From positions 128,001 to 192,000 of the forward strand of contig JBBRLQ010000009.1 of NCBI GenBank assembly GCA_038231275.1: a stretch of 64,000 bases of DNA, in the 5' to 3' direction. Below the pieces are notes generated by a model. The model made no database searches, had not been told where the DNA came from, and was given only the letters and a program-made list of their open reading frames with translations. The translations under genes were made by a program, and so were the position numbers. Positions 1-64,000 of the stretch are shown here, one piece after another (positions within the stretch are counted from its first letter, which is position 1; the number at the start of each line of letters is the position of its first letter). Source of the stretch: Polyangiales bacterium (lineage in GTDB: Bacteria; Myxococcota_A; Polyangia; Polyangiales; Polyangiaceae).

Positions 1-2526
1 GAGGGTGCGGTACGGCATGATGCGCACGGTGAACCACCGCCCGTCCTTGGTGCCGACCTGCTTCTCGGCCGAGACGAGGCGTCGCAGCACCTCGCGCGCG
101 TCATCGTGAAGATCCGGGTAAATGAAATCCTGAGCGAGATCGGTGATGGGCCGGCCGGCGTCGCTCGGGATGAGCTTGATGAGCTTCGCCATCTGGGTCG
201 TGAAGCGCCGCACGTTGAGATCGCCGTCGAGGAAGAGCGTCGCGATGTCGGTGCTGTCGAGGAGGTTCTTCATGTCGCTGCTGGCGCGGAGCAGCTCGTC
301 CACCTTCGCTTGCAGCTCGTGGTTCAGGGACTGAAGCTCCTCGTTCATCGACTGCATCTCTTCTTTCGACGTCGTCAGCTCCTCGTTCGTGGACTGGAGC
401 TCCTCGTTCGCCGACTGGAGCTCTTCGTTGGTGGAGGTCAGCTCCTCGGCGGCGATCTGCATCTCCTCGCGCGTCGCGTGCAGCTCATCGCGCGCCACGC
501 GGAGCTCGCTCTCGCGCGTCGCGCCGCGAGCCCCCCTGAGCCGCTCGGGGGGCGGCGCCGCGGGCTTTCCAACCTCCGCGAAGAGGACCATCGCCGTGCC
601 GCGCAAGGACGGCGGCTCCTTCAGCGGCTCGATCGTGACGTCAACGCGCCGCGCGCGGTCCATCCTCACGCCCGTAGCAATGACCGTCTGCTTCTTGCGA
701 AACGCCTTGCGGAAGGCGGGCTCAAGCGCGTTGGCGAGGCCTCCGCGCGCCATCGCGAAGACGTTCCAGTTGGCCTTCCCCGCCGCCGGCTCGAGGAACG
801 CGCCGATCCTGCCGCTGATGTAGAGGACGTCCCCGCGATCGTTCGCGAGGACGGCCGCTGGACCGAAGCGCTGGAGCAGCAGCCGATCGGCTTGCGACTG
901 GAACGAGGGCTGCATCGCCTGGATCTCGGCCGCGGCCGAGACGCGTGCTCGTGGGAGCGGAGTAGGAGAAGAAGGGACCTCGGGACGGGAGGCGGCGCGG
1001 CCCTGCTCGAGGCGATGGTAGACGCGGCTCCGGTGCCCTTCCTGCGCGAACAGCCCCGTGAAGCCGCCGACCGTCTCCGACGTCCCGAGGACGAGCACCC
1101 CGCCGGGCCTCAGGCTGTAGTGAAAGAGAGGCAGGAGCTTCTGCTGGAGCGCCGGGCTCAAGTAGATGAGGACGTTCCTGCACACGAGGAGATCGAGCTT
1201 CGTGAATGGCGGGTCCTGGATGACGTTCTGGACCGCGAAGACGATCCGCTCGCGGACCTCCGCGTTGACGCGGTACCCGCGCGGATCGGCGACGAAGAAA
1301 CGGCGCAGTCGTTCGGGCGAGACCTCGGCGGCGATGCTCGCGGGATACACGCCCTGGCGCGCGCGCTCGATCGCGTCGGGATCGAGATCGGTCGCGAAGA
1401 CCTGGAGCATCAGCTTTCGCGGCGGCTCGAGCGCGGCGATCGCCTCTCTCAGGACGATGGCGAGGGTGTACGCCTCCTCGCCCGTCGAGCAGCCGGTGAC
1501 CCACGCGCGGACGGTGGAGCCCGCCGCGCGCGCGCCGAGGAGCGTCGGGAGCACGTCGCCTCGAAGCTTCTCCCAGACGTCGGGATCGCGGAAAAACGAG
1601 GTCACGCCGATGAGGAGCTCCCGGAACAGGAGCTGCAGCTCCTTCGGGTTGTCGCGGAGGTACCGGAGGTATGCCGGGAGCGCGTCGAGCTGGTGGAGCC
1701 CCATTCGTCGCTCGATGCGCCGGTAGATCGTATTCCGCTTGTACAGCGAGAAGTCGTGGCCGGTCTCCGCTTGGAGCAAGCCGACGATCTGCTCGATGGC
1801 GCTCTTCGCCGCGGCCTCGAGCGAAGCGTTCGACGCGGGCGACGGAGTGGGTGCGCGCCGGCCGCCAAGAATCCGCTGCACGAGCTCGTGGGCTGGCGCG
1901 ACCCCATCGACCTGCCCCGCGTCGATGGCGCTCCGTGGCATGCTGTCGAACTTCGCGGAGGCGGGCGTCTCCGCGAAGGTCCGCCCGCCCTTCTCTTTGA
2001 TCGCGCGGAGGCCGAGCGTGCCGTCCGAGCCCATGCCGGACAGGATCACGCCGACCGCGTGCTCTCCTTGATCCTCGGCGAGCGTTTGGAAAAACGAGTC
2101 GATGGGCAGGCGACGTCCGCGCGCGCCCGCGGGAGCGAGCAGATGGAGTGAGCCGTGCCGGATCGCGAGATCTTTGTTCGGCGGGATGACGTACACGTTG
2201 CCCGGCTCCACCCGCGAACCGTCGCGCGCTTGCGCCACCGGCATCGCGCTGACGCGTTGGAGGAGCTCGACGAGGAGCCCCTTGTGCGTCGGGTCCATGT
2301 GCTGCACGACGACGAACGCGAGGCCGCAGGCCTGCGGCACGTTCTCGAAAAAGCGCTCGAGGGCTTCGAGGCCGCCCGCCGACGCTCCGATCCCGACGAC
2401 CGCAAACGCGTGCGGAACGGACGTCCTCGCGATGGGCTTTCGCGACGCGGTTCGCGCGCGGCGCGCTCGTGCATCGGGCCTGTCGGACTTCCTCACCGCG
2501 TCCCTACCCCTTTTGATCGGCCCCAT
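1..2526 (-). CDS. CheB methylesterase / CheR methyltransferase / PAS fusion protein (3' end runs off the window)
   Basis: Not in the ORF track; translated by hand. N-terminal part reads AVVGIGASAGGLEALERFF...FVVVQHMDPTHKG (CheB). The window-edge part reads QVGTKDGRWFTVRIMPYRTL (PAS-type tail of CheB/CheR fusions). Start is ATG 2526 or GTG 2496. Confidence 0.9.
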   Translation of the reverse strand, partial: MGPIKRGRDAVRKSDRPDARARRARTASRKPIARTSVPHAFAVVGIGASAGGLEALERFFENVPQACGLAFVVVQHMDPTHKGLLVELLQRVSAMPVAQARDGSRVEPGNVYVIPPNKDLAIRHGSLHLLAPAGARGRRLPIDSFFQTLAEDQGEHAVGVILSGMGSDGTLGLRAIKEKGGRTFAETPASAKFDSMPRSAIDAGQVDGVAPAHELVQRILGGRRAPTPSPASNASLEAAAKSAIEQIVGLLQAETGHDFSLYKRNTIYRRIERRMGLHQLDALPAYLRYLRDNPKELQLLFRELLIGVTSFFRDPDVWEKLRGDVLPTLLGARAAGSTVRAWVTGCSTGEEAYTLAIVLREAIAALEPPRKLMLQVFATDLDPDAIERARQGVYPASIAAEVSPERLRRFFVADPRGYRVNAEVRERIVFAVQNVIQDPPFTKLDLLVCRNVLIYLSPALQQKLLPLFHYSLRPGGVLVLGTSETVGGFTGLFAQEGHRSRVYHRLEQGRAASRPEVPSSPTPLPRARVSAAAEIQAMQPSFQSQADRLLLQRFGPAAVLANDRGDVLYISGRIGAFLEPAAGKANWNVFAMARGGLANALEPAFRKAFRKKQTVIATGVRMDRARRVDVTIEPLKEPPSLRGTAMVLFAEVGKPAAPPPERLRGARGATRESELRVARDELHATREEMQIAAEELTSTNEELQSANEELQSTNEELTTSKEEMQSMNEELQSLNHELQAKVDELLRASSDMKNLLDSTDIATLFLDGDLNVRRFTTQMAKLIKLIPSDAGRPITDLAQDFIYPDLHDDAREVLRRLVSAEKQVGTKDGRWFTVRIMPYRTL

Positions 2527-2606
2527 GCCGCGCCCCGGCGAGAACTGTACTCGCTTTGGGCGAAGCGCGCGCTGCTCTCTCGGCGCTCGCCTGATACCCT
2601 TCCTGA

Positions 2607-3752
2607 GTGTCGACCCTCGAGTCCTCTGCCTCAACCCTCCGGCGTGCGATCGCGTCTGCGAGTCGCGGCCTCGTCGAGCGCGAGGCCCTCGTCGAGCTCA
2701 TCGCGCTCTCGGCTGTCGCCGGCGAGCACATGCTCGTGGTGGGGCCGCCGGGTACGGCGAAGAGCGAGGCCGTCCGTCGCATCGCCGGCGCGTTCGGGGG
2801 CAGGTACTTCGAGTACTTGCTGGGTCGGTTCACCGAGCCGAGCGAGATCTTCGGCCCGGTCGATCTGCGAAAGTTGCGCGAGGGGACCGTGGAGACGGAG
2901 ACGCGCGGGATGCTCCCCGAGGCGGAGATCGCCTTTCTCGACGAGGTGTTCCTCGGCTCGACGGCCATCCTGAACACGCTCCTCGGCGTCCTGAACGAAC
3001 GGACGTTCCGTCGCGGTCACACGCAGCTCGCGTGCCCGCTGCGTGTGTGCGTCGGCGCGTCGAACCAGCTCCCGGAGGACGAGATGCTGGCGGCGTTCGC
3101 CGATCGCTTCCTCGTGCGCGCGTTCGTGGAGCCGATCGCCGACGCGCGGATCGAGGATCTCCTGGAGGGCGCGTGGGCGATGGGGCAGAGCCCGAGAAAG
3201 GTGCATTCTGCACCGATGCTCGACGACCTCGACACGCTGGCGCGTGCGGCCGGCGCGGCGGACATGACCGGCGTACGCGACACGCTCGCGCACGCGCTTC
3301 GGAAGCTGCGCGCGGCGGGGATCGTGCTGTCGGATCGGCGCGCGACCAAGATTCAGCGGCTCGTCGCTGCGGCCGCCGCGCTGGCGGGGCGAGCGACACC
3401 AACCGGCGCCGATCTCTGGCCGATCGTGTACGCGGTACCGACGGAGCCGGCGCAGCGGACCGCCCGTGAGGCGCTGCGTGCGTTGCTCGAGGCGTCGGAG
3501 AACACGGCGCTCCAGTCGGCGGCGCTCGAGGCTTCGCAAGGCCCGCGCGCGCGGGCGACGCGCATCGTGACCGCCGGTCGCGCGCTCCTCGCCGAGGCGT
3601 CGCCCGGGGCCGGCGACGGCGCGGCAGAGGGCAGGCGGCTCAAGGTCGAGGGCATCCTCCGCGAGATCGACGCGGCGTTCGGCGAGGAGCAGCTCACCGA
3701 GGATCTGCGCACGCTGCGCGCGGATCTCGCCCGTACACTGCCCTCGTCGTGA
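2607..3752 (+). CDS. MoxR-family AAA+ ATPase (RavA-like) of a MoxR-vWA-beta-propeller system
   Basis: Walker A GPPGTAKS, YFEYLLGRFTEPSEIFGP, Walker B IAFLDE, GASN, DRF; first gene of an overlapping four-gene operon. Confidence 0.92.
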   Translation: MSTLESSASTLRRAIASASRGLVEREALVELIALSAVAGEHMLVVGPPGTAKSEAVRRIAGAFGGRYFEYLLGRFTEPSEIFGPVDLRKLREGTVETETRGMLPEAEIAFLDEVFLGSTAILNTLLGVLNERTFRRGHTQLACPLRVCVGASNQLPEDEMLAAFADRFLVRAFVEPIADARIEDLLEGAWAMGQSPRKVHSAPMLDDLDTLARAAGAADMTGVRDTLAHALRKLRAAGIVLSDRRATKIQRLVAAAAALAGRATPTGADLWPIVYAVPTEPAQRTAREALRALLEASENTALQSAALEASQGPRARATRIVTAGRALLAEASPGAGDGAAEGRRLKVEGILREIDAAFGEEQLTEDLRTLRADLARTLPSS

Positions 3753-4162
3753 AGCTCGCGTGGGGACTTCGTGAGCCACCGCTCGGCGCGACGGCGGCCG
3801 CAGCAGAAGGGGACGCGGCGCGCGCGATGGCCAAGCGCTTGATGGCGCGTGCGCCCGCTGACCTCGCGCGCCTGCGCGGCGTGGCGTCGACGTCGGTGCT
3901 CGTCGTCCTCGGCGAGGCGGACGATCTCCCGTGGGTGGAGGGGGCGAGCTACCTCGGTCGCGATCCGATCGCGCCGTCGCTTTGGTTGCCGACGACGCGC
4001 GCGCCGAGCGTCTCGGCCGCGTTGCTCGAGCGCGCGCTCGTTCATTTGCCGTCGCGGGGTCCATGCGCGGTGCTCCTCGCGCCGTCGCGCATCGTGCCGC
4101 TCTCGGCGGCGCGCCCCGTCGTGCACGAGCGCTTGGCGGCGTTCCTCGCGGAGGCGTCGTAG
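3749..4162 (+). CDS. bpX5-like small protein of a MoxR-vWA-beta-propeller ternary system
   Basis: W..REPPL and LPWVEGASYLGRDP.AP.LWLPT motifs; GTGA overlap with the MoxR stop; family assignment from memory. Confidence 0.7.
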   Translation: MKLAWGLREPPLGATAAAAEGDAARAMAKRLMARAPADLARLRGVASTSVLVVLGEADDLPWVEGASYLGRDPIAPSLWLPTTRAPSVSAALLERALVHLPSRGPCAVLLAPSRIVPLSAARPVVHERLAAFLAEAS

Positions 4163-5931
4163 TGCGCCTCCCTCGCGCGCTCGCGGCGTGGGAGGCGGAG
4201 CTCTCGCTGTTTCCGGAGGAGGTGGCGCTGGGCCTCGGTGGTGTCGTCGCGCGCCTCGCGCTCGCGATCGGACCGATGCGGGCGCGCGCGCAGCGGGGCC
4301 TCGGCACGCCCGACGGGTACGACGGCCTCTCCCGCCGCGGTGACTACGCGCGCCTCGTCATGACCGAGTGGCTGCTCGCCGACGAGATCCCCGAGGAGTT
4401 CGTGCGCCGCGTGGCGATGGGTGAGCACGCGTTCCTGGCGCGCGCGTTCGAGCAGCCGGCCTCGTCGCGGAGGAGCGTGGTGCTCTTCGACGCCGGCCCG
4501 GAGCAGCTCGGGGCGCCGCGCGTCGCGCAGCTGGCGGCGCTCGTCACGTTCGCGCAGCGTGCCGCCGATGCGCGAGCAGAGCTGGCGTGGGGGACGTTGC
4601 AAGCGCATCACGCCTCACTCGCCGAGGCGGTGACGCCGGCCGGCGTCGCGGCGCTCCTCGATGCACGGACGCGGAACCTCGCGCGGGCGGCCGATGTCGA
4701 GGTCGCGGTACGCCGGGCGGGAGCTCGTGGGGCGCACGACGAGCTGTGGATCGTGGGCAGCGCGGCGCTCGCCGAGGCGGCGGCGCGTGTCGGCGCGTCG
4801 TTCGTTCAGATCGACGACGTCCTCGAGCCAGAGGCCCACGAGCTGCGCGTGCGCGTCGTCCCTTCGCGCGGCGCCGAGCGGGGTGTCGTCCTCGAGCTCC
4901 CGTCCCCCCAAGTGACGACGCGGCTGCTCCGCGACCCGTTCCAGGTGGCGACGTCCACGGCGACCGGCGCCGATCATGCGCCGTCGCGCGCGCCCGGCAA
5001 CGTTGTCTTCTCCGCCGACGGGCGGAAGATCTTCGCGCGGACCGACGACGGGAGCCTCCTCTCCCTCGCGCTCCCCGGCTCGCCGCGCGCGGCCCCTGCC
5101 CCCGTCGCGCGTTATCGTCCTCCGTCCGGTCAGCGCGTCGTCGCCGCGGGATGGTCGCGCTCGCAGAAGCGCGTCCAGGTGATGACGCAAAAAGGTGACG
5201 GCGCGATGGTGCTGCACACGCTCTCGCGTCGCGGGAGCCAGTCCATCTCGGAGACGAGCTTCGCCGCCCTCGATCCGCCGGCTCCGGCGGGAGATCTCGC
5301 GGCGCTCTACCGTGAGCGGGAGGGCGCGATGTGCATGCTCGATGCGTGCGGGCGCCTCCTACGTCTGAACAAAGAGGCGGACGTCGACTGGATCAGCGTG
5401 GTCGCCGTCGTGTCGGGCTCCGGCCGCAGCGAGTGCGCCGCGATCGCGCTCGGTGAGTTCGTCGAGCTCGTGACGAAGCAGGGAGACGCGCCGGTCTCGA
5501 CGGTGCGCGTCCCGGTGCAGCTCGCGCGCGCGCCACGCGTCTTCTTCGGCGCGCGGCCGCCTCGGTGGCTCGCGGTGGTGGAGACCGGCGAGGACGAGTG
5601 GACCCTCGTGCGTCCGGAGCCAGGAGACGCGATCCGCGAGCGATGGGTCGTCCCCGCCGGGCGCGAGGTCTGCGGAGTGCTCGAGACCGAGTGGGCGCCG
5701 CCGAAGCCCGCGCTCGTGATGCTCGACGGCGAAGGTCAGGCGCTCCGGCTGTTTCGGCCGGAGGGCACCGAGCAGATCGTCACCTCGGAGCCGCGCATCC
5801 TGCACGCGACGGTGAGCCCGGGCGCCCGCGACATCGCGTACGGCACGGAGCGCGGCGAGCTCGTCGTCCACTCGCTCGCGGCGCGTGCCGTGATCGCGCG
5901 CATCGCGCCGAGCGCGCCCGAGGCGAAATGA
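4162..5931 (+). CDS. vWA-like (MoxR partner) plus C-terminal beta-propeller protein
   Basis: GTG 4162 overlaps the upstream TAG. PDGYDGLSRRGDYARLVMTEWLLADE.PEEFVRR...EHAFL precedes a degenerate MIDAS-like strand VVLFDAGPEQLG; propeller-like blades (VFSADGRKIF, TVSPGARDIAYGT). Confidence 0.7.
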   Translation: MRLPRALAAWEAELSLFPEEVALGLGGVVARLALAIGPMRARAQRGLGTPDGYDGLSRRGDYARLVMTEWLLADEIPEEFVRRVAMGEHAFLARAFEQPASSRRSVVLFDAGPEQLGAPRVAQLAALVTFAQRAADARAELAWGTLQAHHASLAEAVTPAGVAALLDARTRNLARAADVEVAVRRAGARGAHDELWIVGSAALAEAAARVGASFVQIDDVLEPEAHELRVRVVPSRGAERGVVLELPSPQVTTRLLRDPFQVATSTATGADHAPSRAPGNVVFSADGRKIFARTDDGSLLSLALPGSPRAAPAPVARYRPPSGQRVVAAGWSRSQKRVQVMTQKGDGAMVLHTLSRRGSQSISETSFAALDPPAPAGDLAALYREREGAMCMLDACGRLLRLNKEADVDWISVVAVVSGSGRSECAAIALGEFVELVTKQGDAPVSTVRVPVQLARAPRVFFGARPPRWLAVVETGEDEWTLVRPEPGDAIRERWVVPAGREVCGVLETEWAPPKPALVMLDGEGQALRLFRPEGTEQIVTSEPRILHATVSPGARDIAYGTERGELVVHSLAARAVIARIAPSAPEAK

Positions 5932-8900
5932 AGCTCCTCCGCGTCGCCCACGCGGGCCGCGTCCTCTGCCGCGGCTTCTTTTTCGGGCCGCCACTAGGCG
6001 AGGACGAGGCGCGCGCGCGCATCCTCGCGCGGTTTCGTCCGGGCGCCACGGTTCGCCGGACCGAGGGAGGGCTCGTGCTCCTCCTCGCAGAGCCTACGTG
6101 GGTTCGTGTGGACGCGTCGCCCGGCGCTCCGCTCGTCGCGCAGGCGCACGTCCTGTCGTCGGCGCCGCTGACGAACGCAGAGCTCGTCGCCCTCGCGGCG
6201 CCGCCCGAGGCGCTCGTGCTTGCGCGCGCCGGTGCCGCGGTGGTGCTCGCGCCGCGCGCCGGCGACGAAGAGGACCCGGCGCGGTGGCTCGACACCTCCG
6301 AGGTCATCGTGCTCGGCGTGACATCGCTCGGCGCGCCGCCGCCCGCGCCCCGCGTCGCGCCCGCCCCGCCGCCGCTCGACGTCCGCGCCGCGTTGAAAGC
6401 GCCGGCCGCGTCGGCAGAGCTCGCCGCGGTGCGCGCGGCGCTCGAACAGATGCGCGCCGGCGTGGAGTCGTCGGCGGGTCGCTCCCTGGCGCGCGCCGAA
6501 ACGTCCAGCGGGGGAATGGACGCCTTCGCGCGCGCCGCTCGTACGGCGCTGGCAGGCGTCGCGCGCCTCTTCGCGTCCGTTCTCGGTCTCTTCGGGCGCG
6601 CGGCGTCGGCGTCGGAGTCCGCGTCCCGTCGAACCTCCGAGGCCGCGAGCTCGCGGGCTCTCGCGGCGCGTCCGGCGCCGCCGAGCGGACCAAGCTTCCT
6701 CGAGCGTCTCCGCGCGCGCGTCCTCGACGTCGCGGCGCGGCTCCTCGTTCTTTCGCGAATCGCCCGCTTTTTCGAGCGCGCCCACGCGCAGTACCTCTCG
6801 AAAATGATCGACATGTTCGAACGCGGCGATCTCGAGGACGCGCTGCGCCACGCGATCCCGCTCGGTCAAGGAGACGGTTCGAGCGGTCCACCCGCGCTCC
6901 TCCCCGGAGGACCGCGCGCGGATCTCTCGATCTCGCCATGGCGCGCTCCCGCCCGAGGCGCGATCGGCCTCGGCGGCGCCCTGTTCGAGGATCTTCGCAC
7001 CATGTACCGGCGCGCGTTCGAGCGGCTCGTGGCCATGGGCGCGATCGAGCGCGCGGCCTTCGTCCTCGCGGAGCTGCTCGGCGCGAACGAAGAGGCCGTG
7101 TCGTTCCTCGAACGCCACGGGAAATACGAGCTCGCTGCGCAGATCGCCGAGGCGCGGGACCTGCCGCCGGGGCTCGTCGTTCGCCAGTGGCTCCTCGCGG
7201 GCGACACCCCGCGGGCGATCGCGATCGCCCGCGCGAAGGGGGCGTTCGCCGACGCCGTCGCGCGCCTCGAGCGCGCGGGGCCGCCGTACGCGAGCCTCGC
7301 CGTGCCGCTCCGCCTCCGGTGGGCCGACGTCCTCGCCGAAAGCGGGGCGTACGCCGCCGCCGTCGACGTCGTGTGGCCGGTCGAGAGCGCCCGTCCGCTC
7401 GCGCGCGCGTGGATCGAGCGCGCGCTCCTCGTCGGCGGCGCGACGGCAGGGACGATGCTCGCGCGGAAGGCGTCGCTGCCTGGCACGTTCGCGGAGGTGC
7501 GCGCGCAGGTCCTCACGCTTTTTGGTGACGCCGAGCCGGAGATCGACGCCACGCGCGTGGCCTTCGCGTCTGCGCTCGCCGCAGGACCCGCGACTGCGGA
7601 GACGCGCGTCCTCGCGAGGCCGGCTGCGCGCGCGCTCCTCGCAGGTCGCGCCGCCGCCGCCGCGCTCGGCCGCCGAAAGAGCGCCGCCCTCGCCGAGCGC
7701 CTCGCCGTCTTCTCCAACGATCCGGCGCTGCGCGCCGACATGCGCCCGCTCGTCGTCACGCCGCGCGTCCCCAACATCCGAATCTCCGTTGCAGGCTTCT
7801 CCATGATCGGCGAACGGAACATCAACGAGGACGCGATCGACTTCGGTCACCTGATGGAGGGTGGCCGTCGCGCCCATGGCACCAACCTCACGGTTCATGG
7901 CTTCTTCCTCCATGTTCTCGACGGGAGCGGGGGCGGCGAACCCCCTCGTCACCCCGCGACGATCGCTGCGGACGCGGTCCATGACGTCCTCACGCGCGAC
8001 GCCGGCGCAGGTCGGACCCGCGATGCGCTCGCGCGGGACCTGCGCGCCGCCGTTCGTGAGGCCAACCGGCGCATCTTCGAGGCGTCGACGCGCGATGTCC
8101 GGATGCGCGGCATGGGCAGCACGAGCACGTGCGCGGCGCTCGTCGACGGCGCGCTCGTCGTGTCGCAGGTCGGCGACTCGCGCGCGTACCTCCTGCGCGG
8201 AATGCGCTTCGAGCAGCTGACGCGCGACGACTCGCTCCTCGAGGCCTACAAGGACCAGCCCGGCTCGTTCACGGAGGTTGAGCTCGCCGACCTCCCGCAG
8301 AACATCATCACCAAGGCGCTCGGCATGGCGAGCGAGCTAGAGCCGCGCATCTCCGTCGTCCCGCTCCAGCGCGGGGACGTGGTGCTCTTGACGACCGACG
8401 GCGTCCACGCGCTCCTGCCGTCCGAGGCGCTTCCGACGCTCGCCCGCGGCGCCCGCGACGCACGCGGCCTCATCGAGGCCATTCGCGCCCGCATGGCTGT
8501 CGCGCAGGCCGCGGACAACTACAGCGCGGTGGTCGCGCGCTTCGACGGGACCGATCTGCCGGTGGAGCTTTCACCAGGCCCCTCGGCGTCCCCTTACGAG
8601 CCGGCGCCATCGTCGCTCGCCAACGTCGGCGAGGTGTCGCTCACCAGCCGCGTCGATCCGCTCGTGCACGCGCGCGAGGAGGGGGACGTCGGCGCGCTCG
8701 CCATTCACGACGCAGCGCTTCTTCCGGACGGCCGGCTCCTCGTCGCGCTCGGCGAGCTCGGCGTGCGGCTCCTCTCGCCGGCCGGAAAGACGCTCGCCCA
8801 TTTCGGCGAGCCCGCGCACCACCTCGTCGTGAGCACCTTCGGCGATCGCGCGATCGCGCTGGCCTCTCGCGGCGACGCCTGGCGCGTCGCGAAGATCGAT

Positions 8901-9413
8901 CTCGTCGGCCGCCGCGTACGCGCATGGCACGACGCGCGCTTCGATCGGTGGGCCCCGTCGTTCGACGGCGCGCGCTTCTTCTGCTCCCTCGGCGCGCGCG
9001 TCTTCGCGGTCGACGCCATCGCGGACGACTGGAGCGCGACATGGACCGTGACCGTCGACGAAGGAAAGCCGAGCGCGTTGTCGGTCGACGCGAATGAGCT
9101 CTGCGTCGTCGTCACGCGCGCGAAGGACGCGCACGTCCTGTGGCGCTACGATCTCGCGACGATGACGCTTCGCGGTCGCACCCCGAGCATGGTGCCGCCG
9201 CGGCTCGGCTGGTCGTGGGAATCGTCCGACGACATGGTCTCCCTGCTCGACGCGGACGGCCGTGCCCGACTCGCACTCCGGCTTCGTGGCGCCCGCTCTC
9301 CATGTGCGCGCGTGGACGGCGCCGACTTCGTGGTCTTCGACGACCGCGGCAGGCTGATCGTCCTCTCACGCGCGACCGGCGAGGTCCTCCGCGAGCACCG
9401 CGTCGCCCCGTGA
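5928..9413 (+). CDS. bpX6-like multidomain protein: N-terminal bpX6-like domain, helical repeats, internal PP2C phosphatase (~7782-8543), C-terminal beta-propeller
   Basis: ATGA overlap at 5928; LGEDEARARIL...PGAPL...LSSAPL N-terminus; PP2C motifs RNINED, LDGSGG, MGST, VGDSRAY, NIITKALG, LLTTDGV, DNYSAVV. Confidence 0.8.
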   Translation: MKLLRVAHAGRVLCRGFFFGPPLGEDEARARILARFRPGATVRRTEGGLVLLLAEPTWVRVDASPGAPLVAQAHVLSSAPLTNAELVALAAPPEALVLARAGAAVVLAPRAGDEEDPARWLDTSEVIVLGVTSLGAPPPAPRVAPAPPPLDVRAALKAPAASAELAAVRAALEQMRAGVESSAGRSLARAETSSGGMDAFARAARTALAGVARLFASVLGLFGRAASASESASRRTSEAASSRALAARPAPPSGPSFLERLRARVLDVAARLLVLSRIARFFERAHAQYLSKMIDMFERGDLEDALRHAIPLGQGDGSSGPPALLPGGPRADLSISPWRAPARGAIGLGGALFEDLRTMYRRAFERLVAMGAIERAAFVLAELLGANEEAVSFLERHGKYELAAQIAEARDLPPGLVVRQWLLAGDTPRAIAIARAKGAFADAVARLERAGPPYASLAVPLRLRWADVLAESGAYAAAVDVVWPVESARPLARAWIERALLVGGATAGTMLARKASLPGTFAEVRAQVLTLFGDAEPEIDATRVAFASALAAGPATAETRVLARPAARALLAGRAAAAALGRRKSAALAERLAVFSNDPALRADMRPLVVTPRVPNIRISVAGFSMIGERNINEDAIDFGHLMEGGRRAHGTNLTVHGFFLHVLDGSGGGEPPRHPATIAADAVHDVLTRDAGAGRTRDALARDLRAAVREANRRIFEASTRDVRMRGMGSTSTCAALVDGALVVSQVGDSRAYLLRGMRFEQLTRDDSLLEAYKDQPGSFTEVELADLPQNIITKALGMASELEPRISVVPLQRGDVVLLTTDGVHALLPSEALPTLARGARDARGLIEAIRARMAVAQAADNYSAVVARFDGTDLPVELSPGPSASPYEPAPSSLANVGEVSLTSRVDPLVHAREEGDVGALAIHDAALLPDGRLLVALGELGVRLLSPAGKTLAHFGEPAHHLVVSTFGDRAIALASRGDAWRVAKIDLVGRRVRAWHDARFDRWAPSFDGARFFCSLGARVFAVDAIADDWSATWTVTVDEGKPSALSVDANELCVVVTRAKDAHVLWRYDLATMTLRGRTPSMVPPRLGWSWESSDDMVSLLDADGRARLALRLRGARSPCARVDGADFVVFDDRGRLIVLSRATGEVLREHRVAP

Positions 9414-9542
9414 AAGAGCCCTCGTCCAAGAAAGGCCGGTCCCGGAAGGCCCGACTCGGCGTATCCTAGAGGTGCCCCGCATCGCACCTTGACCCCCATC
9501 CGCAGCGGATGGCACCATTTCAGGTAAGAGGCCCCCCGCTCC

Positions 9543-11021
9543 ATGTCCGAGTCGCAGCAGCGGTACCGCGTCGTCGAGAAGCTCGAGTCGGGCGGCATGG
9601 CCGAGGTTTTCCGCGCGGAGAGCGAGGGGCTGCAGGGCTTCAAGAAGCAGGTCGCGATCAAGCGCGTCCTGCCGCACCTGTCCGAGAAGAAGAAGTTCAT
9701 CTCGATGTTCCTCGACGAGGCGCGCCTCTCCGCGCAGCTCTCGCACTCGAACTGCGTGCAGGTCTTCGACATCGGCGTCGGCGACAACGCGTACTTCATC
9801 GTCATGGAGTTCGTCGACGGGGCGAACCTCAAGGCCATCGCCGAGGCGATCAAGAAGAGCGGGCGCGACTTCCCGGTTCCTGCGGCGGCGCTCATCGCGC
9901 TCGAGATCACGAAGGGCCTCTCCTACGCGCACGAGATGCGCGACCCCAACGGGATGGATCTCCACATCGTGCACCGCGACATGTCGCCGCCGAACGTGCT
10001 GGTGACCAAGTACGGCGAGATCAAAATCGTGGACTTCGGTCTCGCGAAGGCGAACTCGCAGCTCGAGAAGAGCGAGCCCGGCATCATCAAGGGGAAGTTC
10101 TCGTACCTGTCGCCCGAGGCGGCGATGGGGCAAGAGGTCGACGCGCGGACCGACATCTTCGCGGTCGGCATCATCTTGTGGGAGCTGCTCGCGGGGCAGC
10201 GGCTGTTCTTGGGCGAGACCGATTTCCAGACGGTGAAGAAGGTCCAGCAGGCCGTCGTCCCGTCGATCTCGAACATCAACAAGCGCGTGCCGCCGGAGCT
10301 GGAGCGCATCATCAACAAGACGCTCGCGCGCGAGCCCGCCGCCCGTTACCAGACGGCGCGTGATCTCGGGATGGAGCTGTCGAAGTTCCTCTTCTCGAAC
10401 GGCCAGCCCGTGAGCACATTCGACATCGCGTCACTCGTCGTCGGCGCGATGAAGGACAAGGCCAAGCATCGCGCGCCGCAAGGATCCATCATCGACAAGC
10501 TCATCGAGGAGGCGCTCCTCGAGTTCACGTCGCTCACCGACGACGCGCGCGAGGCGGCGCAGAAGCTCTCCGGGTCGAAGAAGCCGCCGCCCCTCGCCGC
10601 CGGCTCCGCGCCGCTGCGCGCCGATCAGTTCGTGGATCCGACGAACTGGGCGAAGGAGATCTCGCTCGGTGACATCACCGGCGGTGCCGACGACTCGATT
10701 CGTGCCTCGCTCCCGCCCGACGTCTTCCAGGCAGGGAATCTCTCCGCGCTCGAGGACGAGCCGCACTCCTCGCCGATGCCGTCGCCGCGCGGTGGAACGC
10801 CGCAGCCGTCTCCCGCGATGCAGGGGTCGCCCGGCTCGAACCCGCACCACATGAGGTCGTCGTACCCGCCGCCGATGATCCCGATGCCCCGGCACGGCAT
10901 GCAGCAGGCGCCGCCGCAAAAGAAGGGCGGCCTCGCCGGCGCGATCGTGGGCGTCGCCGTGGTCCTGTTCGCCGCCGCCGCCGCTGCCGCCGCGTGGTTC
11001 ACGCACTTGATTCCGCACTGA
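9543..11021 (+). CDS. Ser/Thr protein kinase with C-terminal transmembrane anchor
   Basis: GGMAEVF, VAIK, HRDMSPPN, DFG, YLSPE; Pro-rich linker; hydrophobic C-terminus. Confidence 0.95.
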   Translation: MSESQQRYRVVEKLESGGMAEVFRAESEGLQGFKKQVAIKRVLPHLSEKKKFISMFLDEARLSAQLSHSNCVQVFDIGVGDNAYFIVMEFVDGANLKAIAEAIKKSGRDFPVPAAALIALEITKGLSYAHEMRDPNGMDLHIVHRDMSPPNVLVTKYGEIKIVDFGLAKANSQLEKSEPGIIKGKFSYLSPEAAMGQEVDARTDIFAVGIILWELLAGQRLFLGETDFQTVKKVQQAVVPSISNINKRVPPELERIINKTLAREPAARYQTARDLGMELSKFLFSNGQPVSTFDIASLVVGAMKDKAKHRAPQGSIIDKLIEEALLEFTSLTDDAREAAQKLSGSKKPPPLAAGSAPLRADQFVDPTNWAKEISLGDITGGADDSIRASLPPDVFQAGNLSALEDEPHSSPMPSPRGGTPQPSPAMQGSPGSNPHHMRSSYPPPMIPMPRHGMQQAPPQKKGGLAGAIVGVAVVLFAAAAAAAAWFTHLIPH

Positions 11022-11034
11022 AGTGCGGAATCAA
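11007..11034. repeat. Perfect 13-bp inverted repeat overlapping the kinase stop codon
   Basis: TTGATTCCGCACT-GA-AGTGCGGAATCAA. Confidence 0.85.
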
Positions 11035-11040
11035 ATGACG

Positions 11041-11129
11041 CCTTTGTTTGTGTGGGCTTGCAGCCCCTCCACGCCGGACGGCGTGGAGACCTCCCCGCGT
11101 CGCCCTTCGGGCGAAGTCGCGGGGCGCGA
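11041..11129 (+). repeat. Structured dispersed element, copy 1 (candidate ncRNA or REP-like repeat)
   Basis: CCTTTGTTTG followed by three hairpins; aligns with the reverse complement of 30126-30217 with compensatory changes. Confidence 0.7.
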
Positions 11130-11185
11130 CGGCGGACCCTGACGACTTGCCGGGGGGGAGAATTTTGGGGTATGCGAGGGGGGCC

Positions 11186-11950
11186 GTGGTGGGTTCTCGC
11201 AGTATTCGACTTTTTTTTGGGGGGGCGCTCGCTGGGGGGGTCCTCGTGGCGACGGTGCCGGTGGCGGAGGGGCGGGGAGGGGCGTGTCCGAGCGGGATGG
11301 CGCTGATCGCTCCGCCTGAGGATGGGGCGCTGACGGAGCGGTATTGCATCGATCGGTGGGAGGCGTCGCTCGTCGAAGTGACCACCCACGGGAGCGCGCC
11401 GTTCTCGCCGTACGAGATGGTGAAGGGGCGGACTGTGAAGGCTGTCTCGCGCTCGGGCGTCGTTCCGCAGGCGTACCTCTCACGCAACGAAGCCGCCGCC
11501 GCGTGCAAGGCGTCGAAGAAGCGTCTGTGCACCGAAGAGGAGTGGACGACGGCGTGTCAGGGCAAGCGCCCGACCACGTACCCGTACGGCGACACCGCCC
11601 GCCCCGGCTCGTGCAACGACAGCGGTACCGCGCCGCTCCCCGCGCTCTATCCGGAGAACGACGAGGCCGCGCACTCGTTCGAGCCGATGAACGATTCACG
11701 CCTCAACCAGCAGCCGAACACGCTCAGCCGCACGGGCGCGCATCGTCGCTGCACGAACAGCTACGGCGTCTTCGACATGGTCGGCAACCTGCACGAGTGG
11801 GTGGACGATCCGAACGGCACCTTCCGCGGCGGCTACTACCTCGACACCCACATCAACGGTGATGGGTGCCGTTACCGTACGGTCGCGCACGACGCCGCGT
11901 ACCACGACTATTCGACCGGCTTTCGCTGCTGCGCCGATCTCGCGCGTTAG
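11186..11950 (+). CDS. Secreted FGE-sulfatase (SUMF1-like) domain protein
   Basis: CPSGM, YCIDRWEA, KRLCTEEEW..AC, YPYG, GVFDMVGNLHEW, GFRCC; start uncertain because the 5' sequence is G-rich. Confidence 0.85.
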   Translation: MVGSRSIRLFFGGALAGGVLVATVPVAEGRGGACPSGMALIAPPEDGALTERYCIDRWEASLVEVTTHGSAPFSPYEMVKGRTVKAVSRSGVVPQAYLSRNEAAAACKASKKRLCTEEEWTTACQGKRPTTYPYGDTARPGSCNDSGTAPLPALYPENDEAAHSFEPMNDSRLNQQPNTLSRTGAHRRCTNSYGVFDMVGNLHEWVDDPNGTFRGGYYLDTHINGDGCRYRTVAHDAAYHDYSTGFRCCADLAR

Positions 11951-12023
11951 GCGCGAGATCTCGGCGTACCCTCAAGGGTTCGCGTGGCGCGCCGTTCGTC
12001 GCCGCCAGGGGGAGAATCCATCA

Positions 12024-13205
12024 ATGACGACCCGCATCGCCACGTCCATCGCCCGCGGCACGCCCGCCGCCGCCGCGTCGCAGCTCGCGAACGATCTCAC
12101 ATCCCAACTCGGCGGCGCTCCGCCGGTCCTCGTCGTCGTCTTCGCATCGACCGCGCAGCCGCTCGGCGAGGTCGTACGGCACCTGGCTCCGTCGGTGGGC
12201 GGCGCGGTGCTCCTCGGCGCCTCCACCGCTGGAGAGTTCACCGAGAAGGGGGACGCGAAGGGAGCGGTCTGCGCGTTCGCCCTCGCGGGCGACTACAAGG
12301 TGTACGCGGGGATGGGTCGTCGTCTCAAGGAAGCGCCCGCCGAGGCCGTCAAGCACGCCATCTCCGAGCTTCCGCGCACCATTCCTGGTTATGGGCACCG
12401 CACCGGCATTTTGCTGCTCGATCCGCTCGCGGGCAATGGTGAGGAGGTCACGCTGCTCACCGCCTCGCATCTCGGCGCCGACGAGCCGCTCGCGGGCGGC
12501 GCCGCGGGGGACGATCTGCACATGGCGTCGACGCTCGTGTCGTGCGGCACGGACGCGGCCTCCGACGCGCTCGTCGTCGCGCAAATCTTCTCGAAGCAGG
12601 CGCTCGGCCTCGGGGTCTGCCACGGTCACACGCCGCTCAGTGAGCCGCTCCGCGTCACCCGCGCGAGCGGAAACGTCGTCGAGCAGATCGACGGACGACC
12701 TGCGTGGGACGTATGGCTCGAGCGCACCACGACGCGCGCCCGAGAGCGCGGCGTCGACCTCGCCACGATGCCCGCGGCCGACGAGGGGGCTTACCTCTTG
12801 CGCTACGAGGCGGGCATCGCCGCAGGCACCGAGCTCAAGATCCGAGCGCCGCTCTCCCGCAGCGCCAACGGCGCGATCAGCTTCGCGTGCGGCATCCCCG
12901 AGGGCACGGTCTTCCGGATCACCGAGAGCGCGCCCGAGTCACAAGTGGCGAGCGCGCGCGAGGCGGCACGTCGGGCCCGCGCACAGCTCGGAGGCAGCAC
13001 CGCGGCCGGCGCGCTCGTCTTCGACTGCATCTGCCGCAACCTCATCCTCGGCGACGGCTTCTCGGCAGCGGTGAAGGGCATGAGCGAAGAGCTGGGCGGC
13101 GTGCCGCTCGCGGGCTTCGAGACCTACGGCGAGATCGCGCTCGACGCGGGGGATCTGAGCGGCTTCCACAACACGACGAGCGTAGTCCTCGCCTTCCCGA
13201 CCTGA
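12024..13205 (+). CDS. FIST N/C signal-transduction protein
   Basis: LLGASTAGEF, LAGGAAGDD, GNVVEQIDGRPA, FDCICR, PLAGFETYGEI, FHNTT. Confidence 0.9.
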   Translation: MTTRIATSIARGTPAAAASQLANDLTSQLGGAPPVLVVVFASTAQPLGEVVRHLAPSVGGAVLLGASTAGEFTEKGDAKGAVCAFALAGDYKVYAGMGRRLKEAPAEAVKHAISELPRTIPGYGHRTGILLLDPLAGNGEEVTLLTASHLGADEPLAGGAAGDDLHMASTLVSCGTDAASDALVVAQIFSKQALGLGVCHGHTPLSEPLRVTRASGNVVEQIDGRPAWDVWLERTTTRARERGVDLATMPAADEGAYLLRYEAGIAAGTELKIRAPLSRSANGAISFACGIPEGTVFRITESAPESQVASAREAARRARAQLGGSTAAGALVFDCICRNLILGDGFSAAVKGMSEELGGVPLAGFETYGEIALDAGDLSGFHNTTSVVLAFPT

Positions 13206-13216
13206 GGGGTTCAGCC

Positions 13217-13783
13217 GTGGCGAGGGACCACCTTTCGAGGAGGACAATAAAGCGGAGCCAGCTCGTGGGGCTCCTCGAGCCGACCCTTGGCTTGGACAAG
13301 AGCGAGACGTTGGTGTTGACGGCGTCGCGCGAGCTCGTCATCCCGCAGGGTGACGAGATCCGTGTCGACCATGTGCTCGCGATCCTCGACCGTCTCGGAG
13401 AGATGGACGGAATCGCGGGGGTGGCCGCCCGGTTCGTGCGCGCGCGGGGTGAGCTCGACGCGCTGATCGCCCCGTCGGCGGCGAGCGCGCCGGCCCCCGC
13501 GCTCACGACGACGACCCCGGGCGGTGGCGTCGCGTTCGCGCGCCCCGCCGCAACGCCGCACGTGCCGTTCGAGGAGATCGCGATGTTCGTCGCGCCCGCG
13601 CTTGGCGATGCGGTGGCTCGAGCGTCGGTCGCGAAGCACGCCGCCGCGCTTGGCATCAAAGGCTACGACGCGACACGCGCCGAGGCGGCCCAGATCCTCG
13701 ACGGAATGTCGAAGGCGGAGGGCATCCTCGGCATCGTCGCGAGCTTCGCGAAAGCTCGCTTCATCCTCAAGTATCCGACGTGA
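13217..13783 (+). CDS. Hypothetical protein with a tandemly duplicated ~65-aa helical domain
   Basis: Two similar halves (L.P.LG......V......L.I...ILD.+....GI.G+.A.F.+AR) joined by an Ala/Pro/Thr linker; starts 11 nt after the FIST gene. Confidence 0.7.
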   Translation: MARDHLSRRTIKRSQLVGLLEPTLGLDKSETLVLTASRELVIPQGDEIRVDHVLAILDRLGEMDGIAGVAARFVRARGELDALIAPSAASAPAPALTTTTPGGGVAFARPAATPHVPFEEIAMFVAPALGDAVARASVAKHAAALGIKGYDATRAEAAQILDGMSKAEGILGIVASFAKARFILKYPT

Positions 13784-13786
13784 CGC

Positions 13787-14545
13787 TTACTGGCAGTCGA
13801 TCCGGTTGTACGCCGTGATGTGGCAGCCGGCGCGCTTGCAGTCGCGCGCGTGGACGAACTTACCGCCCTGGCACGTCAGCTCGCTCTTCGTGTCCATCGA
13901 GCAGACGACCATCCCGGGGACGCCGCAGGGATCGTTGAGCTCCGCCACCGACTCGTCACAGTTGTAGTCGCCGCTCGCTTTGATCGAGCACGCGGTGGCG
14001 CCGCGGCAGTAGCGGTAGAGATCGAACTTGCCGTCCTTGCACTGGAGGAGCTGCTTGAAATCGGCGCTGCACGCGAACGTGCCGGGCTTCTTGCAGGGAT
14101 CGTCCTTGGCCTGGAGGCTCGTGTCGCAGCTGACCGTGTCCTGCAGCGTCGCCCAGTCGTGCTTGATGCTGCACGACTTGGGGCCGCGGCAGTTGTAGTT
14201 CAGCTTGAACTTGCCCTCGTCGCAGATGAGCGCGCGCTTCTTGTCGAGCGAGCATGCCCAGTTCTCCGACTGGTTCAGCATGCAGCCGTCGCCTTCGTCG
14301 GCGATCTCGTCGTCGCACTGCACCTTCTTGGTGGCGCGGTCCTGCGTGCAGCCTTGCGGGCCTTTGCAGGGGACGAGCTGGAGCGTCATGTCGGCGCCAC
14401 ACGCGAGCGCGTTGTGGGCGTCGCCGCAGGTGGCCTGACCAGGGGAGCATTTGCCGCCCAGCTTCGGCTTGCAGCTCGCCAATACGACGAGCAGGCACAT
14501 CACGACGAAGAGGATCAACGACCGGCGAAGGAAACGTGACGACAT
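13787..14545 (-). CDS. Cys-rich repeat lipoprotein
   Basis: Lipobox VLASC; about four repeats of C..D.+..L.C..G+F.....C+G...C. Confidence 0.8.
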   Translation of the reverse strand: MSSRFLRRSLILFVVMCLLVVLASCKPKLGGKCSPGQATCGDAHNALACGADMTLQLVPCKGPQGCTQDRATKKVQCDDEIADEGDGCMLNQSENWACSLDKKRALICDEGKFKLNYNCRGPKSCSIKHDWATLQDTVSCDTSLQAKDDPCKKPGTFACSADFKQLLQCKDGKFDLYRYCRGATACSIKASGDYNCDESVAELNDPCGVPGMVVCSMDTKSELTCQGGKFVHARDCKRAGCHITAYNRIDCQ

Positions 14546-14674
14546 GGATTCTCCGTGCGGGTGGGTACTTCGCGAGACGTTTGCACCGAAGCTACTCGCC
14601 GCGGTCGTCCTAAGAAAACAGGGCAAATGGCCCCAGTAAAGGATTTTGCGCCGAGGCCCCCTAAAAACGCGGAT

Positions 14675-15961
14675 TCAGCTCACGAAAAAGCGCGCGAGCA
14701 CGCGCGTCATCATCTCCGGATCCTTCGCGCCGCCCATTTCTCGGCAGGAGTGCATGCTCAGCATCGGGTTGCCGACGTCGACGGTGGGGATGCCGAGGAG
14801 CGTCGAGGTGATCGGGCCGATGGTGGTGCCGCACGGGAGGTCCGTGCGATGCGCGTACTGCTGGAGCGGCACCTCGGCGGCGCGGCACAGCTCCGTGAAC
14901 ATCGCGGCGGTGCGGCCGCTGGTCGCGTAGCGCTGCTGGGCGTTGACCTTGAGGACGGGGCCGCCGTTGAGGACTGGGCGGTGGCGTGCCTCGTGGCGCT
15001 CGGGGTAGTTCGGGTGGATTGCGTGCGCCATGTCGGCGGACACGCAGAGGGAGCTCGCGGTCGCGCGCGCGACGTGGTCGGCGGTGCCCCCGGTCGCGGT
15101 GACGATGCGCGTGAGGACGCGCGGGAGGAACGCCGACTCGGCGCCGCTGGCGCTCTTGCTTCCCACCTCTTCGTGATCGAAGAGCGCCGCCATCGGCACG
15201 AGCCCGGTCCCCGCCGCGCCAGGCGCCGCCTGCACGAGCGCGGCGATCGCGGCGTGCGACATGGCCAAGTTGTCGAGTCGTGCCGAGAAGAGGAGCTCGT
15301 CCTTCGCGCCGCCCAGCGCGGGGGCGAGCGTGTCGTAGAGCATGAGATCGAGGGTCACGATGTCGGTCCGCGCGACGCCCGCCGCACGGGCGCAAAGGTC
15401 GGCGAGCTCCTCTGAGCCCTTCTCGGCGAGGCCGAGCACTGGCGCGAGGTGCTCCTGCTTGTTGAGGACCAGGCCCTTCTCGGTGACGTCGCGATCGAAG
15501 TGAATCGCGAGCTGCGGCACGCGCAGGAGGGGCTTGTCGAGCTTCACGAGGCGCGTCGTGATCTCGCCGGCGGTGCCACGGACGAGCAGGCGCCCGGCGA
15601 GCGCCAGATCGCGATCGAGCCATGAATTGAGGAGCACGCCGCCGTACACCTCGACGCCGAGCTGGAGGTACCCCTCCTTCGTGTACTCGGCCTTCGGCTT
15701 GAGCCGCAGGTTGGGGCTGTCGGTGTGCGCGCCGACGAGCCGGAACGCGCGCGGCGGCTTCGCGTCGGGGACGACGAACGCCAAGAGCGCGCTGTCCTCT
15801 TGCACGACGTAGTAGCGGCCCGCGGCGAGGCCATCCCACGACGCGCGCTCGTCGAGGCGCCCGAACCCTGCGCTGCCGAGGCGCGCGATCGCGCTGGCCA
15901 CGGCATGGTACGGCGTCGGCGAGTCGCGGAGGAAGGAGAGGAGGTCGGCGAGGATGGTCAC
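14675..15961 (-). CDS. M18-family (aspartyl) aminopeptidase
   Basis: SPTPYHA, GAHTDSP, EVYGG, SWLDRDL, RLDNL, DHEEVGS, SADMAHA.HPNY, CGTTIGP, MHSCRE; start could also be ATG 15982. Confidence 0.95.
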   Translation of the reverse strand: MTILADLLSFLRDSPTPYHAVASAIARLGSAGFGRLDERASWDGLAAGRYYVVQEDSALLAFVVPDAKPPRAFRLVGAHTDSPNLRLKPKAEYTKEGYLQLGVEVYGGVLLNSWLDRDLALAGRLLVRGTAGEITTRLVKLDKPLLRVPQLAIHFDRDVTEKGLVLNKQEHLAPVLGLAEKGSEELADLCARAAGVARTDIVTLDLMLYDTLAPALGGAKDELLFSARLDNLAMSHAAIAALVQAAPGAAGTGLVPMAALFDHEEVGSKSASGAESAFLPRVLTRIVTATGGTADHVARATASSLCVSADMAHAIHPNYPERHEARHRPVLNGGPVLKVNAQQRYATSGRTAAMFTELCRAAEVPLQQYAHRTDLPCGTTIGPITSTLLGIPTVDVGNPMLSMHSCREMGGAKDPEMMTRVLARFFVS

Positions 15962-16007
15962 GATGACGGGAAGGTAGACCATCTTCCGGCCGTTTCGCGG
16001 CGGAAAG

Positions 16008-16637
16008 TCACGCGGGCGCTCCACGTGCGATGCGCGCGATCTCCGGGTGCTCGGCGAGACGCTTCATCGCGCGCGCCAGCAGTGTCTTTCCGGGCTCCAT
16101 CTTCGGCCACGGGCTCGCGCCGCTGGGGTGCGGCAGGCAGATCGCGTCCATCTCGACGCCGTGGTAGCGCACCTGCTCCGTGGTGCCGATCACGTCGGCC
16201 AGCTTCCGTCCCTTACCGAGCACCTCGTCGATCGCAAGCGTGCCGACCGGGATGACCAAGGACGGCTTCAAGATCGCGACCTCGCGCGCGAGGAAGGTCT
16301 TGCACGCGGCGATCTCCGTCGCGTCGGGTCGCCGATCGCCGCCGCCCGAGGATTTCCCGGGAAAGCACCGCGCGACCGCCGCCATGTAGATTCTCTGGCG
16401 GAACGTGTCCTCGTCGATCCCGGTCCCTTCGAGGAACCAGCGGAAGAGCGTCCTGCCCGCGGTCCACGCGAACGGACGACCGAACGAGCCCTCGCGCGGC
16501 CCCGGCGCTTGACCGACGAGAATCACCTTCGACGGCACCGGCGGTCCGTGCACGACCGGTCCGATCATCTTCGGGCACGCCTTGCACGCGTCGAGCTCTT
16601 CGTGGAGCACCTCGAGGGCGCGGACGACGCTGCTCAT
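16008..16637 (-). CDS. Uracil-DNA glycosylase family protein
   Basis: C..CP, LVGQAPG, RCFPG, LPHPSG; ATGA overlap with the upstream gene. Confidence 0.85.
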   Translation of the reverse strand: MSSVVRALEVLHEELDACKACPKMIGPVVHGPPVPSKVILVGQAPGPREGSFGRPFAWTAGRTLFRWFLEGTGIDEDTFRQRIYMAAVARCFPGKSSGGGDRRPDATEIAACKTFLAREVAILKPSLVIPVGTLAIDEVLGKGRKLADVIGTTEQVRYHGVEMDAICLPHPSGASPWPKMEPGKTLLARAMKRLAEHPEIARIARGAPA

Positions 16638-18025
16638 CGTCGCGTGACGTAGAAAAAGTCGCGGGTGGTCGGGTTCACCGTGTATTCGCCCTTGTGGTAG
16701 ACGAAGCCTTCGAAGAGGAGCTGCCCCTCGCGCTGCCCGCCGCCGCCGCGCTTGAAGAGCACGAAGTGCGGATACGACCAGTTCACGTCGAGCTGCACGA
16801 CGTCGGCGGCCCCGACGTGCTTCATGCCGAGCGCGATCGCGCGCGCGGTCGTGTAGTTGCTCACCGAGACGAAGACCGTGCGGCCGTCCGCCGAGATTCC
16901 GAGCGCCGAGCGGCGAATCACGGTGTCGCCGCCGACCGCCGAGCCCCACGACATCGCCTCCTCGTTGACGAGGCCGGGATGGATCGCGCCGTCCTCGACG
17001 AGGCAGCTCGGGCCCTGCCGCCACCACGTCATCGTCGCAGCGGACGGCTCGAGCGTCGTCCATGTACCCACGCGCAGCGTCTCGTCGCCGGACGCGTCCT
17101 TGTAGGCGGCGACGGTGCACGACGTCTTCTTCGGCGGCAGGAGCGTCACGCCGTCCACGTTCATGCCGAGCTGCCCGTGCTCGGCCTTGAAGCCGCCGTT
17201 GAACGCCGCGACGAGCGCGTCGCGCTCCGCCTCGGGGACGAGCCCTTTTCGGCTGCGGGGGTACGCCATGCCTTCGCGTGTCGAGGCGATCGGCTCTTTG
17301 GTTCCGGCGACGAGCGCCAAGTGGAGCGCGCGCACGTCCATCGCCACGACGAAGAGCTCGGCCCACGGCCGCTTCGCGTCGACGTGGACGAGCGTCTTGT
17401 AGAGGACGGTGCTCTCGTCGGGGTGCCCGGGATCGACGACGGGGACCCAGACGCCGTCTCCCTTCGCGGCGACCTCCGGGAAGAGCGGGCCGACCTTCTT
17501 CGGGTGAAATGGGACATGAGGGGGAGGTGAGCTCGTGGCCACCGCGGCATCACCCGCCGCTGCAGCGCCGGCGTCTCTCACGCTCGCGACTCCCGCGTCG
17601 CCGTGACGCCATCCGATCCCGTCCCCGGGCGGCGCGACGGGTTCGGGATCGGGCGGTGGAGGCGGCGGCGGCGGCGTCGAGTCGGCCGTCGGCACGTCCC
17701 AGTGCGCTTGCGGGGCTTCGCCGCGTCGCGACCAGCGGTTGTATCGGTCCTCAATACGGTACGCGCGGTCCTCCATCCAGCTGACGGCGTCGGGGCCGAG
17801 CACCGCGCGCGCCGCGTCGGCCAGCCACGGGCCGAGCCACGGCACGTGGTGGATCGCGTACCAGAGGATGAGGAGCGAGATCGGCGTGCCGACGAGGATC
17901 GTGACGAGCGTTCGTTTAATGCGCCGTCGCCACTTTCCGATGGGCTTCGCCTTCGCCCTTCCCGCCGCGGGGCGCGCCGGCGCGTGAGTCGTCACAGGCG
18001 CTACGGGGTGGGGGCCGCTCTGCAT
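16634..18025 (-). CDS. Membrane-anchored phosphodiester glycosidase (NAGPA-like) family protein
   Basis: N-terminal TM; AAFNGGFK..HG, QGP.LV.DG, RRSALGI, QLDVN, RDFFYV; start uncertain. Confidence 0.7.
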   Translation of the reverse strand: MQSGPHPVAPVTTHAPARPAAGRAKAKPIGKWRRRIKRTLVTILVGTPISLLILWYAIHHVPWLGPWLADAARAVLGPDAVSWMEDRAYRIEDRYNRWSRRGEAPQAHWDVPTADSTPPPPPPPPDPEPVAPPGDGIGWRHGDAGVASVRDAGAAAAGDAAVATSSPPPHVPFHPKKVGPLFPEVAAKGDGVWVPVVDPGHPDESTVLYKTLVHVDAKRPWAELFVVAMDVRALHLALVAGTKEPIASTREGMAYPRSRKGLVPEAERDALVAAFNGGFKAEHGQLGMNVDGVTLLPPKKTSCTVAAYKDASGDETLRVGTWTTLEPSAATMTWWRQGPSCLVEDGAIHPGLVNEEAMSWGSAVGGDTVIRRSALGISADGRTVFVSVSNYTTARAIALGMKHVGAADVVQLDVNWSYPHFVLFKRGGGGQREGQLLFEGFVYHKGEYTVNPTTRDFFYVTRR

Positions 18026-18174
18026 CGCGCAGCCCCTCGGCTCGGGGCCCGGCCATTGTCGCCGCGCGGGTCGCCCGGCGCAACGCGTACCTCGCCGGTA
18101 CTCGCACACCCGCACGTACCTCGTCCCGTCGGCCGTAGCGCGCAGAGCTGGCGCCAGGGCGTAGACTCTTCCTC

Positions 18175-21100
18175 GTGCGCATCGCCTTTGTCCTCGTCGC
18201 GCTGCACGTCGCGGCCCTGACGGTCGCGCAGCCTGCAGGCGCAGGCGAGCCGGCGCTCGTCGACGCCGTCTGGCGCAACGAAGAGGGGCTGCCTCAGGCG
18301 ACGGTCCGCGCGGTCGCGGAGACCCCTGATGGGTACGTGTGGGTAGGCACGGACAGCGCCCTCGCACGCTTCGATGGGCAACGCTTCGAGACGTTCGACG
18401 TCCGCGCGGCGATCGGCTGTCAGGCGGTCACCGCGCTCGCGCTGGATCCGAAGTCACGGCTCGTGCTCGGAACTCCGTGCGGCGTCCTCTTCACGGACGA
18501 GGCCGGCCGTCCCGCGCGCGCCGTGCGGCTTCCCGACCGTCGCTCGCACCCTCTCACGAGCCTCGCGATCGGCAACGACGGCACGATCTGGGTTGGCACG
18601 TCGGCCGGTCTGGGTCGCGTTCGTGGCGACGCCGTGGAGATGGTGCCGCTCGACGCGCCGCTCAACGTCGCCACGATCGCGGCCGCGCGCGACGGTGGCG
18701 CGTGGGTGGGCGCGTGGGGATCGGTCGGCCACGTCGACGCGACGGGGAAGTACCAACCCATCGCGAACATGGTCGGCCAAGTCCACGCCGTCCTCGAGGC
18801 CCACGACGGGAACGTTTGGGTCGGCACGACCGACGGCCTCAAGCGCCTCGACGGCAAGCTCCTCGTCGACGAGCCGCGCGCCGCGCTTCTGCGCGACGAA
18901 GAGATCCTCTCGCTCGACGAAGGGGCGGATGGGCAGCTCTACATCGGACTCCAGGCGGGCGGCGGCATTCGTGTCCTCGACGCGACGGCGACGCGACAGA
19001 TCTCGCGCACCCGCAACGCCGTCATTGCGGTGCACGCCGACCGCGCCGGCGGCCTCCTCTACGGGACGCCCGCCGACGGCCTGCACCGCCTCCATCGCCC
19101 GCTCTTCCGCGTCGTGCCTCAGGGGCCTTCGACGCGGGAGCCGGTGTGGTCGCTCTTCGTCGGCGGCGACGACGATCTGTGGATCGGTTCGCGCGTCGGC
19201 TTGACGCACCTGACCGAGACGGCGGAGCCGCGTGTGGTCGGCGCGGTGCCGGTCGTCCGCACCGACGTGCTCTCCGTCCTTCGCACGCGCGACGGAGCGG
19301 TGTGGGCCGGCATGCGCGATCAGCTCGTGCGCGTCGCCCGGGACGGCGCGAAGCCGCGAACGTTCGGGATCAAGGACGGCCTCCCCGACGCGCTCATCGG
19401 CGGAATGCTGGAGGACCGTCGCGGTCGCGTGTGGGTCGGTACGGGGTACGGCCTCTCGTTCCTCGACGGGGAGCGCTTCGTTCCGCACGCTCCGGCGCAG
19501 ACGCGTGTCCGCGCGCTGCTCGAAGGGGAGGGCGACGAGATTTGGGTGGCGACGGACGACGGCATCGTCCTCCTTCGCGACGGCAAGGTGGCCCTCGAGC
19601 TGCGCGCGCAGGACGGCCTCGCGGAGTCTTCGACCTTTTCCATCGCGAAGACACGCATGGGGCTGCTCGCCGGGAGCTCGGCGGGGGTGTCGCTCGTCCG
19701 GGACGGCAAGGTCGTCGGTGTCCTCCACAAGCAAGAGGGGCTCGTCGCTGACGACATCCTGGGCATTTTGGCCGACGGCCTCGGCCGTGTCTGGTTCACG
19801 ACGGACTTCGGGATCTTCTTCGTCACCGAAGACGAGCTCGCCGCCTACTTCGAGCGCAAGGCGAGCGTGGTCCACGCGCGAGCGTTCGGAGTGGGCGACG
19901 GCCTGCCGGTGCTCGAGTGCAACGGCGGCACGAGCTCGACGCCGATCGCGCGCCTGTCGAATGGCGAGATCGCGTTCCCCACGATGCGCGGCCTCGTCGC
20001 GTTCGACCCCGCCCTCGTTGGACCCCCGCCGGCGCCCGCGCACGCCGTCGTCGAAGGGATCCGCTTGGCCGACGGCACGCTCCACTGGCGCGTCACGCGC
20101 GCGCTCTCGCCGCAGGAGCGCAACGTCCGATTCGAGTTCACCGCCATCGCGCTGGCCGGCCCGTCGCGCGTCCGCTTCGTGCACGAGCTCGAAGGCTTCG
20201 ACTCTGCGCGCTCCGAGCCGAGCCCCGAGCGCTTCGCGTACTACACGAACCTTCCGCCAGGCAGCTACCGCTTCCGGGTCCGCGGGTGCGACGTCGACGG
20301 TGCGTGCGAGCCCGAGGGGGCGGTCCTCGACGTGGCGATCGAGCCGCGGTTCTACGAGCGGCGGGGCTTTTGGCCGGGGCTCGCCTTCGCGGCGGCGGCG
20401 CTGGCGCTCCTCGCGTACGTTCGCCGGACACGCACGTTGCGCGCGAGGGCGCGGCAGCTCGGCGATCGCGTCGCCGAACGAACGCGCGAGCTGGCGCGCG
20501 CGAACGACGAGCTCAAATCGGCGTTTCGCGCGGCCGCCGAGGCGCAGTCCGCCGTCGAGGCGCTCCTCGCCGAGATCCCGCTGCCCATCCTCGTCTACCG
20601 CGAGGGCACGCTCCGCTACGTGAACGCCGCTGCGTGCGCGCTCCTCTCTGCGAAGGCGGACGATCTCGTCGGGACGACGACCGGCGCGGAGTGGCGGGCC
20701 GGCCCCGAGATCACCATCGACACCAAGAGCGGCGCGCACATCGTCGCCGAGATCTCGCGCTCGCCCTTCGTGTGGATCGGCGAGCCGGCCGATCTCGTCA
20801 TCGCGCGCGACGTGACCGAGGCGCGCCAGCTCGAGCTGCGCCTCGCCACCAACGAGCGCCTCGCCGCGCTGGGAACCCTCGCCGCGGGCGTCGCGCACGA
20901 GATCAACAACCCCCTCGCGTACGTGACCGCCAACGTCGAGCATGTGCGGAGCGTCCTCGCGAAGCTCCCTGGGATCAGCGCCGACTCGCGAGAGGCGCTC
21001 GAGGAGGCCGCCGACGGCGCCAAGCGCATCGCGACGATCGTGAAGGGCCTCACGACGGTCGCGCGCGCCGCCGACGATCGCGTCGAGGCGGTCGATCTCG

Positions 21101-21969
21101 GCGCGGTCGTGACGTCGGCGCTCAACATCGCCGCCGCAGAGCTTCGACGAAGGGCGCGCACCGAGGTCGTCGGCTTCGAAAGCCTCCCGCGCGTGAGCGG
21201 GGACACGACGCGCCTCGGCCAGGTCGTCCTGAACCTCGTCACCAACGCGGCGCAGTCGTTCGCGGGGGAGCCGGATCCGAACAACGTCGTGACCGTCCGA
21301 GGCGCGCGCGGCGAGGGGGACACCGTGCAGCTCCAGGTGATCGACACCGGCGCAGGGATCCCGCGCGAGCTCCTGTCGAAGATCTTCGATCCGTTCTTCA
21401 CGACCAAGCCGGTCGGGGAGGGGACCGGCCTGGGCTTGTCGGTCTGCCACGGGATCGTGCGCGCCCTCGGTGGCGACATCGCCATCGAGAGCGAGGTCGG
21501 CGTGGGGACCACCGTGACCGTGACGTTGCCGGTGTGGCGCGGGACGGCGCAGGTGGCGGTGTCACGCGTCAGCGAGCACCCGGAGGAGCGAGCGAAGGTT
21601 CTCGTCATCGACGACGATCCGCGCGTCGCGCGCGCGATTGGCAGGACGCTGCGCGCCCACGACGTGACCCTCGAGCCGTCCGCGGTCTCTGCGCTGGAGC
21701 GAATTCGCGGCGGGGAAAAATACGACGTCGTCCTCTGCGATCTCATGATGCCGGGAATGGACGGCATCGGTTTTTACACCGCGCTCGAGCGCGAACGCTC
21801 GCCGCTCTTGGCCACCCTCGTGTTCATGACGGGCGGCGTCTTCTCCCAGGACGTCGCGCGGTTCATCGAGTCGAGCCCGGTGCCGTGCCTGCAAAAACCG
21901 GTGAGCGCCGACGCGCTGAACCGGCTCGTCCGCGCGCGAACGCGCCGCGCCGTGGCGCCGCGTCCGTGA
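18175..21969 (+). CDS. Hybrid sensor histidine kinase (beta-propeller / Y_Y_Y sensor, TM, PAS, HisKA, HATPase, receiver)
   Basis: Repeated DG.+W+GT blades, [48 protein letters not shown]...CDLMMP. Confidence 0.95.
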
Positions 21970-21985
21970 TGGTATCCTCGTACCC

Positions 21986-22675
21986 GTGCCGAAGATCCTG
22001 CTGGTCGACGACGACGTCGCGCTGCTCGACGTCCTTTCGCTCGCGTTCGAGGACGCGGGGCACGAGGTCCAGCGCGCGAAGGACGGCGTCGAGGCCCTCG
22101 CGAGCCTGAAGCGGGCGCGGTCCGAGCTCGTCGTCTGCGACGTGACGATGCCGCGCCTCGACGGCCTCTCCCTCTGCCGCCAGCTCCGCGCAGCCGGCGA
22201 CGCGATCCCCATCGTGCTCCTCACGTCGCGCGACACGGAGATCGACGAGGCGTTCGGCCTGGAGCTCGGCGCCGACGACTACGTCACGAAGCCCTTCAGC
22301 ACGCGCGTCCTCCTCGCGCGCGTCGCGGCGCTGCTCCGCCGCGAGCAGGCCAAGGGGGGCGGCGGCGCCGGGACCACCACCCTGCGCGCCGGCGATCTCT
22401 CCCTCGACGCCGAGCGAATGCGCGTCGTGTACAAGGGGACCGAGGTGCAGGTCACCGTCACCGAGTTCCGCATGCTGGAGGTCCTCGCCAAGCGGCCCGG
22501 CGTCGTGTTCTCGCGCGCGCAGCTCCTTCAGCTCGTGCGCGGCGACGACTCGGTGGTGGTCGATCGCATCATCGACACGTACGTGCGTCGCCTCCGTCGG
22601 AAGCTCGAGGCGATCGACGCCGGCTTCGCGTCGATCGACACGGTGGTGGGCGCGGGCTACCGCTGGCGCGAGTAG
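21986..22675 (+). CDS. OmpR-family response regulator
   Basis: LLVDDD, CDVTMP, GADDYVTKPF, winged helix with IDTYVRRLRRK and TVVGAGY. Confidence 0.95.
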   Translation: MPKILLVDDDVALLDVLSLAFEDAGHEVQRAKDGVEALASLKRARSELVVCDVTMPRLDGLSLCRQLRAAGDAIPIVLLTSRDTEIDEAFGLELGADDYVTKPFSTRVLLARVAALLRREQAKGGGGAGTTTLRAGDLSLDAERMRVVYKGTEVQVTVTEFRMLEVLAKRPGVVFSRAQLLQLVRGDDSVVVDRIIDTYVRRLRRKLEAIDAGFASIDTVVGAGYRWRE

Positions 22676-22676
22676 G

Positions 22677-24158
22677 ATGCGGCGCCGACGGTCTCTCCGC
22701 TGGAACGCGCTGCTCGTCGTCCTCGCGGTCGCGCTCTTCCCGCTCGTGTACGTCCTTGCGTCGGCGACCGTCGAGCAGCTCTTCGTGGGCCGCACGCTGA
22801 CGCGCGCGCGGGCGTCGGCCGACGAGATCGAGCGCGTCCTCGCCGGCGGAGACGCCACGGCGGCGTCCGAACGGATCGACGCGATCGCCCGCGCTTGCGA
22901 TCAGCGCGTGAGGGTCGTGCGGCCCGACGGCAAGGTCCTCGTCGACGCCGACCACGTGCTCGGTGAGAGTTGGGTCTTCCGGTTCGGCGACGTCTTCTAC
23001 GGCCCCGGTCGCCCGGCCGGCTTCCAAATGCTCGAAGAGCGCGAAGGCGCGCTGGCGTCACGTCCCGAGGTGCTGCGTGCGCTCGCCGCGCCATCCGGCG
23101 ACGACGGGGGATGCGAGCACTCCGTCATGGGCAACCTCGAGGTGTGTCACGTCGCGCGTCGCGTCGACTTGCCGAACGCCGCGCCTATCGTCATTCACGT
23201 GCAAGGCAGCTCCCGCCGCGCGCTGGAGGCGCTCTACGACTCGCGGCGGCAGCTCGTGAAGCTGACCGCGTTCGTCCTCGCGGCGGGCCTCCTCTTGTCC
23301 TGGTGGATGGGCAAGAAGATGGTTCGCCCCGTCGAGAATCTGCGCGAGGAGGTCCTCGGACGCGCGCGCGCGGCGGTTCCCGGCGCGGAGCTCGCGGTCG
23401 TGCGAGAAGACGAGGTCGGCGATCTCACCGTCGCGTTCAACGCGTTGCTCGGCGCGCTGGCGTCGCGCGCGAACGAGAACCAGGAGTTCGCCCAGGATCT
23501 GGCGCACGAGCTCAAGAACCCGGTCGCGGCGATCCGCGCGTGCGCCGAGCGGATCGCCGACGGTGAAGCCCTCGACGCCCCGCGCCGCAAGCGCCTCGCG
23601 GAGGTCCTCGATCAGAGCTCGCGACGACTCGACGCGCTGGTAACGCAGTTCCTCGAGCTCGCGCGCGCCGAGGCGGGCCTCCCCAACGAAGGCCGCGAGG
23701 ACGTCGACCTCGGCGCGCTCGCGCGCGGCATCGTCGGCGCTACCGAGCCACGCTTCGTGCGCGTCACCTTCGAGGTGAAGGCCGAGGGCCGCGCGATGGT
23801 CCACGGCGTGCAAAATCGGCTGGAATCCGCGCTCCGCAACCTCGTCGACAACGCCGCGTCCTTTGCGGGCGACGACGGGCGCGTGGTCGTCGAGGTGGCG
23901 TCGCGCGACGGCGGCGTCGAGGTCTCGGTGTCGGACACCGGGCCCGGCATCGCCAAGGACGATCTCCCGAAGATTTTCGATCGCTTCTTCACGAAGCGCG
24001 AGCGCGAAGGAGGCACCGGTCTCGGCCTCGCCCTCGTGCGCGCGGTGGTGCACGCGCACGGAGGGAACGTTCACGCCGAGTCGCCGCCGGGAGAAGGCGC
24101 GCGCTTCGTCGTCCGACTCGCCGCCGCGACGACTACTCCTGACGCCCCAGCGCCATGA
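22677..24158 (+). CDS. Sensor histidine kinase (2 TM, HAMP, HisKA, HATPase)
   Basis: LAHELKNP, NLVDNA, DTGPGI, GTGLGL; starts 1 nt after the regulator. Confidence 0.95.
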   Translation: MRRRRSLRWNALLVVLAVALFPLVYVLASATVEQLFVGRTLTRARASADEIERVLAGGDATAASERIDAIARACDQRVRVVRPDGKVLVDADHVLGESWVFRFGDVFYGPGRPAGFQMLEEREGALASRPEVLRALAAPSGDDGGCEHSVMGNLEVCHVARRVDLPNAAPIVIHVQGSSRRALEALYDSRRQLVKLTAFVLAAGLLLSWWMGKKMVRPVENLREEVLGRARAAVPGAELAVVREDEVGDLTVAFNALLGALASRANENQEFAQDLAHELKNPVAAIRACAERIADGEALDAPRRKRLAEVLDQSSRRLDALVTQFLELARAEAGLPNEGREDVDLGALARGIVGATEPRFVRVTFEVKAEGRAMVHGVQNRLESALRNLVDNAASFAGDDGRVVVEVASRDGGVEVSVSDTGPGIAKDDLPKIFDRFFTKREREGGTGLGLALVRAVVHAHGGNVHAESPPGEGARFVVRLAAATTTPDAPAP

Positions 24159-25851
24159 GCGCGCGGTCACCGCTCGGCAACGTCAGCTCCGCCGCGCGGT
24201 TCTGGAAGGCGATGCGCGCCACCGTAAGGCTGTCCTTCAGCGACGCCGACTCGGCGGTCGCCTTCGACTGGCTACGCTCGACCTCGGCGAGGAGCTTCTG
24301 GAGCTCTTTCTGGAGCGCTGTACCCGTATGCGCGGTGCGAAGCTCCGCGATCTGCGCCTTGAGCTCCGTCGCGCGATCGACGTAGGCCGCGAGCTCGCGC
24401 TGGAGAAGCGCCTCACGCAGCGTGCCGTCGCGGACCGTCTTGTCGATCGCGACGAGCGACGCCACCCGCGCGCGAAGCGGTGCGTCCGGCGGCGACGCGT
24501 CGAGGAACGCTTGCACCAGCTCGAGCGAGCCGGGCACGCGCACGTCGATCGCGCGGGCGACCGGCGCCTCTTCCTCGATGGCAAGCTCCGTCTGCGAGCT
24601 TCCATCGACCGTCACGCGAAACAGCTGCGAATCGCCGAGCTTCTCCGACGCCGGCGTCGTGAGGTGATACCCCGGCGAGACGACGTGGCGCACGTACACG
24701 GGGACGAGATCGCTCTGGCGGTTCTTGATGACGTAGGACCGCTTCACGGCGTGGCGCATCTCGGCTTGCACGATGCCGTTCTCGATCGAAGAAATCTTGG
24801 CGATCGACTCGTGCGACGTCGGCGCCGCGGGCGCGACCACGATTTGACGATCGAGCGCGAAGGAGATGAACGCGACGCCGTGCGCAGGGATCGGGTCGGG
24901 CAACCCCTCCCCGATGAATCGTCCCTCGCCGAAGAGCGCGAACGGGCCGCTCTCGAGCACCGAGCTGGTCGGGTTCTTGAGGCGCACGACGCGGTACGGA
25001 AACGCGGCGTCGGGGCTCGTCGACTTGGGGTCGTAGAGGTAGGCGATCTCGCCTTGCGTGCGTTCGTGGAGGATCGAGATCATCGCGGACGTTCCGCGGC
25101 GCACCGTCATCGGCACCGGCGACTCGAAGAGCGAGCTGCCGATGGCCTCGGTGCTCGCGGGCGCCGTCGGCCTTGGGGGCGTCGGCGTAGTCGTCGGAGT
25201 GATCGCCGGAGTCGGCGCCGCCTTCGCGCCCGGATCCTCCGCGGTGCCGAGCAGCGCGAAAGGCGCGTTCGGCCTCAGCGCGTCGCGCGGCACGTCACGC
25301 ACCGATCGCAGATCGTGCCGGAAAGACAGCGCGGCGCTCGAACCGACGCCGACGCGCACGCCGCTCCAATCCTCGCCGGACGCGTTGTCGATGACGGTCC
25401 ACCCTTGGAGATCGATCTCCCCGTCCGCGCCCATGACGACGCGGTAGCTCGGCTTCCACGCGGGCGCCTCCGCCACGTAAGAGAGGAGGAGATCGTGTGG
25501 CGCGGGCCCGGGCAGCGTGATGGTCATCTCGACCACGGAGTCGTGCCCGGGCGGAACGTCGGTTCGGTACGCCACGGGGGTCGGGAGCTTCGTGCGTTCG
25601 TCCGTGACGGTCAGCGACTTGAGGAGATCGTCGATCTTGTCCGTGGGAACCGAGAGGACGAGCGTGTCGCCGGTCACGTGCGCGTGACGCTCGAAATAGG
25701 CCACGCCGTTGCGATAGACGACGACGCGACCGAGCGTGGTGTTCTCGGCGAGAGCTGGCGACCTCGCGGCGGCGGGTTGCGTGGCCGGCTTCGTCGCCCG
25801 CGCGCCGCACCCTGCGACGAGCATCATCGAGCAGAGGATGAGCCTCTTCAT
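24133..25851 (-). CDS. DUF4139-like lipoprotein with C-terminal coiled coil
   Basis: Lipobox LVAGC; LGRVVVYRNGVAYFER, WKPSYRVV, DNASGEDW, LESGP. Confidence 0.75.
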   Translation of the reverse strand: MKRLILCSMMLVAGCGARATKPATQPAAARSPALAENTTLGRVVVYRNGVAYFERHAHVTGDTLVLSVPTDKIDDLLKSLTVTDERTKLPTPVAYRTDVPPGHDSVVEMTITLPGPAPHDLLLSYVAEAPAWKPSYRVVMGADGEIDLQGWTVIDNASGEDWSGVRVGVGSSAALSFRHDLRSVRDVPRDALRPNAPFALLGTAEDPGAKAAPTPAITPTTTPTPPRPTAPASTEAIGSSLFESPVPMTVRRGTSAMISILHERTQGEIAYLYDPKSTSPDAAFPYRVVRLKNPTSSVLESGPFALFGEGRFIGEGLPDPIPAHGVAFISFALDRQIVVAPAAPTSHESIAKISSIENGIVQAEMRHAVKRSYVIKNRQSDLVPVYVRHVVSPGYHLTTPASEKLGDSQLFRVTVDGSSQTELAIEEEAPVARAIDVRVPGSLELVQAFLDASPPDAPLRARVASLVAIDKTVRDGTLREALLQRELAAYVDRATELKAQIAELRTAHTGTALQKELQKLLAEVERSQSKATAESASLKDSLTVARIAFQNRAAELTLPSGDRALMALGRQE

Positions 25852-25957
25852 GTGGTCCTCCGTGCGCAGACGAGTCGCGCGCCGTCCCCTTCCGACGCGC
25901 GAACGCGTGAAACGATCTGACGCGATTTCGGCAATTCCCTTCCGGTACCCTCGGCGT

Positions 25958-27184
25958 ATGAGCCCCGCAAAAAAAGCGGCGAAGGAAAAGAAGAAGAGCG
26001 CGAATCCCAAGCCCAAGCCCGGGCCGAAACCCAAGCCCACGGCGAAGGCCTCGAAGAAGACCTCGCCGCTCGCGTTGTCCAAGGGGGACGCGCCGCCCAA
26101 GGACGTCACCCGCGATCTCTTCCTCGTCTGGCGCGCGCCGCGCATCGGCATGGCCAATCCGCAGCGGCTCACCAATGCGGCGTGGACATGGCTCGCGCGC
26201 CACAAGGAGATGAACGCGTACGTGGCGAACGCGCACTTCGCCGGGCCGAGCTCGATGGCGGTGGGACCGTGCTTCTGCGCGAACCGCTTCGGTCAGAGCA
26301 TCACCGACCTGCCCGACGGCCGCGTCTTTGCCATTGCGGGCGAGCACGAGGACTACTACGACCCCGACTTCTTCATCTACAACGACGTCATCGTCACGGA
26401 CGCCGCGGGGCGCGTGGAGATCTTCGGCTATCCGCGCGAGGTCTTTCCCCCGACCGATTTCCACACCGCCACGCTCGTCGGAAATCGCATCATCGTGATC
26501 GGGTGCCTGGGGTACCCGTCGCAGCGCGATCCTGGCACAACGCCGGTCTTTGCCGTCGACACGACCACGCTCGCGATCACGCGGCTCACGACGACCGGAA
26601 TGCTGCCCGGGCGAATCTTCAACCACGAGGCCGAGCTCGCGGCGGACGCGCGCACGATCGTGATCCGCAAGGGCGAGCGCGCGATGCTCGTGCACGGGGC
26701 CGAAAAGATCTGCGACAACCACGACGACTGGTCCCTCGATCTCGAGACCCTGACGTGGAGACGGCTGACCGAGCGCCGGTGGCCGGTGTGGGAGCTCGCG
26801 CGCGCGGACGGCGAGCGCAACCACCTCTGGGAGATCGAGGGAATGTCGTGGCACGCGGACGGCAAGACCCCGTTCGATCGCGCGCAATTCGCTGCGCACC
26901 GAAAGGCGCTCGGCCGCGTCCCTGACCTCGATGTCTTCGCGACGCGCTTTTCACCGCCCATCGCGCACACCAAGGTCGAGGACGCGGAGGCGCGGCACGA
27001 CACCACGACCATCGAGGCCGCGGGCATGCTCGTTCGCTATCGGCAGGAGTCGCGATGCGTGCGCATCACCGTGTGCGGCCGCCTCCCGGAGGAGACGGTC
27101 GCAACACTGGTGGACGACGCGCGGCGGAAGCTCGAGGTGCTCGAGCAGTTCGCCTACGAAGCGCGCCTCGTGCCGGCATTCTGA
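25958..27184 (+). CDS. Hypothetical protein with Kelch-like beta repeats and a Lys-rich N-terminus
   Basis: RFGQS...LPDGR...IAGEHEDYYDPDF.IYNDV, DFHTATLVGNRI..IG. Confidence 0.65.
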   Translation: MSPAKKAAKEKKKSANPKPKPGPKPKPTAKASKKTSPLALSKGDAPPKDVTRDLFLVWRAPRIGMANPQRLTNAAWTWLARHKEMNAYVANAHFAGPSSMAVGPCFCANRFGQSITDLPDGRVFAIAGEHEDYYDPDFFIYNDVIVTDAAGRVEIFGYPREVFPPTDFHTATLVGNRIIVIGCLGYPSQRDPGTTPVFAVDTTTLAITRLTTTGMLPGRIFNHEAELAADARTIVIRKGERAMLVHGAEKICDNHDDWSLDLETLTWRRLTERRWPVWELARADGERNHLWEIEGMSWHADGKTPFDRAQFAAHRKALGRVPDLDVFATRFSPPIAHTKVEDAEARHDTTTIEAAGMLVRYRQESRCVRITVCGRLPEETVATLVDDARRKLEVLEQFAYEARLVPAF

Positions 27185-29970
27185 CGACGACGACGGCGGA
27201 GCGCGCCGAGCATCGCCAAGCCGCCGAAGCCCACGAACGCCCACGACGGGGTCCGCTTCGCGTCGACCGTGCGGCAGCCGCAGCCGCCGCTGTCGCCCGT
27301 GCCGCCGCTTCCGCCGTCGGCCGCCGCGTCCGAGCCAGGGTTCCCGGAGTCGCGTCCGCTGCCCGAATCGGTGCCGCCGCTGCTTCCGGAGTCGGCGGTG
27401 GAACCGGAGTCGTCACCGGAGCCGGAGTCGACGCCGCCGCTGCTCCCGGAGTCGTTGCCGGAGCCGGAGTCGTTGCCGGACCCCGAGTCTTTCCCGGCGT
27501 CGGCGCCCGAGTCGGAGCCCGCGTCGGAACCGGCGTCGGAACCGGCGTCGGGACCGGCGTCGGTGCCTCCGCCGCCGCAGACGTTCGCGGTGCCGCCGCC
27601 GCCGCAGGTCTGCGGTGCGGCGCACGCGGCGCCGCACGAGACGGTCCCTCCGCAGCCGTTGGGGATGGTCCCGCAGTTGTCGGGGGCGGGGCAGGTGGTG
27701 ATGGGCGTACAGCCGCAGACGTTCGCGGTGCCTCCGCCGCCGCAGGTCTGCGGTGCGGTGCACGCGGCGCCGCACGAGACCGTGCCGCCGCAGCCGTCAG
27801 GGATGGTCCCGCAGTTGTCGGGGGCAGGGCAGGTCGTGATCGGAACGCAGCCCGTGACCGACACGGTCGCCGTCGCGGCGTGGACTGCTGACGGGGCCTT
27901 GCCGATGACCGTGAAGGTCACCGGGCTCGCGGTCACCGGGGCGCCAGCCGCGGCCGTCAGGGTCAACGTCGAGGTCGCCCCGGCCGTCACGCTCGCAGGC
28001 AGGAACGCGCCGGCCACACCGGTCGGCAAATCCTGCACGTTGAGCGCGATGCTCTCGGCGACACCTTTGGTCGACGCCGTGGTCACCGTGAACGTGGTCG
28101 TCGCGCCCGGGGCGACGGTGCGGCTCGCGGGCGACAGCGAGATCGAGAAGTCGTTCGCGCCGCAGTTCGGGAACTTCGTGCTCGCGATGAACGTCCTCCA
28201 GTTCGAGGCGCTGTTCACCTGGTAGAGCTCCTGCGTGTACCAGAAGGTGCAGTCGTCGACCGGATCGACGGTCATGTTGCTGTAGTCGCCCCAGCGGCCC
28301 TGGGTCTGGTTGCCCGCGCCGGTGTCGATGACCGCTTCGGACTGGCCCATCGTTCCCGCGGGATCCGCCGCGGTGCGACCGGTCCACGCGATCGACGGGT
28401 TCGTCGTCGCGCTCGAGATCGAGTAGCCGAGCGCCATGTCTTGCGCCATGTCCTGCGCGAGGCTGCCCATCCAGCGCCAGTTCGCGTCGCTCGGCGCGTA
28501 GGTGCCTTGCTGGAAGAGGGTCGGAGTGCCGGCAGGCAACCGGATCTCGTACCAGCGGATGCCGCCAGTCGCGCCCGCCACGACCGAGTGATTGACCATC
28601 AACGCCTGATGCGTCCCGAAGTTGCGGTAGGTGAACCGGAACATCAGGCGGTCATCGAGCCCCGCGATCTTGGCGTTGCTCTTCTCGGGGACGCAGTCGG
28701 CGCCTTGGGTCGAGTAACAGGTGGGGGTGAAGTTCGCGACTTGGAGCGCGGTCGGGCCGGTGAGCTTGCTGTTCGACGGCGTCGTCCAATCCAGCTTGAG
28801 CGACCAGAGGTCCACCTGGTTGTAGGTTGGGCCGCACTGGCTGTAGTCGAACTGCATGAACCAGCCGGGCGCGCCGACCGGCGGGTGAATCTTGCCATCG
28901 AGGCTGATCGGCAGCGCGCCGCCAATCTGGAAGGGTTCGACCGGAGGCGGTCCGCCGTCCGTCGGGCACGCGGTCACCGCGGGGAACGGCTGGACGAAGC
29001 ACTGCTGCGCGGCCGGCTGGCCCGACAGCATCTTCACGCGATCGTAGGCGCAGAAGTCCGCGCCCTTGAAGTCGTAGCTCCCGGCGTTCGAGTCGAAGAT
29101 GTTAAACGTCGCGTAGTAGCCGTCCGGCCAGATGCCGAACTTGCCGTAGTCGTTGATCGAGTAGTTGTATTTGAAGTCGTAGAGCCAGTAGGCGCCGGTC
29201 GGGTCGGCGGTCTTCGAGACGGCGATGCACTGGTAGGACGGGCCGCCCGCCGTGTTGGCCCCGGGCAGCGAGAACTGGGTGATGAACCAGCGATCGGCGA
29301 GCTGGTCATAGACGACCACTGGATCGCCGTCGTTGTTCGTTCCGCAGCCGTTGCCGGCGTTGGTGCCGACGTAGCCGGTCCAGAGGTTGACGAGCGGTTT
29401 GCCCGCCGCGGCGACGGTGCCGTTCTTGTTCCAGATCTCGAGGTTCGTGTTGACGGTCTGGACGAAGTGGTTCGGGCCGACGGCGCCGTTGGTGTCCGGG
29501 GGATAGCCGCCGAACGCGGTGCCGCTTTGCCCCGAGAAGTTCAGGAGGGTCGCCGGCATGCTCGAGATCGGGACCTCGGTCTGGGCGATCGGGTCGACGG
29601 TCAGGCCGTGGAGCGGGAGGTACGTGCGCGGCGCCTTGAGCGGCCGGTGCTCGCGCCCCTCGTCCTCCTCCTCCCTGACCGGCACACTCGGTGCGGTCGC
29701 GAACGGCACCGAGCTCTCGGCGTGGGAGACTTGGATCGAAGGGTTCCCCTGCACCGCAGATCGCGACGTGTCGGCCGGTCCATAGCTCGGCGACCGCTCG
29801 CTCACCGCGCCGCGCGTCGGCGCCGTGGTCGCTACGCGATCTGCCTCCTGCGTCTTCCCGACGTCCGGCCCGTTCCCCTGCGAGCATGCAGCGGCCACCG
29901 ACACGACACCCAGCGCCACGAGCGCGAGCGCCCGACCTTTGGTCCCCGCCACGAACGAAAATCTACTCAC
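27154..29970 (-). CDS. Large exported protein with Ig-like domain, Cys-rich repeats and MYXO-CTERM sorting signal
   Basis: Signal/lipobox VAAAC; PPDTNGAVGPNH...RWGDYS core; Thr-rich Ig-like segment; two 46-aa Cys repeats; DAG/DSG linker; GGCGC-TM-RRRRR tail. Confidence 0.85.
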   Translation of the reverse strand: MSRFSFVAGTKGRALALVALGVVSVAAACSQGNGPDVGKTQEADRVATTAPTRGAVSERSPSYGPADTSRSAVQGNPSIQVSHAESSVPFATAPSVPVREEEDEGREHRPLKAPRTYLPLHGLTVDPIAQTEVPISSMPATLLNFSGQSGTAFGGYPPDTNGAVGPNHFVQTVNTNLEIWNKNGTVAAAGKPLVNLWTGYVGTNAGNGCGTNNDGDPVVVYDQLADRWFITQFSLPGANTAGGPSYQCIAVSKTADPTGAYWLYDFKYNYSINDYGKFGIWPDGYYATFNIFDSNAGSYDFKGADFCAYDRVKMLSGQPAAQQCFVQPFPAVTACPTDGGPPPVEPFQIGGALPISLDGKIHPPVGAPGWFMQFDYSQCGPTYNQVDLWSLKLDWTTPSNSKLTGPTALQVANFTPTCYSTQGADCVPEKSNAKIAGLDDRLMFRFTYRNFGTHQALMVNHSVVAGATGGIRWYEIRLPAGTPTLFQQGTYAPSDANWRWMGSLAQDMAQDMALGYSISSATTNPSIAWTGRTAADPAGTMGQSEAVIDTGAGNQTQGRWGDYSNMTVDPVDDCTFWYTQELYQVNSASNWRTFIASTKFPNCGANDFSISLSPASRTVAPGATTTFTVTTASTKGVAESIALNVQDLPTGVAGAFLPASVTAGATSTLTLTAAAGAPVTASPVTFTVIGKAPSAVHAATATVSVTGCVPITTCPAPDNCGTIPDGCGGTVSCGAACTAPQTCGGGGTANVCGCTPITTCPAPDNCGTIPNGCGGTVSCGAACAAPQTCGGGGTANVCGGGGTDAGPDAGSDAGSDAGSDSGADAGKDSGSGNDSGSGNDSGSSGGVDSGSGDDSGSTADSGSSGGTDSGSGRDSGNPGSDAAADGGSGGTGDSGGCGCRTVDAKRTPSWAFVGFGGLAMLGALRRRRRQNAGTRRAS
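27575..27850. repeat. Intragenic tandem duplication, 138-nt period, 2 copies
   Basis: CCGCAGACGTTCGCGGTG... at 27575 and 27713. Confidence 0.9.
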
Positions 29971-30125
29971 GATGAACCTCTTGGGAAGACGCGGCCAACT
30001 CCCGCGCGCGCGTACTCTGCAGCAACCCCACCTCAACCGCAACGCCCCCGCCCATCTCCCCCCCCAAAATTCCCCTATTTCCCTGCCCATGCTTGCTCGC
30101 CCCCCGTCGCCCCCCGTCGCCCCCC

Positions 30126-30217
30126 TCGCGCCCTGCGCGAGTGCGCCAAAGGCGCCGCAGGGGAGGCTCGCCGCCCTCCGGCGGCGAGGGGGCACGCAGT
30201 GCCCCACCAAACAAAGG
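30126..30217 (-). repeat. Structured dispersed element, copy 2
   Basis: Reverse complement aligns to 11041-11129. Confidence 0.7.
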
Positions 30218-30225
30218 AAACCCCA

Positions 30226-30274
30226 CCCGCTGCATGGGTTCGTTCGCAAAGGCGAACGAACCCCATGCAGCGGG
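30226..30274. repeat. 22-bp stem-loop with one bulged base
   Basis: CCCGCTGCATGGGTTCGTTCGC-AAAG-GCGAACGAA(C)CCCATGCAGCGGG. Confidence 0.85.
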
Positions 30275-30403
30275 ATGGAGTGCGATGGAGTGCGAGCCAG
30301 TGCGAGCAAAATGAGCCCACAGATCGACAAACGAAATTAACTTTGGTTGAAGTGGTGGCTCGTCCGCCGCGCACGATCGCACGGCGGACTTGGATCGGAC
30401 TCG

Positions 30404-32782
30404 ATGCTGCAAGGGATCTCCGCTTCTCACGCGACGTCGCGTGGACCTTTCGTTCCTCACATTCGCCTCTTCGCCGAGCCGGTGCTCGTCGCGAGCAGGA
30501 GTGGCCTCTCGAACGACTACGACGAGATGGTCGCGCCGCTGATCGAGCTCTCGTTCGACTACGGCGGCACCCGCGTCCGCGCGAGCGACGAGCGTCAGCG
30601 CATCTTCAAGCCGGAGGGCGGCTCGCTCGTCCACGTCGATCGCGACGCGGCGGGGGAGGCTGGCGCCCGGCGGCTCCTCGAGCGCCTCGGCGCGCTGGAG
30701 CTCGCGTGCTTCGACGATCTCGCGGCGCCGCCCGGCTGCGACGCCGAGTACGTGGTGCGCATCGACGCCGGTTCGCACGCGTTCTGCGCGTTCACGACGC
30801 ACGCGCTCCCTCAGCTGCGCGCGGCAGGATTCCAGATCGACATCGATCCCGAGTTCCCGTTCCGCGTCGCGCCCGCCGACGCGCCGTGGTTCGCGAAGGT
30901 CTCCCCCGACGACGAGCTCCCCGGCTGGTTCAGCCTGGAGCTCGGCATCGAGGTCGACGGCGTGCAGGTCGATCTTCTCCCCCTGATCGTCGAGCTCCTC
31001 GACGATGCCGACGAGGCCGACGGCCTGCGTGCGCTCTCCCGTCGCTTCCGCTCGTCGTACGCGCTCAAAGTCGACGCCACGCACCACGTCAGCGTCACAC
31101 CCGACCGCCTGCGGGCGCTCCTCCACGTTGTCATCGAGCTCTATCAAGGCATCAAGCAGAAGAAGCACGCGAAGGCCGCGAAGATCTCGTTCCCCGCCGT
31201 GCGTGCGTCGGCGCTCGCCAAGCTCGACGCCGCGTTCAAGAGCCAGGGCACGCCGCTCGCGTGGCAAGACCCCGCGCGCCTCACCGATCGCGCGCGCGCG
31301 CTCACGTCGCGTCCTGCCGCCGCGCCGCCGCCCGCCCTGCTTCAGGCCACGCTGCGCCCCTACCAGGCCGAGGGGGTCGCGTTTCTCCAGCACCTCGTAG
31401 ACGAGGAGGTGGGCGGCGTGCTCGCCGACGACATGGGGCTCGGCAAGACGCTCCAGACGATCGCGCACCTCGTCACCGAGAAGGCGGCGGGTCGCCTCAC
31501 GTCACCGGCGCTGATCGTCGCGCCCACGAGCCTCGTCGGCAATTGGGCGCGCGAGCTCGAACGCTTCGCGCCGCACCTCACGGTCACGATCCTCCACGGC
31601 ACCGCCCGCCACGGAAGGCGCGCGCACATCGCAGAGAGCGACGTCGTCATCACCACCTACCCGCTGCTCGTACGCGACGAGGATCTCTTCGCCGGCAACA
31701 CGTTCCACATCCTCGTCATGGACGAGGCGCAGGCGATCAAGAACACGCGCAGCCAGGTGCACCGCGCGATCAAGGGCGTGCCGGCGAAGCACCGCCTGGC
31801 GCTGAGCGGCACTCCTGTCGAAAATAACCTGAGCGAGCTCTGGGCGCTCTTCGACGTCTTGAACCCTGGCCTCCTCGGCGACGAGCTCGCGTTCGTGCGC
31901 TGGTACCGAAAGCCGATCGAGCAGCTCCGCGACGAAGAGCGCCTCACCGCGCTGCGCGATCTCGTCGCGCCCTACATCTTGCGCCGCGTGAAGCGCGACG
32001 TCGCGAAGGAGCTGCCGCCCAAGACCGAGCTGTTCCACCGCGTCGAGCTTTCTGGAAAGCAGCGCGATCTCTACGAGCACATCCGCGTCGCCGCGCACGC
32101 CGACGTGCGCAAGGTGATCCGCGGCAAGGGACTCGCCGCGTCCACGATCGCGATCCTCGACGCGCTGATGAAGCTGCGTCAGGTCTGTTGCGATCCGCGC
32201 CTCGTTGCGATGGACGCCGCGAAGAGCGTGAAGGAGTCGGCGAAGTACGACGCGCTCTTCGAGCTCTTGGACACGCAGCTCGCCCAAGGCCACCGCGTGC
32301 TCCTCTTCTCGCAGTTCACGAGCATGCTCGCGCTCGTCGCCGAGGGCCTGCGCGAGCGGCAGGTGGAGCACCTTGTCCTGACCGGAGCCACCAAGGATCG
32401 TCAGGCCCGCGTCGATGCGTTCGAGCGCGGCGAGGCCGACGTCTTCCTCATCAGCCTGAAGGCAGGCGGCACGGGGCTGAACCTCACGAGCGCGGACACC
32501 GTCATCCACTACGATCCGTGGTGGAACCCCGCGGCGCAGGCGCAGGCGACCGATCGCGCGCACCGCATCGGGCAGAGTCGCCCCGTCTTCGTCTACAACC
32601 TGTTCGTCGCGGGCAGCGTCGAGGAGCGCGTCGTGCGGCTCCAACAAAAGAAGCGCTGGCTCTCGGCGACGCTCCTCGGCGACGAGGGCGCGTCGAGCAG
32701 CATCAGCGAGCAGGACGTCGACGCGCTCTTCGCGCCGCTCGACGAAGAGGGGCCGCCTCCGAGCTCACGCCGCGCGCGCTGA
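30404..32782 (+). CDS. SNF2/SWI2-family helicase
   Basis: LRPYQ, LADDMGLGKT, DEAQ, LSGTPVEN, LFSQF, SLKAGGTGLNL, DPWWNP, QATDRAHRIGQ. Confidence 0.95.
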   Translation: MLQGISASHATSRGPFVPHIRLFAEPVLVASRSGLSNDYDEMVAPLIELSFDYGGTRVRASDERQRIFKPEGGSLVHVDRDAAGEAGARRLLERLGALELACFDDLAAPPGCDAEYVVRIDAGSHAFCAFTTHALPQLRAAGFQIDIDPEFPFRVAPADAPWFAKVSPDDELPGWFSLELGIEVDGVQVDLLPLIVELLDDADEADGLRALSRRFRSSYALKVDATHHVSVTPDRLRALLHVVIELYQGIKQKKHAKAAKISFPAVRASALAKLDAAFKSQGTPLAWQDPARLTDRARALTSRPAAAPPPALLQATLRPYQAEGVAFLQHLVDEEVGGVLADDMGLGKTLQTIAHLVTEKAAGRLTSPALIVAPTSLVGNWARELERFAPHLTVTILHGTARHGRRAHIAESDVVITTYPLLVRDEDLFAGNTFHILVMDEAQAIKNTRSQVHRAIKGVPAKHRLALSGTPVENNLSELWALFDVLNPGLLGDELAFVRWYRKPIEQLRDEERLTALRDLVAPYILRRVKRDVAKELPPKTELFHRVELSGKQRDLYEHIRVAAHADVRKVIRGKGLAASTIAILDALMKLRQVCCDPRLVAMDAAKSVKESAKYDALFELLDTQLAQGHRVLLFSQFTSMLALVAEGLRERQVEHLVLTGATKDRQARVDAFERGEADVFLISLKAGGTGLNLTSADTVIHYDPWWNPAAQAQATDRAHRIGQSRPVFVYNLFVAGSVEERVVRLQQKKRWLSATLLGDEGASSSISEQDVDALFAPLDEEGPPPSSRRAR

Positions 32783-32804
32783 GGCGCCGCGCCACCACGT
32801 CGTC

Positions 32805-33044
32805 TCAATCGAGCGCTTCGGCGAGATCTTCGGCGTACGCCGCCATGCACTTCGGGGGAGTATCCCCGTAGCCGTGCGCATCCCAGAGGTCGACGAGGCG
32901 GCTCCAGTCGTCGGCGCCCTCGAGCTCCGGTCGCGCGCGCTCGACGCGGTGGATGCCGCTGGGACGGTGCTCGTCTTGGCCCGTTTGCTCCCCTGTACGC
33001 GCGTTCGTGGGGAGCTCGACGGTGGGTGCTGCGGGCGACGCCAT
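32805..33044 (-). CDS. Small acidic hypothetical protein (79 aa)
   Basis: ATG 33044 lies directly downstream of a strong sigma54-type promoter and fills the intergenic gap. Confidence 0.5.
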   Translation of the reverse strand: MASPAAPTVELPTNARTGEQTGQDEHRPSGIHRVERARPELEGADDWSRLVDLWDAHGYGDTPPKCMAAYAEDLAEALD

Positions 33045-33056
33045 GACGAAAAAGCT

Positions 33057-33072
33057 TGCAACCCACGGGCCA
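33057..33072 (-). promoter_or_regulatory. sigma54 (-24/-12) promoter
   Basis: TGGCCCG-TGGG-TTGCA on the minus strand; palindrome GTGCGC-N5-GCGCAC upstream at 33104-33120. Confidence 0.7.
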
Positions 33073-33217
33073 CCTGAAAAATCGCAAGTTTCGATGGGGG
33101 TCCGTGCGCAAACCGCGCACGTTAGGCACCCTCGCGCGCAGGCACCGTCGACAACCCGTCGCACTGCCGTTGGCGCGCCGACACCGGGCCTATGTGGGGT
33201 GGACGGTGGCCGTCCGA

Positions 33218-34930
33218 TTAGTCGGCGCGAGCGGAGGGTGCCATCGAGGGCGCGCTCGGCCGTGGTGGAGCGGCCGTGCTCACGGCGGATGCGGATGGGG
33301 ACGCGGACGGCGTGATCGGGGGGACCGACGTGACAGATGTGACTGGGATCACGGAAGGTGGACCCGCGCTCGGTGGAGCGACCGCGGAGGGAACCGACGG
33401 CGCGCGTTGAACCGGCACCCTCAGCTCGAAGGCGAGGCGCGCAGCGAACGCGAGCACGATGGCGGCGACGAGAACGATCGCCACGATCAGCACGCGCTGG
33501 CGCGCCACCTCGCCCGCGTCCGTCGGCTCCGCGCGCGACGGGTACGCCTGCGGCGGTCCGATCTCCGGCAGGCTCGGCTGCGGCGCACGCGGGGGCGGCG
33601 GTCCCTGAGGTCCCGCCCCTGCCGCGCGCGCCGTAACCTGGGCGACGAGCTGCGCGATGTTCGCGATGCGCTCGGTCCGGAGCACGCCTTCGCCGAAATG
33701 CGCCGGGGCCTTCGGTTGCGACGCCGGCGTAGGCGCGGTGGGGTGCGGTCGTGGAGGCGCGGCCTTCGCCGGCGGCGGTCCAGGACCCGCGGTCGACATG
33801 TTCGGGGCGCCGGCCGTGCGCTCCGTCGTGTCGGTGAGCGCGATCGTCCGGTCAGACCGCGGCGGCGGCTCGGTAGGCGGCAACGCCAACGTTCGATCGC
33901 TGCTCTCGGGATGCGACGACGGCGTCGGCTCGGGCGGCACGTCGGACGCGAACCACGGGCGCGCGTTCTGGTATTGCGTCTTGTCCCCTTCGGCGAGCAC
34001 GTCGTCGTCGAGCTGCGGAATGCCGCTCTCGCCGGTCCGGGTGTGCGGCGACGTCCGCGCGAGCGAGATCGCCGCGTAGGCGCGACGCAGCGCCGTCTGC
34101 ATCGCGCCGGCGTCGGGCCAGCGATCTGTCTTCTCGAGCTTGAGCGACCGATCGATCACGTCGACGAGCTGGACCGGGACCCACGGCGCCGCGACCGCCA
34201 GCGAACGCGCCTGCTTGGTCGACGTCGCGATGATGTGATCACGCAGCGTCGACGCCAGGTGCACGGCCTCGCCGGACAAGAGGAAGAAGAGGGTGGACCC
34301 GACGCTCCACAGATCCGACCGCCCGTCGATCTCGTCGGGGTGCCCGCCCATCTGCTCCGGCGCCATGAAATCCGGCGTCCCGAGCATCAGGCCCACGCCG
34401 GTCTTGTCGCCCCCCGCGCGGCGCATCTGCGCGACGCCGAAGTCGAGGACCTTGACCTCACCCTGATCGGTGAGAAACACGTTCTCGGGCTTCACGTCCC
34501 TGTGCACGATTCCGTGCTGGTGGGCCGACGCGAGGACGTCGAGGAGCTTGTCGGCGACGGTGAAGACCTCGTCTACGGGCAATCGCCCGCCGAGCCGCCG
34601 CCGGCGCGCTTCCAGCGACTCGCCCTCCAGGAGCTCCATCACGAGGAAGACGCTGCCCTCGCTGGAGTCGTCGTCGAGGACCTTCACGGCGCCGGCGTGA
34701 CCGACCGCGTTGGAGACGTATCCCTCTCGCAGGAAGCGCGCCCGCACCTCGGGGTCGCGTGCGAAGGAGCTGCGGAGGAGCTTGATGGCGACGCGGTTGC
34801 CGTTGCGGTGCGTCGCGGAGTAGACCGTCGCCATTCCACCCGCGCCCAGACGAGCGTCGATCCGCCATTTCCCGCTCAGGGTCTGGCCGACGAGTGGCGA
34901 GTGCTCCGAATCTTCGTCTCGCGCTTGCAC
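33218..34930 (-). CDS. Ser/Thr protein kinase with Pro-rich linker and TM segment
   Basis: LGAGGMATVY, VAIK, HRDVKPEN, DFG, FMAPE; start approximate. Confidence 0.95.
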   Translation of the reverse strand: MQARDEDSEHSPLVGQTLSGKWRIDARLGAGGMATVYSATHRNGNRVAIKLLRSSFARDPEVRARFLREGYVSNAVGHAGAVKVLDDDSSEGSVFLVMELLEGESLEARRRRLGGRLPVDEVFTVADKLLDVLASAHQHGIVHRDVKPENVFLTDQGEVKVLDFGVAQMRRAGGDKTGVGLMLGTPDFMAPEQMGGHPDEIDGRSDLWSVGSTLFFLLSGEAVHLASTLRDHIIATSTKQARSLAVAAPWVPVQLVDVIDRSLKLEKTDRWPDAGAMQTALRRAYAAISLARTSPHTRTGESGIPQLDDDVLAEGDKTQYQNARPWFASDVPPEPTPSSHPESSDRTLALPPTEPPPRSDRTIALTDTTERTAGAPNMSTAGPGPPPAKAAPPRPHPTAPTPASQPKAPAHFGEGVLRTERIANIAQLVAQVTARAAGAGPQGPPPPRAPQPSLPEIGPPQAYPSRAEPTDAGEVARQRVLIVAIVLVAAIVLAFAARLAFELRVPVQRAPSVPSAVAPPSAGPPSVIPVTSVTSVPPITPSASPSASAVSTAAPPRPSAPSMAPSARAD

Positions 34931-35141
34931 GGTCCCCCAGAGAGGCTTCCTGCTTACGTCAACCTTCACGACTTTATAGAACAAACCGCAACGCGGCCAG
35001 GAAGAGCTGAAGCGCCGCGTCCAAGCGTGAGACCGCCGCGGACATTTCGCGAGAGGTCGGCAGGTGTCCCCGGACACCCCCGTCCATGTCGCGGACACCC
35101 GGGTGCGGCCCGAAGCGTCGGAAAAATGGGCATTTGTGCGC

Positions 35142-35157
35142 TGGCACGCGCCTGGCT
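35142..35157 (+). promoter_or_regulatory. sigma54 (-24/-12) promoter upstream of comM-recA
   Basis: TGGCACG-CGCC-TGGCT with GG-N10-GC spacing; palindrome GGTGTCC-CC-GGACACC at 35063-35078. Confidence 0.6.
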
Positions 35158-35169
35158 CTAGCGGTGACC

Positions 35170-36720
35170 ATGCTCGCCACCGCGCTCGCCACCACGCTCA
35201 TCGGTCTCGACGCCCAGCTCGTTCGCGTCGAGGTGGAGGTGCTTCGCGGCGTCCCTCGCTTCGAGCTCGTGGGCCTCGCGGAGGCGGCGGTGCGAGAGAG
35301 CCGCGTGCGGGTGAAGAGCGCTCTCGCCAACGTCGGCGTGGATCTCGGCGAGTACCAGATCGTCATCAACCTCGCGCCGGCGGACGTGAAGAAGACGGGG
35401 AGCGCCTTCGATCTCGCGATCGCGGCGGCGACCATGGCGGCCGTCGGCGCGGTGCCCACGGAGGCGCTCGCGGGCGTGCTCTTTCTAGGGGAGCTCTCGC
35501 TGAACGGCGCGGTCCAACCCGTGCGCGGCGTCCTCCCCCAGCTCCTCGGCGCGCGGGCGCGAGGGTGCAAGCGCGCGGTCGTCCCACGCGCGAACGAAGG
35601 AGAGTGCGCGCTCGTGGAGGACGTGGACGTCCGGACGGCGGCCACCCTCGACGAGCTCGTTCGCGCGCTTCGCGGCAAGGAGAAGCTTCCACGCGCCGCC
35701 GCGCCGCCTCCCGACGATCCGCTCGCGGACGCAGACGATCTATCCGAGGTGCGCGGTCAAGGAGGGGCGCGGCGCGCGATCGAAATCGCCGCCGCGGGCG
35801 GCCACAACCTCCTCATGATCGGCCCACCGGGCTCGGGCAAGACGATGCTCGCGCGCCGCCTCCCGGGGCTGCTCCCGCCGCTCTCCAAGGAAGAAGCGCT
35901 GGAGGTCACCGCCATCCACAGCATCGCCGGCCTCCTCGGGCGCACGCGCGGCCTCTCCCGCCAGCGGCCGTTTCGCGCGCCGCACCACACGGTCAGTGAG
36001 ATCGGCCTCGTCGGCGGCGGCGGGGAGGTCGCGCGTCCGGGCGAGGTGAGTCTGGCGCATCAAGGAGTCCTCTTCCTCGACGAGCTGGCCGAGTTCCGGC
36101 GCTCCGCGCTCGAGGCGCTGCGCCAGCCGATGGAGGACGGCGTGGTCACCATCTCGCGCGCGCATGTGAAGGCCACGTTCCCCGCGCGTCCGCTCCTCGC
36201 GTGCGCGATGAACCCGTGCCCCTGCGGCTACCGCGGGGACGGCACGCGCCGCTGCGCTTGCACGCCCGAACGAATCCGCGGGTACCGCTCGCGCCTCAGC
36301 GGTCCGCTCCTCGATCGCATCGACGTGCACGTCGTCCTACCTCCCGTCGTCGTGAACGATCTCCAGAGCAACGACGCCGGCGAATCCAGCGCCTCTGTTC
36401 GCGAGCGCGTGGCGCGTGCGCGCGCGATTCAGGGAGATCGACGTGCACGTCGCGAGGTCGGCGCGAGCACCAACGCGGCGCTTCGACCCCGCGACCTCGA
36501 GCGCGTCGCTGCCCTCTGCGACGGTGGCCGCAGGCTCTTGTCCACCGCCGTCGAGCGCCTCGCGCTCTCTGCGCGCGCGTACGGCAAGGTGCTCCGCGTC
36601 GCGCGCACGATCGCCGATCTCGACGGCGCAAACGCGATCGCGCCGGCCCACCTCGCGGAGGCGATTGGCGCGCGCGTCCTCGATCGCGCCGGCGGCGACG
36701 CCAATCAAGACGCGGCCTGA
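35170..36720 (+). CDS. comM: YifB/ComM Mg-chelatase-like AAA+ ATPase
   Basis: [72 protein letters not shown]. Confidence 0.95.
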
Positions 36721-36803
36721 CCCGCGCGTCCCAGCACCACGCACGCGGAGGCGCCCCCGACCCTCCGCGCGTTCACCGTTCGGGGACCGAAGGAGACGAG
36801 ACC

Positions 36804-37832
<1,029 letters not shown>

Positions 37833-37845
37833 ACGAAATCGCACA

Positions 37846-37885
37846 GACCGGCGCGCGCGGCGGGCGGGTCTCGCCGCGCGCGTCG
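37846..37885. terminator. GC-rich hairpin downstream of recA, between convergent genes
   Basis: CCGGCGCGCGCGGCGGG-N5-CTCGCCGCGCGCGTCGG; no U-tract. Confidence 0.4.
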
Positions 37886-37981
37886 GGCGACGCCTTCCGA
37901 AGGACATCGACCGCCACTGGGGCGCCTCGACCGTCGCGCGATCGACGGACCGCGGAGATTGCCCACTCGGTTCCCGCCAAG

Positions 37982-40001
37982 TTAAGGGGCCGCAGCCGCA
38001 TAGCCGTCCTGCCACTGACTACGGATGACGAACGGCTGAGCGAGCTGGGCCACGTTTCCGAGGAACAGTTCGATGCTCTGGTAGCTCGCCCCGTTGAAGT
38101 CCACCCAAGTGGCCGCCGCGACGGTCGCAGTTGCCAGCGCCCCCGTCGCGTCGAACGCGAGTGTGCCAGCGCCGACGTCGACGTTCGTCCCCGGCGTGCC
38201 ACCCTTGAGGCAGCCACCATCAACGAGCAGGTGATAGTCCCACGCGTCAGGCCCCGTCTTCGCGAAGTAGGCGTCGACCGCGCAGGCTCCGCCGAGAGAG
38301 TCGTAGACCAGCATCGACGTCCGGAAATTCGACGAAGCCTCGGGCGAGGCGGGGTCGAACGGGAGAGCGGGCACGGAAGCGTCCGCGTCGAGGTTTCCGC
38401 CGATGGCCATCACCGAGGTCGGCCGCGGAGGAGAAAACGCGACGTGGGCGTTCTGCGTTACGGAGACTCCGGCGCAGGCGAGGGTCGACGGCGGCGGCGC
38501 GAGCTCCGTCACGCTGCGGAAGCGCAGGGTCAGCGGTTAGAGCGGGGTCGGCGCCAGGGAAGCTCCTCGTGAGAGGGACGAGGATCGCCGTGCTCGACAG
38601 CATGCCGTCACTGTCGAAACGGAGCTCACCGCTACCAAGCGCGACCAATGCGGCCGACGTCGCGCCAAGAACTCCGGAGCCAGCCGCCTCCACGGCGTAG
38701 CTCCACCGGTGGAGGTCCGTCTTGGCGAACGTGATGGCGACCCAAAGCCCGGTGGTGAGTGGATCGTACGCTCGGACGGTCGTGCCCGCCGGAGCGTCCG
38801 CGTCGAGGTTTCCGTCGACGACGATGCCGACGGTGGCGTGCACCGCCCCCGGCACCCCGATCATCGACGGGGACGTGAACTGCGTGACGCCAGCCCGCCC
38901 GGTCCCTCTGAAGGCAATCGGGGCTCCGAAGCTCAGCGCGATGGGCTGATCGGGCAAAGCGTCGACGAACGACACCCGCGTGGCCGTGTCGACCCAGACC
39001 GTGTTGAGCGCCCCCCCGTACGTGAACGTGAGGCTGCCGCTGCCGACCTCCACGTTGGTGCCTGGTGTGCCGCCCACGAGGCGAGCGCCGTCGATCAGCG
39101 CGTGGTAGTCCCAGGCACCGCAGGCCGTCCTCACGAAGTAGATGCCGATGGGTTGTGCGACGCCTTGCGTGTCACGCACCGTGGTCGTCACCCCGGCGTT
39201 CGAGGTGCTGGAAGGATCGCGCGGATCCCATGCGCGGTAGAGCATCCACGACCACGCGTCGAGGTTGCCTGCGATGTCGACGCGCGCGCCCGCGGGCGGT
39301 GAAGGGGCCGGTGACACGTGCTGGTGCGTGATGTGGCCGTCTTGCGCCAATGCGAGCACGACGGAAACGGCGTCCTTCTGGGCCGACGTGTAGGAACCGA
39401 GCCCGAAGTGAACCCCGATCGCCTGGCGCGACGTGGCGCTTCGGAAGCTAATCGCGATCGGCGCGACGTTCGCGACGTTGACGAGCGCACCGGTCGCGTC
39501 GAACGCGAGCGTGCCGCTCCCCACCTCGGCTTGGATGCGCGAAGCTCCGTCTTCGACGTCCGCACCCTCGGTGAGGGCGTGGTAGTCCCACGTGGCGGGA
39601 CCGGTCTTGGCGAAGTAGAAGACGAGCGGGTGGGCGGCGCCGTTCTCGTCCGCGATATCCACAGACACCGAATAGCCGGAGGTCTCCGCCGGTATGTCTG
39701 GATCGAACGGACGGGACGACACGGGTCGACGCGCATCGAGGTTCACCGCCATCGACACCTTCTCCGTGGCCATCGACACGAAAGAGCCGCCGCTGTGTTC
39801 GGGGAGCACGGGCGGAGCGCCGCGCGGAGAAGGCCCGCGCGCAGAGTCGCTCGAGATCGAGGGCCCGCCGGGTGCGCGCCCTCCGTCGTGATCGGGCGGG
39901 GAGGTCACGACTTCGGGCGGCGCGCCGGTGGGAGCGGGGCTGAGGCTGCATCCGGCGAGAAGAGCGGACAGGAGGAGCACTCGAGCAGCGGGGGAAATCA
40001 C
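37982..40001 (-). pseudogene. Lipoprotein with four FlgE D2 (FlaE)-like repeats; +1 frameshift at 38539 (real or sequencing error)
   Basis: Lipobox LLAGC; repeats of NLDA...FDP..P..SN...YDSLG....YFAKT....WDYH...G.GTL.FD..G.L, ending QDGY; removing base 38539 joins the two track ORFs. Confidence 0.8.
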
Positions 40002-40013
40002 GGCGCCATGCTG

Positions 40014-40029
40014 AGCAAGCACCGTGCCC
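40014..40029 (-). promoter_or_regulatory. sigma54 (-24/-12) promoter of the FlaE-repeat gene
   Basis: GGGCACG-GTGC-TTGCT on the minus strand. Confidence 0.7.
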
Positions 40030-40160
40030 TCGCCGCGAGAGCGTACGTCGCCAACTCTTCAAGCCCCGCACCAATGTTGGCGCCAGCCCGCTGACGGCCC
40101 GGTGGCAAGATCGCGTCCGTCAGGCCGCGCCAGCGCGCGCGCAGCTCTGACCGGACCCGG

Positions 40161-40397
40161 TCACTCCACCGCGACCGCTTCCGCCTCCTTGCAGAGCAGC
40201 GTCGCCGCGCTGTAGCTCGGGTTCTCGATGCACTCCTTTCTCCACAAAACCTCGTACCCGTGGGGGCACGCGCTCGCCGCGCCTGCGACGGTGAATGGCT
40301 CGATGTGCACCGGCGCGTACGCCGGGCTGGCGGCCGGTCGGTCGTTGCAGGCGTAGAGCAACGCGAGCGCCGCCAAGACGGCGAATCGGAACGTCAT
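40161..40397 (-). CDS. Small lipoprotein
   Basis: Hydrophobic N-terminus with lipobox LLYAC; three further Cys. Confidence 0.6.
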   Translation of the reverse strand: MTFRFAVLAALALLYACNDRPAASPAYAPVHIEPFTVAGAASACPHGYEVLWRKECIENPSYSAATLLCKEAEAVAVE

Positions 40398-40522
40398 ACC
40401 TGCTAGATGGAGCGCACGCGCGCCGCTGATCTCGACTTCGACCGCCTCCGCGTCCCGAGCCGCCGGAAAACGGACTCCGGTGTCGTCGAGCGAATGGCCG
40501 CCTTAAGATGTATCCTGCCCTC

Positions 40523-41065
40523 GTGCTGAGCCTCCGTCACACCTGCCGAACGTCGCGCGTGCTCGCCCACGCATTCGTCCTCGCCTGCGCCGCGTGGGCG
40601 TGCACGGCGTGCGCGAAGAAGCCCACGATGCACCTGAACCACGCCGAGATCAGCGGCTTTCAGGTGGCGACGTTCCCGCCGAGCGTCGTCATGACCGTGG
40701 TCGTCGACGTGTTCAACCCCAACGGCTACGACGTCGCCATTCGCGCGATGCGCGGCCAGGTCATCATGGCGGACAAATACACGATCCCCCTGGATTACCG
40801 GCCCCCCGGCGACGGCCTCTGGCTCCCCGCCGGCAGGACGACGCAAGTAAGCACGCCCGTCGCGATCCCGGTGAACCTCGCCATCGCGCTCGTGGGCGAG
40901 GCCTTCGCGTCGCCGACGATCTCGTATCGCCTCGTCGGCAAGGCCGACGTCACCGGCACGCGCTCATTCCAGATCGAGAAGGACGACTACGCGCTCGACG
41001 AGCCGGGCACCGTCACGCGCGAGCAAATCCAGGCGATCATCCCGAACACGCTGCGCCCCTACTGA
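40523..41065 (+). CDS. LEA_2/WHy domain lipoprotein
   Basis: Signal ending TAC; VDVFNPNGYD...G.V motif. Confidence 0.75.
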   Translation: MLSLRHTCRTSRVLAHAFVLACAAWACTACAKKPTMHLNHAEISGFQVATFPPSVVMTVVVDVFNPNGYDVAIRAMRGQVIMADKYTIPLDYRPPGDGLWLPAGRTTQVSTPVAIPVNLAIALVGEAFASPTISYRLVGKADVTGTRSFQIEKDDYALDEPGTVTREQIQAIIPNTLRPY

Positions 41066-41089
41066 CTCGCCTAGCTGCGCCGTGCGCGC

Positions 41090-42364
41090 TCAGGCGGTCG
41101 GCCTCTCCGCTCGGAGGAAGTAGGTCTCCATGGTGCCCTTCCCCTTCACGGCCACCTCTCCACGCGCCGTGAGCTCGAAGCGGTCGCCGAGGCGTTCGCG
41201 GACCTCGCGGGTGACCTGAATTTCCTGCGGGACGCCGCTCGACTCCATGCGGCTCGCGGTGTTCACCGTGTCGCCCCAGAGATCGTAGATGAACTTCCGC
41301 TTGCCGATGACGCCGGCGACCACGGGACCGCAATGGACGCCGATCCGAAGCTTCAACGTGTACCCGCGCGCCTGGTCGAGGGCCTCGATGGCCGCGCGCA
41401 TGCCGAGCGCCATTCGCGCGATCGCCGCGACGTGATCCTCCTTCGGCTCCGGCAGACCCGCGGCCACCATGTAACAGTCACCGATGGTCTTGATCTTCTC
41501 GAGCCCGAGCTCCTCCGCGAGGCCGTCGAAGGCGGAGAAGATCTCGTCGAGCACTTTGACGAGCTCATCAGGCGTGAGCGTCTGGCTCAGCTCGGTGAAG
41601 CCGACGAGATCGGCGAAGAGGACCGTGACGTCGGGAAACGCGTCGGCGATCGTACCGTGATGGTCCTTGAGGCGCGCGGAGATCGCCGCCGGCAAGACGT
41701 TGAGCAGCAGACGCTCCGACCGCTCGTGCTCGACCGCGAGCTTGGCCTCCGCGCGCGACGTGTTCAGCGACGAGTTGTGCGCGACGAAGAGGAGCGTGCC
41801 GAATACCGCCAGCTGCGAGCCGATCTCGATGGTGGTGCTGACTTCGTCGCTCAGCCGGATCGTGAGCGACGGTGGGACGGCGACGACACGCGCGACGACC
41901 GCGCACGCGATGCTGAGCGCCGCCAAGCTCCACTTGGAGCGAGAGTCGGCGTCGAACAAGAGGAAGCCTGCCGTCCCCGCGACGAAGAAGTAGTAGTGAA
42001 AGCCGCAGTCGACCATGACCGCGGAGGCGACGAGGGCGACGAGGTTGACCGCGACGATCAGCGTGGCGCGCGCGGTGCGCTGGTGGCCGCTCCGCGCGAC
42101 GAACGGAACGGCCATCACGAAGGGGAGCGCGACGAGGTTCACGATCGCGAGGCCGCGAAAGCGCTCGCCCCCGGCGAGGAAGGCCGCCGCGAAGCCCGCG
42201 AAGCTTAGCACCGCCATCGCCGCGCTCTGGTTCGTCAGGCGGCGGCGGCGCCCCTCCGCGGACGCCGTGTCCCCGATGCCAAACGACGAAATCCGCTCCC
42301 ACGCCGACACGTGTGCTCTACGACCATCTGCACGCTCCTGGATCCGAGGTGATTCGTGTCTCAT
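41090..42364 (-). CDS. Membrane class III adenylate/guanylate cyclase
   Basis: Multiple TMs; SERLLLNVLP, LFADLVGFT, KIKTIGDCYM, YDLWGDTVNTASRMES, VKGKG; ATGA overlap at 42364 (alternative GTG 42310). Confidence 0.92.
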   Translation of the reverse strand: MRHESPRIQERADGRRAHVSAWERISSFGIGDTASAEGRRRRLTNQSAAMAVLSFAGFAAAFLAGGERFRGLAIVNLVALPFVMAVPFVARSGHQRTARATLIVAVNLVALVASAVMVDCGFHYYFFVAGTAGFLLFDADSRSKWSLAALSIACAVVARVVAVPPSLTIRLSDEVSTTIEIGSQLAVFGTLLFVAHNSSLNTSRAEAKLAVEHERSERLLLNVLPAAISARLKDHHGTIADAFPDVTVLFADLVGFTELSQTLTPDELVKVLDEIFSAFDGLAEELGLEKIKTIGDCYMVAAGLPEPKEDHVAAIARMALGMRAAIEALDQARGYTLKLRIGVHCGPVVAGVIGKRKFIYDLWGDTVNTASRMESSGVPQEIQVTREVRERLGDRFELTARGEVAVKGKGTMETYFLRAERPTA

Positions 42365-43398
42365 GGAAGCTTGGTCCGCGCGCACCGGAAGCCGATCTGG
42401 GTCGAGCTTCGTGTTCCCAGGCGTGAGTCTGCCGAGCGGTTTTCGATGTCGAGCGGCCGGCCGACGAAGCCGCCGCCGCGCACTGGCACGGAGCTCGTGG
42501 TCCGGGGGTCGCCGGCGTAGTCGTCGGGCAGCGTCGACGGCGGGGTGCCGACGCGCGGCGTCCCCCACGCCCACTCCCTCAGCCCGCCCGTGAGATCATG
42601 GACAGCGTCCCTCGAGACGTCGCCGGGCGCCGCGGGGAAGGGCTTGGGGAAGCCGCAGCTGTTGCTGTCGGTGAGGCCCACGCCAACGATCGCGTCGGCG
42701 CACGTGGAAGGCGGCGTGTCGCCCGACGAGTACTTGCGGTGCTGCCCGCGTCCGGACGCGAGCCAGTACCACTCGACCTCGGTGAGCAGGCGCATCTTGC
42801 GGAATGCGCAGATCGCGGCGGCCTGCGCGAACGTGACGCAATTAATCGGAAGGGTCGCGTCGCCGACGAGGTAGGTCGGTGCGTCGCCTGCCTCTTGCGC
42901 GAGCGTGGAGCTCCGCTCGCATTTCGGCGTGTCACGGTACTCGGCCGTCGCGACGGACGGATCGTCGGCCGGATACCACCGCATGATGTTCGCGTACGGG
43001 CCGCCAGGGTCGAGGGTGCACGTCTGGCCCGGGCACGGGCTCGGCGCGGACGCGTCGAGCCACGCGCGAAACTGGCCGACTGTCACTTCGTGAACGTCGA
43101 CGAAGAGATCGTGGGAGAGGCGCGTCGCGGAGATCGTCGCGTCGACGTCGTCCCAGACCATCGTGACGGGGCCGGCGGTGGGAACGAAGATCGTGTCGGC
43201 CGGGCCTCCTGTTTCGGGACCGTCTGCGTCGCGCGCACCGTCGCCCTCGCCCGCCTCGTGGCTCGCGGCGTCGGAGTCGTCGTTCGCGGCGTCGGAAGCG
43301 CCTCCGTCGACGGCGCCGCCGGGGCGGGCGCCGAAGTCCTGAACGACGAAGCATCCGCACGCGACCGCCCCGAGGCCGAGCCATTCGAGTCGGATCAT
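42361..43398 (-). CDS. FGE-sulfatase (SUMF1-like) domain lipoprotein
   Basis: ACGC signal, HEVTVGQF, PINCVT...A, EVEW, DLTGGLREW, IGFRCAR. Confidence 0.8.
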   Translation of the reverse strand: MIRLEWLGLGAVACGCFVVQDFGARPGGAVDGGASDAANDDSDAASHEAGEGDGARDADGPETGGPADTIFVPTAGPVTMVWDDVDATISATRLSHDLFVDVHEVTVGQFRAWLDASAPSPCPGQTCTLDPGGPYANIMRWYPADDPSVATAEYRDTPKCERSSTLAQEAGDAPTYLVGDATLPINCVTFAQAAAICAFRKMRLLTEVEWYWLASGRGQHRKYSSGDTPPSTCADAIVGVGLTDSNSCGFPKPFPAAPGDVSRDAVHDLTGGLREWAWGTPRVGTPPSTLPDDYAGDPRTTSSVPVRGGGFVGRPLDIENRSADSRLGTRSSTQIGFRCARTKLP

Positions 43399-44177
43399 CG
43401 TGGCCCCATCGCCGCGTCGATCTGCGGTAAAAACAGGCTCTCCGGAAACCGCGCGCGGAACGAGCGTTCGTGGCGGGCGGCCTCGTCGCGCCGCCCGAGC
43501 GAGGCGAGCGCGAGGATGCGAAGCGCGTCCCTCTCTTCACTCAGCTGGCCACGCGGGAACGCGGCGGCGTGTCGCTGCACGGCGTCGAGCGCAGCGGCAG
43601 GATTTCCGTGCGCGATCCCGCTCCGCGCCGCGTCGATCAGCGCACGCTCGCGCGCAAGATCGCTCTTGCGGTCGCCGCTCGCCGCGGGGAGGGGGGCGGC
43701 GGAGGATGCGGTCACACTAGGCGCGGGGGCGGTCGGCGCCGCCACGGCGGACGGATCCTCCTTGGGGGCAGCGGTCGGCACCTGAGGAGGCGCGGTCGTC
43801 GCGGTGGTCGCCGTGGCAGAGATCGGAGGCGGCGTCGTCGCGCGCGGCACTCGGCGATCGACGACGGCGCCGGTCACCGCGCCGACCGCGAACGTCGCCG
43901 CGAGGAGCGCCGCGAGCTTGCCCGCCGCGAGGGTGACCGGCTTGGCCAGCGCGGATGGCGCCGCGCCCTCCGGCGAGAGGCCGCCCGTCCCGCCTCCTGG
44001 CTCCTGGCCTCCTGGCTCATGGCCGAGGGCCACGGGTGTCTCCATCAGTCCGGGCGCTGCTGCCTCGAGGCGCGAACGCACGCGCTCGCGGAGAGCTGAG
44101 GTCCCCGCGTCGGAAGTGTGGCGCTCCTCGGCAAGCAGCGCGCGCGCGAGGTCGGAGATGGGCGGAAGATCGCTCAC
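43395..44177 (-). CDS. Putative anti-sigma membrane protein with C-terminal TPR-like domain
   Basis: TM, Pro/Ala linker, LARERALIDAAR...H...FPRGQL.EER; overlaps the ECF gene. Confidence 0.65.
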   Translation of the reverse strand: MSDLPPISDLARALLAEERHTSDAGTSALRERVRSRLEAAAPGLMETPVALGHEPGGQEPGGGTGGLSPEGAAPSALAKPVTLAAGKLAALLAATFAVGAVTGAVVDRRVPRATTPPPISATATTATTAPPQVPTAAPKEDPSAVAAPTAPAPSVTASSAAPLPAASGDRKSDLARERALIDAARSGIAHGNPAAALDAVQRHAAAFPRGQLSEERDALRILALASLGRRDEAARHERSFRARFPESLFLPQIDAAMGPR

Positions 44178-44689
44178 CGGGCCATCCCTTCTTGCGAGAG
44201 GCGAGCGGCTGCGGTCTCGAACTCTTGCCGCGCCACGCGAAGCCGTGAATACACCGTGTTGATCGCGACCGACAGGACCTCCGAGATCTCTTTGGCGCCG
44301 AAGCCCTCCAGGTCGTGCATGACGAAGACCTCCCTCCGGTCTGGATCCATTCGTTCGAGGGCGCGCAGCGCCAAGGTCTTCGCTTGCGTCGTGCTGGCGC
44401 GTTGCTCAGGGGTGTCTGTGTGCGGAACCTTCGTGTCGATATCGTCGATCGGCTCTGCCCTCCGCTTGCGCCGATGGTTCGCCGCGACGCGGAGCGCGAA
44501 GCCGAAGATCCACGGTCGCAGCGGGCGCCGAGGATCGTACGCGTCGAGCTTGGAGTGGATGGCCAGAAACGTCTCCTGCGCGGCGTCCTCCAAGTCGCGG
44601 TCGGGGACGCCGAGCCGCCGATGCGCGCGGCAGACATACTCGAACTCCGACTCGAAGATCGTCCGCATCGTGCTCGTCGCGCCGCTCAC
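44174..44689 (-). CDS. ECF RNA polymerase sigma factor
   Basis: DLEDAAQETFL, LRPWIFG, REVFVMHDLEG, NTVYSRLRVAR; GTGA overlap at 44689. Confidence 0.9.
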   Translation of the reverse strand: MSGATSTMRTIFESEFEYVCRAHRRLGVPDRDLEDAAQETFLAIHSKLDAYDPRRPLRPWIFGFALRVAANHRRKRRAEPIDDIDTKVPHTDTPEQRASTTQAKTLALRALERMDPDRREVFVMHDLEGFGAKEISEVLSVAINTVYSRLRVARQEFETAAARLSQEGMAR

Positions 44690-45678
44690 GGGCGGAGCTC
44701 CACCGCGATCCCGAGCCCGACGGCGATGGGCGGGGCCGTCCAGACGTCCGCGCCGTCGGCGTGGAAGCGCGTGCGGACCACGTTCGCGAGCACGTCGACC
44801 GCCGGAGTGACGCACAGGCGAGGCGACGCGCAAAACGGAACCCCGACGCGCGCACCTGCCCACGCGGCCACGGTCACACGGTCGGAGGCGAGCCCTTCGA
44901 TTTCGCCTCGCGCCACACCGAGCGATCCGACCAGACACCCGAGGAGCCATGGCCTGCGATGACACGCGACCGCGCTGCCGGCGGCGAATAACGCGCGGGC
45001 CCGCTCGGGCGGCGTGGACACGAAGCCGGCGGTGGACTCGACCATCGCCTCGAGGCCAAGCGCCCACGCTCCGCTCCACGCGAACGCTCCGACCCGTGCG
45101 CCCAGCGTGACGTCGGGCCCGCGGCCGATCGTCGCTTGAGGCGCGATCTCGAGCGAAGGCTCGAACCGCCGGGACGACGTCGCCGCCGGGTCCTTGGTCT
45201 CCGAACGAGGCGGTGCGAGCGGCTGCGGCGGAGGCGGCGAAGCCGGTGGAGGCGGCGGTGCCGGGGAGGGCTCGGGCGCTGGAGGCGCGGTCGCCCCGGT
45301 CCCCAGCGGGTCCAAGATCATGCTCACCGCGATCGCCACTGAGTCGCCGAGCTCACCACATTCGCTTCGGCTCGCTTCGAGCTCGCGCCGACCGAGGACC
45401 GACTCACCGCGCAGCACGACTTCGGCGCGCACTCTCTTCTTGTCGTCGTGCAGCGTGACCACGAGGGTGCGCGCCGCGCCCGGTACGAACGGATCGAAGC
45501 CGAGCCTGCCGACCACGTGGTCTCGAAAGTCGCGCTCGGTCGGGCACGTGGGCTCGGTCGCCTGGTTGCGGTACTCGAGCGATACGGCAGGTCGCGCAGG
45601 CGCCGGGGCTTCGGCGGCCGCAAGCGCCGCGTGCAGGACGAGCGCCGGTCCAAGTCCGATCGCTGCACCACGCCGCAC
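44686..45678 (-). CDS. Exported ECF-associated protein with a beta-strand-rich C-terminus
   Basis: Signal peptide, CP....F...V..RLG.DPF, Pro linker, amphipathic strands. Confidence 0.6.
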   Translation of the reverse strand: MRRGAAIGLGPALVLHAALAAAEAPAPARPAVSLEYRNQATEPTCPTERDFRDHVVGRLGFDPFVPGAARTLVVTLHDDKKRVRAEVVLRGESVLGRRELEASRSECGELGDSVAIAVSMILDPLGTGATAPPAPEPSPAPPPPPASPPPPQPLAPPRSETKDPAATSSRRFEPSLEIAPQATIGRGPDVTLGARVGAFAWSGAWALGLEAMVESTAGFVSTPPERARALFAAGSAVACHRRPWLLGCLVGSLGVARGEIEGLASDRVTVAAWAGARVGVPFCASPRLCVTPAVDVLANVVRTRFHADGADVWTAPPIAVGLGIAVELRP

Positions 45679-45715
45679 CGACGGAGCGTACCACCTCGCC
45701 GTTCGTTCCTGGCGC

Positions 45716-46639
45716 TCACCGGCAACGGCCTCGGCTCGGCATGATCATCGTCCCCGATGGGCCCTCTGCGCCGCGAACCACCGGCAGCTCCGCGGTCGCT
45801 TCGAAGGCACTCGGGTCGCGATGCGCCGTGCGGTCCCACGACCATGGGATGGAGGAGCGCACCTCCTTCAGGCCGGACAGAACCGCGCCGCCATCCGCCG
45901 GGCGCTCCGCCGGATCGGGCGACAGCATTCGCGCGACGAGATCGTCGAGGAGCGCCGGGATGTCCGCGCGCAGCTCGCTCGGACGTCGCTCGCGAACCGG
46001 CTCCCACGGCGCGGCGCCCGACGGGGGCTCCCCGGTCAAGCAGTGGAAGAGGACCGCGCCGAGCGAGTACACGTCCGAGCGCGCGTCGGCGCGCTTCGCG
46101 TCCACGCGCTGCTCGGGGGGCATGTACTCCATCGTTCCCATGAACGTGCCGGTGGCGGTGAGCTCTGCGGAGTCGCGGAGCGGCCGCGCGAGGCCGAAGT
46201 CGAGCAGCTTGACCCGAGCGACGTCGCCGTCCGGGAGGATCAGGTTCATGGGCTTCAGATCACGATGCACGAACCTCCGCACGTGGGCCCAGGCCATGGC
46301 GTCCGCCACCGGCAGGGCGAGGCGGAGCACTTCGTCCAAGGACAGACGAACGGATCCGAGGCGGTGTTCGAGATCCTCCCCGTCGAGCCACTCCATGGCG
46401 AGCCACAACTTCCCCGTGCGACTCCGTCCGTGGCCCCGGTAGCGGACGATGTGCGGGTGATCCATCGCCGCGAGCACCGTCGCTTCCTGCCGGAAGCGCT
46501 CGTGCAGGCTCGGCGACGGGATCTTCAGCGCGACGGGCGAGGCGGTGACCCGATCCCAGGCTTTGTAGACGATGCCCATGGCCCCTCGTCCCGCCACACG
46601 CAAAATTTCGAAGCGCGCGTCGACTTTCGGCGTGGACAT
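45716..46639 (-). CDS. Cytoplasmic Ser/Thr protein kinase
   Basis: GRGAMGIVY, VALK, HRDLKPMN, DFG, YMPPE. Confidence 0.92.
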   Translation of the reverse strand: MSTPKVDARFEILRVAGRGAMGIVYKAWDRVTASPVALKIPSPSLHERFRQEATVLAAMDHPHIVRYRGHGRSRTGKLWLAMEWLDGEDLEHRLGSVRLSLDEVLRLALPVADAMAWAHVRRFVHRDLKPMNLILPDGDVARVKLLDFGLARPLRDSAELTATGTFMGTMEYMPPEQRVDAKRADARSDVYSLGAVLFHCLTGEPPSGAAPWEPVRERRPSELRADIPALLDDLVARMLSPDPAERPADGGAVLSGLKEVRSSIPWSWDRTAHRDPSAFEATAELPVVRGAEGPSGTMIMPSRGRCR

Positions 46640-46800
46640 CCACCGACCCTCAGCGGGAGCTGCGTCGTATGCGCGAACCGACGGCATCGTGCACGACGAG
46701 GACCTCATGGTCAGCACTTGTCGCCAGGGCGGACTTCCGTCGAAAATAAATGGGATCGAGAAGGACGACCACGGGAAGGCGGGCCGGGTACGGTGGTCGG

Positions 46801-47910
46801 ATGCGCGTCACCGAAACGCTCGGTCCGGCCTGGGACCACATGCGGCGCCTCCTGTTCGGCCCCTTCACCATCGGGACGTGGTTCTCGTTCGGCTTCATCT
46901 TCTTCCTGCAGAGCTGCACGGAGGGGAGCGGCAGCAGCAACTTCCGCGTGCCGGACATGAGCGGGTGGGGTGGCGGCGGCGGCGGAGGTGGTGGCGGCGG
47001 AGGCGGTGGCGGCGGTGGCGGCGGCGGCGTTCCGGGAGGCGGAGGCACCGGCGATCACATCGCGGGCCTCGCGCCGTGGCCGTTCTCCGGTCTCCCTGAT
47101 CTCGACACCGGGCTCCTCATCGGGCTCGGCATCGGCTTCGCCTTCGCGATGGTGGCCCTCGCGGTCGTCGCGCTCTGGCTCGGCACGCGCGGGCAGATGA
47201 TGGCGATCCGGAGCGTCGCGAGCGGCAACGCCGGGATCGGCGAGACGTGGTCGGCCACCGGGGCGCCCGGGATCGCGCTCTTCAAGTTCCACCTCGCGCT
47301 GATCGGCATCGGCGTGCTCGTCTTCCTTCCGCTCGCCGGCGGCGGCGCGCTCGTCCTGGTCCCGGTCTTTCGCGGCGTGTCGCGCATCGAGGACACGTGG
47401 CCGGCGCTCCTTGCATTGGGTGCGCTCGTCTTCGTCGCGGCGATTCCGTTCTTGCTCGTCGGCGCCCTGACGAGGAACTTCGTCGCGCCGGTCATGCTGA
47501 AGGAGGGCGTCGGCGCGCGCGACGCGTGGAAGCGCTTCTGGGCCGTCGGCAAGGAGCACGTCGGGAAGATCATCCTCTACTTCATCCTCCGCTTCTTCTT
47601 CGCGATCGGCGTTGCGATCGTCGGGACGATCGCGGGGTTCGTCACGTGCTGCATCGGCTTTTTGCCCGTGCTGCACCAGACGCTGATGGCGCCTTGGTAC
47701 GTGTTCGAGCGCGCGTGGGCGCTGGAGGTGCTCGCCTCGCTCGGCCCGGAGTTCGACCTGATCCTGCGCGCTCCGGAGCCGCCGCCGTGGGGAGGCCAGG
47801 GGGGGCAGGGAGGGTACGGGCAGCCCGCCTATCCAGGTGGCTACGGCCCGCCGCAACCGCCTCCGCCTCCGCTCCCTCCCTATGGCGGCGGCTACGGCCC
47901 GCCGCCGTAG
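46801..47910 (+). CDS. Multi-pass membrane protein with poly-Gly loop and Gly/Pro/Tyr-rich tail
   Basis: Five to six hydrophobic segments, TCCIG motif, GGYGPPP C-terminus. Confidence 0.75.
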   Translation: MRVTETLGPAWDHMRRLLFGPFTIGTWFSFGFIFFLQSCTEGSGSSNFRVPDMSGWGGGGGGGGGGGGGGGGGGGGVPGGGGTGDHIAGLAPWPFSGLPDLDTGLLIGLGIGFAFAMVALAVVALWLGTRGQMMAIRSVASGNAGIGETWSATGAPGIALFKFHLALIGIGVLVFLPLAGGGALVLVPVFRGVSRIEDTWPALLALGALVFVAAIPFLLVGALTRNFVAPVMLKEGVGARDAWKRFWAVGKEHVGKIILYFILRFFFAIGVAIVGTIAGFVTCCIGFLPVLHQTLMAPWYVFERAWALEVLASLGPEFDLILRAPEPPPWGGQGGQGGYGQPAYPGGYGPPQPPPPPLPPYGGGYGPPP

Positions 47911-48575
47911 ATCGCCTCAACGAGCGCGGGACCGCAGGTGTCGACGATCGCGTCGGCGCCTGCCGCGGCCAGCTCTGCGCGCGCGCCGCCGTGCGTCCCC
48001 ACGCCGACGACGCGTGCGCCGATCGCTCGCCCTGCGCAGACGTCGTGCTCGGTGTCGCCGACGACGACCACTGTGGTTGCGGCGGTAGCGACCTGTGCGC
48101 ATCGCGTGACGGCGGTGCGGAGGATCGCGTCGCGCGCTTCGGCGTCGCAGCCGTAGCCGCCGCGATCGAGGTCGAAGAGCTCGAGGAGGCCCGCCGAGCG
48201 GAGCTTGAGCGCCGCCCCCGCGCGGACGTTGCCAGTGCCGATCCCGACGATCGATCCGCGCGCCCGGCACGCCGCGAGCACCGATGCGACGTCTCCCACC
48301 GGCCGATAGCGGCGCTCCGACAGGATCGCCTCGAGCTCCTGCAGGTACGCGTCGAGCAGCTCGGCGACGGTCGCCTCGTCCTCGGGCGCGCCGGCCTTCC
48401 GGAGCAGCGCGCGCGCGATTGCTCGGTCAGTGCCTCCGGCGAAGCGCACGCCGCTCGACGACGACGAGACGCCGAAGACGCGATCCATCGCGCGATCGAT
48501 CGCCGCGCGGCCCGGGCCGGGGGCACCGTCGAAGGTGAGCGCCGTGCCGTCGAGATCGAAGAGAACGATGTGCAT
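47892..48575 (-). CDS. HAD-family hydrolase
   Basis: LFDLDGT, GTGN, VVGDTEHD. Confidence 0.9.
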   Translation of the reverse strand: MHIVLFDLDGTALTFDGAPGPGRAAIDRAMDRVFGVSSSSSGVRFAGGTDRAIARALLRKAGAPEDEATVAELLDAYLQELEAILSERRYRPVGDVASVLAACRARGSIVGIGTGNVRAGAALKLRSAGLLELFDLDRGGYGCDAEARDAILRTAVTRCAQVATAATTVVVVGDTEHDVCAGRAIGARVVGVGTHGGARAELAAAGADAIVDTCGPALVEAIYGGGP

Positions 48576-48610
48576 CGTGTGAGGAAAGAATAGCGCGAAC
48601 GGCTCTCGCG

Positions 48611-49468
48611 TCACTTGTTGAACCGGCTCACCAGGTTCTCCGTGACGCCGCGCTCCCAGAGCTCTGCGGCGATTCCCTTCACGTGGTCCCACGCGGCGGC
48701 GGGGCGCGGCGGGGCGCGCACGCGGCTCCGCGCTCTCACGTTCGCGCCGACGCGCCGCATCCACGCGCGCTCGTCGTCGTTCATCGGGCCGCGCGCGAGC
48801 GCCTCGAGGACGCCGTCGAGCTCGTCCGCGTTCTTGGGACCCGCGAGGCATTGAGCCACCGCGGGATGCGTGAGCACGAAGCGGTAGCAATCCGCGCCAC
48901 GTGGCTGCGCGTCGCCAGGCGGCGCAGCGCCTTCGGAGAGGAGCGTGCCCCATCGCGTCGCGGTGTACGCGACGACGCGCTTGCTGCGTGCGCTGGCGAG
49001 GGGCAGGACATCGTCCTCGGCGCCAGTGTGCGCCGCGTTGTAGCGGACCATCACGCCGTCGAGCGCGTCGTCGCGGAGGAGGGCGTCGAACGTGGGCCGC
49101 GCGTGGCAGGAGACGATGATGGAGCGGACGACGCCGCGCTCCTTGAGGCGCGTCGCGGCGTCGATGAGCGCGCGCGGCGGCGGGGTGTTCCAGAAGCCGA
49201 GGCAGAGCACGTCGATCGTGTCGACGCCGAGCCGCGCGCGGGCGAGCTCCACCGACGGACGGATCATCCAGGGCTCGCGCGCGAACGTCTGAATCGCGAT
49301 GCGCATCCGATCGCGCTCGCGCCGCGCGAGCCTGCGCACTGCGCCGCCGAAGTCGCCGCGGCGCAACGCACCCCAGAAATACGAGCGCAGGCCGCGCTCG
49401 AATGCGCGCTCCACCTCGCGCGCCGGCAACCCGTAGCTCGACGCGAGCGCGATGCGGTCGCCGTCCAT
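48611..49468 (-). CDS. Aldo/keto reductase family protein
   Basis: RLGVDTID, LKERG.VR.I.VSCH, MVRYNAAH, YRFVLTHPAV. Confidence 0.8.
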   Translation of the reverse strand: MDGDRIALASSYGLPAREVERAFERGLRSYFWGALRRGDFGGAVRRLARRERDRMRIAIQTFAREPWMIRPSVELARARLGVDTIDVLCLGFWNTPPPRALIDAATRLKERGVVRSIIVSCHARPTFDALLRDDALDGVMVRYNAAHTGAEDDVLPLASARSKRVVAYTATRWGTLLSEGAAPPGDAQPRGADCYRFVLTHPAVAQCLAGPKNADELDGVLEALARGPMNDDERAWMRRVGANVRARSRVRAPPRPAAAWDHVKGIAAELWERGVTENLVSRFNK

Positions 49469-49569
49469 GTCGCCCCAGCGTAGCAGCGGCGCGCCGCGAG
49501 GGCCTGCGAGGCTCGCGAGCCTGCGCGAGCGACGGCGTCGAATTTACGGGATTTTCGGCATGACGTACG

Positions 49570-49585
49570 TGGCGGGCTCCTTGCA
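49570..49585 (+). promoter_or_regulatory. sigma54 (-24/-12) promoter
   Basis: TGGCGGG-CTCC-TTGCA. Confidence 0.6.
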
Positions 49586-49599
49586 CTCGAATGGCCGCC

Positions 49600-50916
49600 G
49601 TGAGCTCTCGCGCGCTTCGACGGGTGGCGTTCTGCTTGGCTCCGCTCGTTCTCGCCGCCTGCTCCGACGGAGCCGCCGGCCCCGCAGCGACCCTCGACGT
49701 GCCGCCCGGCGCTCTCGCCTCGTCCGACGGGGGCGGCTCGCCCGACGCAGGGTTTTTGGGAAGCGACACCGGAGCGCCCGACCCTCCCGCGCGCGACGCC
49801 GGTCCGCCGGACGCGCAACCCATTCCGTGCCCCACCGGACTCGCCGCCCGCTGGACGTGCGACGGAAGCGCGCGCCAACGCTGCGTCGACGGCCGTCTCC
49901 TTCGCGACGCCTGCGCGTACGGTTGCGCGGACGCTGCGGACGGTGACGACGCCGCGTGCACGTGCGGCCCCAACGCGTCCTTCTCGCACTGGAACTGCCT
50001 CGCCGACGGAGACCTCCACGCATGCCCCGGCGGCGTGTACGTGGGTCGGGCGTGCGGCGCGGGTGGATGCGCAGCCGGTCCTCTCGGCACCAACGATGTG
50101 TGTATTATACAATCATCGAGCCTCGCTTCCGTCGTCGCGCGCCTCGGTGGCGAGTGCGGGCAGTTCTCTCCCGGCACGACCTGCGGTATCACCGTTCGCG
50201 ACTTGGTCACCGGCGAGACGGCGAGCGCCCGCGGCGACACACCGTTCGTGAGCGCCAGCTCCGCCAAGGCCCTCTGGGTCGCCGCCGCGCTCTACGACGT
50301 CGGCTCGGACGCCGTCGCGCCGCACGCCGACGCCATCTTTCGAAACTCCGACAACTACGAGTCCGGCGCCGTGATCGATCTCCTCGCGTCGCCTGCCCGC
50401 GTGAACACATTCATGTGGAACGATCTCGGCCTCGCGACGAGCGGCTACTGCGCGTGGGGATTCGGTCACCCGCGCAACGCCTCGAACTGCCCGCCGTCGA
50501 TGGGCGGCGACAACTTCTTCACGTCCGCGGACGTCGTCGCGTTCCTGACCGCGCTCTGGGACGGCTCGCTCCTCGGCGCTGCGACGAGCAAGACCGAGCT
50601 CGAATGGATGAAGCTATCGCCTCGCTCCGGCTACGGCGGGTGGCTGGGCACGCTGCTGCCGGCCGCCGCGCGCGCGACGATGCACCACAAGGCGGGCTGG
50701 CTCCCTCCGTCGGTGGTCCCCGGATATTCGAACGCGAACGAACTCGGGATCGTCGAGCCGCCGGGCGGTCACGCGTATGCCGTCGCGCTCCTCTTCGACG
50801 GCGGCACGAGCTACGACGAGAAGCAGCTGCCTACGCTCGAGTACGCGTCGTGCGTCGTCTACCACGCGGTCCTCGGCGACGCGGCGGACCCGTTCGCAGG
50901 CTGCACGCATCCCTGA
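49600..50916 (+). CDS. Lipoprotein: Cys-rich N-terminal region plus class A beta-lactamase/PBP-like serine hydrolase
   Basis: Lipobox LAAC; SSAK (SxxK), SDN and HKAG motifs; start GTG 49600 or ATG 49591. Confidence 0.8.
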   Translation: MSSRALRRVAFCLAPLVLAACSDGAAGPAATLDVPPGALASSDGGGSPDAGFLGSDTGAPDPPARDAGPPDAQPIPCPTGLAARWTCDGSARQRCVDGRLLRDACAYGCADAADGDDAACTCGPNASFSHWNCLADGDLHACPGGVYVGRACGAGGCAAGPLGTNDVCIIQSSSLASVVARLGGECGQFSPGTTCGITVRDLVTGETASARGDTPFVSASSAKALWVAAALYDVGSDAVAPHADAIFRNSDNYESGAVIDLLASPARVNTFMWNDLGLATSGYCAWGFGHPRNASNCPPSMGGDNFFTSADVVAFLTALWDGSLLGAATSKTELEWMKLSPRSGYGGWLGTLLPAAARATMHHKAGWLPPSVVPGYSNANELGIVEPPGGHAYAVALLFDGGTSYDEKQLPTLEYASCVVYHAVLGDAADPFAGCTHP

Positions 50917-50931
50917 GCGCTTCGATCACTA

Positions 50932-51705
50932 TCAATCGATCGGCGTGGCGTTGCGCGCGTGCGTCAGGACCGGCGCCGGAGAGAGCCCGCCGGTGTTCGC
51001 GACGAAGATGGCCACGTGCTGCGTACGGTGCGGCTGTCCCGCCTCGTCGCGCACGACGTCATGCCAGCGCGCCACGAGCTCTTGCTTCGGGAGGTACGCG
51101 TAGCTGCCGGGCGTGCTGGGATCCATGAAGAAGTAGACGTCCTCTTCGGCGGCGGACGGAGTCGACGGCACCGCGGCCTTGCCGGCGCCGACGAGCACGA
51201 CGTAGTGACCGTCGTCGTAGTCGCTCTCCCACGGCACTTGCTCGGTGGCGTGTGTCCGCTCCTGCCATGCCTCGATGTCCACGATCGTCGGCTCGCCGCG
51301 CGCGAGGGCGCGATCGAGATCGTCCGTCGTCGCTTCGGTCCGCAGTTCGGCGGTCAAGCCGGTTTGCATCGCCGCGAACGAGGCGATCGCTCGCGGCTCC
51401 GTGCCGTCGTGCGATGTCGTCCCGAGCGCCTCGATGAGATCGCCCTCGGTCGTCTCGCGGAAGCTCTCCGGCTTCCAGTAACGAAGAACGGAGAGCAGCG
51501 CCGCGTTCCCGCACGTGTAGTCCGTGCGCTGCGGGAGAAGCGGCACGCGCAGCGCTTCCGAGGGGAGCGGGATGGCGCCCGGATTGGCGGCGGTCGAGTG
51601 CGGGGCGGGCGCGGCGGCGTCCGAGGTCGCCGTGAAGCACAGCGCGCCGATCGCGACGCAGACGAGCGACACGGGCGAGGCGAGGGCCTTTCGGAGCGAC
51701 CGCAA
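50932..51705 (-). CDS. Secreted C39-like cysteine peptidase
   Basis: Signal peptide; QRTDYTCG, GHYVVLVG, FMDP. Confidence 0.85.
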   Translation of the reverse strand: MRSLRKALASPVSLVCVAIGALCFTATSDAAAPAPHSTAANPGAIPLPSEALRVPLLPQRTDYTCGNAALLSVLRYWKPESFRETTEGDLIEALGTTSHDGTEPRAIASFAAMQTGLTAELRTEATTDDLDRALARGEPTIVDIEAWQERTHATEQVPWESDYDDGHYVVLVGAGKAAVPSTPSAAEEDVYFFMDPSTPGSYAYLPKQELVARWHDVVRDEAGQPHRTQHVAIFVANTGGLSPAPVLTHARNATPID

Positions 51706-51719
51706 GCGTTGAATCTAGC

Positions 51720-53306
51720 TCAAAAGCGGGCGCCGAGCATGGCCCCGCCGGTCGCCCCCGGGACCCCGCGTACGCGCGCGGCTTCGCGCAGGAAAAGCAC
51801 GCTCGCCCGTGCGCCGAGCTCGCCGAAGAGCGTGGGGCCCAGGTCCACCCGGTACGCGGCGAGGACGTCGGGGCCGACCACGAACGCGCCGCTGTGAGTG
51901 GCGGCAGCGCCGGACTGCGACGGTTCGAGCGTCTGCCAGAGCCACCCCGCGCGCGCGCCGCCGCCGATCCGCAGCATCGAGGTCGCCCACGGCACCCGAA
52001 CCTCGAGCCCCGCGCGTCCGAAGCCGGTGACGAGGCGCTCGGTCGTGTCCGGAAGCGTGCGTCCCGCGAAGTCGGCGCCGCCGCCGATCGACAGCGCGAG
52101 CTTGCCCCACGCGTACGCGTACCCGCCGCGAGGTCCGTGCACGAGGCCGGTGCGTGTGTCGGCGCCTGCGTCGTAGCCCGCCTCGATCTCGTGATGCGTC
52201 GCGCGCGCGGGCGCGGCGATCACGTCGGCGTCCCCCTTCGAGGCGACCGCATCGAGCGTCGACGTCGCGAAGTCGCGCTCCTCGAGCTTGCGCTCCTCGC
52301 CTGCGACGACGGCGATCTGCGCCATGCCGCCGGTCGCGCCGAGACGCCGCTGAACGACGTAGCTCCCCGGCGGCACCGCCAGCGCGATGCGGCGATCGGC
52401 CGAGCCCCACAGCTCCGACACGACGCTCTTCGCGGCGCCGGCGTACACGAGAAAATGCGTGTCCTTCGCGATCGGCAGCGACAACGTCGACATGCGCGGC
52501 GCCGTCTGCGTCAGGACCACCGGCGACAGCTCGTGGAGGTTCACCACCGCCTCGGGCTTCTGCATGACGCCGCTGCTCTTCGCCGAACGGATGAGGGTCT
52601 GCGAGTAGGCGAACGCGAAGCTCTCGTCGAGCGTCACACGCGCGTCGCCGTTGGCGTCGGCGGCGCCGCGCAGCCCATTGAGCCACGCGTGCGTGAAGAG
52701 CGCGCCGCGGAGCTCGTCGGACTCCTGCGCCGCCTCGCCGTCGCTCGACGCGTGGAGCCACACCTGCCCGGTCGCCTGCGTGCTCGTCGTCGTCGAGATG
52801 GTGAACGGCTCGTCCTGCACAAAGCCCTTGTCGCGCGTGGTACGGCACGCGTCGGTGATCGCGATGCGGAGCGCGGCGGGCACTTGCTCGAGCTTCGCCG
52901 CGACCTCGGTCAGGAGCACGCGCTCGTCGCCGAGATGGAGCGCCTCGCGATCGCCATGGCCGCTGAAATAGAAGACGAGCGTGACCTCTTCGGGCTTGTG
53001 CTTCTTCGCCTCGTCGGCGCCCTTCTCGAACGCGGCGAGTAGCTGCGCACGGGTCGGCTCGGCGAGGACGAAGGTGTGCTCGGGCTTCACGCCGCCGAAC
53101 GCGACGAGCACGTCGCGAACGCGCGCGGCGTCGGTGTCGGCGTACTTGAGCGGGTGCTCGGCGGCGAGGCCAAGCTTGTGTCCCGCCGCGACGAGGATGC
53201 GCACCGGCTCCGCGCGCGCAACGCTGCACCACGTAGACGCCGCGGTCAGCACGAACGCCGTCACGAACGGCAACGCGCGCCTCGATCGGCCTCTACGCCC
53301 CGTCAC
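51720..53306 (-). CDS. Exported caspase-family (C14) peptidase with C-terminal beta-barrel-like domain
   Basis: Signal peptide; LKYADTDA, FYFSGHG, TDACR, AAQESDEL.GALFTH; terminal Phe; GTGA overlap. Confidence 0.88.
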   Translation of the reverse strand: MTGRRGRSRRALPFVTAFVLTAASTWCSVARAEPVRILVAAGHKLGLAAEHPLKYADTDAARVRDVLVAFGGVKPEHTFVLAEPTRAQLLAAFEKGADEAKKHKPEEVTLVFYFSGHGDREALHLGDERVLLTEVAAKLEQVPAALRIAITDACRTTRDKGFVQDEPFTISTTTSTQATGQVWLHASSDGEAAQESDELRGALFTHAWLNGLRGAADANGDARVTLDESFAFAYSQTLIRSAKSSGVMQKPEAVVNLHELSPVVLTQTAPRMSTLSLPIAKDTHFLVYAGAAKSVVSELWGSADRRIALAVPPGSYVVQRRLGATGGMAQIAVVAGEERKLEERDFATSTLDAVASKGDADVIAAPARATHHEIEAGYDAGADTRTGLVHGPRGGYAYAWGKLALSIGGGADFAGRTLPDTTERLVTGFGRAGLEVRVPWATSMLRIGGGARAGWLWQTLEPSQSGAAATHSGAFVVGPDVLAAYRVDLGPTLFGELGARASVLFLREAARVRGVPGATGGAMLGARF

Positions 53307-54064
53307 GGCGCCTCCCACTCGACGCTCAACGTCCGCACGCCATCGGCCCGCTTGCCGTTCGGCTGCTTGCCGTTCGGCTGCTTGCCGTCGCGCGCCCGCT
53401 TCACGTCGGCTGGCGCGCCGACGAGGATCGTGCCGTTCGCGCGGTGCTCGTCGATTCGTACCGATTTCTCGGAAAAATGCGTCCCCGCGTCGCGGATTGC
53501 CTCCGGCATCAGCTCGACCCAGCTTCCATCGTCCCCCAGCACGCCGGCGAGTATGGCCTGAGAACGGTCCAGCGCAACCTCGACGCGCAACCGGTCCCCC
53601 GGGCGAACCCGCACGGTCCCGACGAATCGATCTTGCGCGCCGGTGCGATCGCGCACGACCGCGAGCTGTACGCCACCCTTGAACGTCGTGTCAGGATCGT
53701 TCTCTGCCAACGCAACGGGCGCGACGGAGGCGGAGCCAGGCGTGGTGGCCGTGGTCGTCGTCAGCGGCGCTCGAAGGAAGAGCACGGCGGCGGCCGCGGC
53801 GGCGAGGGGCACCCCTGCGGACGCGAGGAGGGTGAAGCGGCGTCGTGTCTCGTGGCGCCGCGCCTCGCCGAGCGCGCGGTCCATCGGTGTGCGCATCGTG
53901 AGGGTCTTGGCGCGCGCGACGAAGCCTCGGCACGCGTCGCATCCTTCGACGTGCGCGACCACGCGCGGCGAGTCTTCGCCCGCGGCGAACGCTTCGAGAT
54001 CGAGCGCGCTCGGATGGCTGGAAGTCGGGGTGGGTCGAGTGGGTTCGGTGGGCGCCTGGGTCAT
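53303..54064 (-). CDS. Zinc-finger (HxxxCxxC) anti-sigma-like membrane protein
   Basis: HVEGCDAC, TM segment, TTFKG followed by an Ig-like domain; ATGA overlap with the ECF gene. Confidence 0.75.
   Translation of the reverse strand: MTQAPTEPTRPTPTSSHPSALDLEAFAAGEDSPRVVAHVEGCDACRGFVARAKTLTMRTPMDRALGEARRHETRRRFTLLASAGVPLAAAAAAVLFLRAPLTTTTATTPGSASVAPVALAENDPDTTFKGGVQLAVVRDRTGAQDRFVGTVRVRPGDRLRVEVALDRSQAILAGVLGDDGSWVELMPEAIRDAGTHFSEKSVRIDEHRANGTILVGAPADVKRARDGKQPNGKQPNGKRADGVRTLSVEWEAP
53351..53388. repeat. 15-nt tandem repeat (about 2.5 copies), encoding GKQPN repeats
   Basis: CTTGCCGTTCGGCTG x2 plus CTTGCCGT. Confidence 0.85.
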
Positions 54065-54576
54065 GACGCGGCCTCCTCGGGCGGCTCTTCGAGGCGAAGG
54101 CGAAGCGTGCCGCGAAGCTCCTGCGCGCGCTTGTTCACGGTGACGCGCGACACGCCGAGCTCGTCGGCGGCCTCCGACTGGGTCATCCCGTCGACGAAGA
54201 GCATGATCGCGAGCGTCTGCTGATCGGGGAGCAGCGCGTCGAGCGCTTCGAGCACGGCCCGTCGCGCGTCGACGTCGACGCCGGGCGCAGGTCCCAGCGC
54301 GTCGACGTCGTCGATGGGCAACGCTTCACGCACGCGCTTTCGTCGCCGCAAGAGATCGAGGCTCGTTCGCTCGACCGCGCGGCACAGCCACCTGAACGGC
54401 GAGGCCGCGTCGCGGAGCGGCTCGCCGCGGCGGAGCAACGTGGCGCAGAGCTCGTGGAGCGCGTCCTCCGCGAGAACGTCGTCGCGCAAGAGAAGGCGGC
54501 ACCGTCGCTCGAGCAGCGGTCCATAGCGGCGATACACTTCGCTCACCTCGCTGGCGGTCAGACCGCGAAAGATCAC
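54061..54576 (-). CDS. ECF RNA polymerase sigma factor
   Basis: YRRYGP....RC..LLRD...AEDA, WL.R, DGMTQSEAA.ELGVSRVTV.KR. Confidence 0.88.
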   Translation of the reverse strand: MIFRGLTASEVSEVYRRYGPLLERRCRLLLRDDVLAEDALHELCATLLRRGEPLRDAASPFRWLCRAVERTSLDLLRRRKRVREALPIDDVDALGPAPGVDVDARRAVLEALDALLPDQQTLAIMLFVDGMTQSEAADELGVSRVTVNKRAQELRGTLRLRLEEPPEEAAS

Positions 54577-54596
54577 GCGACCTCGATGCGCTCAGT

Positions 54597-54621
54597 GCCT
54601 GACCGGAAAAGACGGTCAGGC
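54597..54621. other. Inverted repeat upstream of the ECF gene (terminator or operator)
   Basis: GCCTGACCG-GAAAAGA-CGGTCAGGC. Confidence 0.5.
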
Positions 54622-54662
54622 CTTCTTTCAGGAGCGTTTCGCTCCGCTGCGCTTCGCTCCAC

Positions 54663-55799
54663 TCAGTCCACCGACGCGTCGAAGCTGCCGCCGTCGAGGT
54701 CGCCCGAATCCTTGAACGGGCCGGCGTCGGAGGAGGTGATCGCCACCGTGCAGGGCCACCCGAGCGGCACCTTGGCGTCGACCGTGAGCGACTCGCCGCC
54801 GATGCCCGCGCAGGGCAGGTCGGGGTAGAGAATGTCGCTCGAGCAGAGCCCCTCGGGCGGCGCGGGCGGCGGCGCGGGGCACGAGACGTCGTATTTCCAG
54901 CTGCGCCCGTCGGCGGAGCAGTGGAGCTTGGGATCGGTCGGCGACGGATAGCCGCTCGGGCCGCTCCCGCCGGTCGTCACGTTCGGGGTACCCGTCGAGC
55001 CGCTGTTGCCGGTGTCGAGCGTCGTCGAGCTACTCTGGCACACTGCGCCTGGCAGGCGCGGCGTCGACGACGAGAGCTTCAGCTCCACCTCGTTCAGCGG
55101 CAGCCAGCGCCCCTCGCTCCACGCGAGGTTGAAGCCCTCGACGGGGAGGATGCCGGACTTGTCGCGGAGCTTCTCGTAATCCAGCGAGCCGCCGCCGCGA
55201 AGATCCGCGATGAACAGCTCCTTGTTGCCGCCGAGCAGCCGATCGGGCGACGCGGCGGTGGAGCCGTTGAGGTCGAGCGCGCCGTTGCCGTTCGCGTCTT
55301 CGTAGACCACGAAGCCCGCGACCGCGACGGTGAGCGCCGGCCCGATCTGTCCACCCGCCTGTCCACCCGCCGTGTCCTTGATGCGAATCGCGTGGGCGGC
55401 GACGCCTGCGTCATCCGAGCCCGTGTTGCCGGTGCTCCCGCTGCCGCCGCTGCCGCTCGACGGCGGGCTCGACTGGCCGGGCGCGCTGACCGTGCTGTCG
55501 CTGCCGGACTCGTCCATGAAATACGCCTCGGGCGGCGTCTCGAGCGTCATCGAGAAGCGCCCGCCGGAGATCGCGACGTCGGCGCCCACCGCGTAGCCGC
55601 CCGTCTTTCCGGCGCGCCAAACCAAGGCGACGCGCGCGCTCGACGACGCGCCGGTGCCGGTCAACGCTCCCGAGATCGTGGCGACCTTGCCCGAGCCCTT
55701 GATCGTCGGATCGCTGATCCCGCCGCACGCGACGGCGAGGGCGACGAGGGAGGCGCTGGCGGAAGCTGCGAAGAAAGCGCGTCGAATGGGCATGGGCAT
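54663..55799 (-). CDS. Hypothetical lipoprotein
   Basis: Lipobox AVAC; VVYEDANGNGALD Ca-binding-like loop; Cys-containing C-terminus. Confidence 0.75.
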   Translation of the reverse strand: MPMPIRRAFFAASASASLVALAVACGGISDPTIKGSGKVATISGALTGTGASSSARVALVWRAGKTGGYAVGADVAISGGRFSMTLETPPEAYFMDESGSDSTVSAPGQSSPPSSGSGGSGSTGNTGSDDAGVAAHAIRIKDTAGGQAGGQIGPALTVAVAGFVVYEDANGNGALDLNGSTAASPDRLLGGNKELFIADLRGGGSLDYEKLRDKSGILPVEGFNLAWSEGRWLPLNEVELKLSSSTPRLPGAVCQSSSTTLDTGNSGSTGTPNVTTGGSGPSGYPSPTDPKLHCSADGRSWKYDVSCPAPPPAPPEGLCSSDILYPDLPCAGIGGESLTVDAKVPLGWPCTVAITSSDAGPFKDSGDLDGGSFDASVD

Positions 55800-55897
55800 C
55801 TCCGAGGAAGAGGTTCTTGCCCCGTAGACGCAGCGAGCGGGGGAAGGTGTAAAGCACGCCTCGAAGATTTATCAAACCTACACGAGCCTACACGGCT

Positions 55898-56329
55898 TCA
55901 TCCGTGCGGGAAGAGCGGGCGCCCGTAGGGCAAAAACGGCCACGGCATGCCCATCAAAATCAAGATGAGGGCGATCGCCGTCCACATGACGACCTTGCGC
56001 TTGCGCGTCTCGTCGTCCTTCGCGCGGCGGCCCGCGACGCGGCCCACGTGCACGATCGCGATCGCGATGATCATCGCGAATGGGTGCTCCACCGCCCAGA
56101 AGCGGAGCGCGTGATCCTTCATCGCCGCCTTCATGTTCGACAGCGCGAGCTGCGTGACCGGGCTCACGGCCGTGTACATGAGGAGACCGAGCAGGGCCTG
56201 CGTGTCGGCGGCGATGACGAGGGCGAGCCCCGGCCGCTTCTCGAGCGGCCGCGCGAGGGTCCACACGGCCGCGCCGACGAGGAGCCAGCGGACTAGTCCG
56301 TGCAAAAAGAGCAGCGTGGAATAGAGCAC
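55898..56329 (-). CDS. Small 4-TM membrane protein with conserved His residues (cytochrome b-like)
   Basis: LHGLVRW, QALLGL, EHP..M..AI...H.G, PWPF. Confidence 0.7.
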   Translation of the reverse strand: MLYSTLLFLHGLVRWLLVGAAVWTLARPLEKRPGLALVIAADTQALLGLLMYTAVSPVTQLALSNMKAAMKDHALRFWAVEHPFAMIIAIAIVHVGRVAGRRAKDDETRKRKVVMWTAIALILILMGMPWPFLPYGRPLFPHG

Positions 56330-56338
56330 GCGGCCACC

Positions 56339-56824
56339 TTACCGTGCGGCTCGCCCTCGTGGCCCCTTCTTTCGCGCGCGCGCGACGGCGAGGGGGCCGC
56401 GCGGCTTGCGGGGCTTGGGGACCTTTCCGATCCGCGGATCGCGCGCGCGCACGAGCTCGCACGCGCGGAGCACTTCGTCCTCGAAGGTCGCGGCGTCGGC
56501 GGGGAGGATCTGCCACCCGGTCTCGCCGCCACCCGCGAGGACGCCGATCGCGCGGAGGCTCGGCATCTCCGCGCGCAGCGTCGCGTGGTGCTCGCGCACG
56601 GTGGCTACCCACACGCCGTTGTCGCGCGGATGGCTAGGCCGATCGCGCAGCGCGAAGACGATCTTGTCGTCCACGTAGACCGCCGTGCACCCAAAGAGCG
56701 GCCGCGTCGTCGGCCCGACCGCATCGAGCTCGGCCAGGACGAAGTCGAACGGCACCGGTTTGCTGCGCGCGGCGGCGAACAGCGCCTCGTCGGGGCGCGG
56801 GGACATCCTCTTCTTCGGCCGCAT
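56339..56824 (-). CDS. TfoX N-terminal-like domain protein
   Basis: RPLFGCTAVYVDDKIVF.LR, DNGVW, DPRIG. Confidence 0.65.
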   Translation of the reverse strand: MRPKKRMSPRPDEALFAAARSKPVPFDFVLAELDAVGPTTRPLFGCTAVYVDDKIVFALRDRPSHPRDNGVWVATVREHHATLRAEMPSLRAIGVLAGGGETGWQILPADAATFEDEVLRACELVRARDPRIGKVPKPRKPRGPLAVARARKKGPRGRAAR

Positions 56825-56906
56825 GCGCTCGCGTAGGATAGTCGCGCCTCGCCCGGAGCGCTGCACGAAGACTACGCGCGCGCGTCGAAGGTCACGACCG
56901 GCACGC

Positions 56907-57875
56907 TCACGGCGTGACGGCGCCGTTCCAGCGATCGCGGAGGTACGGCAGCATCGTCTCGTTCATGCCCCAGATGTGATCGATGTGATCCTTCACGCCT
57001 TGCCCCTCGAAGCCCTTCACGTGGAAGGCGCCGCGGTGGCTCTCGTAAATCTGTCGCATGTTGCGCGGACCGACGGTGGCGTTGACGGTCTTGGGCGTGC
57101 TCGTGATCTTGAGGAGCGTACCGATCGTCTCTCCCGCGCTCGGGTAGCCGTACGTCGGGATCGACGAGTGCGTGAGCACGAACAGCTTCTCGCCGCGGAA
57201 CGCCGCCTCCGCGATCTTCGCGTATTTCGCGAGGGGGGCTTCGTTGACGACGCGCTTGCGCTCGTCGGAGTAGCCGGAGTGCAGGCCGTCGGCGAGGAGC
57301 ACCGCGTCGATGCGCTTGACCGTCGCAGGATCGCGCAAGAGGGCGCTCACCGCGCCGTAGCCCGCGCTCCACGCCGAAAGCGCGATGCGTCCGACGCGGG
57401 CGCCAGGCGCGCGGCCGCTCTTGTCGACGTGGTGGTCGGTGGCGTTGAGGATGCGCGTCAGGGCCGCCGGATCGCGAAACGCGTCCTCGTAGGGGCCCGA
57501 GCCCATGCCGAGGTTGACGCTCACGACGACCGCGTTGAGGTGCGTGCGCTCGACGTTGGTGTCTTGCGCCTCGTGCATCCCGTGAAAGTGGACGACGACG
57601 TCGTAGCTGCCGTTCGCGGCGTGAAAGAACGTCGGGATGTAGAGATCGCAGTGACCGAAATGCGCGTGGTACGCGGGCTCGGGCGACGGCTCGGCGGCGT
57701 GCTCGTTCGCTTTCTGCGAGCGGCTGTCGGCCGGCGAAATGCGCGCTTGCGATTTCGGACCGCGATCTGCGCTGCCCGTCGCGCCAAGAGTGCGGGGCGC
57801 CGCGACGAGCGCGAGCGAAATGGCGGCGATCGAAAAGGCCGTGCGACCGATCCTCGTGGCTCCGACTCGACCCAT
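56907..57875 (-). CDS. Exported alpha/beta-hydrolase-like protein
   Basis: VVHFHG, LSAWSAGY (nucleophile elbow), LLADGLH, DH. Confidence 0.65.
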   Translation of the reverse strand: MGRVGATRIGRTAFSIAAISLALVAAPRTLGATGSADRGPKSQARISPADSRSQKANEHAAEPSPEPAYHAHFGHCDLYIPTFFHAANGSYDVVVHFHGMHEAQDTNVERTHLNAVVVSVNLGMGSGPYEDAFRDPAALTRILNATDHHVDKSGRAPGARVGRIALSAWSAGYGAVSALLRDPATVKRIDAVLLADGLHSGYSDERKRVVNEAPLAKYAKIAEAAFRGEKLFVLTHSSIPTYGYPSAGETIGTLLKITSTPKTVNATVGPRNMRQIYESHRGAFHVKGFEGQGVKDHIDHIWGMNETMLPYLRDRWNGAVTP

Positions 57876-58061
57876 CCGCGTCCGGCCCACTTCAAAGTTC
57901 GGGCCGGCGCCTCGACGCCAGCGCAACCGTTGGAAATCGCGGAAAGAACGTGCCTGGATGGGGTGGATAGCCCCTGAGTCGGGCGGGCCGCTGATGAGAC
58001 CGGGAGGCCGCAACCCAAATCGCTCGACAGACGATCTTTCGCGTGGTTGAAGAGATGCGCG

Positions 58062-58826
58062 ATGCGTCGTTCTTGGCCGGATGCGTCAGAGGCGTTGGGG
58101 TTCGAGGGGCAGGTGCTCACGCGGGGCACGGCGCTCGTCGACTTTCGGCTTCCCGTTCCCGAGGGCGTGTTTCAGGCGGGAGAGGACAGCGTGGTCTTCG
58201 TCGCACCAGCGATATCGTCGCTCCCCGACGAGCCTGCGCGCGCGAGTCGGCCGTCCTTCCCCGGCGCGCATTGGCTGACGCCGCCGCCGGAGCTCTCGGA
58301 GGAGATGCGCGCGCGCTCGTCGCGCCCTGATCCGCGCGAGATCGACGACGACGAGCCCACGCTCCCCGTCATCCCGCTCTCCCGTCGCCGCGGCACGGGC
58401 GACGCGCTCGCGTCCGCGGGCGAGGAGCTCGTCGGGCGCACGCCGGCGGCGCGTGTCGCCCGTGTCGGCGTGGTGGTCTCGCTGATCTTCGCGGGCCTCG
58501 CCGCCCACGCGCTCGGGAACGCGCACCCCGCGGTCACGGCATCGGCTGTGGCGACACCCGACGCGAACGCGCACACTCCGGTCGCGGCCCTCGTCACGCG
58601 GACCTCGAAGACCGGGACCGACTCGGCCCACGTCGCCGCCGCGCCCGCGCCGGTGGTCATCTCCGGTGCGCCCGTATGGATCGTGCTCTCGCCGTCGCGT
58701 GGGGTGACCTCGACGACCAAGCGGCCGGGCGAGCCGCTCGCGCCGCTCGTGCCAGGCGTTCCCGAGACCCTCGGTCTCCCGCGTCCCGCGCCGCCCCCGC
58801 CGCGCTCGGAATTCGCGCGTCTTTGA
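58062..58826 (+). CDS. Hypothetical Pro-rich single-TM protein
   Basis: Fills the gap before the next gene; one hydrophobic segment. Confidence 0.45.
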   Translation: MRRSWPDASEALGFEGQVLTRGTALVDFRLPVPEGVFQAGEDSVVFVAPAISSLPDEPARASRPSFPGAHWLTPPPELSEEMRARSSRPDPREIDDDEPTLPVIPLSRRRGTGDALASAGEELVGRTPAARVARVGVVVSLIFAGLAAHALGNAHPAVTASAVATPDANAHTPVAALVTRTSKTGTDSAHVAAAPAPVVISGAPVWIVLSPSRGVTSTTKRPGEPLAPLVPGVPETLGLPRPAPPPPRSEFARL

Positions 58827-58854
58827 CGGCGCCTCGCGCTATTCTCTTGCCAGC

Positions 58855-60516
<1,662 letters not shown>

Positions 60517-60548
60517 CGTCAGGTAGTCGCGTCGCGTCCGAGTGGAGC

Positions 60549-62120
60549 TTACTTGCGGCGGCGGACGAGGCCGCGGACGTCTTCGAGATCCGCGCGAGAG
60601 AGCTCTCCGGTCACGACCATGAGGACGACGTAGACGACGCCGAGCGCACCCGCGAGGAGGACGACGGCGTAGCGGCCCACGTGCGGCAAGCTCGGTCCGG
60701 CCACGAAGGCGATCGCGACGGCAGCGCCGACCCGCGCGGCGGTCTTCCATGGAACGAACGCGCCGGCGACGCGGACCACGGCGACGACGCCGGCGACGAG
60801 CGCCAGGCCGAGCGCGCTGGTCGTGGCGGCCGCGGTGGAGATGAGCTGGATGCGCCCGAACGCGTCGGTCGGCATCGCGAAGAAACACGCGAGACACACC
60901 GCGGCGCACGCGCAGATGGTGATGCTCGCCGCCAAGCGCTCGCGTCCGAGGCTCGCGAGGACCGTCATGGCGACGCCGAGCAGCGCGAACGCGGCCTGGC
61001 CGAGCGCGAGGAGGCGCAGCGTGTCGTGACCGCGCGACGCCACTTCGGACCCGTAGGCGAACTCGAGAAGGCCGCCGGGGACCGCGACGATCACCGACAC
61101 CATGAGGCCGCCCGCGATCGTCGCGATTCGCGCGCCGCGTGCGACGTAGCGGGCGACTGCGGCGGTGTCCCCTTCGCTCTTCGCGTGCGCGAGCATCGGG
61201 AAGAGGACCTGCGTCACGCTGAAGAGGAGCTGGTAAGGCAGGAACGCAAAGAGCTGGCACGCGCGGTAGACGCCGACCCACTCGTCGGCCGCCTTCGCGG
61301 GATCGGCCGCGTTCGTGACGAGCGCCCCTTCAGAGAGGAATCGCCCGAGGACGGTGATGTCGATTTGCATCAGGACGTTGGTGCCCAGCTGCGCGAGCGC
61401 GAGCGGGAGTAGCTGCGCGAGGTATTCACGAGGCGAGGGGACCTCGGGCGCTCCTTCGCCGCCCGGCCTCCCGGTTCCGGCGCGGCGCGCGGCGAGCGGC
61501 ACGATGCACGCGGCGGCGAGGACGAACCCGCTGATCGCCCCGAGCGCGCCCGACATGCCGCGCCGCGCGAACGCCCACCCGAGGCCGAGCATGCCGATGG
61601 TGCGGAGCACCGCGAACGTCATGTCGAGCGACGCTTGCCGCGTGAACTGCGCGCGCCCGTTCAGCATCCCCACGAGCGGCGCGTACAGGCCATAGAGCGC
61701 GACCACGCCGGACGCGACGATCAACGGCGCGACGACGTGCGGCGCGTGCTCGAATTTCCCGACGAGCGGCGCGGCCGCGGCAAAGAGGAGCGCGAGCCCG
61801 AGCGCGAGGGGCACGTGCACCTTGAGCGTCGCGCGCAGGGCCTGCTCTTCCAGCAGCGCTCCCCTTGCGCGCGCGCGCGCACGCGCGACAGTGCGGCTGA
61901 CGCCCTGGATGGAGGACGACACGACGACGTTGTTCACGACGCTCGCCACCGCGAGCACGCGCGACAGCGCGCCGTACCCTGCGAGCCCGATCAGGCTCGG
62001 CAGCACGGTCTGCTGCACGAGCCCGATCACGATGAAGAACGCCTTCGCCGCGAGCACGGCGACACCGCCGCGGCCCGCAGCCCGCGCGCGCTCGTCGCCC
62101 GCCGCGACCTCGCCCTTCAC
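60549..62120 (-). CDS. MOP-superfamily (Wzx/MurJ-like) flippase
   Basis: About 13-14 TMs; N-terminal GRGG..., G...YG, VGVY.A, FPML. Confidence 0.75.
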   Translation of the reverse strand: MKGEVAAGDERARAAGRGGVAVLAAKAFFIVIGLVQQTVLPSLIGLAGYGALSRVLAVASVVNNVVVSSSIQGVSRTVARARARARGALLEEQALRATLKVHVPLALGLALLFAAAAPLVGKFEHAPHVVAPLIVASGVVALYGLYAPLVGMLNGRAQFTRQASLDMTFAVLRTIGMLGLGWAFARRGMSGALGAISGFVLAAACIVPLAARRAGTGRPGGEGAPEVPSPREYLAQLLPLALAQLGTNVLMQIDITVLGRFLSEGALVTNAADPAKAADEWVGVYRACQLFAFLPYQLLFSVTQVLFPMLAHAKSEGDTAAVARYVARGARIATIAGGLMVSVIVAVPGGLLEFAYGSEVASRGHDTLRLLALGQAAFALLGVAMTVLASLGRERLAASITICACAAVCLACFFAMPTDAFGRIQLISTAAATTSALGLALVAGVVAVVRVAGAFVPWKTAARVGAAVAIAFVAGPSLPHVGRYAVVLLAGALGVVYVVLMVVTGELSRADLEDVRGLVRRRK

Positions 62121-62142
62121 GGACTCCCTTCTGTCGCTCTAC

Positions 62143-62814
62143 TTAGAAGCTGGAGCCGTACTGGCCGCGGAGCTCGTCGTCGATCGTGGTGAAGATCATC
62201 GCGATGTCGAGGAGAAGCATGACCGACGCCGTGACGATGCCGGCGATGCAGAAGCCACTGCCCTTGAACATCATCGGGTTCGATTTGACCTTGTTCAGGC
62301 CGACGATGCCGCAAACGATGGCGGCGATCGGCACGGGCGCGCCGAAGTAGCCGCAGCAGCAGAGCGGCACCGACACGATGCCACACACGAGCGCGGTGAT
62401 CGCGAGCGGGTGGAGCTTCGCCTGGCCGCCCATCGGATCCATCGGACCGCCGAAGCCACCGCCCGGGGGACCGCCATAGCCGCCGCCTGGCGGACCGTAC
62501 CCGGGGGGACCGCCCTGTGGGGGACCACCCTGCGGGGGACCGCCATAGCCGCCGCCTCCGGGAGGACCGCCGTACCCGCCGCCTCCGGGAGGACCGCCGT
62601 ACCCGCCGCCACCCGGGGGACCGCCCTGCGGGGGACCGCCGTATCCGCCGCCGCCACCGCCGCCAGGGGGAGGACCATATCCGCCGCCACCGCCGCCCGG
62701 GGGAGGACCATATCCGCCGCCACCGCCGCCCGGAGGAGGCCCACCGTATCCGCCGCCGCCCGGAGGCCCGTATCCACCGGCCGCTTCGATCTGCCCCTGC
62801 TCGCTCGTCGTCAT
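62143..62814 (-). CDS. DUF4190-like membrane protein with GGYGPPP-repeat N-terminus
   Basis: LAITALVCGI...AIVCGIVGL.......KG.G...AGI. Confidence 0.75.
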   Translation of the reverse strand: MTTSEQGQIEAAGGYGPPGGGGYGGPPPGGGGGGYGPPPGGGGGGYGPPPGGGGGGGYGGPPQGGPPGGGGYGGPPGGGGYGGPPGGGGYGGPPQGGPPQGGPPGYGPPGGGYGGPPGGGFGGPMDPMGGQAKLHPLAITALVCGIVSVPLCCCGYFGAPVPIAAIVCGIVGLNKVKSNPMMFKGSGFCIAGIVTASVMLLLDIAMIFTTIDDELRGQYGSSF

Positions 62815-62900
62815 GCGCACCCTCCGAGGCAGACAGCCTCGCACGAGAGAGCGCGCGAGTGAACGTCGAAATCGCCAAATACGTTGCTATCTTTCCGGCC

Positions 62901-63362
62901 ATGGTACCGGCAGCGGGTCTGGATGCGGCTCACCCGTCGAGGGACGCGGCCCCTGAAGACCACCGGCAAGGCGCATACCCCGCGCGAGCTCTTGGCGTCG
63001 CGGCGGCGTGGGTGCTCGGTGCCCTTCCGGCGGCGACCGGCCTCACGCGCTGCCCGGTCGCTCTCTTCACGCACCACGCGTGCCCGGGATGTGGCCTCAC
63101 GCGCGCCGTTCGCCTCCTCTTCCATGGGGACGTCGCCGGCTCCCTCCACATGCACGCCCTCGCGGTCGCGGTCGTGGCCTCGAGCGGCCTCATCATGCTC
63201 GGAACCACCTGGGCGGCGTATCGCCGCGGAACCCCCACCGATCTGTTGCAGGTGCCGTTCGGCCGCTTCGCCGCGTGGGCGTTCGTCGTGGTCCAGGTGA
63301 CCCTCCTCCTCTATTACGTGGCCCGTCTGGCCGGCGCGTTCGGTGGCCTTCCGCCGGTGTGA
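62901..63362 (+). CDS. DUF2752-like membrane protein
   Basis: CP....T...CPGCGLTRA...L.HGD. Confidence 0.8.
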   Translation: MVPAAGLDAAHPSRDAAPEDHRQGAYPARALGVAAAWVLGALPAATGLTRCPVALFTHHACPGCGLTRAVRLLFHGDVAGSLHMHALAVAVVASSGLIMLGTTWAAYRRGTPTDLLQVPFGRFAAWAFVVVQVTLLLYYVARLAGAFGGLPPV

Positions 63363-63368
63363 GCCAGG

Positions 63369-64000
63369 TCAGCGGGCCGCGCGGACGCTGATCGGCTTCT
63401 GCCGAACGAAGATCTCGTCGGGGAGCGCATGTAGAACGCACGCATCGTCACGCTCGAAGGCGTGGACGGCGTATCCGCGATCGATCGGGGTGCGATCGCC
63501 GACCAGGAGCACGCGGCCGTTCTGCACCCACGCGAGCCCGCGGATGCCCTTGTCGAAGCTCTCGCTCGGGCCGATCACGTTCTTCGCGAGGACCGCGCCG
63601 GTCTGCGCGTCGAACGTCGCAAGCGAGGTGCGGTTCAACGTCGGCGTGGCGTCGGCGAGGACGACTGCGCCACATCGGTTCTTCACGGCGACCTCTGCGA
63701 CGCTCCCGCCGAGATCGGCCTCGTGCACCAGCAGCCGCGTCGTCCCGGTCGCGACGTCGAACCGCTCTACCCCCGCCGCGGCCTCGTCCGCCGCGTCGAA
63801 GTTGCCGGGCATAGCGAGAAAGAGCCCGCCCGCGTCCTCGACGATCGTGTTGAACGGATTTTTCCCTGCGAGCTCCACCACAGCCTCGACAGCGCGCGTC
63901 GCGACGTCGATCCGGAGCATCTGCGACGGCTGCTTGGACCGGAGCTGATCGCGATCGTCGAGGCGCTCGAGCGTCACGAACGCCTTCGGGCCAGCAGCCG
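63369..64000 (-). CDS. Beta-propeller-like protein (5' part outside the window)
   Basis: Frame is open to the window edge; V...ELAGKNP, GVERFD and other blade-like strands. Confidence 0.6.
   Translation of the reverse strand, partial: AAGPKAFVTLERLDDRDQLRSKQPSQMLRIDVATRAVEAVVELAGKNPFNTIVEDAGGLFLAMPGNFDAADEAAAGVERFDVATGTTRLLVHEADLGGSVAEVAVKNRCGAVVLADATPTLNRTSLATFDAQTGAVLAKNVIGPSESFDKGIRGLAWVQNGRVLLVGDRTPIDRGYAVHAFERDDACVLHALPDEIFVRQKPISVRAAR

Follow-up and report, generated by a model that had tools for sequence, protein, structure and literature searches.

The DNA stretch analysed here (64,000 nt, the window) contains a cassette of overlapping genes with a built-in PP2C phosphatase domain, followed by a gene for a Ser/Thr kinase. 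This raises the question whether phosphatase and kinase together switch a bacterial conflict system by reversible phosphorylation, as a sequence-only reading of the locus had proposed, or whether the kinase is a chance neighbour. ORF coordinates and junctions agree with the four-gene layout of that reading. On the plus strand, the genes for proteins of 381 aa (2607..3752), 137 aa (3749..4162), 589 aa (4162..5931) and 1161 aa (5928..9413; the third component of the system) follow one another with the overlaps GTGA, TAGTG and ATGA. The first product is a bpMoxR AAA+ ATPase (E 7e-87) with the P-loop variant GPPGTAKS at aa 46; the GXXXTAKS form was described for bpMoxR in section 22 of PMC7159879. 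The second is a bpX5 accessory protein (E 8e-32), and the third component starts with a bpX6 domain (aa 7-163, 5946..6416, E 3e-23). The names bpX5 and bpX6, used in the earlier reading, are thus borne out by Pfam. The Pfam matches above cut-off were bpMoxR, bpX5, bpX6, PP2C_2 and PP2C, of which the first three uphold the earlier family assignment. Judged by sequence, the cassette is a MoxR-vWA-beta-propeller ternary system, a type predicted to serve in bacterial defence. PADLOC returned a generic P-loop match for the four proteins and otherwise no model. GC3 is 0.88-0.89 in the four cassette genes and 0.94 in the kinase gene.

The 589-aa protein gave zero matches in the Pfam search. In its AlphaFold model (pLDDT 87.7), an N-terminal domain of alternating alpha/beta structure is followed by about 27 C-terminal strands. 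A Foldseek search with the whole chain listed propeller-type matches only, namely WD40 propellers (E about 1e-10, probability 1.00), in line with the propeller suggested earlier for this protein. For a vWA domain, neither Pfam nor a PDB sequence search gave a match, and hhalign against a CoxE-type vWA yielded 0.2%. In the model, strands and helices of aa 103-257 follow an order compatible with a Rossmann fold of the vWA type, in which D110 ends the first strand; D110 is invariant (37/37), and G199 is found at the position expected for the second aspartate. The Atlas lead (0.89) is to a bpX1/bpX0 cluster. We describe the protein as a short form without bpX0/bpX1, with a putative divergent vWA-like domain and a C-terminal beta-propeller.

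In the third component, bpX6 is followed by a variable low-confidence region (aa 124-283 of the model) and a TPR-like helical solenoid (aa 350-608, 6975..7751), which ends at the LRAD motif, the starting point of the insert. The solenoid has no Pfam TPR match and its assignment rests on the AlphaFold model. The inserted PP2C/PPM domain (aa 617-874, 7776..8549) was recognised by Pfam (PP2C_2, E 1e-8; PP2C, E 3e-7), by its motifs and in the AlphaFold model. The motifs RxxNED, DG, GD-R, DG and DN are present with all four metal aspartates. R630, E634, D635, D665, G666, G749, D750, R752, D824, G825, D863 and N864 are intact, and all 12 key residues agree with the stand-alone PP2Cs of the genome. 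The best solved relative is Stp1 (2pk0, E 1e-16). The insert is probably an active accessory phosphatase. The C-terminal all-beta region (aa 912-1158, 8661..9401), a predicted beta-propeller according to the AlphaFold strands, gave a weak PQQ_2 match under the cut-off (E 0.004) and Atlas leads (0.81) to PQQ_2 clusters. The pTM of the model is 0.44, at which domain packing is not readable. No canonical membrane-spanning segment was detected in the third component (no 19-residue window with hydropathy >1.55), and an amphipathic helix is located at about aa 198-222. By eye, the relatives P0145 and P0156 show long hydrophobic stretches.

Compared with the ternary systems of Kaur et al. (2020; PMC7159879, subsystem 4), as characterised in the relevant sections, the cassette has in common the GXXXTAKS MoxR, bpX5 and the gene order and, according to the models, also a putative divergent vWA-like protein with C-terminal propeller and a third component predicted to comprise bpX6, variable region, solenoid and propeller. 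However, these sections mention 'about four blades' in the vWA protein, while the 589-aa model has about 27 propeller strands, and they place a membrane-spanning segment in the variable region, for which no canonical counterpart was detected here. Moreover, the ternary systems are presented there without conventional effector modules, whereas the present cassette harbours an enzyme domain between solenoid and propeller. A literature search for MoxR, vWA and propeller together with PP2C led to this paper alone. In these parts of the paper the sole mention of PP2C concerns GAP1-N2, and activity of ternary systems against invaders is given as a prediction only. What is new at the locus is a PP2C-bearing variant of a known ternary system, and not a kinase-phosphatase switch.

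PP2C is present at the same linker in 50 of 307 distinct relatives, all within one clade of 66 (support 0.994 by FastTree with 307 rows; SH-aLRT 99 with an 80-row subset). The linker comprises about 19 aa without and 280-330 aa with PP2C. Outside the clade, 209 of 234 relatives have the ancestral D-x-P junction, while the derived junction is kept in 14 of the 15 scorable clade members without PP2C. The domain is absent from 16 of the 66 clade members, most of which show a junction scar, and was lost about eight times within the clade. The PP2C-bearing proteins are only about 40% identical; 37 of the 50 copies keep the four metal aspartates, while one or more are missing from the other 13. These 13 are of full length (297-345 aa, flanks of the cut included) and, read from the tree, sit on at least five separate branches. 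A single gain of PP2C in a myxobacterial lineage is likely, followed by frequent inactivation or deletion. Among stand-alone proteins, a conserved housekeeping PP2C is closest to the domain. A general effector slot at the linker was considered and rejected: in a profile search built solely from PP2C-lacking proteins, the best 150 representatives contained 14 inserts longer than 250 aa, all of them PP2C and no other domain, 135 proteins without an insert and one intermediate gap, which arose from a partial match. The long variable regions of ten insert-lacking relatives contained no further Pfam domains above cut-off. Of the earlier proposal, the built-in PP2C is supported, as Pfam, motifs and model agree, but an indispensable role as effector or off-switch is weakened, because most relatives never had the domain and it was repeatedly lost in the clade. 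Catalysis is not needed in every case, given the 13 copies with an incomplete set of metal aspartates and an omega of about 1 in one Sorangium pair.

Omega of the insert ranged from 0.11 to 1.25, compared to 0.02-0.03 for the housekeeping PP2C ortholog; of three genome pairs, two gave 0.11-0.24 (p < 1e-16 against 1) and the Sorangium pair about 1. In 22 of 24 pairs, divergence of the insert outpaces that of the core, and the insert/core divergence ratios of aspartate-lacking copies (0.5-3.0) are similar to those of intact copies (0.3-3.6). In the housekeeping PP2C the active-site segments are nearly fixed (2.9% differences vs 19.7% elsewhere), while in intact inserts they differ by 22.6% compared to 27.3% elsewhere. 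Such segments, which are not near-fixed, would fit the absence of a single conserved substrate. Positive selection was considered and rejected. In the Sorangium pair, the count-based omega of 2.1 became 0.9-1.25 with codon models allowing for the GC3 of 0.95. For the active-site face, omega of 2.2-2.8 came from windows chosen after viewing the alignment; three mechanical windows gave 1.2-1.8 (p 0.065-0.55), and permutation gave 73/1000 for the Sorangium pair and 235/1000 for the dead pairs.

The right edge of the 11.2-kb insert that contains the cassette was located by comparison with a genome of the same genus (G001), which has the kinase gene, no cassette and an empty site without the 11.2 kb. 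Its right edge is marked by position 9447, and the 96 nt upstream of the kinase gene (9447..9542, plus strand) are common to both genomes according to blastn and alignment. No target-site duplication was found at the insert, the longest shared word being an 11-nt inverted match. A gene for a CheB-CheR-PAS fusion (1..2526, minus strand; Pfam CheB 8e-60, CheR 4e-50, PAS_10), which runs off the left end of the window, belongs to the same insert and is absent from the empty site. It is outside the cassette proper: no CheB or CheR matches were detected in the flanks of other PP2C-bearing loci, of which 111 ORFs were scanned. These were taken from 147 called ORFs, minus a few distal ones and those flanking four near-duplicate loci, and no FHA or kinase genes were seen to travel with the cassette. 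Around the PP2C-bearing loci varied ordinary genes with scattered toxin-antitoxin-type matches only were found, and no defence-island context was seen. The cassette is patchy: it occurs in 2 of 19 genomes of one genus, in 7 of 15 of another and in at least 32 of 301 of the family. Its flanks differ between genera.

The kinase gene itself (9543..11021, plus strand) encodes a membrane-anchored Ser/Thr kinase of 492 aa (Pkinase, E 2e-37). It has the motifs VAIK, HRD and DFG and, in its C-terminal part, a single hydrophobic segment (464-482). In favour of the model in which a cognate kinase and the built-in PP2C switch the complex, it starts on the same strand 129 nt downstream of the stop at 9413, no terminator-like site was found in between, and both enzymes have apparently intact catalytic residues. 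Further, the published descriptions of Esr (10.64898/2026.09.08.750141) and KKP (PMC11341870) provide precedents. The promoter scan, uninformative at the GC content of the host, gave 0 sigma-70-like sites. However, the kinase gene is found in 34 of 41 relatives and bpX6 in 5 of 41, and at 20 kinase loci, several of which are cut short by contig ends, there are no cassette genes. In G001 the kinase gene opens a block which is syntenic with the window. In none of 27 other genomes holding both does the kinase gene adjoin the cassette; in six closed genomes they are 0.4-11 Mb apart. Finally, a same-strand kinase gene at most 2 kb downstream was found at 0 of 18 PP2C-bearing loci (closest relatives P0006-P0008 left out), compared to 2 of 61 PP2C-lacking loci. 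The idea that this kinase travels with PP2C as its counterpart was rejected, as it is missing beside all other PP2C-bearing homologues examined. In view of the synteny, the switch appears largely refuted, and we regard it as very improbable. The adjacency is real but within chance: kinase-like frames number 293 in this genome, or one per 32 kb. The kinase gene is a conserved core gene of an ordinary kind, and its position next to the cassette is likely accidental.

We give about even chances to the following explanation of the cassette in the 11.2-kb insert: its PP2C is a tethered accessory phosphatase acting on substrates of host kinases, and the adjacent kinase is a bystander. Alternatively, PP2C could be an integrated decoy or sensor, a bait copied from host signalling, to which an invader protein or a phosphoprotein binds and thereby triggers the MoxR complex, catalysis being incidental. 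The dead copies on at least five branches, full length and diverged relative to the core much like intact ones, point in this direction, as does the housekeeping PP2C as nearest relative. Further, inactive enzymes were proposed as decoys in related systems (PMC7159879, section 35) and a phage protein inhibiting a defence phosphatase was reported (PMC11341870), as far as these texts describe them. On the other hand, despite deep divergence all four aspartates persist in 37 of 50 copies, mechanical windows and permutation removed the apparent selection on the active-site face, and only PP2C was seen at this site, whereas the content of a bait slot should vary. We consider a decoy possible but unlikely. 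Plant NLR receptors carry integrated domains, and by analogy PP2C may be the bait of a bacterial solenoid-propeller immune receptor, in which live and dead copies alike would catch anti-phosphatase proteins of invaders and set off a MoxR-driven response; this analogy is tentative.

Less probable is a tolerated passenger, a PP2C gene fragment which entered a flexible linker once and slowly decays without a role in the cassette. About eight losses, at least five decays, omega of about 1 in the Sorangium pair and the insert outpacing the core would be in line with it, while the low omega in the two other pairs and the retained aspartates across such divergent proteins make it improbable. It is also doubtful that the MoxR-vWA pair merely chaperones a scaffold placing a phosphatase in ordinary myxobacterial signalling. 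Such pairs are known as assembly chaperones (PMC7159879, section 8), and both the lack of defence-island context at PP2C-bearing loci and the fact that the papers found report no tested defence function of the MoxR-vWA-propeller subsystem favour this. However, the patchy presence and the genus-differing flanks are more readily explained by an accessory conflict cassette than by core signalling.

The insert shares all catalytic motifs with PP2Cs of the Stp1/PrpC type (NCBIfam Stp1, E 3e-34, below its cut-off; solved relatives Stp1 and PstP), but it is internal to a 1161-aa scaffold, evolves far faster and was repeatedly inactivated. The Esr locus of Actinomycetota (bioRxiv 10.64898/2026.09.08.750141), as described there, likewise combines MoxR, vWA, propeller sensor and phosphatase for threat response; in contrast to the cassette, which has a fused phosphatase and no travelling kinase or FHA, it co-encodes its own kinases and an FHA output, and its sensor is extracellular. 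The KKP antiphage module (PMC11341870) and the GAP1-N2 kinase-PP2C-vWA theme (PMC7159879, section 29) also place a phosphatase in a conflict setting, but need linked kinases, and the respective passages do not describe bpX components.

Under the tethered-phosphatase explanation, third component and vWA-propeller protein would be joined in a complex in the resting state, following the MoxR-vWA model outlined in PMC7159879. Upon sensing of an invader, MoxR would remodel the complex with ATP. A target bound to solenoid and propeller would then be dephosphorylated by PP2C, as an added output or a reset, and the substrates would be proteins phosphorylated by the many kinases of the host. The cassette core works without PP2C in most relatives, and therefore the role of the phosphatase would be a modulating one, not one that defines the system.

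Although the more striking claim of a self-contained kinase-phosphatase switch does not stand, the PP2C clade offers a candidate assayable enzyme inside the third component of systems described without a recognisable effector. Since natural live, dead and deleted versions share one junction, catalysis, binding and dispensability are directly separable. The system would thereby be tied to the Ser/Thr signalling of kinase-rich myxobacteria, although no kinase is dedicated to it.

The four-gene cassette (2607-9413, forward strand) and its phosphatase domain are confirmed. Re-derivation of the five ORFs from the sequence gave the same three overlaps and the same 129-nt gap before the Ser/Thr kinase gene (9543-11021, forward strand) as the sequence-only reading, and its bpX5 and bpX6 calls proved right: Pfam bpMoxR, bpX5 and bpX6 were all over cut-off, as were PP2C and Pkinase for the built-in phosphatase and the kinase. 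The label "vWA-like plus propeller" for the 589-aa protein was confirmed for the propeller and not for the vWA part, for which direct tests were blank. Family searches including Pfam gave no match for this protein; its AlphaFold model (pLDDT 87.7) has an alpha/beta N-domain and a propeller, whose Foldseek matches are WD40 proteins. The vWA name rests on the strand-helix order, one invariant aspartate and the gene position. In the model of the 1161-aa third component, bpX6 is followed by a variable region of low confidence, a helical solenoid (350-608), the alpha/beta domain (617-874) to which the PP2C maps, and an all-beta C-terminus; at a pTM of 0.44 the packing of these domains is tentative. 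The genome shares its family with genomes whose proteins are named from Sorangium and Polyangium, so the host is probably a member of the Polyangiaceae.

Cassette form varies among relatives. In P0145 and P0156 the variable region is enlarged, reaching about 290 aa; it contains several hydrophobic segments and has no match in Pfam. In Thermoanaerobaculia-type loci (L055, L058, L067, L069, L079, L094, L096; proteins P0076, P0078-P0080) the vWA-like part is fused directly to solenoid and propeller, with no match to bpX6, bpX5 or MoxR within the locus; here the system takes the form of a single gene. In Corallococcus, Archangium and Myxococcus (L059, L060, L064, L068, L073, L074, L084, L095, L099), MoxR and bpX5 lie apart, with unrelated genes spanning 1.6-5 kb between them; this interval looks like an insertion hotspot within the cassette. 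The genome under study harbours a second MoxR (L157:6555-7730, contig C14), 43% identical and also with GPPGTAKS, which overlaps a gene that looks TsaB-like by eye, with no vWA gene evident alongside.

The phosphatase insert in the third component is real and recurrent. Between solenoid and propeller, most relatives have a linker of about 19 aa, and the PP2C-bearing ones have one of 280-330 aa. The insert was present in 28 of 99 matches of a query-biased search, in 11 of 80 genome loci, in 14 of 150 matches of a profile built solely from PP2C-lacking proteins, and in 18 of 32 family genomes including the one under study (absent in 13, one unscored). In a tree of 307 distinct rows, built on solenoid and propeller with the insert excluded, all 50 carriers fall within one clade of 66 (support 0.994). 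IQ-TREE on 80 rows, with 12 near-duplicates and most outside rows omitted and the grouping adopted from the first tree, gave the carrier clade an SH-aLRT of 99, with nine state changes. Directly after the solenoid, 209 of 234 scorable rows outside the clade have D-x-P, as against none of 38 scorable carriers and one of 15 scorable in-clade non-carriers (P0171, which may never have had the insert). This junction pattern supports a history in which the PP2C would have been gained and then lost. Compared with 13 stand-alone PP2Cs, all from the genome under study, the inserts, taken with flanking residues, form one side of a branch (96). The gene before the nearest stand-alone PP2C (L158:4486-6497, contig C4) looks FHA-like by eye; the PP2C itself shows high conservation across the ten family genomes searched, all of which have it, and its lineage is a candidate donor of the insert.

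Literature searches returned no description of the PP2C-inserted architecture. Two searched supplements of PMC7159879 contain no PP2C, although its Figure 1-source data 1 may list the architecture, and the accessible part of PMC2887360 yielded no such fusion. Since databases already auto-label some relatives as PPM-domain or PrpC proteins, the domain itself is not newly annotated.

The kinase is probably a bystander to the cassette. Across the order, 34 of 41 genomes carry it (E <= 1e-120), mostly in single copy, whereas five of the same set carry bpX6, and none of 20 kinase loci examined, several of which end early at contig ends, has cassette genes nearby. The third component is found in at least 32 of 301 family genomes; 29 of the 31 others were searched for the kinase and 27 have it, on a different contig or, in six closed genomes, 0.4-11 Mb off. 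A same-strand kinase within 2 kb downstream was seen in none of the 18 PP2C-bearing loci with at least 2 kb of downstream DNA (of 20 loci, drawn from outside the three closest relatives) and in two of 61 PP2C-lacking loci, a set that may include a few duplicate genomes. As the genome contains 293 kinase-like frames, a single adjacency is unremarkable. PMC2887360 reports low kinase-phosphatase co-organisation in myxobacteria. The sequence-only reading had made the kinase the counterpart of the PP2C; with no same-strand kinase within 2 kb downstream at the 18 loci and the two genes lying apart in 27 genomes, this was not borne out, and kinase synteny across relatives did not confirm a phospho-switched cassette. 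That kinase and PP2C form a cognate switch is thus highly improbable.

The same-genus genome G001 aligns to the window's contig at -6918 to -1774 (negative values lie left of the window) and again at 9447 to 15963; only about 47 nt separate the blocks, hence 11.2 kb are absent there. The missing DNA comprises a gene that by its sequence is PAS histidine-kinase-like, together with the CheB-CheR fusion and the cassette. In G001 the 96 nt 5' of the kinase start are conserved. In three more distant genomes, too, the left block and the kinase are no more than about 0.4 kb apart, which makes the short form the likely ancestral state. The PAS hybrid histidine-kinase-like and CheB-CheR-PAS genes (-1773 to 2526) are divergent from the cassette; as no other cassette was seen to have them alongside, this site may have acquired DNA in two separate events. 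The left edge of the insert is marked by a small gene (about -2287 to -1800; also L001:9344-9784), whose product presumably resembles a YbjN/CesT-type chaperone domain; in G001 and G015 this gene and the kinase are divergently oriented. On the other side, the block 9543-16024 (kinase, FGE-sulfatase-domain, FIST, cysteine-rich lipoprotein-like and aminopeptidase-like genes) shares its gene order with G001 and, in part, with four further genomes.

In the genome under study all 12 key PP2C residues are intact. The four metal aspartates are kept in 37 of 50 carriers, 29 of which also keep the motif-6 aspartate; the other 13 retain three (one carrier), two (two), one (four) or none (six). Under codon models, omega for the insert was 0.11-0.24 in two genome pairs, and a Sorangium pair gave 0.9-1.25; this compares with 0.02-0.03 for the housekeeping PP2C, whose active-site neighbourhood is almost fixed, unlike that of the insert. 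It is conceivable, if doubtful, that the insert is a decoy, and improbable that it is a passenger. Positive selection was not upheld: its first signal had two sources, a count-based method applied where GC3 is very high and windows chosen after inspection of the alignment, and neither mechanical windows nor permutation gave a significant result.

No defence island was found in the flanks of PP2C-bearing loci. We consider it unlikely that the cassette serves signalling and not defence. Its patchy presence and the flanks differing between genera fit a mobile accessory cassette. The reading that we favour, at about an even level of confidence, is that the PP2C is an accessory, active phosphatase on the third component. 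Sensing and MoxR remodelling are predicted steps, taken from the model in PMC7159879; upon remodelling of the complex by MoxR, the PP2C would act on substrates of host kinases.

Follow-up and report, generated by a model that had tools for sequence, protein, structure and literature searches.

A repeated three-hairpin unit in two intergenic regions

Within the 64,000-nucleotide stretch of Polyangiales DNA analyzed here (the window), we found an intergenic repeat unit in two copies, at 11041–11129 on the plus strand (copy 1) and 30126–30217 on the minus strand (copy 2), each with a core of approximately 90 nt made of three back-to-back hairpins joined by short T-rich and C-rich linkers. Our preferred reading, to which we assign a probability of roughly 35%, is that the two loci may be copies of a lineage-restricted intergenic hairpin-cluster repeat that is transcribed as a leader or spacer with the downstream gene and acts structurally. 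The sequence, pairing, position and orientation of the unit are direct observations; what the unit might do in a transcript is discussed below in conditional terms. A preliminary description of this DNA had reported that both stretches read through a shared head, hairpins 1 and 2, CCTCCCC, a nested third stem and a shared tail, and upon inspection both were found to read exactly so.

By blastn, positions 11041–11135 aligned with 30217–30120 at 74.8% identity over 103 columns (E = 1.2e-8), copy 2 being the best non-self match of the copy 1 region against the window. In a self-comparison of the window (E up to 0.01), the pair ranked second among 16 dispersed pairs with an E-value of 3.7e-6 and was the better of the two dispersed similarities located outside an ORF. 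The top pair (38114–38294 and 39459–39642, 68% over 184 nt) sits inside an ORF and probably reflects a domain repeated within the FlgE_D2-containing product. Both cores begin with CCTTTGTTTG and finish with GGGCGCGA, and exact occurrences of the head 10-mer CCTTTGTTTG in the window are limited to the two copies. A MAFFT alignment of 11041–11129 (plus) with 30126–30217 (minus) left 62 of 92 columns invariant. The copies have diverged at approximately 25% of bases, with roughly equal divergence at paired and unpaired positions, and the similarity ends sharply, at 11041/30217 on one side and at about 11135/30120 on the other.

By eye, there was no inverted repeat between the core ends in either copy, and no target duplication or shared direct repeat flanking either one. 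The MITE label that had been offered for the element was therefore dropped, as its ends are not inverted and it shows no target duplication. A genomic island bounded by the inverted copies was likewise rejected, because no compositional step marks the intervening DNA.

Stem pairing is retained while stem sequences change

Read on the plus strand, copy 1 passes from its T-rich head CCTTTGTTTG into hairpin 1 (11054–11066; 5 bp with loop TGC, GGGCT-TGC-AGCCC), hairpin 2 (11067–11088; 9 bp with loop GGAC, CTCCACGCC-GGAC-GGCGTGGAG), the linker CCTCCCC (11090–11096) and hairpin 3 (11093–11124), which has an outer stem of 7 bp (CCCCGCG/CGCGGGG), an inner stem of 6 bp (TCGCCC/GGGCGA), loop TTC and a 3′ bulge AGT, before closing with the tail CGCGA. 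Copy 2, read on the minus strand, has the same layout, with hairpin 1 at 30189–30205 (7 bp, loop TGC, GGGGCAC-TGC-GTGCCCC), hairpin 2 at 30167–30188 (9 bp, loop GGAG, CTCGCCGCC-GGAG-GGCGGCGAG) and hairpin 3 at 30131–30162 (outer stem of 7 bp, CCCTGCG/CGCAGGG; inner stem of 5 bp, GCGCC/GGCGC; loop TTT; 3′ bulge ACTCG). The CCTCCCC linker between hairpin 2 and the nested third stem is common to both copies, as are the hairpin 1 loop TGC and the GGA of the hairpin 2 loop.

All stem pairs are Watson-Crick (27 of 27 in copy 1 and 28 of 28 in copy 2), with no mismatches and no G-U pairs among the 55. Between the copies, five stem pairs are changed on both sides and none is broken: two in hairpin 2, one each in the outer and inner stems of hairpin 3, and at least one in hairpin 1. 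Whole pairs have also been gained or lost in hairpin 1 (5 versus 7 bp) and in the inner stem of hairpin 3 (6 versus 5 bp). Under a simple combinatorial model of our own, the chance of ten independent substitutions falling as five restored pairs is approximately 2e-8. Because every stem difference stays Watson-Crick, what is preserved is hairpin formation within a single strand, and maintenance of the hairpins across approximately 25% divergence is, as judged from the two sequences, well supported. Since all pairs are Watson-Crick and none is G-U, they are equally compatible with RNA or DNA and with either strand.

The earlier observation that stem sequence changes while pairing is kept thus extends to all three hairpins, and the double compensatory change noted in hairpin 2 is real, with two pairs changed on both sides and pairing kept. 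The accompanying proposal that the element is maintained at the level of folding stands insofar as the stems remain paired despite change, but gains nothing from formal covariation: a count on 16 pairs in the MAFFT register gave 100% pairing and 3 double changes, a result reached by 63 of 500 shuffles, as the test is powerless with only two sequences.

Predicted RNA folding energies were −51.6 kcal/mol for copy 1 (z = −3.3), a value matched by 0 of 200 shuffles, and −53.9 kcal/mol for copy 2 (z = −2.2), matched by 6 of 200. Folded as DNA, the cores gave the same three hairpins with z-scores of −4.9 (copy 1) and −4.2 (copy 2), and the opposite strands, folded as RNA, equaled or surpassed the given ones when set against shuffles (z = −5.2 and −3.2). 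Hairpins 1 and 2 were retained in longer folds (216- and 341-nt contexts), and in both copies CCUCCCC there paired with a G run in place of hairpin 3; by these predictions, the third hairpin is less secure than the first two. The fold consists of three serial hairpins with linkers of 0–4 nt and without a multi-helix junction, an arrangement that argues against a riboswitch-type ligand sensor, which would be expected to keep such a junction or a pocket, with invariant unpaired bases, in many species.

Flanking genes and the preferred reading

The window codes for Ser/Thr kinases, ECF sigma factors, a sigma-54 activator, two-component systems and a MYXO-CTERM protein. Copy 1 lies in the intergenic spacer between a gene whose product is a Ser/Thr protein kinase ending in a C-terminal membrane segment (9543–11021, plus) and one for a 254-aa FGE-sulfatase-domain protein (11186–11950, plus) whose N-terminus resembles a signal peptide by eye; its core begins 20 nt after the kinase stop codon. 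Copy 2 lies within a 430-nt divergent spacer between an SNF2-family helicase gene (30401–32782, plus; start picked by eye in an ORF open from 30347) and a gene for a 938-aa exported protein (27154–29970, minus) whose N-terminus looks lipoprotein-like by eye and in which a MYXO-CTERM sorting domain scores 24.7 bits (cut-off 20). We took GTG at 11186 as the start of the FGE-like gene because its homologues measure 252–259 aa, and for GTG at 29970 an 83%-identical homologue begins at the same place. Each copy points to the next start codon, and only this orientation places a gene downstream at both sites. The preliminary description was therefore accurate in calling both copies intergenic and co-oriented upstream of genes for exported proteins (starting at GTG 11186 and GTG 29970); of the export signals, the MYXO-CTERM domain is a scored match and the signal peptide of the FGE-domain protein a judgment by eye. 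The two downstream genes are unrelated to each other.

A coding reading of the unit was rejected, as internal indels shift the frame between the copies and homologues place the starts downstream; at both sites the frame that stays open into the downstream gene keeps one register with respect to the element, and the translations agree at the ends only. An in-frame translation of the copy 2 region, searched for mis-called N-terminal extensions against 1.84 billion protein representatives, returned two low-complexity multi-stretch matches only.

The longest-contig sizes recorded for six kinase homologues (10573, 25915, 4332, 3319, 216318 and 443821) recur for six FGE-like homologues, from which the two genes appear to be adjacent in relatives as well; with the pair seemingly conserved, a co-transcribed spacer is plausible. 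The nearest relatives of the flanking proteins show 83–92% identity and come mostly from metagenome sources, with source names of Polyangia or Polyangiaceae. Against a collection of 5.8 billion protein clusters, the best matches of three window proteins were at 83%, 92% and 91%, with none at 100%. Directly upstream of the kinase gene, the genes of a MoxR-vWA-beta-propeller ternary system occupy 2607–9413 (plus), among them one for a bpMoxR ATPase and one for a 1282-aa protein that combines bpX6 with PP2C phosphatase domains.

A crude promoter scan, limited to sigma-70-like and sigma-54-like sites, found no sigma-70-like promoter between core and gene or just upstream in either copy, and no sigma-54-like promoter between core and gene or near either copy; the lack of a promoter match between core and gene fits transcription entering from upstream. 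No canonical intrinsic terminator was found at copy 1, and copy 2 has one weak 5-bp site where 0.6 would be expected by chance; the unit was accordingly rejected as an intrinsic terminator, in which a U tract would come directly behind a GC-rich hairpin. Elsewhere in the window, sigma-54 promoter-like sites with one mismatch to the consensus occur at 33057–33072 (minus), 35142–35157 (plus) and 40014–40029 (minus). The last falls in the first codons of the longest reading of ORF 38247–40022 (minus), which has two FlgE_D2 domain stretches, and would thus lie ahead of a start further downstream. At 58855–60516 the window encodes a sigma-54 activator that contains an FHA domain.

From this arrangement we infer that the unit would be transcribed together with the following gene, copy 1 as the spacer between the kinase and FGE-like cistrons and copy 2 as the 5′ leader of the MYXO-CTERM gene. 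In such a transcript the unit might act as a block of structural punctuation, its stable hairpins shielding transcript ends from exonucleases and uncoupling the downstream cistron, while the G-run tract beside the ribosome-binding region, described below, could tune translation initiation; transcription itself is as much a part of this inference as any effect on stability or translation. Stable mRNA hairpins before or between cistrons are known from the ompA leader and from REP hairpins within operons, where, as would be the case here, structure rather than sequence matters. Those are single hairpins, in contrast to the repeated, ordered three-hairpin unit described here. In favor of our reading are the consistent orientation and the presence of a G-run tract on the gene's strand at both sites. 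Counting against it, the complete absence of G-U pairs, together with the fact that either strand folds equally well, is no less compatible with a DNA-level constraint, the loops and linkers have diverged like the stems so that nothing marks recognition sites, and the two downstream genes are unrelated, exported products being common in such genomes.

Search for relatives

No Rfam 15 family matched anywhere in the window at gathering scores, in agreement with the earlier statement that the element was not recognizable as a named family. At E-values up to 10, there were 6 and 9 matches around the two loci, all far below gathering (best 23.8 bits against 100) and mostly on the hairpins upstream of the cores; the copy 2 upstream hairpin drew only spurious microRNA-precursor matches.

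The covariance model that the preliminary description had called for did recover both copies, at 106.5 and 97.6 bits, but by construction, as it was trained on these two (from a MAFFT alignment that did not fully match up hairpin 1 or the inner part of hairpin 3), and with filters off it detected no third copy in the window, the next match scoring 18.2 bits. For the species genomes, we used an exact pattern of three shared single-stranded blocks with variable gaps, CTTTGTTTG-gap-CCTCCCC-gap-GGGCGCG. Among 185,579 species-representative genomes it gave 16 matches in unrelated phyla, all at chance level, and matched no Polyangia genome, nor the window's own two copies. Over the 16 loci the covariance model gave 47 matches at E up to 10, and because the best of these reached no more than 20.5 bits in loci selected for their matching blocks, we attribute them to chance.

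Plasmid and phage collections contained nothing similar save one marginal match (E = 6e-3), which falls within a gene on a plasmid from an alphaproteobacterium. There was no orthologue of the kinase on plasmid records either, the best match having 38.9% identity. A literature search over titles and abstract openings returned no description of a comparable myxobacterial repeat. Within this narrow search, in which one exact-block pattern was run over species-representative genomes, there were thus no further copies and no significant covariation, the formal outcome that the preliminary description had named as speaking against its proposal. The unit belongs to none of the described families with which we compared it and is best regarded as a candidate from two copies; with no further copy found, a "family" here means two members.

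A G-run tract follows each core

The resemblance between the two loci extends beyond the cores. Each is followed by a tract of 60–110 nt rich in G runs, on the same strand as the core and the downstream gene. In copy 1 (11130–11240, plus), the tract comprises G7 (11152–11158), AATTTT (11161–11166) and G6 (11178–11183), the last directly before the start codon, and a distal part (11211–11240) with T8 (11211–11218) and two G7 runs (11219–11225 and 11234–11240) that lie inside the signal-peptide codons. In copy 2 (30040–30125, minus), AATTTT (30066–30071) is accompanied by G8 (30058–30065), and approximately 3.8 units of a 10-nt tandem repeat, GGGGGGCGAC on the sense strand, occupy 30097–30133. 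An exact 11-mer, GAATTTTGGGG, begins 30 nt after the copy 1 core and 53 nt after the copy 2 core, the extra distance corresponding to approximately two units of the tandem repeat; a 12-mer containing it has no other site in the window at up to 2 mismatches. Of the window's G/C runs, 8 of 22 with at least 6 nt and 4 of 6 with at least 7 nt lie no more than approximately 110 nt downstream of the two cores, and every one of these reads as G on the strand of the downstream gene. At 70% G+C, such runs are less exceptional here than in low-GC pathogens (the window itself measures 70.4%).

We applied a strict G-quadruplex rule (four G runs of at least 3, loops of 1–7 nt; in a leader, these would be on the transcribed strand), by which 2 of the window's 10 motifs lie in the copy 2 tract, at 30058–30088 and 30100–30133. 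At both loci, the AATTTT/G-run box is followed within a few bases by the ATG of a short ORF (11172–11306, plus; 29963–30055, minus). The one at copy 2 has 30 codons, overlaps the main GTG start and stops 8 nt into the main gene, and the two peptides have no likeness beyond M-x-G-G.

Homopolymeric-G contingency tracts and 5′-UTR G-quadruplexes are known G-run systems at gene 5′ ends. The present tracts resemble them in having clusters of G6–8 near or inside the 5′ end of exported-protein genes, with strict motifs after copy 2, and differ from 5′-UTR G-quadruplexes in that copy 1 fails the strict pattern, as one loop would measure 8 nt. An unlikely alternative to a structural repeat is a dedicated cis-regulatory leader RNA, in which a protein or small molecule would be the ligand of the three-hairpin platform and the C-rich linkers (CCCCUC and CCUCCCC) would pair with the G runs, or a G-quadruplex would form, switching both genes together. 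The co-oriented upstream position of the unit at both sites, the identical TGC and retained GGA loops, the replacement of hairpin 3 by CCUCCCC:G-run pairing in the longer folds of both copies, the two strict motifs after copy 2 and the placement of G6 directly before the copy 1 start codon all agree with it. Against this, three serial hairpins with such short linkers leave no junction or pocket, loops and linkers are conserved no better than stems, copy 1 is without a strict motif, the true ribosome-binding site of copy 2 lies approximately 80 nt beyond the G runs, and the 185,579 species genomes supplied no relative with which covariation could be tested. A bolder version, in which an undescribed Polyangia class of leader RNA combines the three-hairpin platform with the G tract (as a toggle between linker pairing and a G-quadruplex, or through slippage) in order to switch or phase-vary exported and surface proteins, strikes us as distinctly improbable.

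Upstream hairpins and a possible origin as a DNA repeat

Each core begins shortly after another strong hairpin, its T-rich head lying 6–8 nt beyond it, and hairpin 3 is followed by GC-rich sequence with no U tail. The copy 1 upstream hairpin (11007–11034, plus) has 12 perfect bp (−19.1 kcal/mol), ends 6 nt before the core and carries the kinase stop codon TGA in its loop, its 5′ arm coding for the C-terminal residues LIPH. That of copy 2 (30226–30274, minus) pairs over approximately 22 bp, with a single G bulged out and CTTT as its loop; it stops 8 nt short of the core and, folded as 30221–30272, reaches −37.2 kcal/mol. These two have the longest stems among the 21 perfect hairpins of the window with stems of at least 8 bp, a set that also includes hairpin 2 of each copy, and their sequences are unrelated. 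All 24 kinase homologues inspected end in IPH plus 0–1 residue, 15 of them with LIPH, and since the 5′ arm is thus conserved coding sequence, the copy 1 upstream hairpin belongs locally to the gene end and not to a transposed unit.

The next gene (11186–11950) likewise has its stop codon in the loop of a hairpin, of 10 bp at 11936–11960 (plus); in both this hairpin and that at 11007–11034 the 5′ arm is formed by the last few codons and no T tract lies behind, and a hairpin with the stop codon in its loop may be the usual gene-end signal of this genome. Just upstream of the copy 2 hairpin, 30274–30307 read on the minus strand contains 10-nt tandem units with TCGCACT three times at 10-nt spacing, a spacing typical for direct-repeat response-regulator binding sites. 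CGCACT also occurs twice in the last kinase codons before copy 1, probably by coincidence of TH/PH codons.

The position of the cores bears on an improbable alternative, that the unit is a DNA-level repeat whose hairpins in single-stranded DNA are recognized by a transposase or recombinase, or the remains of a small mobile element that inserts just after strong hairpins, any effect on transcripts being incidental. Such an origin would account for 55 of 55 Watson-Crick pairs without G-U, for strands that fold equally well, for the sharp ends of the similarity (11041/30217 and about 11135/30120) and for the location of each core 6–8 nt past one of the two longest perfect hairpins of the 21, of which that of copy 1, on conserved coding sequence, would be present independently of the element. 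It is harder to reconcile with core ends that are not inverted repeats (CCTTTGTTTG versus GGGCGCGA) and lack a target duplication by eye, with a Pfam scan in which 0 of the window's 49 ORFs had a transposase domain, with the count of two copies in 64 kb and none in the species genomes by pattern scan, and with the second conserved block, AATTTT within G runs, which recurs at a similar distance and is unexplained by simple insertion.

Known palindromic repeats provide a parallel in kind. REP/BIME elements of enterobacteria and RIME-type mosaic elements of rhizobia are short intergenic GC-rich palindromes with conserved linkers, often located right after gene ends, where they can stabilize transcripts or act as barriers. 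RAYT-associated REP/BIME elements recur many times within a genome, frequently clustered with alternate members inverted, and a Y1 (RAYT) transposase gene lies nearby or between copies. As an intergenic mosaic of GC-rich palindromes with linkers, the unit is of the same kind as these repeats and a member of none of them. It differs from all three in having three different hairpins in fixed order plus a G-run tract, and from REP/BIME in a window free of any RAYT-type transposase gene; the 64 kb examined contain two copies, with none weaker. The REP/RAYT label suggested earlier could accordingly not be sustained, since the window contains no Y1 transposase gene, and a classic REP was ruled out by the three different hairpins in fixed order together with the result of 0 transposases among 49 ORFs.

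Quite improbable, in our assessment, is a functionless relic of an old local duplication whose palindromes were kept perfect by template switching during replication rather than by selection. Divergence that is about even over paired and unpaired positions is what such a relic would show, and template switching has been proposed as a process by which perfect hairpins, along with seemingly compensatory changes, arise and persist (PMC8794818). Five pair changes plus whole-pair indels spread over three hairpins, with none disrupted, would however need repeated correcting events, and the flanks share the oriented G-run/AATTTT architecture beyond the core.

Small RNA genes and operators

A myxobacterial RNA of comparable shape is the Pxr small RNA of Myxococcus, described as a 108-nt triple stem-loop (PMC5568312) with its own sigma-54 promoter and a fixed place after nla19, and reported only from the suborder Cystobacterineae (PMC5684412, PMC5568312). 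The present unit is similar in having three stem-loops and a comparable total size. It differs in belonging to a Polyangia-like genome and in lacking a sigma-54-like site near either copy. A 21-nt segment of Pxr stem-loop 1, taken from a primer given in PMC5568312, was absent from the window at up to 3 mismatches. The Pxr neighborhood (nla19 and an NADH dehydrogenase gene) was absent around the element, whose neighbors are the kinase and FGE-like genes and the SNF2 and MYXO-CTERM genes, and Rfam searches of the window and of the two loci gave no Pxr match, a result that counts only if Rfam includes a Pxr model. Identity with Pxr was therefore ruled out by promoter, neighbors and the stem-loop-1 segment. 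A stand-alone small RNA gene of approximately 90–150 nt built on similar lines seems very unlikely as well: the three stem-loops and a total size comparable to the 108 nt given for Pxr (PMC5568312) speak for it, but it would have to accommodate the absence of a promoter-like site ahead of the unit, a hairpin 3 without a U tail, a copy 1 that begins 20 nt after a stop codon, and the absence of both the 21-nt Pxr segment and the Pxr gene neighborhood.

Palindromic operators for dimeric DNA-binding regulators, with half-sites changing together and so mimicking compensation, are the least credible explanation: the stems are perfect palindromes with 3–4 nt centers upstream of genes in a window rich in regulators (two-component systems, ECF sigma factors, a sigma-54 activator), but three different adjacent palindromes would require three regulators, the stem lengths differ between the copies (5 versus 7 bp and 6 versus 5 bp) and alter half-site spacing, and the copy 1 site would fall between two genes that look co-transcribed.

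Implications

The unit has no Rfam match, and the non-coding elements of Polyangia-type myxobacteria are almost unexplored. Its significance depends on how it is distributed. As matters stand, it is a well-documented candidate rather than a discovery. If the genome holds many copies, it would represent a new lineage-specific repeat family, useful for annotation and strain typing though biologically ordinary. If instead relatives carry the unit at the same loci, it would constitute a new structured-RNA motif with sequences enough for a covariation test, and would link hairpin platforms, together with G-run tracts, to regulation of exported proteins.

Follow-up and report, generated by a model that had tools for sequence, protein, structure and literature searches.

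The locus and its reading frames

We analysed a window of 64,000 nucleotides from a Polyangiales bacterium. The minus strand carries a gene for a putative lipoprotein in which a signal peptide and a tether are followed by four tandem copies of the D2 domain of the flagellar hook protein FlgE (Table 1). The neighbouring genes are recA, a ComM-like Mg-chelatase ATPase, a LEA_2 lipoprotein, and an adenylate/guanylate cyclase, so no further flagellar gene adjoins it; a sequence-only reading of this DNA had reported no other flagellar genes in the window. GC3 is 0.86-0.92 in the neighbouring genes versus 0.82-0.83 in the D2 array gene.

Table 1. Features of the D2 array gene, in window coordinates.
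Feature	Position	Strand	Basis
Sigma-54-type promoter motif GGCACGGTGCTTGC (GG at -24, GC at -12)	40015..40028	-	sequence read
Likely true start GTG 40001-39999, signal peptide, lipobox LLAG/C (residues 1-18)	39948..40001	-	promoter spacing, sequence
Pro/Gly/Ser-rich disordered tether, ~61 residues	39765..39947	-	sequence, low pLDDT
Repeat 1, FlgE_D2 domain	39333..39743	-	Pfam, pLDDT
Repeat 2, FlgE_D2 domain	38850..39266	-	custom D2 HMM, identity to own FlgE, pLDDT
Repeat 3, degenerate FlgE_D2, split by frame break	38432..38810	-	partial HMM match
Frame break, CTAA	38537..38540	-	inside repeat 3; one +1 step joins both frames
Arg-rich out-of-frame tail of 591-aa ORF, not coding-like	38247..38536	-	GC by codon position
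Repeat 4, FlgE_D2, best preserved, ending QDGY	38000..38395	-	Pfam, AF2, Foldseek, identity
Stop codon TAA	37982..37984	-	sequence

The stretch 37982-40029 had been taken for one intact reading frame. It is in fact split by the +1 frame break into two ORFs under table 11, 38247-40022 (591 aa) and 37982-38512 (176 aa), with a TAA at 38539-38537 in the repeat-bearing frame. The GC3 coding signal changes frame at the break: it is 0.82 up to 38538 and 0.83 afterwards in the other frame. The 96-codon tail of the first frame past the break has a GC3 of 0.59, and its GC by codon position (0.865/0.646/0.594) is the signature of the other frame. Reading CTAA as leucine in a four-letter step gives an unbroken 672-residue product; at the junction SFPGADPAL is followed by PLTLRF, and this segment aligns with SFVDALPDQPIALSF in repeat 2. 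The 176-aa ORF was rejected as a gene of its own: its start falls within repeat 3, and it encodes no signal peptide.

The four NLDA starts lie at 39743, 39266, 38810, and 38395, in agreement with the earlier estimates (about 39740, 39265, 38810, and 38393), and the array does end in QDGY directly before the stop codon. The repeat motifs held in part: YFAKT, WDYH, and G.L.FD..G.L are present, but YDSLG occurs in repeat 4 only and repeat 3 has WSYAV for WDYH.

The lipobox and the Pro-rich linker were read correctly. The N-terminus, M-ISPAARVLLLSALLAG-C, has an arginine in the n-region and the lipobox LAGC, the cysteine codon being 39950-39948 on the minus strand. It agrees with the sequence rules for a lipoprotein: a positively charged n-region, a hydrophobic h-region, and [LVI][ASTVI][GAS]C no more than about 40 residues from the start. 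In the AF2 model the hydrophobic stretch (P0001 residues 11-23) is helical, and the tether (P0001 residues 25-79) has a pLDDT of about 40. A Sec/lipoprotein signal appears to replace flagellar type III export, and the product would probably be lipidated and located in the outer membrane or at the surface.

The sigma-54 motif that had been noted upstream is also present. The site reads gGGCACG-GTGC-TTGCT, compared with TGGCACG-N4-TTGCW, and its GG and GC elements are 10 nt apart. The pattern GGCAC-N5-TTGC has 90 matches in the genome, 47 of them intergenic by rough gene calls, and an ORF start lies 12-15 nt downstream of 31 of the 90; for five control motifs this is the case in 0-11 of 67-273 matches. 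The spacing of the window site to the start is the modal 13 nt, which places the start at GTG 40001 and not at GTG 40022, a codon inside the motif. The genome contains rpoN. We find it credible that the motif is a real promoter, which would imply a leaderless GTG start at 40001. A sigma-70 scan returned 0 promoters, and a terminator scan gave 2 terminator-like sites versus 1.1 expected.

FlgE D2 domains and their origin

The proposal that the repeats are FlgE D2 domains is confirmed by profile and by structure. Pfam FlgE_D2 (PF07559; curated cut-off 22.7 bits) matches three stretches of the upstream piece (E 2.7e-35, 122.3 bits) and one stretch of the downstream piece (E 1e-21, 78.4 bits), and it is the sole Pfam family with E below 0.1 on either. 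A genome scan for FlgE_D2 recovered three units, at 78.9, 58.6, and 42.9 bits. The Pfam stretch of repeat 1 (P0001 94-230) spans profile positions 1-142, with 58.6 bits in the genome scan and a pLDDT of 87-98. Repeat 2 matches a custom D2 HMM over P0001 253-391 with 139.6 bits (pLDDT 89-98), and repeat 3 matches the same HMM partially, with 36.9 bits and a pLDDT of 72-91 over the portion in the first frame. Repeat 4 is without the 11-residue GGTGxDG loop, and its pLDDT is 97-98 across the domain.

The Foldseek search used the repeat 4 model; repeats 1 and 2 are high-confidence AF2 folds. All 25 PDB matches to repeat 4 at E<=0.001 are FlgE chains (best E 1.5e-9, TM-score 0.62-0.67 on the query), and the next match has an E of 0.41. 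Sequence matches to solved chains are likewise FlgE in 5 of 5 cases. Since no PDB entry other than FlgE matches the repeat 4 model significantly, hook proteins are to date the sole known carriers of the D2 fold. The whole-chain AF2 model (pTM 0.45) has confident domains joined by low-confidence linkers, like beads on a string.

As had been claimed, the D0, D1, and C-terminal polymerisation segments of a hook protein are absent: PF00460 (N-terminal D0 rod motif), PF22692 (D1), and PF06429 (C-terminal helix) gave no match at E<=1 on either piece. Without D0/D1 segments, flagellar type III export and hook polymerisation would not be possible. The highest NCBIfam FlgE equivalog score is 76 bits (cut-off 400), the cut-offs of these equivalogs being at least 365 bits, and of the NCBIfam families listed, seven for one piece and eight for the other, none reaches its own cut-off. 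The gene is not beside flgD or fliK, as the flagellar cluster sits on another contig (C15). By these sequence criteria and by its location outside the flagellar cluster, we rule out an alternative hook subunit.

The organism had been supposed to lack flagella. The same genome contains a complete flagellar cluster on C15, with a true FlgE of 432 aa in which PF00460, PF22692, PF06429, and D2 are all present. The host is a flagellated soil-type myxobacterium. Among the same-family genomes searched, FlgE was found in 11 of 24.

Identity to the D2 of own FlgE is 54% over 136 residues for repeat 2, 55% over 132 residues for repeat 4, and 32% for repeat 3. In a domain tree of 68 units and 144 columns, in which all supports are moderate, repeats 2, 3, and 4 and the database proteins P0014 and P0017 cluster with own and same-genus FlgE D2 (SH-aLRT 88). 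No branch in this tree is longer than that of repeat 3 (1.72). The grouping with true FlgE holds for repeats 2-4 and fails for repeat 1, which is outside the own-FlgE group (SH-aLRT 85 for a different position). As the genus's FlgE D2 lineage is the source of repeats 2-4, the array gene is a local offshoot of the organism's own flgE. Two same-genus genomes have no counterpart of the gene, although synteny with them, at 82% identity, takes in recA and the genes upstream of it and reaches 37886.

D2-only proteins in other genomes

The gene had been described as an orphan, a label that does not apply: metagenomes and related genomes encode D2-only proteins by the dozen, which have 1-4 units and in many cases a lipobox. 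Relatives were gathered by exhaustive representative search. A word-indexed protein search was too insensitive: a 495-aa piece retrieved one FlgE and otherwise just the product of the array gene itself. Hook flanks are missing from 76 of the 152 database relatives, and 42 of these 76 have 2-4 D2 units. PF07559 is the sole Pfam family in 18 of the 21 D2-only proteins first scanned. Intact members include G021 (401 aa with two D2 units, and a 55%-identical counterpart in another genome), G006 (184 aa with one D2), G416 (540 aa), and G454 (663 aa).

Cysteines bracket the D2 at both ends (within about 17 residues before and about 12 after the unit) in 53 of 71 complete D2-only units versus 0 of 62 FlgE units; the pair is absent from all four window repeats. 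D2-only units interleave in trees with FlgE D2 units of different lineages.

Searches for related loci with a single protein found nothing in genome contigs and nothing in metagenome contigs, and those with narrower alignments gave 4 and 6 loci. The metagenome locus L040 (P0017, the nearest relative of repeat 4) was considered as an intact orthologue with an unbroken junction and rejected, as it is a lone partial D2 beside an opposite-strand gene. The best ESM Atlas clusters reach 0.83, below the level that counts, and carry the automatic name "FlaE D2 domain-containing protein". The source of at least one D2-only protein, P0006, names it "flagellar hook protein FlgE", a warning for annotation.

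A literature search found no description of a four-D2 lipoprotein architecture, and the earlier suggestion that it was undescribed still holds. The gene belongs to a wider class of D2-only lipoproteins or secreted proteins that is likewise undescribed. The window locus and its relatives show that Sec-dependent lipoproteins have repeatedly taken over a part of the flagellum that is exported by the type III system. A cysteine pair then appears, in most lineages, where D1 formerly held the two ends of D2. This makes the class a clean natural case of a component of a machine that has become a stand-alone module.

Interpretation and known systems

We favour, as a rather probable reading of the whole, a lineage-specific and recently inactivated D2-only lipoprotein that is exported by Sec, is an offshoot of the genome's own flgE, and has its own sigma-54 promoter. 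Transcription would begin from this promoter as a leaderless mRNA starting at GTG 40001. The product would be a lipid-anchored envelope protein in which the lipobox signal peptide leads into a flexible tether of ~60 residues and then into four independently folding beta-barrel modules, copied from the outermost domain of the hook protein. In its intact form it may have been a surface scaffold or binding array acting through exposed D2 faces; an adhesin, a decoy, or a prey-interaction factor, as first suggested, are further candidate roles. The one-base frame break in repeat 3 would have arisen recently and inactivated the gene.

As it stands in the assembly, the gene is either dead or makes a truncated product of two intact domains and a misfolded stub. 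We think that it is probably a recent pseudogene and that this particular copy is dead, which limits its own value. Signs of dispensability or decay are the degenerate repeat 3, the loop loss in repeat 4, a GC3 below that of the neighbours, and the absence of the gene from same-genus genomes. Any inactivation would be very recent, since repeats 1, 2, and 4 are still sound by score and fold and the GC3 is coding-like. An unlikely alternative is that the living population has an intact gene and makes the full four-domain lipoprotein; the extra base would then stem from a minor allele or from an error in sequencing or assembly. This alternative would account for the complete frame that a single +1 step restores, with a junction that aligns with repeat 2, and for the good state of the sequence past the break, where repeat 4 is the best-preserved unit and GC3 in the repeat frame is 0.83. 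Depth at the break is only about 9. Contigs drop minor alleles, and an intact allele may exist in the population. However, a Logan contig from a second assembler (766 nt, depth 8.9, covering 37955-38720) shows the same break with 0 differences and 0 gaps, although it is not independent data because it comes from the only run containing the sequence, probably the genome's source sample. That run is of DNA, and no RNA run is listed for the sequence. The break site CTAACC contains no long homopolymer, and the degeneration of repeat 3 round the break and the missing counterparts in the genus also argue for a real lesion. A programmed +1 ribosomal frameshift at CTA, adjusting how much three-domain product is made relative to four-domain product, is scarcely credible. 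The codon CTA is seldom used in a genome of 70% G+C, and one +1 step at CTA-A restores the frame, but the site has no stop codon or known shifty heptamer, the zero frame continues for 96 codons, and +1 tRNA re-pairing (GCT to CTC, CTA to TAA) is impossible; no intact relative examined needs a shift.

The role of the intact form could also be a flagellar one, which we consider improbable. The D2 array would then be an accessory of the flagellum, either an envelope-anchored brace or collar that docks on the D2 lattice of the cell's own hook or a D2 decoy against hook-targeting agents. In the hook, D2 is the exposed layer and contacts neighbouring D2 domains (FlgE structures such as 1wlg and 6k9q), and both of these structures are among the fold matches of repeat 4. 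A FlgE-type gene is present in every genome with a confirmed D2-only protein (G000, G006, G021, the L028/L029 genome, G416, and G454), and 0 of 160 class genomes without a FlgE match had any D2 match, but descent alone predicts this co-occurrence. The same sigma-54 motif precedes flgD-flgE and fliD. Only 2 of its 90 matches, however, are in the flagellar cluster, and most others precede unrelated lipoprotein genes; the motif is not specific to flagellar genes. In L027, L028, and L024, no sigma-54 motif scoring at least 8 of 10 precedes the related D2 lipoprotein genes. The regions upstream of the D2 gene, flgD, and fliD have only scattered 11-mers with one mismatch in common and no shared activator site. 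The gene and its relatives are also outside flagellar clusters, with no conserved flagellar neighbours. It is just as improbable, in our judgement, that D2-only lipoproteins in general are a new class of flagellar accessories, reaching the hook from outside by Sec/Lol and docking through hook-type D2-D2 contacts. If they were, they could brace or mark the hook, or act as surface decoys for hook-recognising phages or predators, and the window gene would be a young member, seen shortly after its origin from flgE and already in the course of being lost.

The preferred reading, a D2-only lipoprotein derived from the genome's own flgE, can be set beside several known proteins. Each repeat is like the D2 of FlgE (Salmonella 1wlg, 3a69, and 6k9q; Vibrio polar hook 8z5y) by Pfam, sequence, and fold, and the repeat boundaries coincide with the FlgE D1/D2 junctions, from NLDA to QDGY. 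FlgE has one D2 inserted in D1, whereas the array protein has four in tandem, without PF00460, PF22692, and PF06429, and has a predicted Sec signal with a lipobox and a locus outside the flagellar cluster. Helicobacter pylori FlgE2 (PDB 5npy) is a FlgE paralogue encoded, like the array gene, apart from the main hook gene, and shares the D2 fold with repeat 4 (Foldseek rank 25, E 9.9e-4). FlgE2 retains D1-type and terminal segments, is a substrate of the flagellar type III system and no lipoprotein, and has one D2 instead of four. Among the listed relatives, P0013 and P0116 have repeated D1 plus D2 units, whereas in the window protein D2 is repeated alone and is predicted to be lipid-anchored. 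Uncharacterised D2-only proteins from metagenomes and Polyangia (for example P0005, P0006, P0008, and P0016; G021, G416, and G454) have, like the window protein, 1-4 tandem FlgE_D2 units behind an N-terminal lipobox and a low-complexity tether. Most of these differ from the window protein in their cysteine-bracketed D2, and some add FlgD_ig, TSP_3, or Cys-rich spacers. Repeats 2-4 are nearer to own-genus FlgE D2 than to these D2-only proteins.

Four FlgE D2 modules and a frame break in repeat 3

The gene encodes a precursor of the Sec/lipoprotein type that carries four FlgE D2 modules and lacks polymerisation segments. The lipobox signal peptide, Pro-rich linker, four NLDA repeats and QDGY ending described in the sequence-only reading are all present on the minus strand (see the table). 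The Pfam family FlgE_D2 (PF07559; cut-off 22.7 bits) scores 122.3 bits over three stretches of the upstream piece (E 2.7e-35) and 78.4 bits over a single stretch of the downstream piece (E 1e-21). Neither piece matched a D0, a D1 or a C-terminal rod/hook family, so the assignment of the repeats to D2 and the absence of D0/D1 segments both hold. None of the NCBIfam FlgE equivalogs scores above 76 bits on these pieces, versus 365-801 required.

Features of the D2 gene and its upstream region (window coordinates)
Feature	Position	Strand	Basis or detail
78-residue Cys-containing lipoprotein ORF	40161-40397	-	lipobox LLYAC, GC3 0.91
Sigma-54 motif GGCACGGTGCTTGC	40028-40015	-	sequence
Lipobox L-A-G-C ending signal peptide	Cys codon 39950-39948	-	read from translated sequence
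Pro/Gly/Ser-rich stretch	between lipobox and repeat 1	-	sequence
Repeat 1 NLDA	starts 39743	-	sequence
Repeat 2 NLDA	starts 39266	-	sequence
Repeat 3 NLDA	starts 38810	-	sequence
Repeat 4 NLDA	starts 38395; repeat ends QDGY	-	sequence
Stop TAA	37984-37982, directly after QDGY	-	sequence

The AlphaFold2 model of repeat 4, built on a 93-row alignment, has a pLDDT of 97-98 across the domain. In the Foldseek comparison, which had been proposed as a check, all 25 PDB matches at E<=0.001 are FlgE chains (among them 8z5y, 1wlg, 7cbm, 3a69, 9wx3, 6ndw, 5ay6, 5az4 and 5npy) and the next match has E 0.41; the solved chains matched by sequence are also FlgE (5/5). In the model of residues 1-495, a signal helix and a disordered tether (pLDDT ~40) precede confident domains with low-confidence linkers between them; with a pTM of 0.45, this fits beads on a string.

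The stretch 37982-40029 had been read as one gene. The four repeats on one strand stand, but under table 11 the stretch translates as two ORFs, one of 591 aa (38247-40022) and one of 176 aa (37982-38512), with a TAA at 38539-38537 in the frame of repeat 4. GC3 tracks the first frame down to ~38540 (0.82) and the other frame afterwards (0.83), and the last 96 codons of the first frame have a wrong-frame pattern of codon-position GC (0.865/0.646/0.594). If CTAA at 38540-38537 is taken as one step, the reading continues without interruption to a product of 672 residues, in which ...SFPGADPAL-PLTLRF... at the junction aligns with ...SFVDALPDQPIALSF... of repeat 2; repeat 3 therefore contains one extra base. 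A single public run contains the stretch; it is a sediment metagenome and probably the sample behind the genome. A 766-nt contig (depth 8.9) independently built from that run covers 37955-38720 with 0 differences and 0 gaps, so the break is not one assembler's quirk, the contig being non-independent data relative to the genome assembly and of a kind that hides minor alleles. The frame break lies within a degenerate repeat 3, and we infer that the gene has lost function in this genome.

The product is predicted to be lipidated and located at the outer membrane or surface; a Ser follows the lipobox Cys, which we read by what we take to be the myxobacterial sorting rule. The intact form may have been a surface scaffold or binding array. 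Docking of the array on the hook is possible but unsupported.

Promoter and neighbourhood

The sigma-54 motif noted in the sequence-only reading is indeed upstream. GGCAC-N5-TTGC has 90 matches in the genome, no excess over the ~115 that we calculated from base composition, and 47 are intergenic by rough gene calls. At 31 of the 90 sites a long, coding-like ORF starts 12-15 nt downstream (mode 13 nt, 14 sites), compared with 1/74, 4/273, 11/170, 2/69 and 0/67 for five control motifs in the same spacing test. Most ORFs at this spacing start with a lipoprotein or secretion signal. For the D2 gene the distance to GTG 40001 is the modal 13 nt, and we therefore take this codon as the start; GTG 40022 falls inside the promoter. 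The genome contains rpoN, and a leaderless sigma-54 promoter is credible. Given the fixed spacing at 31/90 sites, a substantial number of sigma-54 transcripts in this genome would be leaderless.

The motif also occurs upstream of flgD-flgE and fliD, which account for only 2/90 matches. As no upstream element common to these promoters and that of the D2 gene was found, and the related D2 lipoprotein genes checked lack the motif upstream, the promoter does not link the gene to the flagellar regulon.

The D2 gene is absent from both same-genus genomes (G001 and G002). Collinearity with G001, at 82% identity, covers recA and its upstream genes and stops at 37886; the D2 gene, in the region 37886-40580, sits where synteny between members of the genus breaks off. 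The 78-residue ORF, with no Pfam match, lies just upstream on the same strand, and its DNA is 83% identical to a same-genus stretch in a different neighbourhood. This small ORF and a LEA_2 gene are on other contigs of G001 and G002.

Flagellar genes of the host and origin of the repeats

The host had been presumed to lack flagella, and the proposed genome-wide search overturned this. The genome (9.28 Mb, 164 contigs, 94% complete) encodes a full flagellar cluster on contig C15 at about 95-135 kb (loci L046-L048). It includes the export gate and ATPase (FlhA, FlhB, FliO/P/Q/R, FliF/G/H/I), switch and motor (FliM/N, FliL, MotA/B), hook, rod and rings (FlgE, FliK, rod proteins, FlgH, FlgI, FlgK, FlgL), filament (three flagellins, FliD, FliS) and regulators (FlhF, CsrA, a sigma-54 activator). 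The true FlgE, of 432 aa, carries all four hook families. The cluster of this Polyangiaceae member has L- and P-ring genes and a Maf/MptE-like gene. FlgE-type matches occur in 11 of the 24 other same-family genomes searched, and PF07559 matches in 115 of 301 genomes sampled across the phylum. A 2021 preprint notes flagellar assembly genes in uncultured Myxococcota.

At least repeats 2-4 descend from the genus's own hook gene. In the phylogeny against true FlgE (IQ-TREE quick, 68 D2 units) they cluster with own and same-genus FlgE D2 (SH-aLRT 88), together with the D2-only database proteins P0014 and P0017; for repeat 3, an X bridged the frame break. Repeat 1 is placed elsewhere (SH-aLRT 85). 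FastTree with 222 units gives the same nearest neighbours. Units of <110 profile positions, two fragmentary loci and three duplicate proteins were left out. The repeats share 55% (repeat 4), 54% (repeat 2), 40% (repeat 1) and 32% (repeat 3) identity with the own FlgE D2, and 30-47% with one another. In the 68-unit tree, branches of FlgE units are short (0.04-0.2) and those of D2-only units long (0.3-1.7). FlgE units of various lineages interleave with D2-only units, which suggests that D2 was recruited repeatedly from FlgE, with moderate tree support on 144 columns.

D2-only relatives

The gene was called an orphan, but it belongs to a broad architecture that recurs in databases and related genomes. 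An exhaustive search of 1.84 billion representatives returned 498 proteins at E<=0.001. We sorted 152 relatives (149 from this search, one from another protein search and two cluster members) with two kinds of HMM, one for D2 units and one for the flanks in 14 true FlgE proteins. Hook flanks occur in 76; among the 76 flank-less proteins, 42 have 2-4 D2 units and 34 have one, of which some may be fragments. Pfam scans of 77 sorted relatives agree, and also show D2 combined with FlgD_ig, TSP_3 and DUF7151. A lenient custom pattern detects a lipobox-like N-terminus in 37 of the 76. Source names, where given, are "hypothetical protein" (P0005, P0008) and "flagellar hook protein FlgE" (P0006). Literature searches turned up no description of D2-only lipoproteins; the sequence-only reading knew of none either.

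Intact examples in related genomes include a 401-aa lipoprotein with two D2 units (G021; a 55%-identical counterpart is in another Polyangiaceae genome), a 184-aa lipoprotein with one (G006), a 540-aa Cys-rich form with two (G416) and a protein with an Ig-like domain, FlgD-type by eye, and two D2 units (G454). None of these genes is in a flagellar cluster or has a conserved neighbour. Of 251 genomes in a class-level sample, 91 gave a match. About ten of them had additional matches, always alongside a FlgE-sized one, and the query used gave no D2 match in the 160 genomes without FlgE.

The lipoproteins at L052:5698-7689 (+), P0123 and P0126 contain a FlgD Ig-like domain beside two FlgE D2 domains, so that flagellar outer domains of two different kinds have been reused jointly outside flagellar clusters. 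Among database proteins P0005-P0153, a cysteine lies shortly before and after the domain in 53 of 71 complete D2-only units (e.g., in P0005, P0006, P0009 and P0010), compared with 0 of 62 FlgE D2 units. The pair probably forms a disulfide that joins the two domain ends, which in the hook protein are held by D1. The repeats in the window differ from these D2-only proteins in that the flanking cysteine pair is missing.
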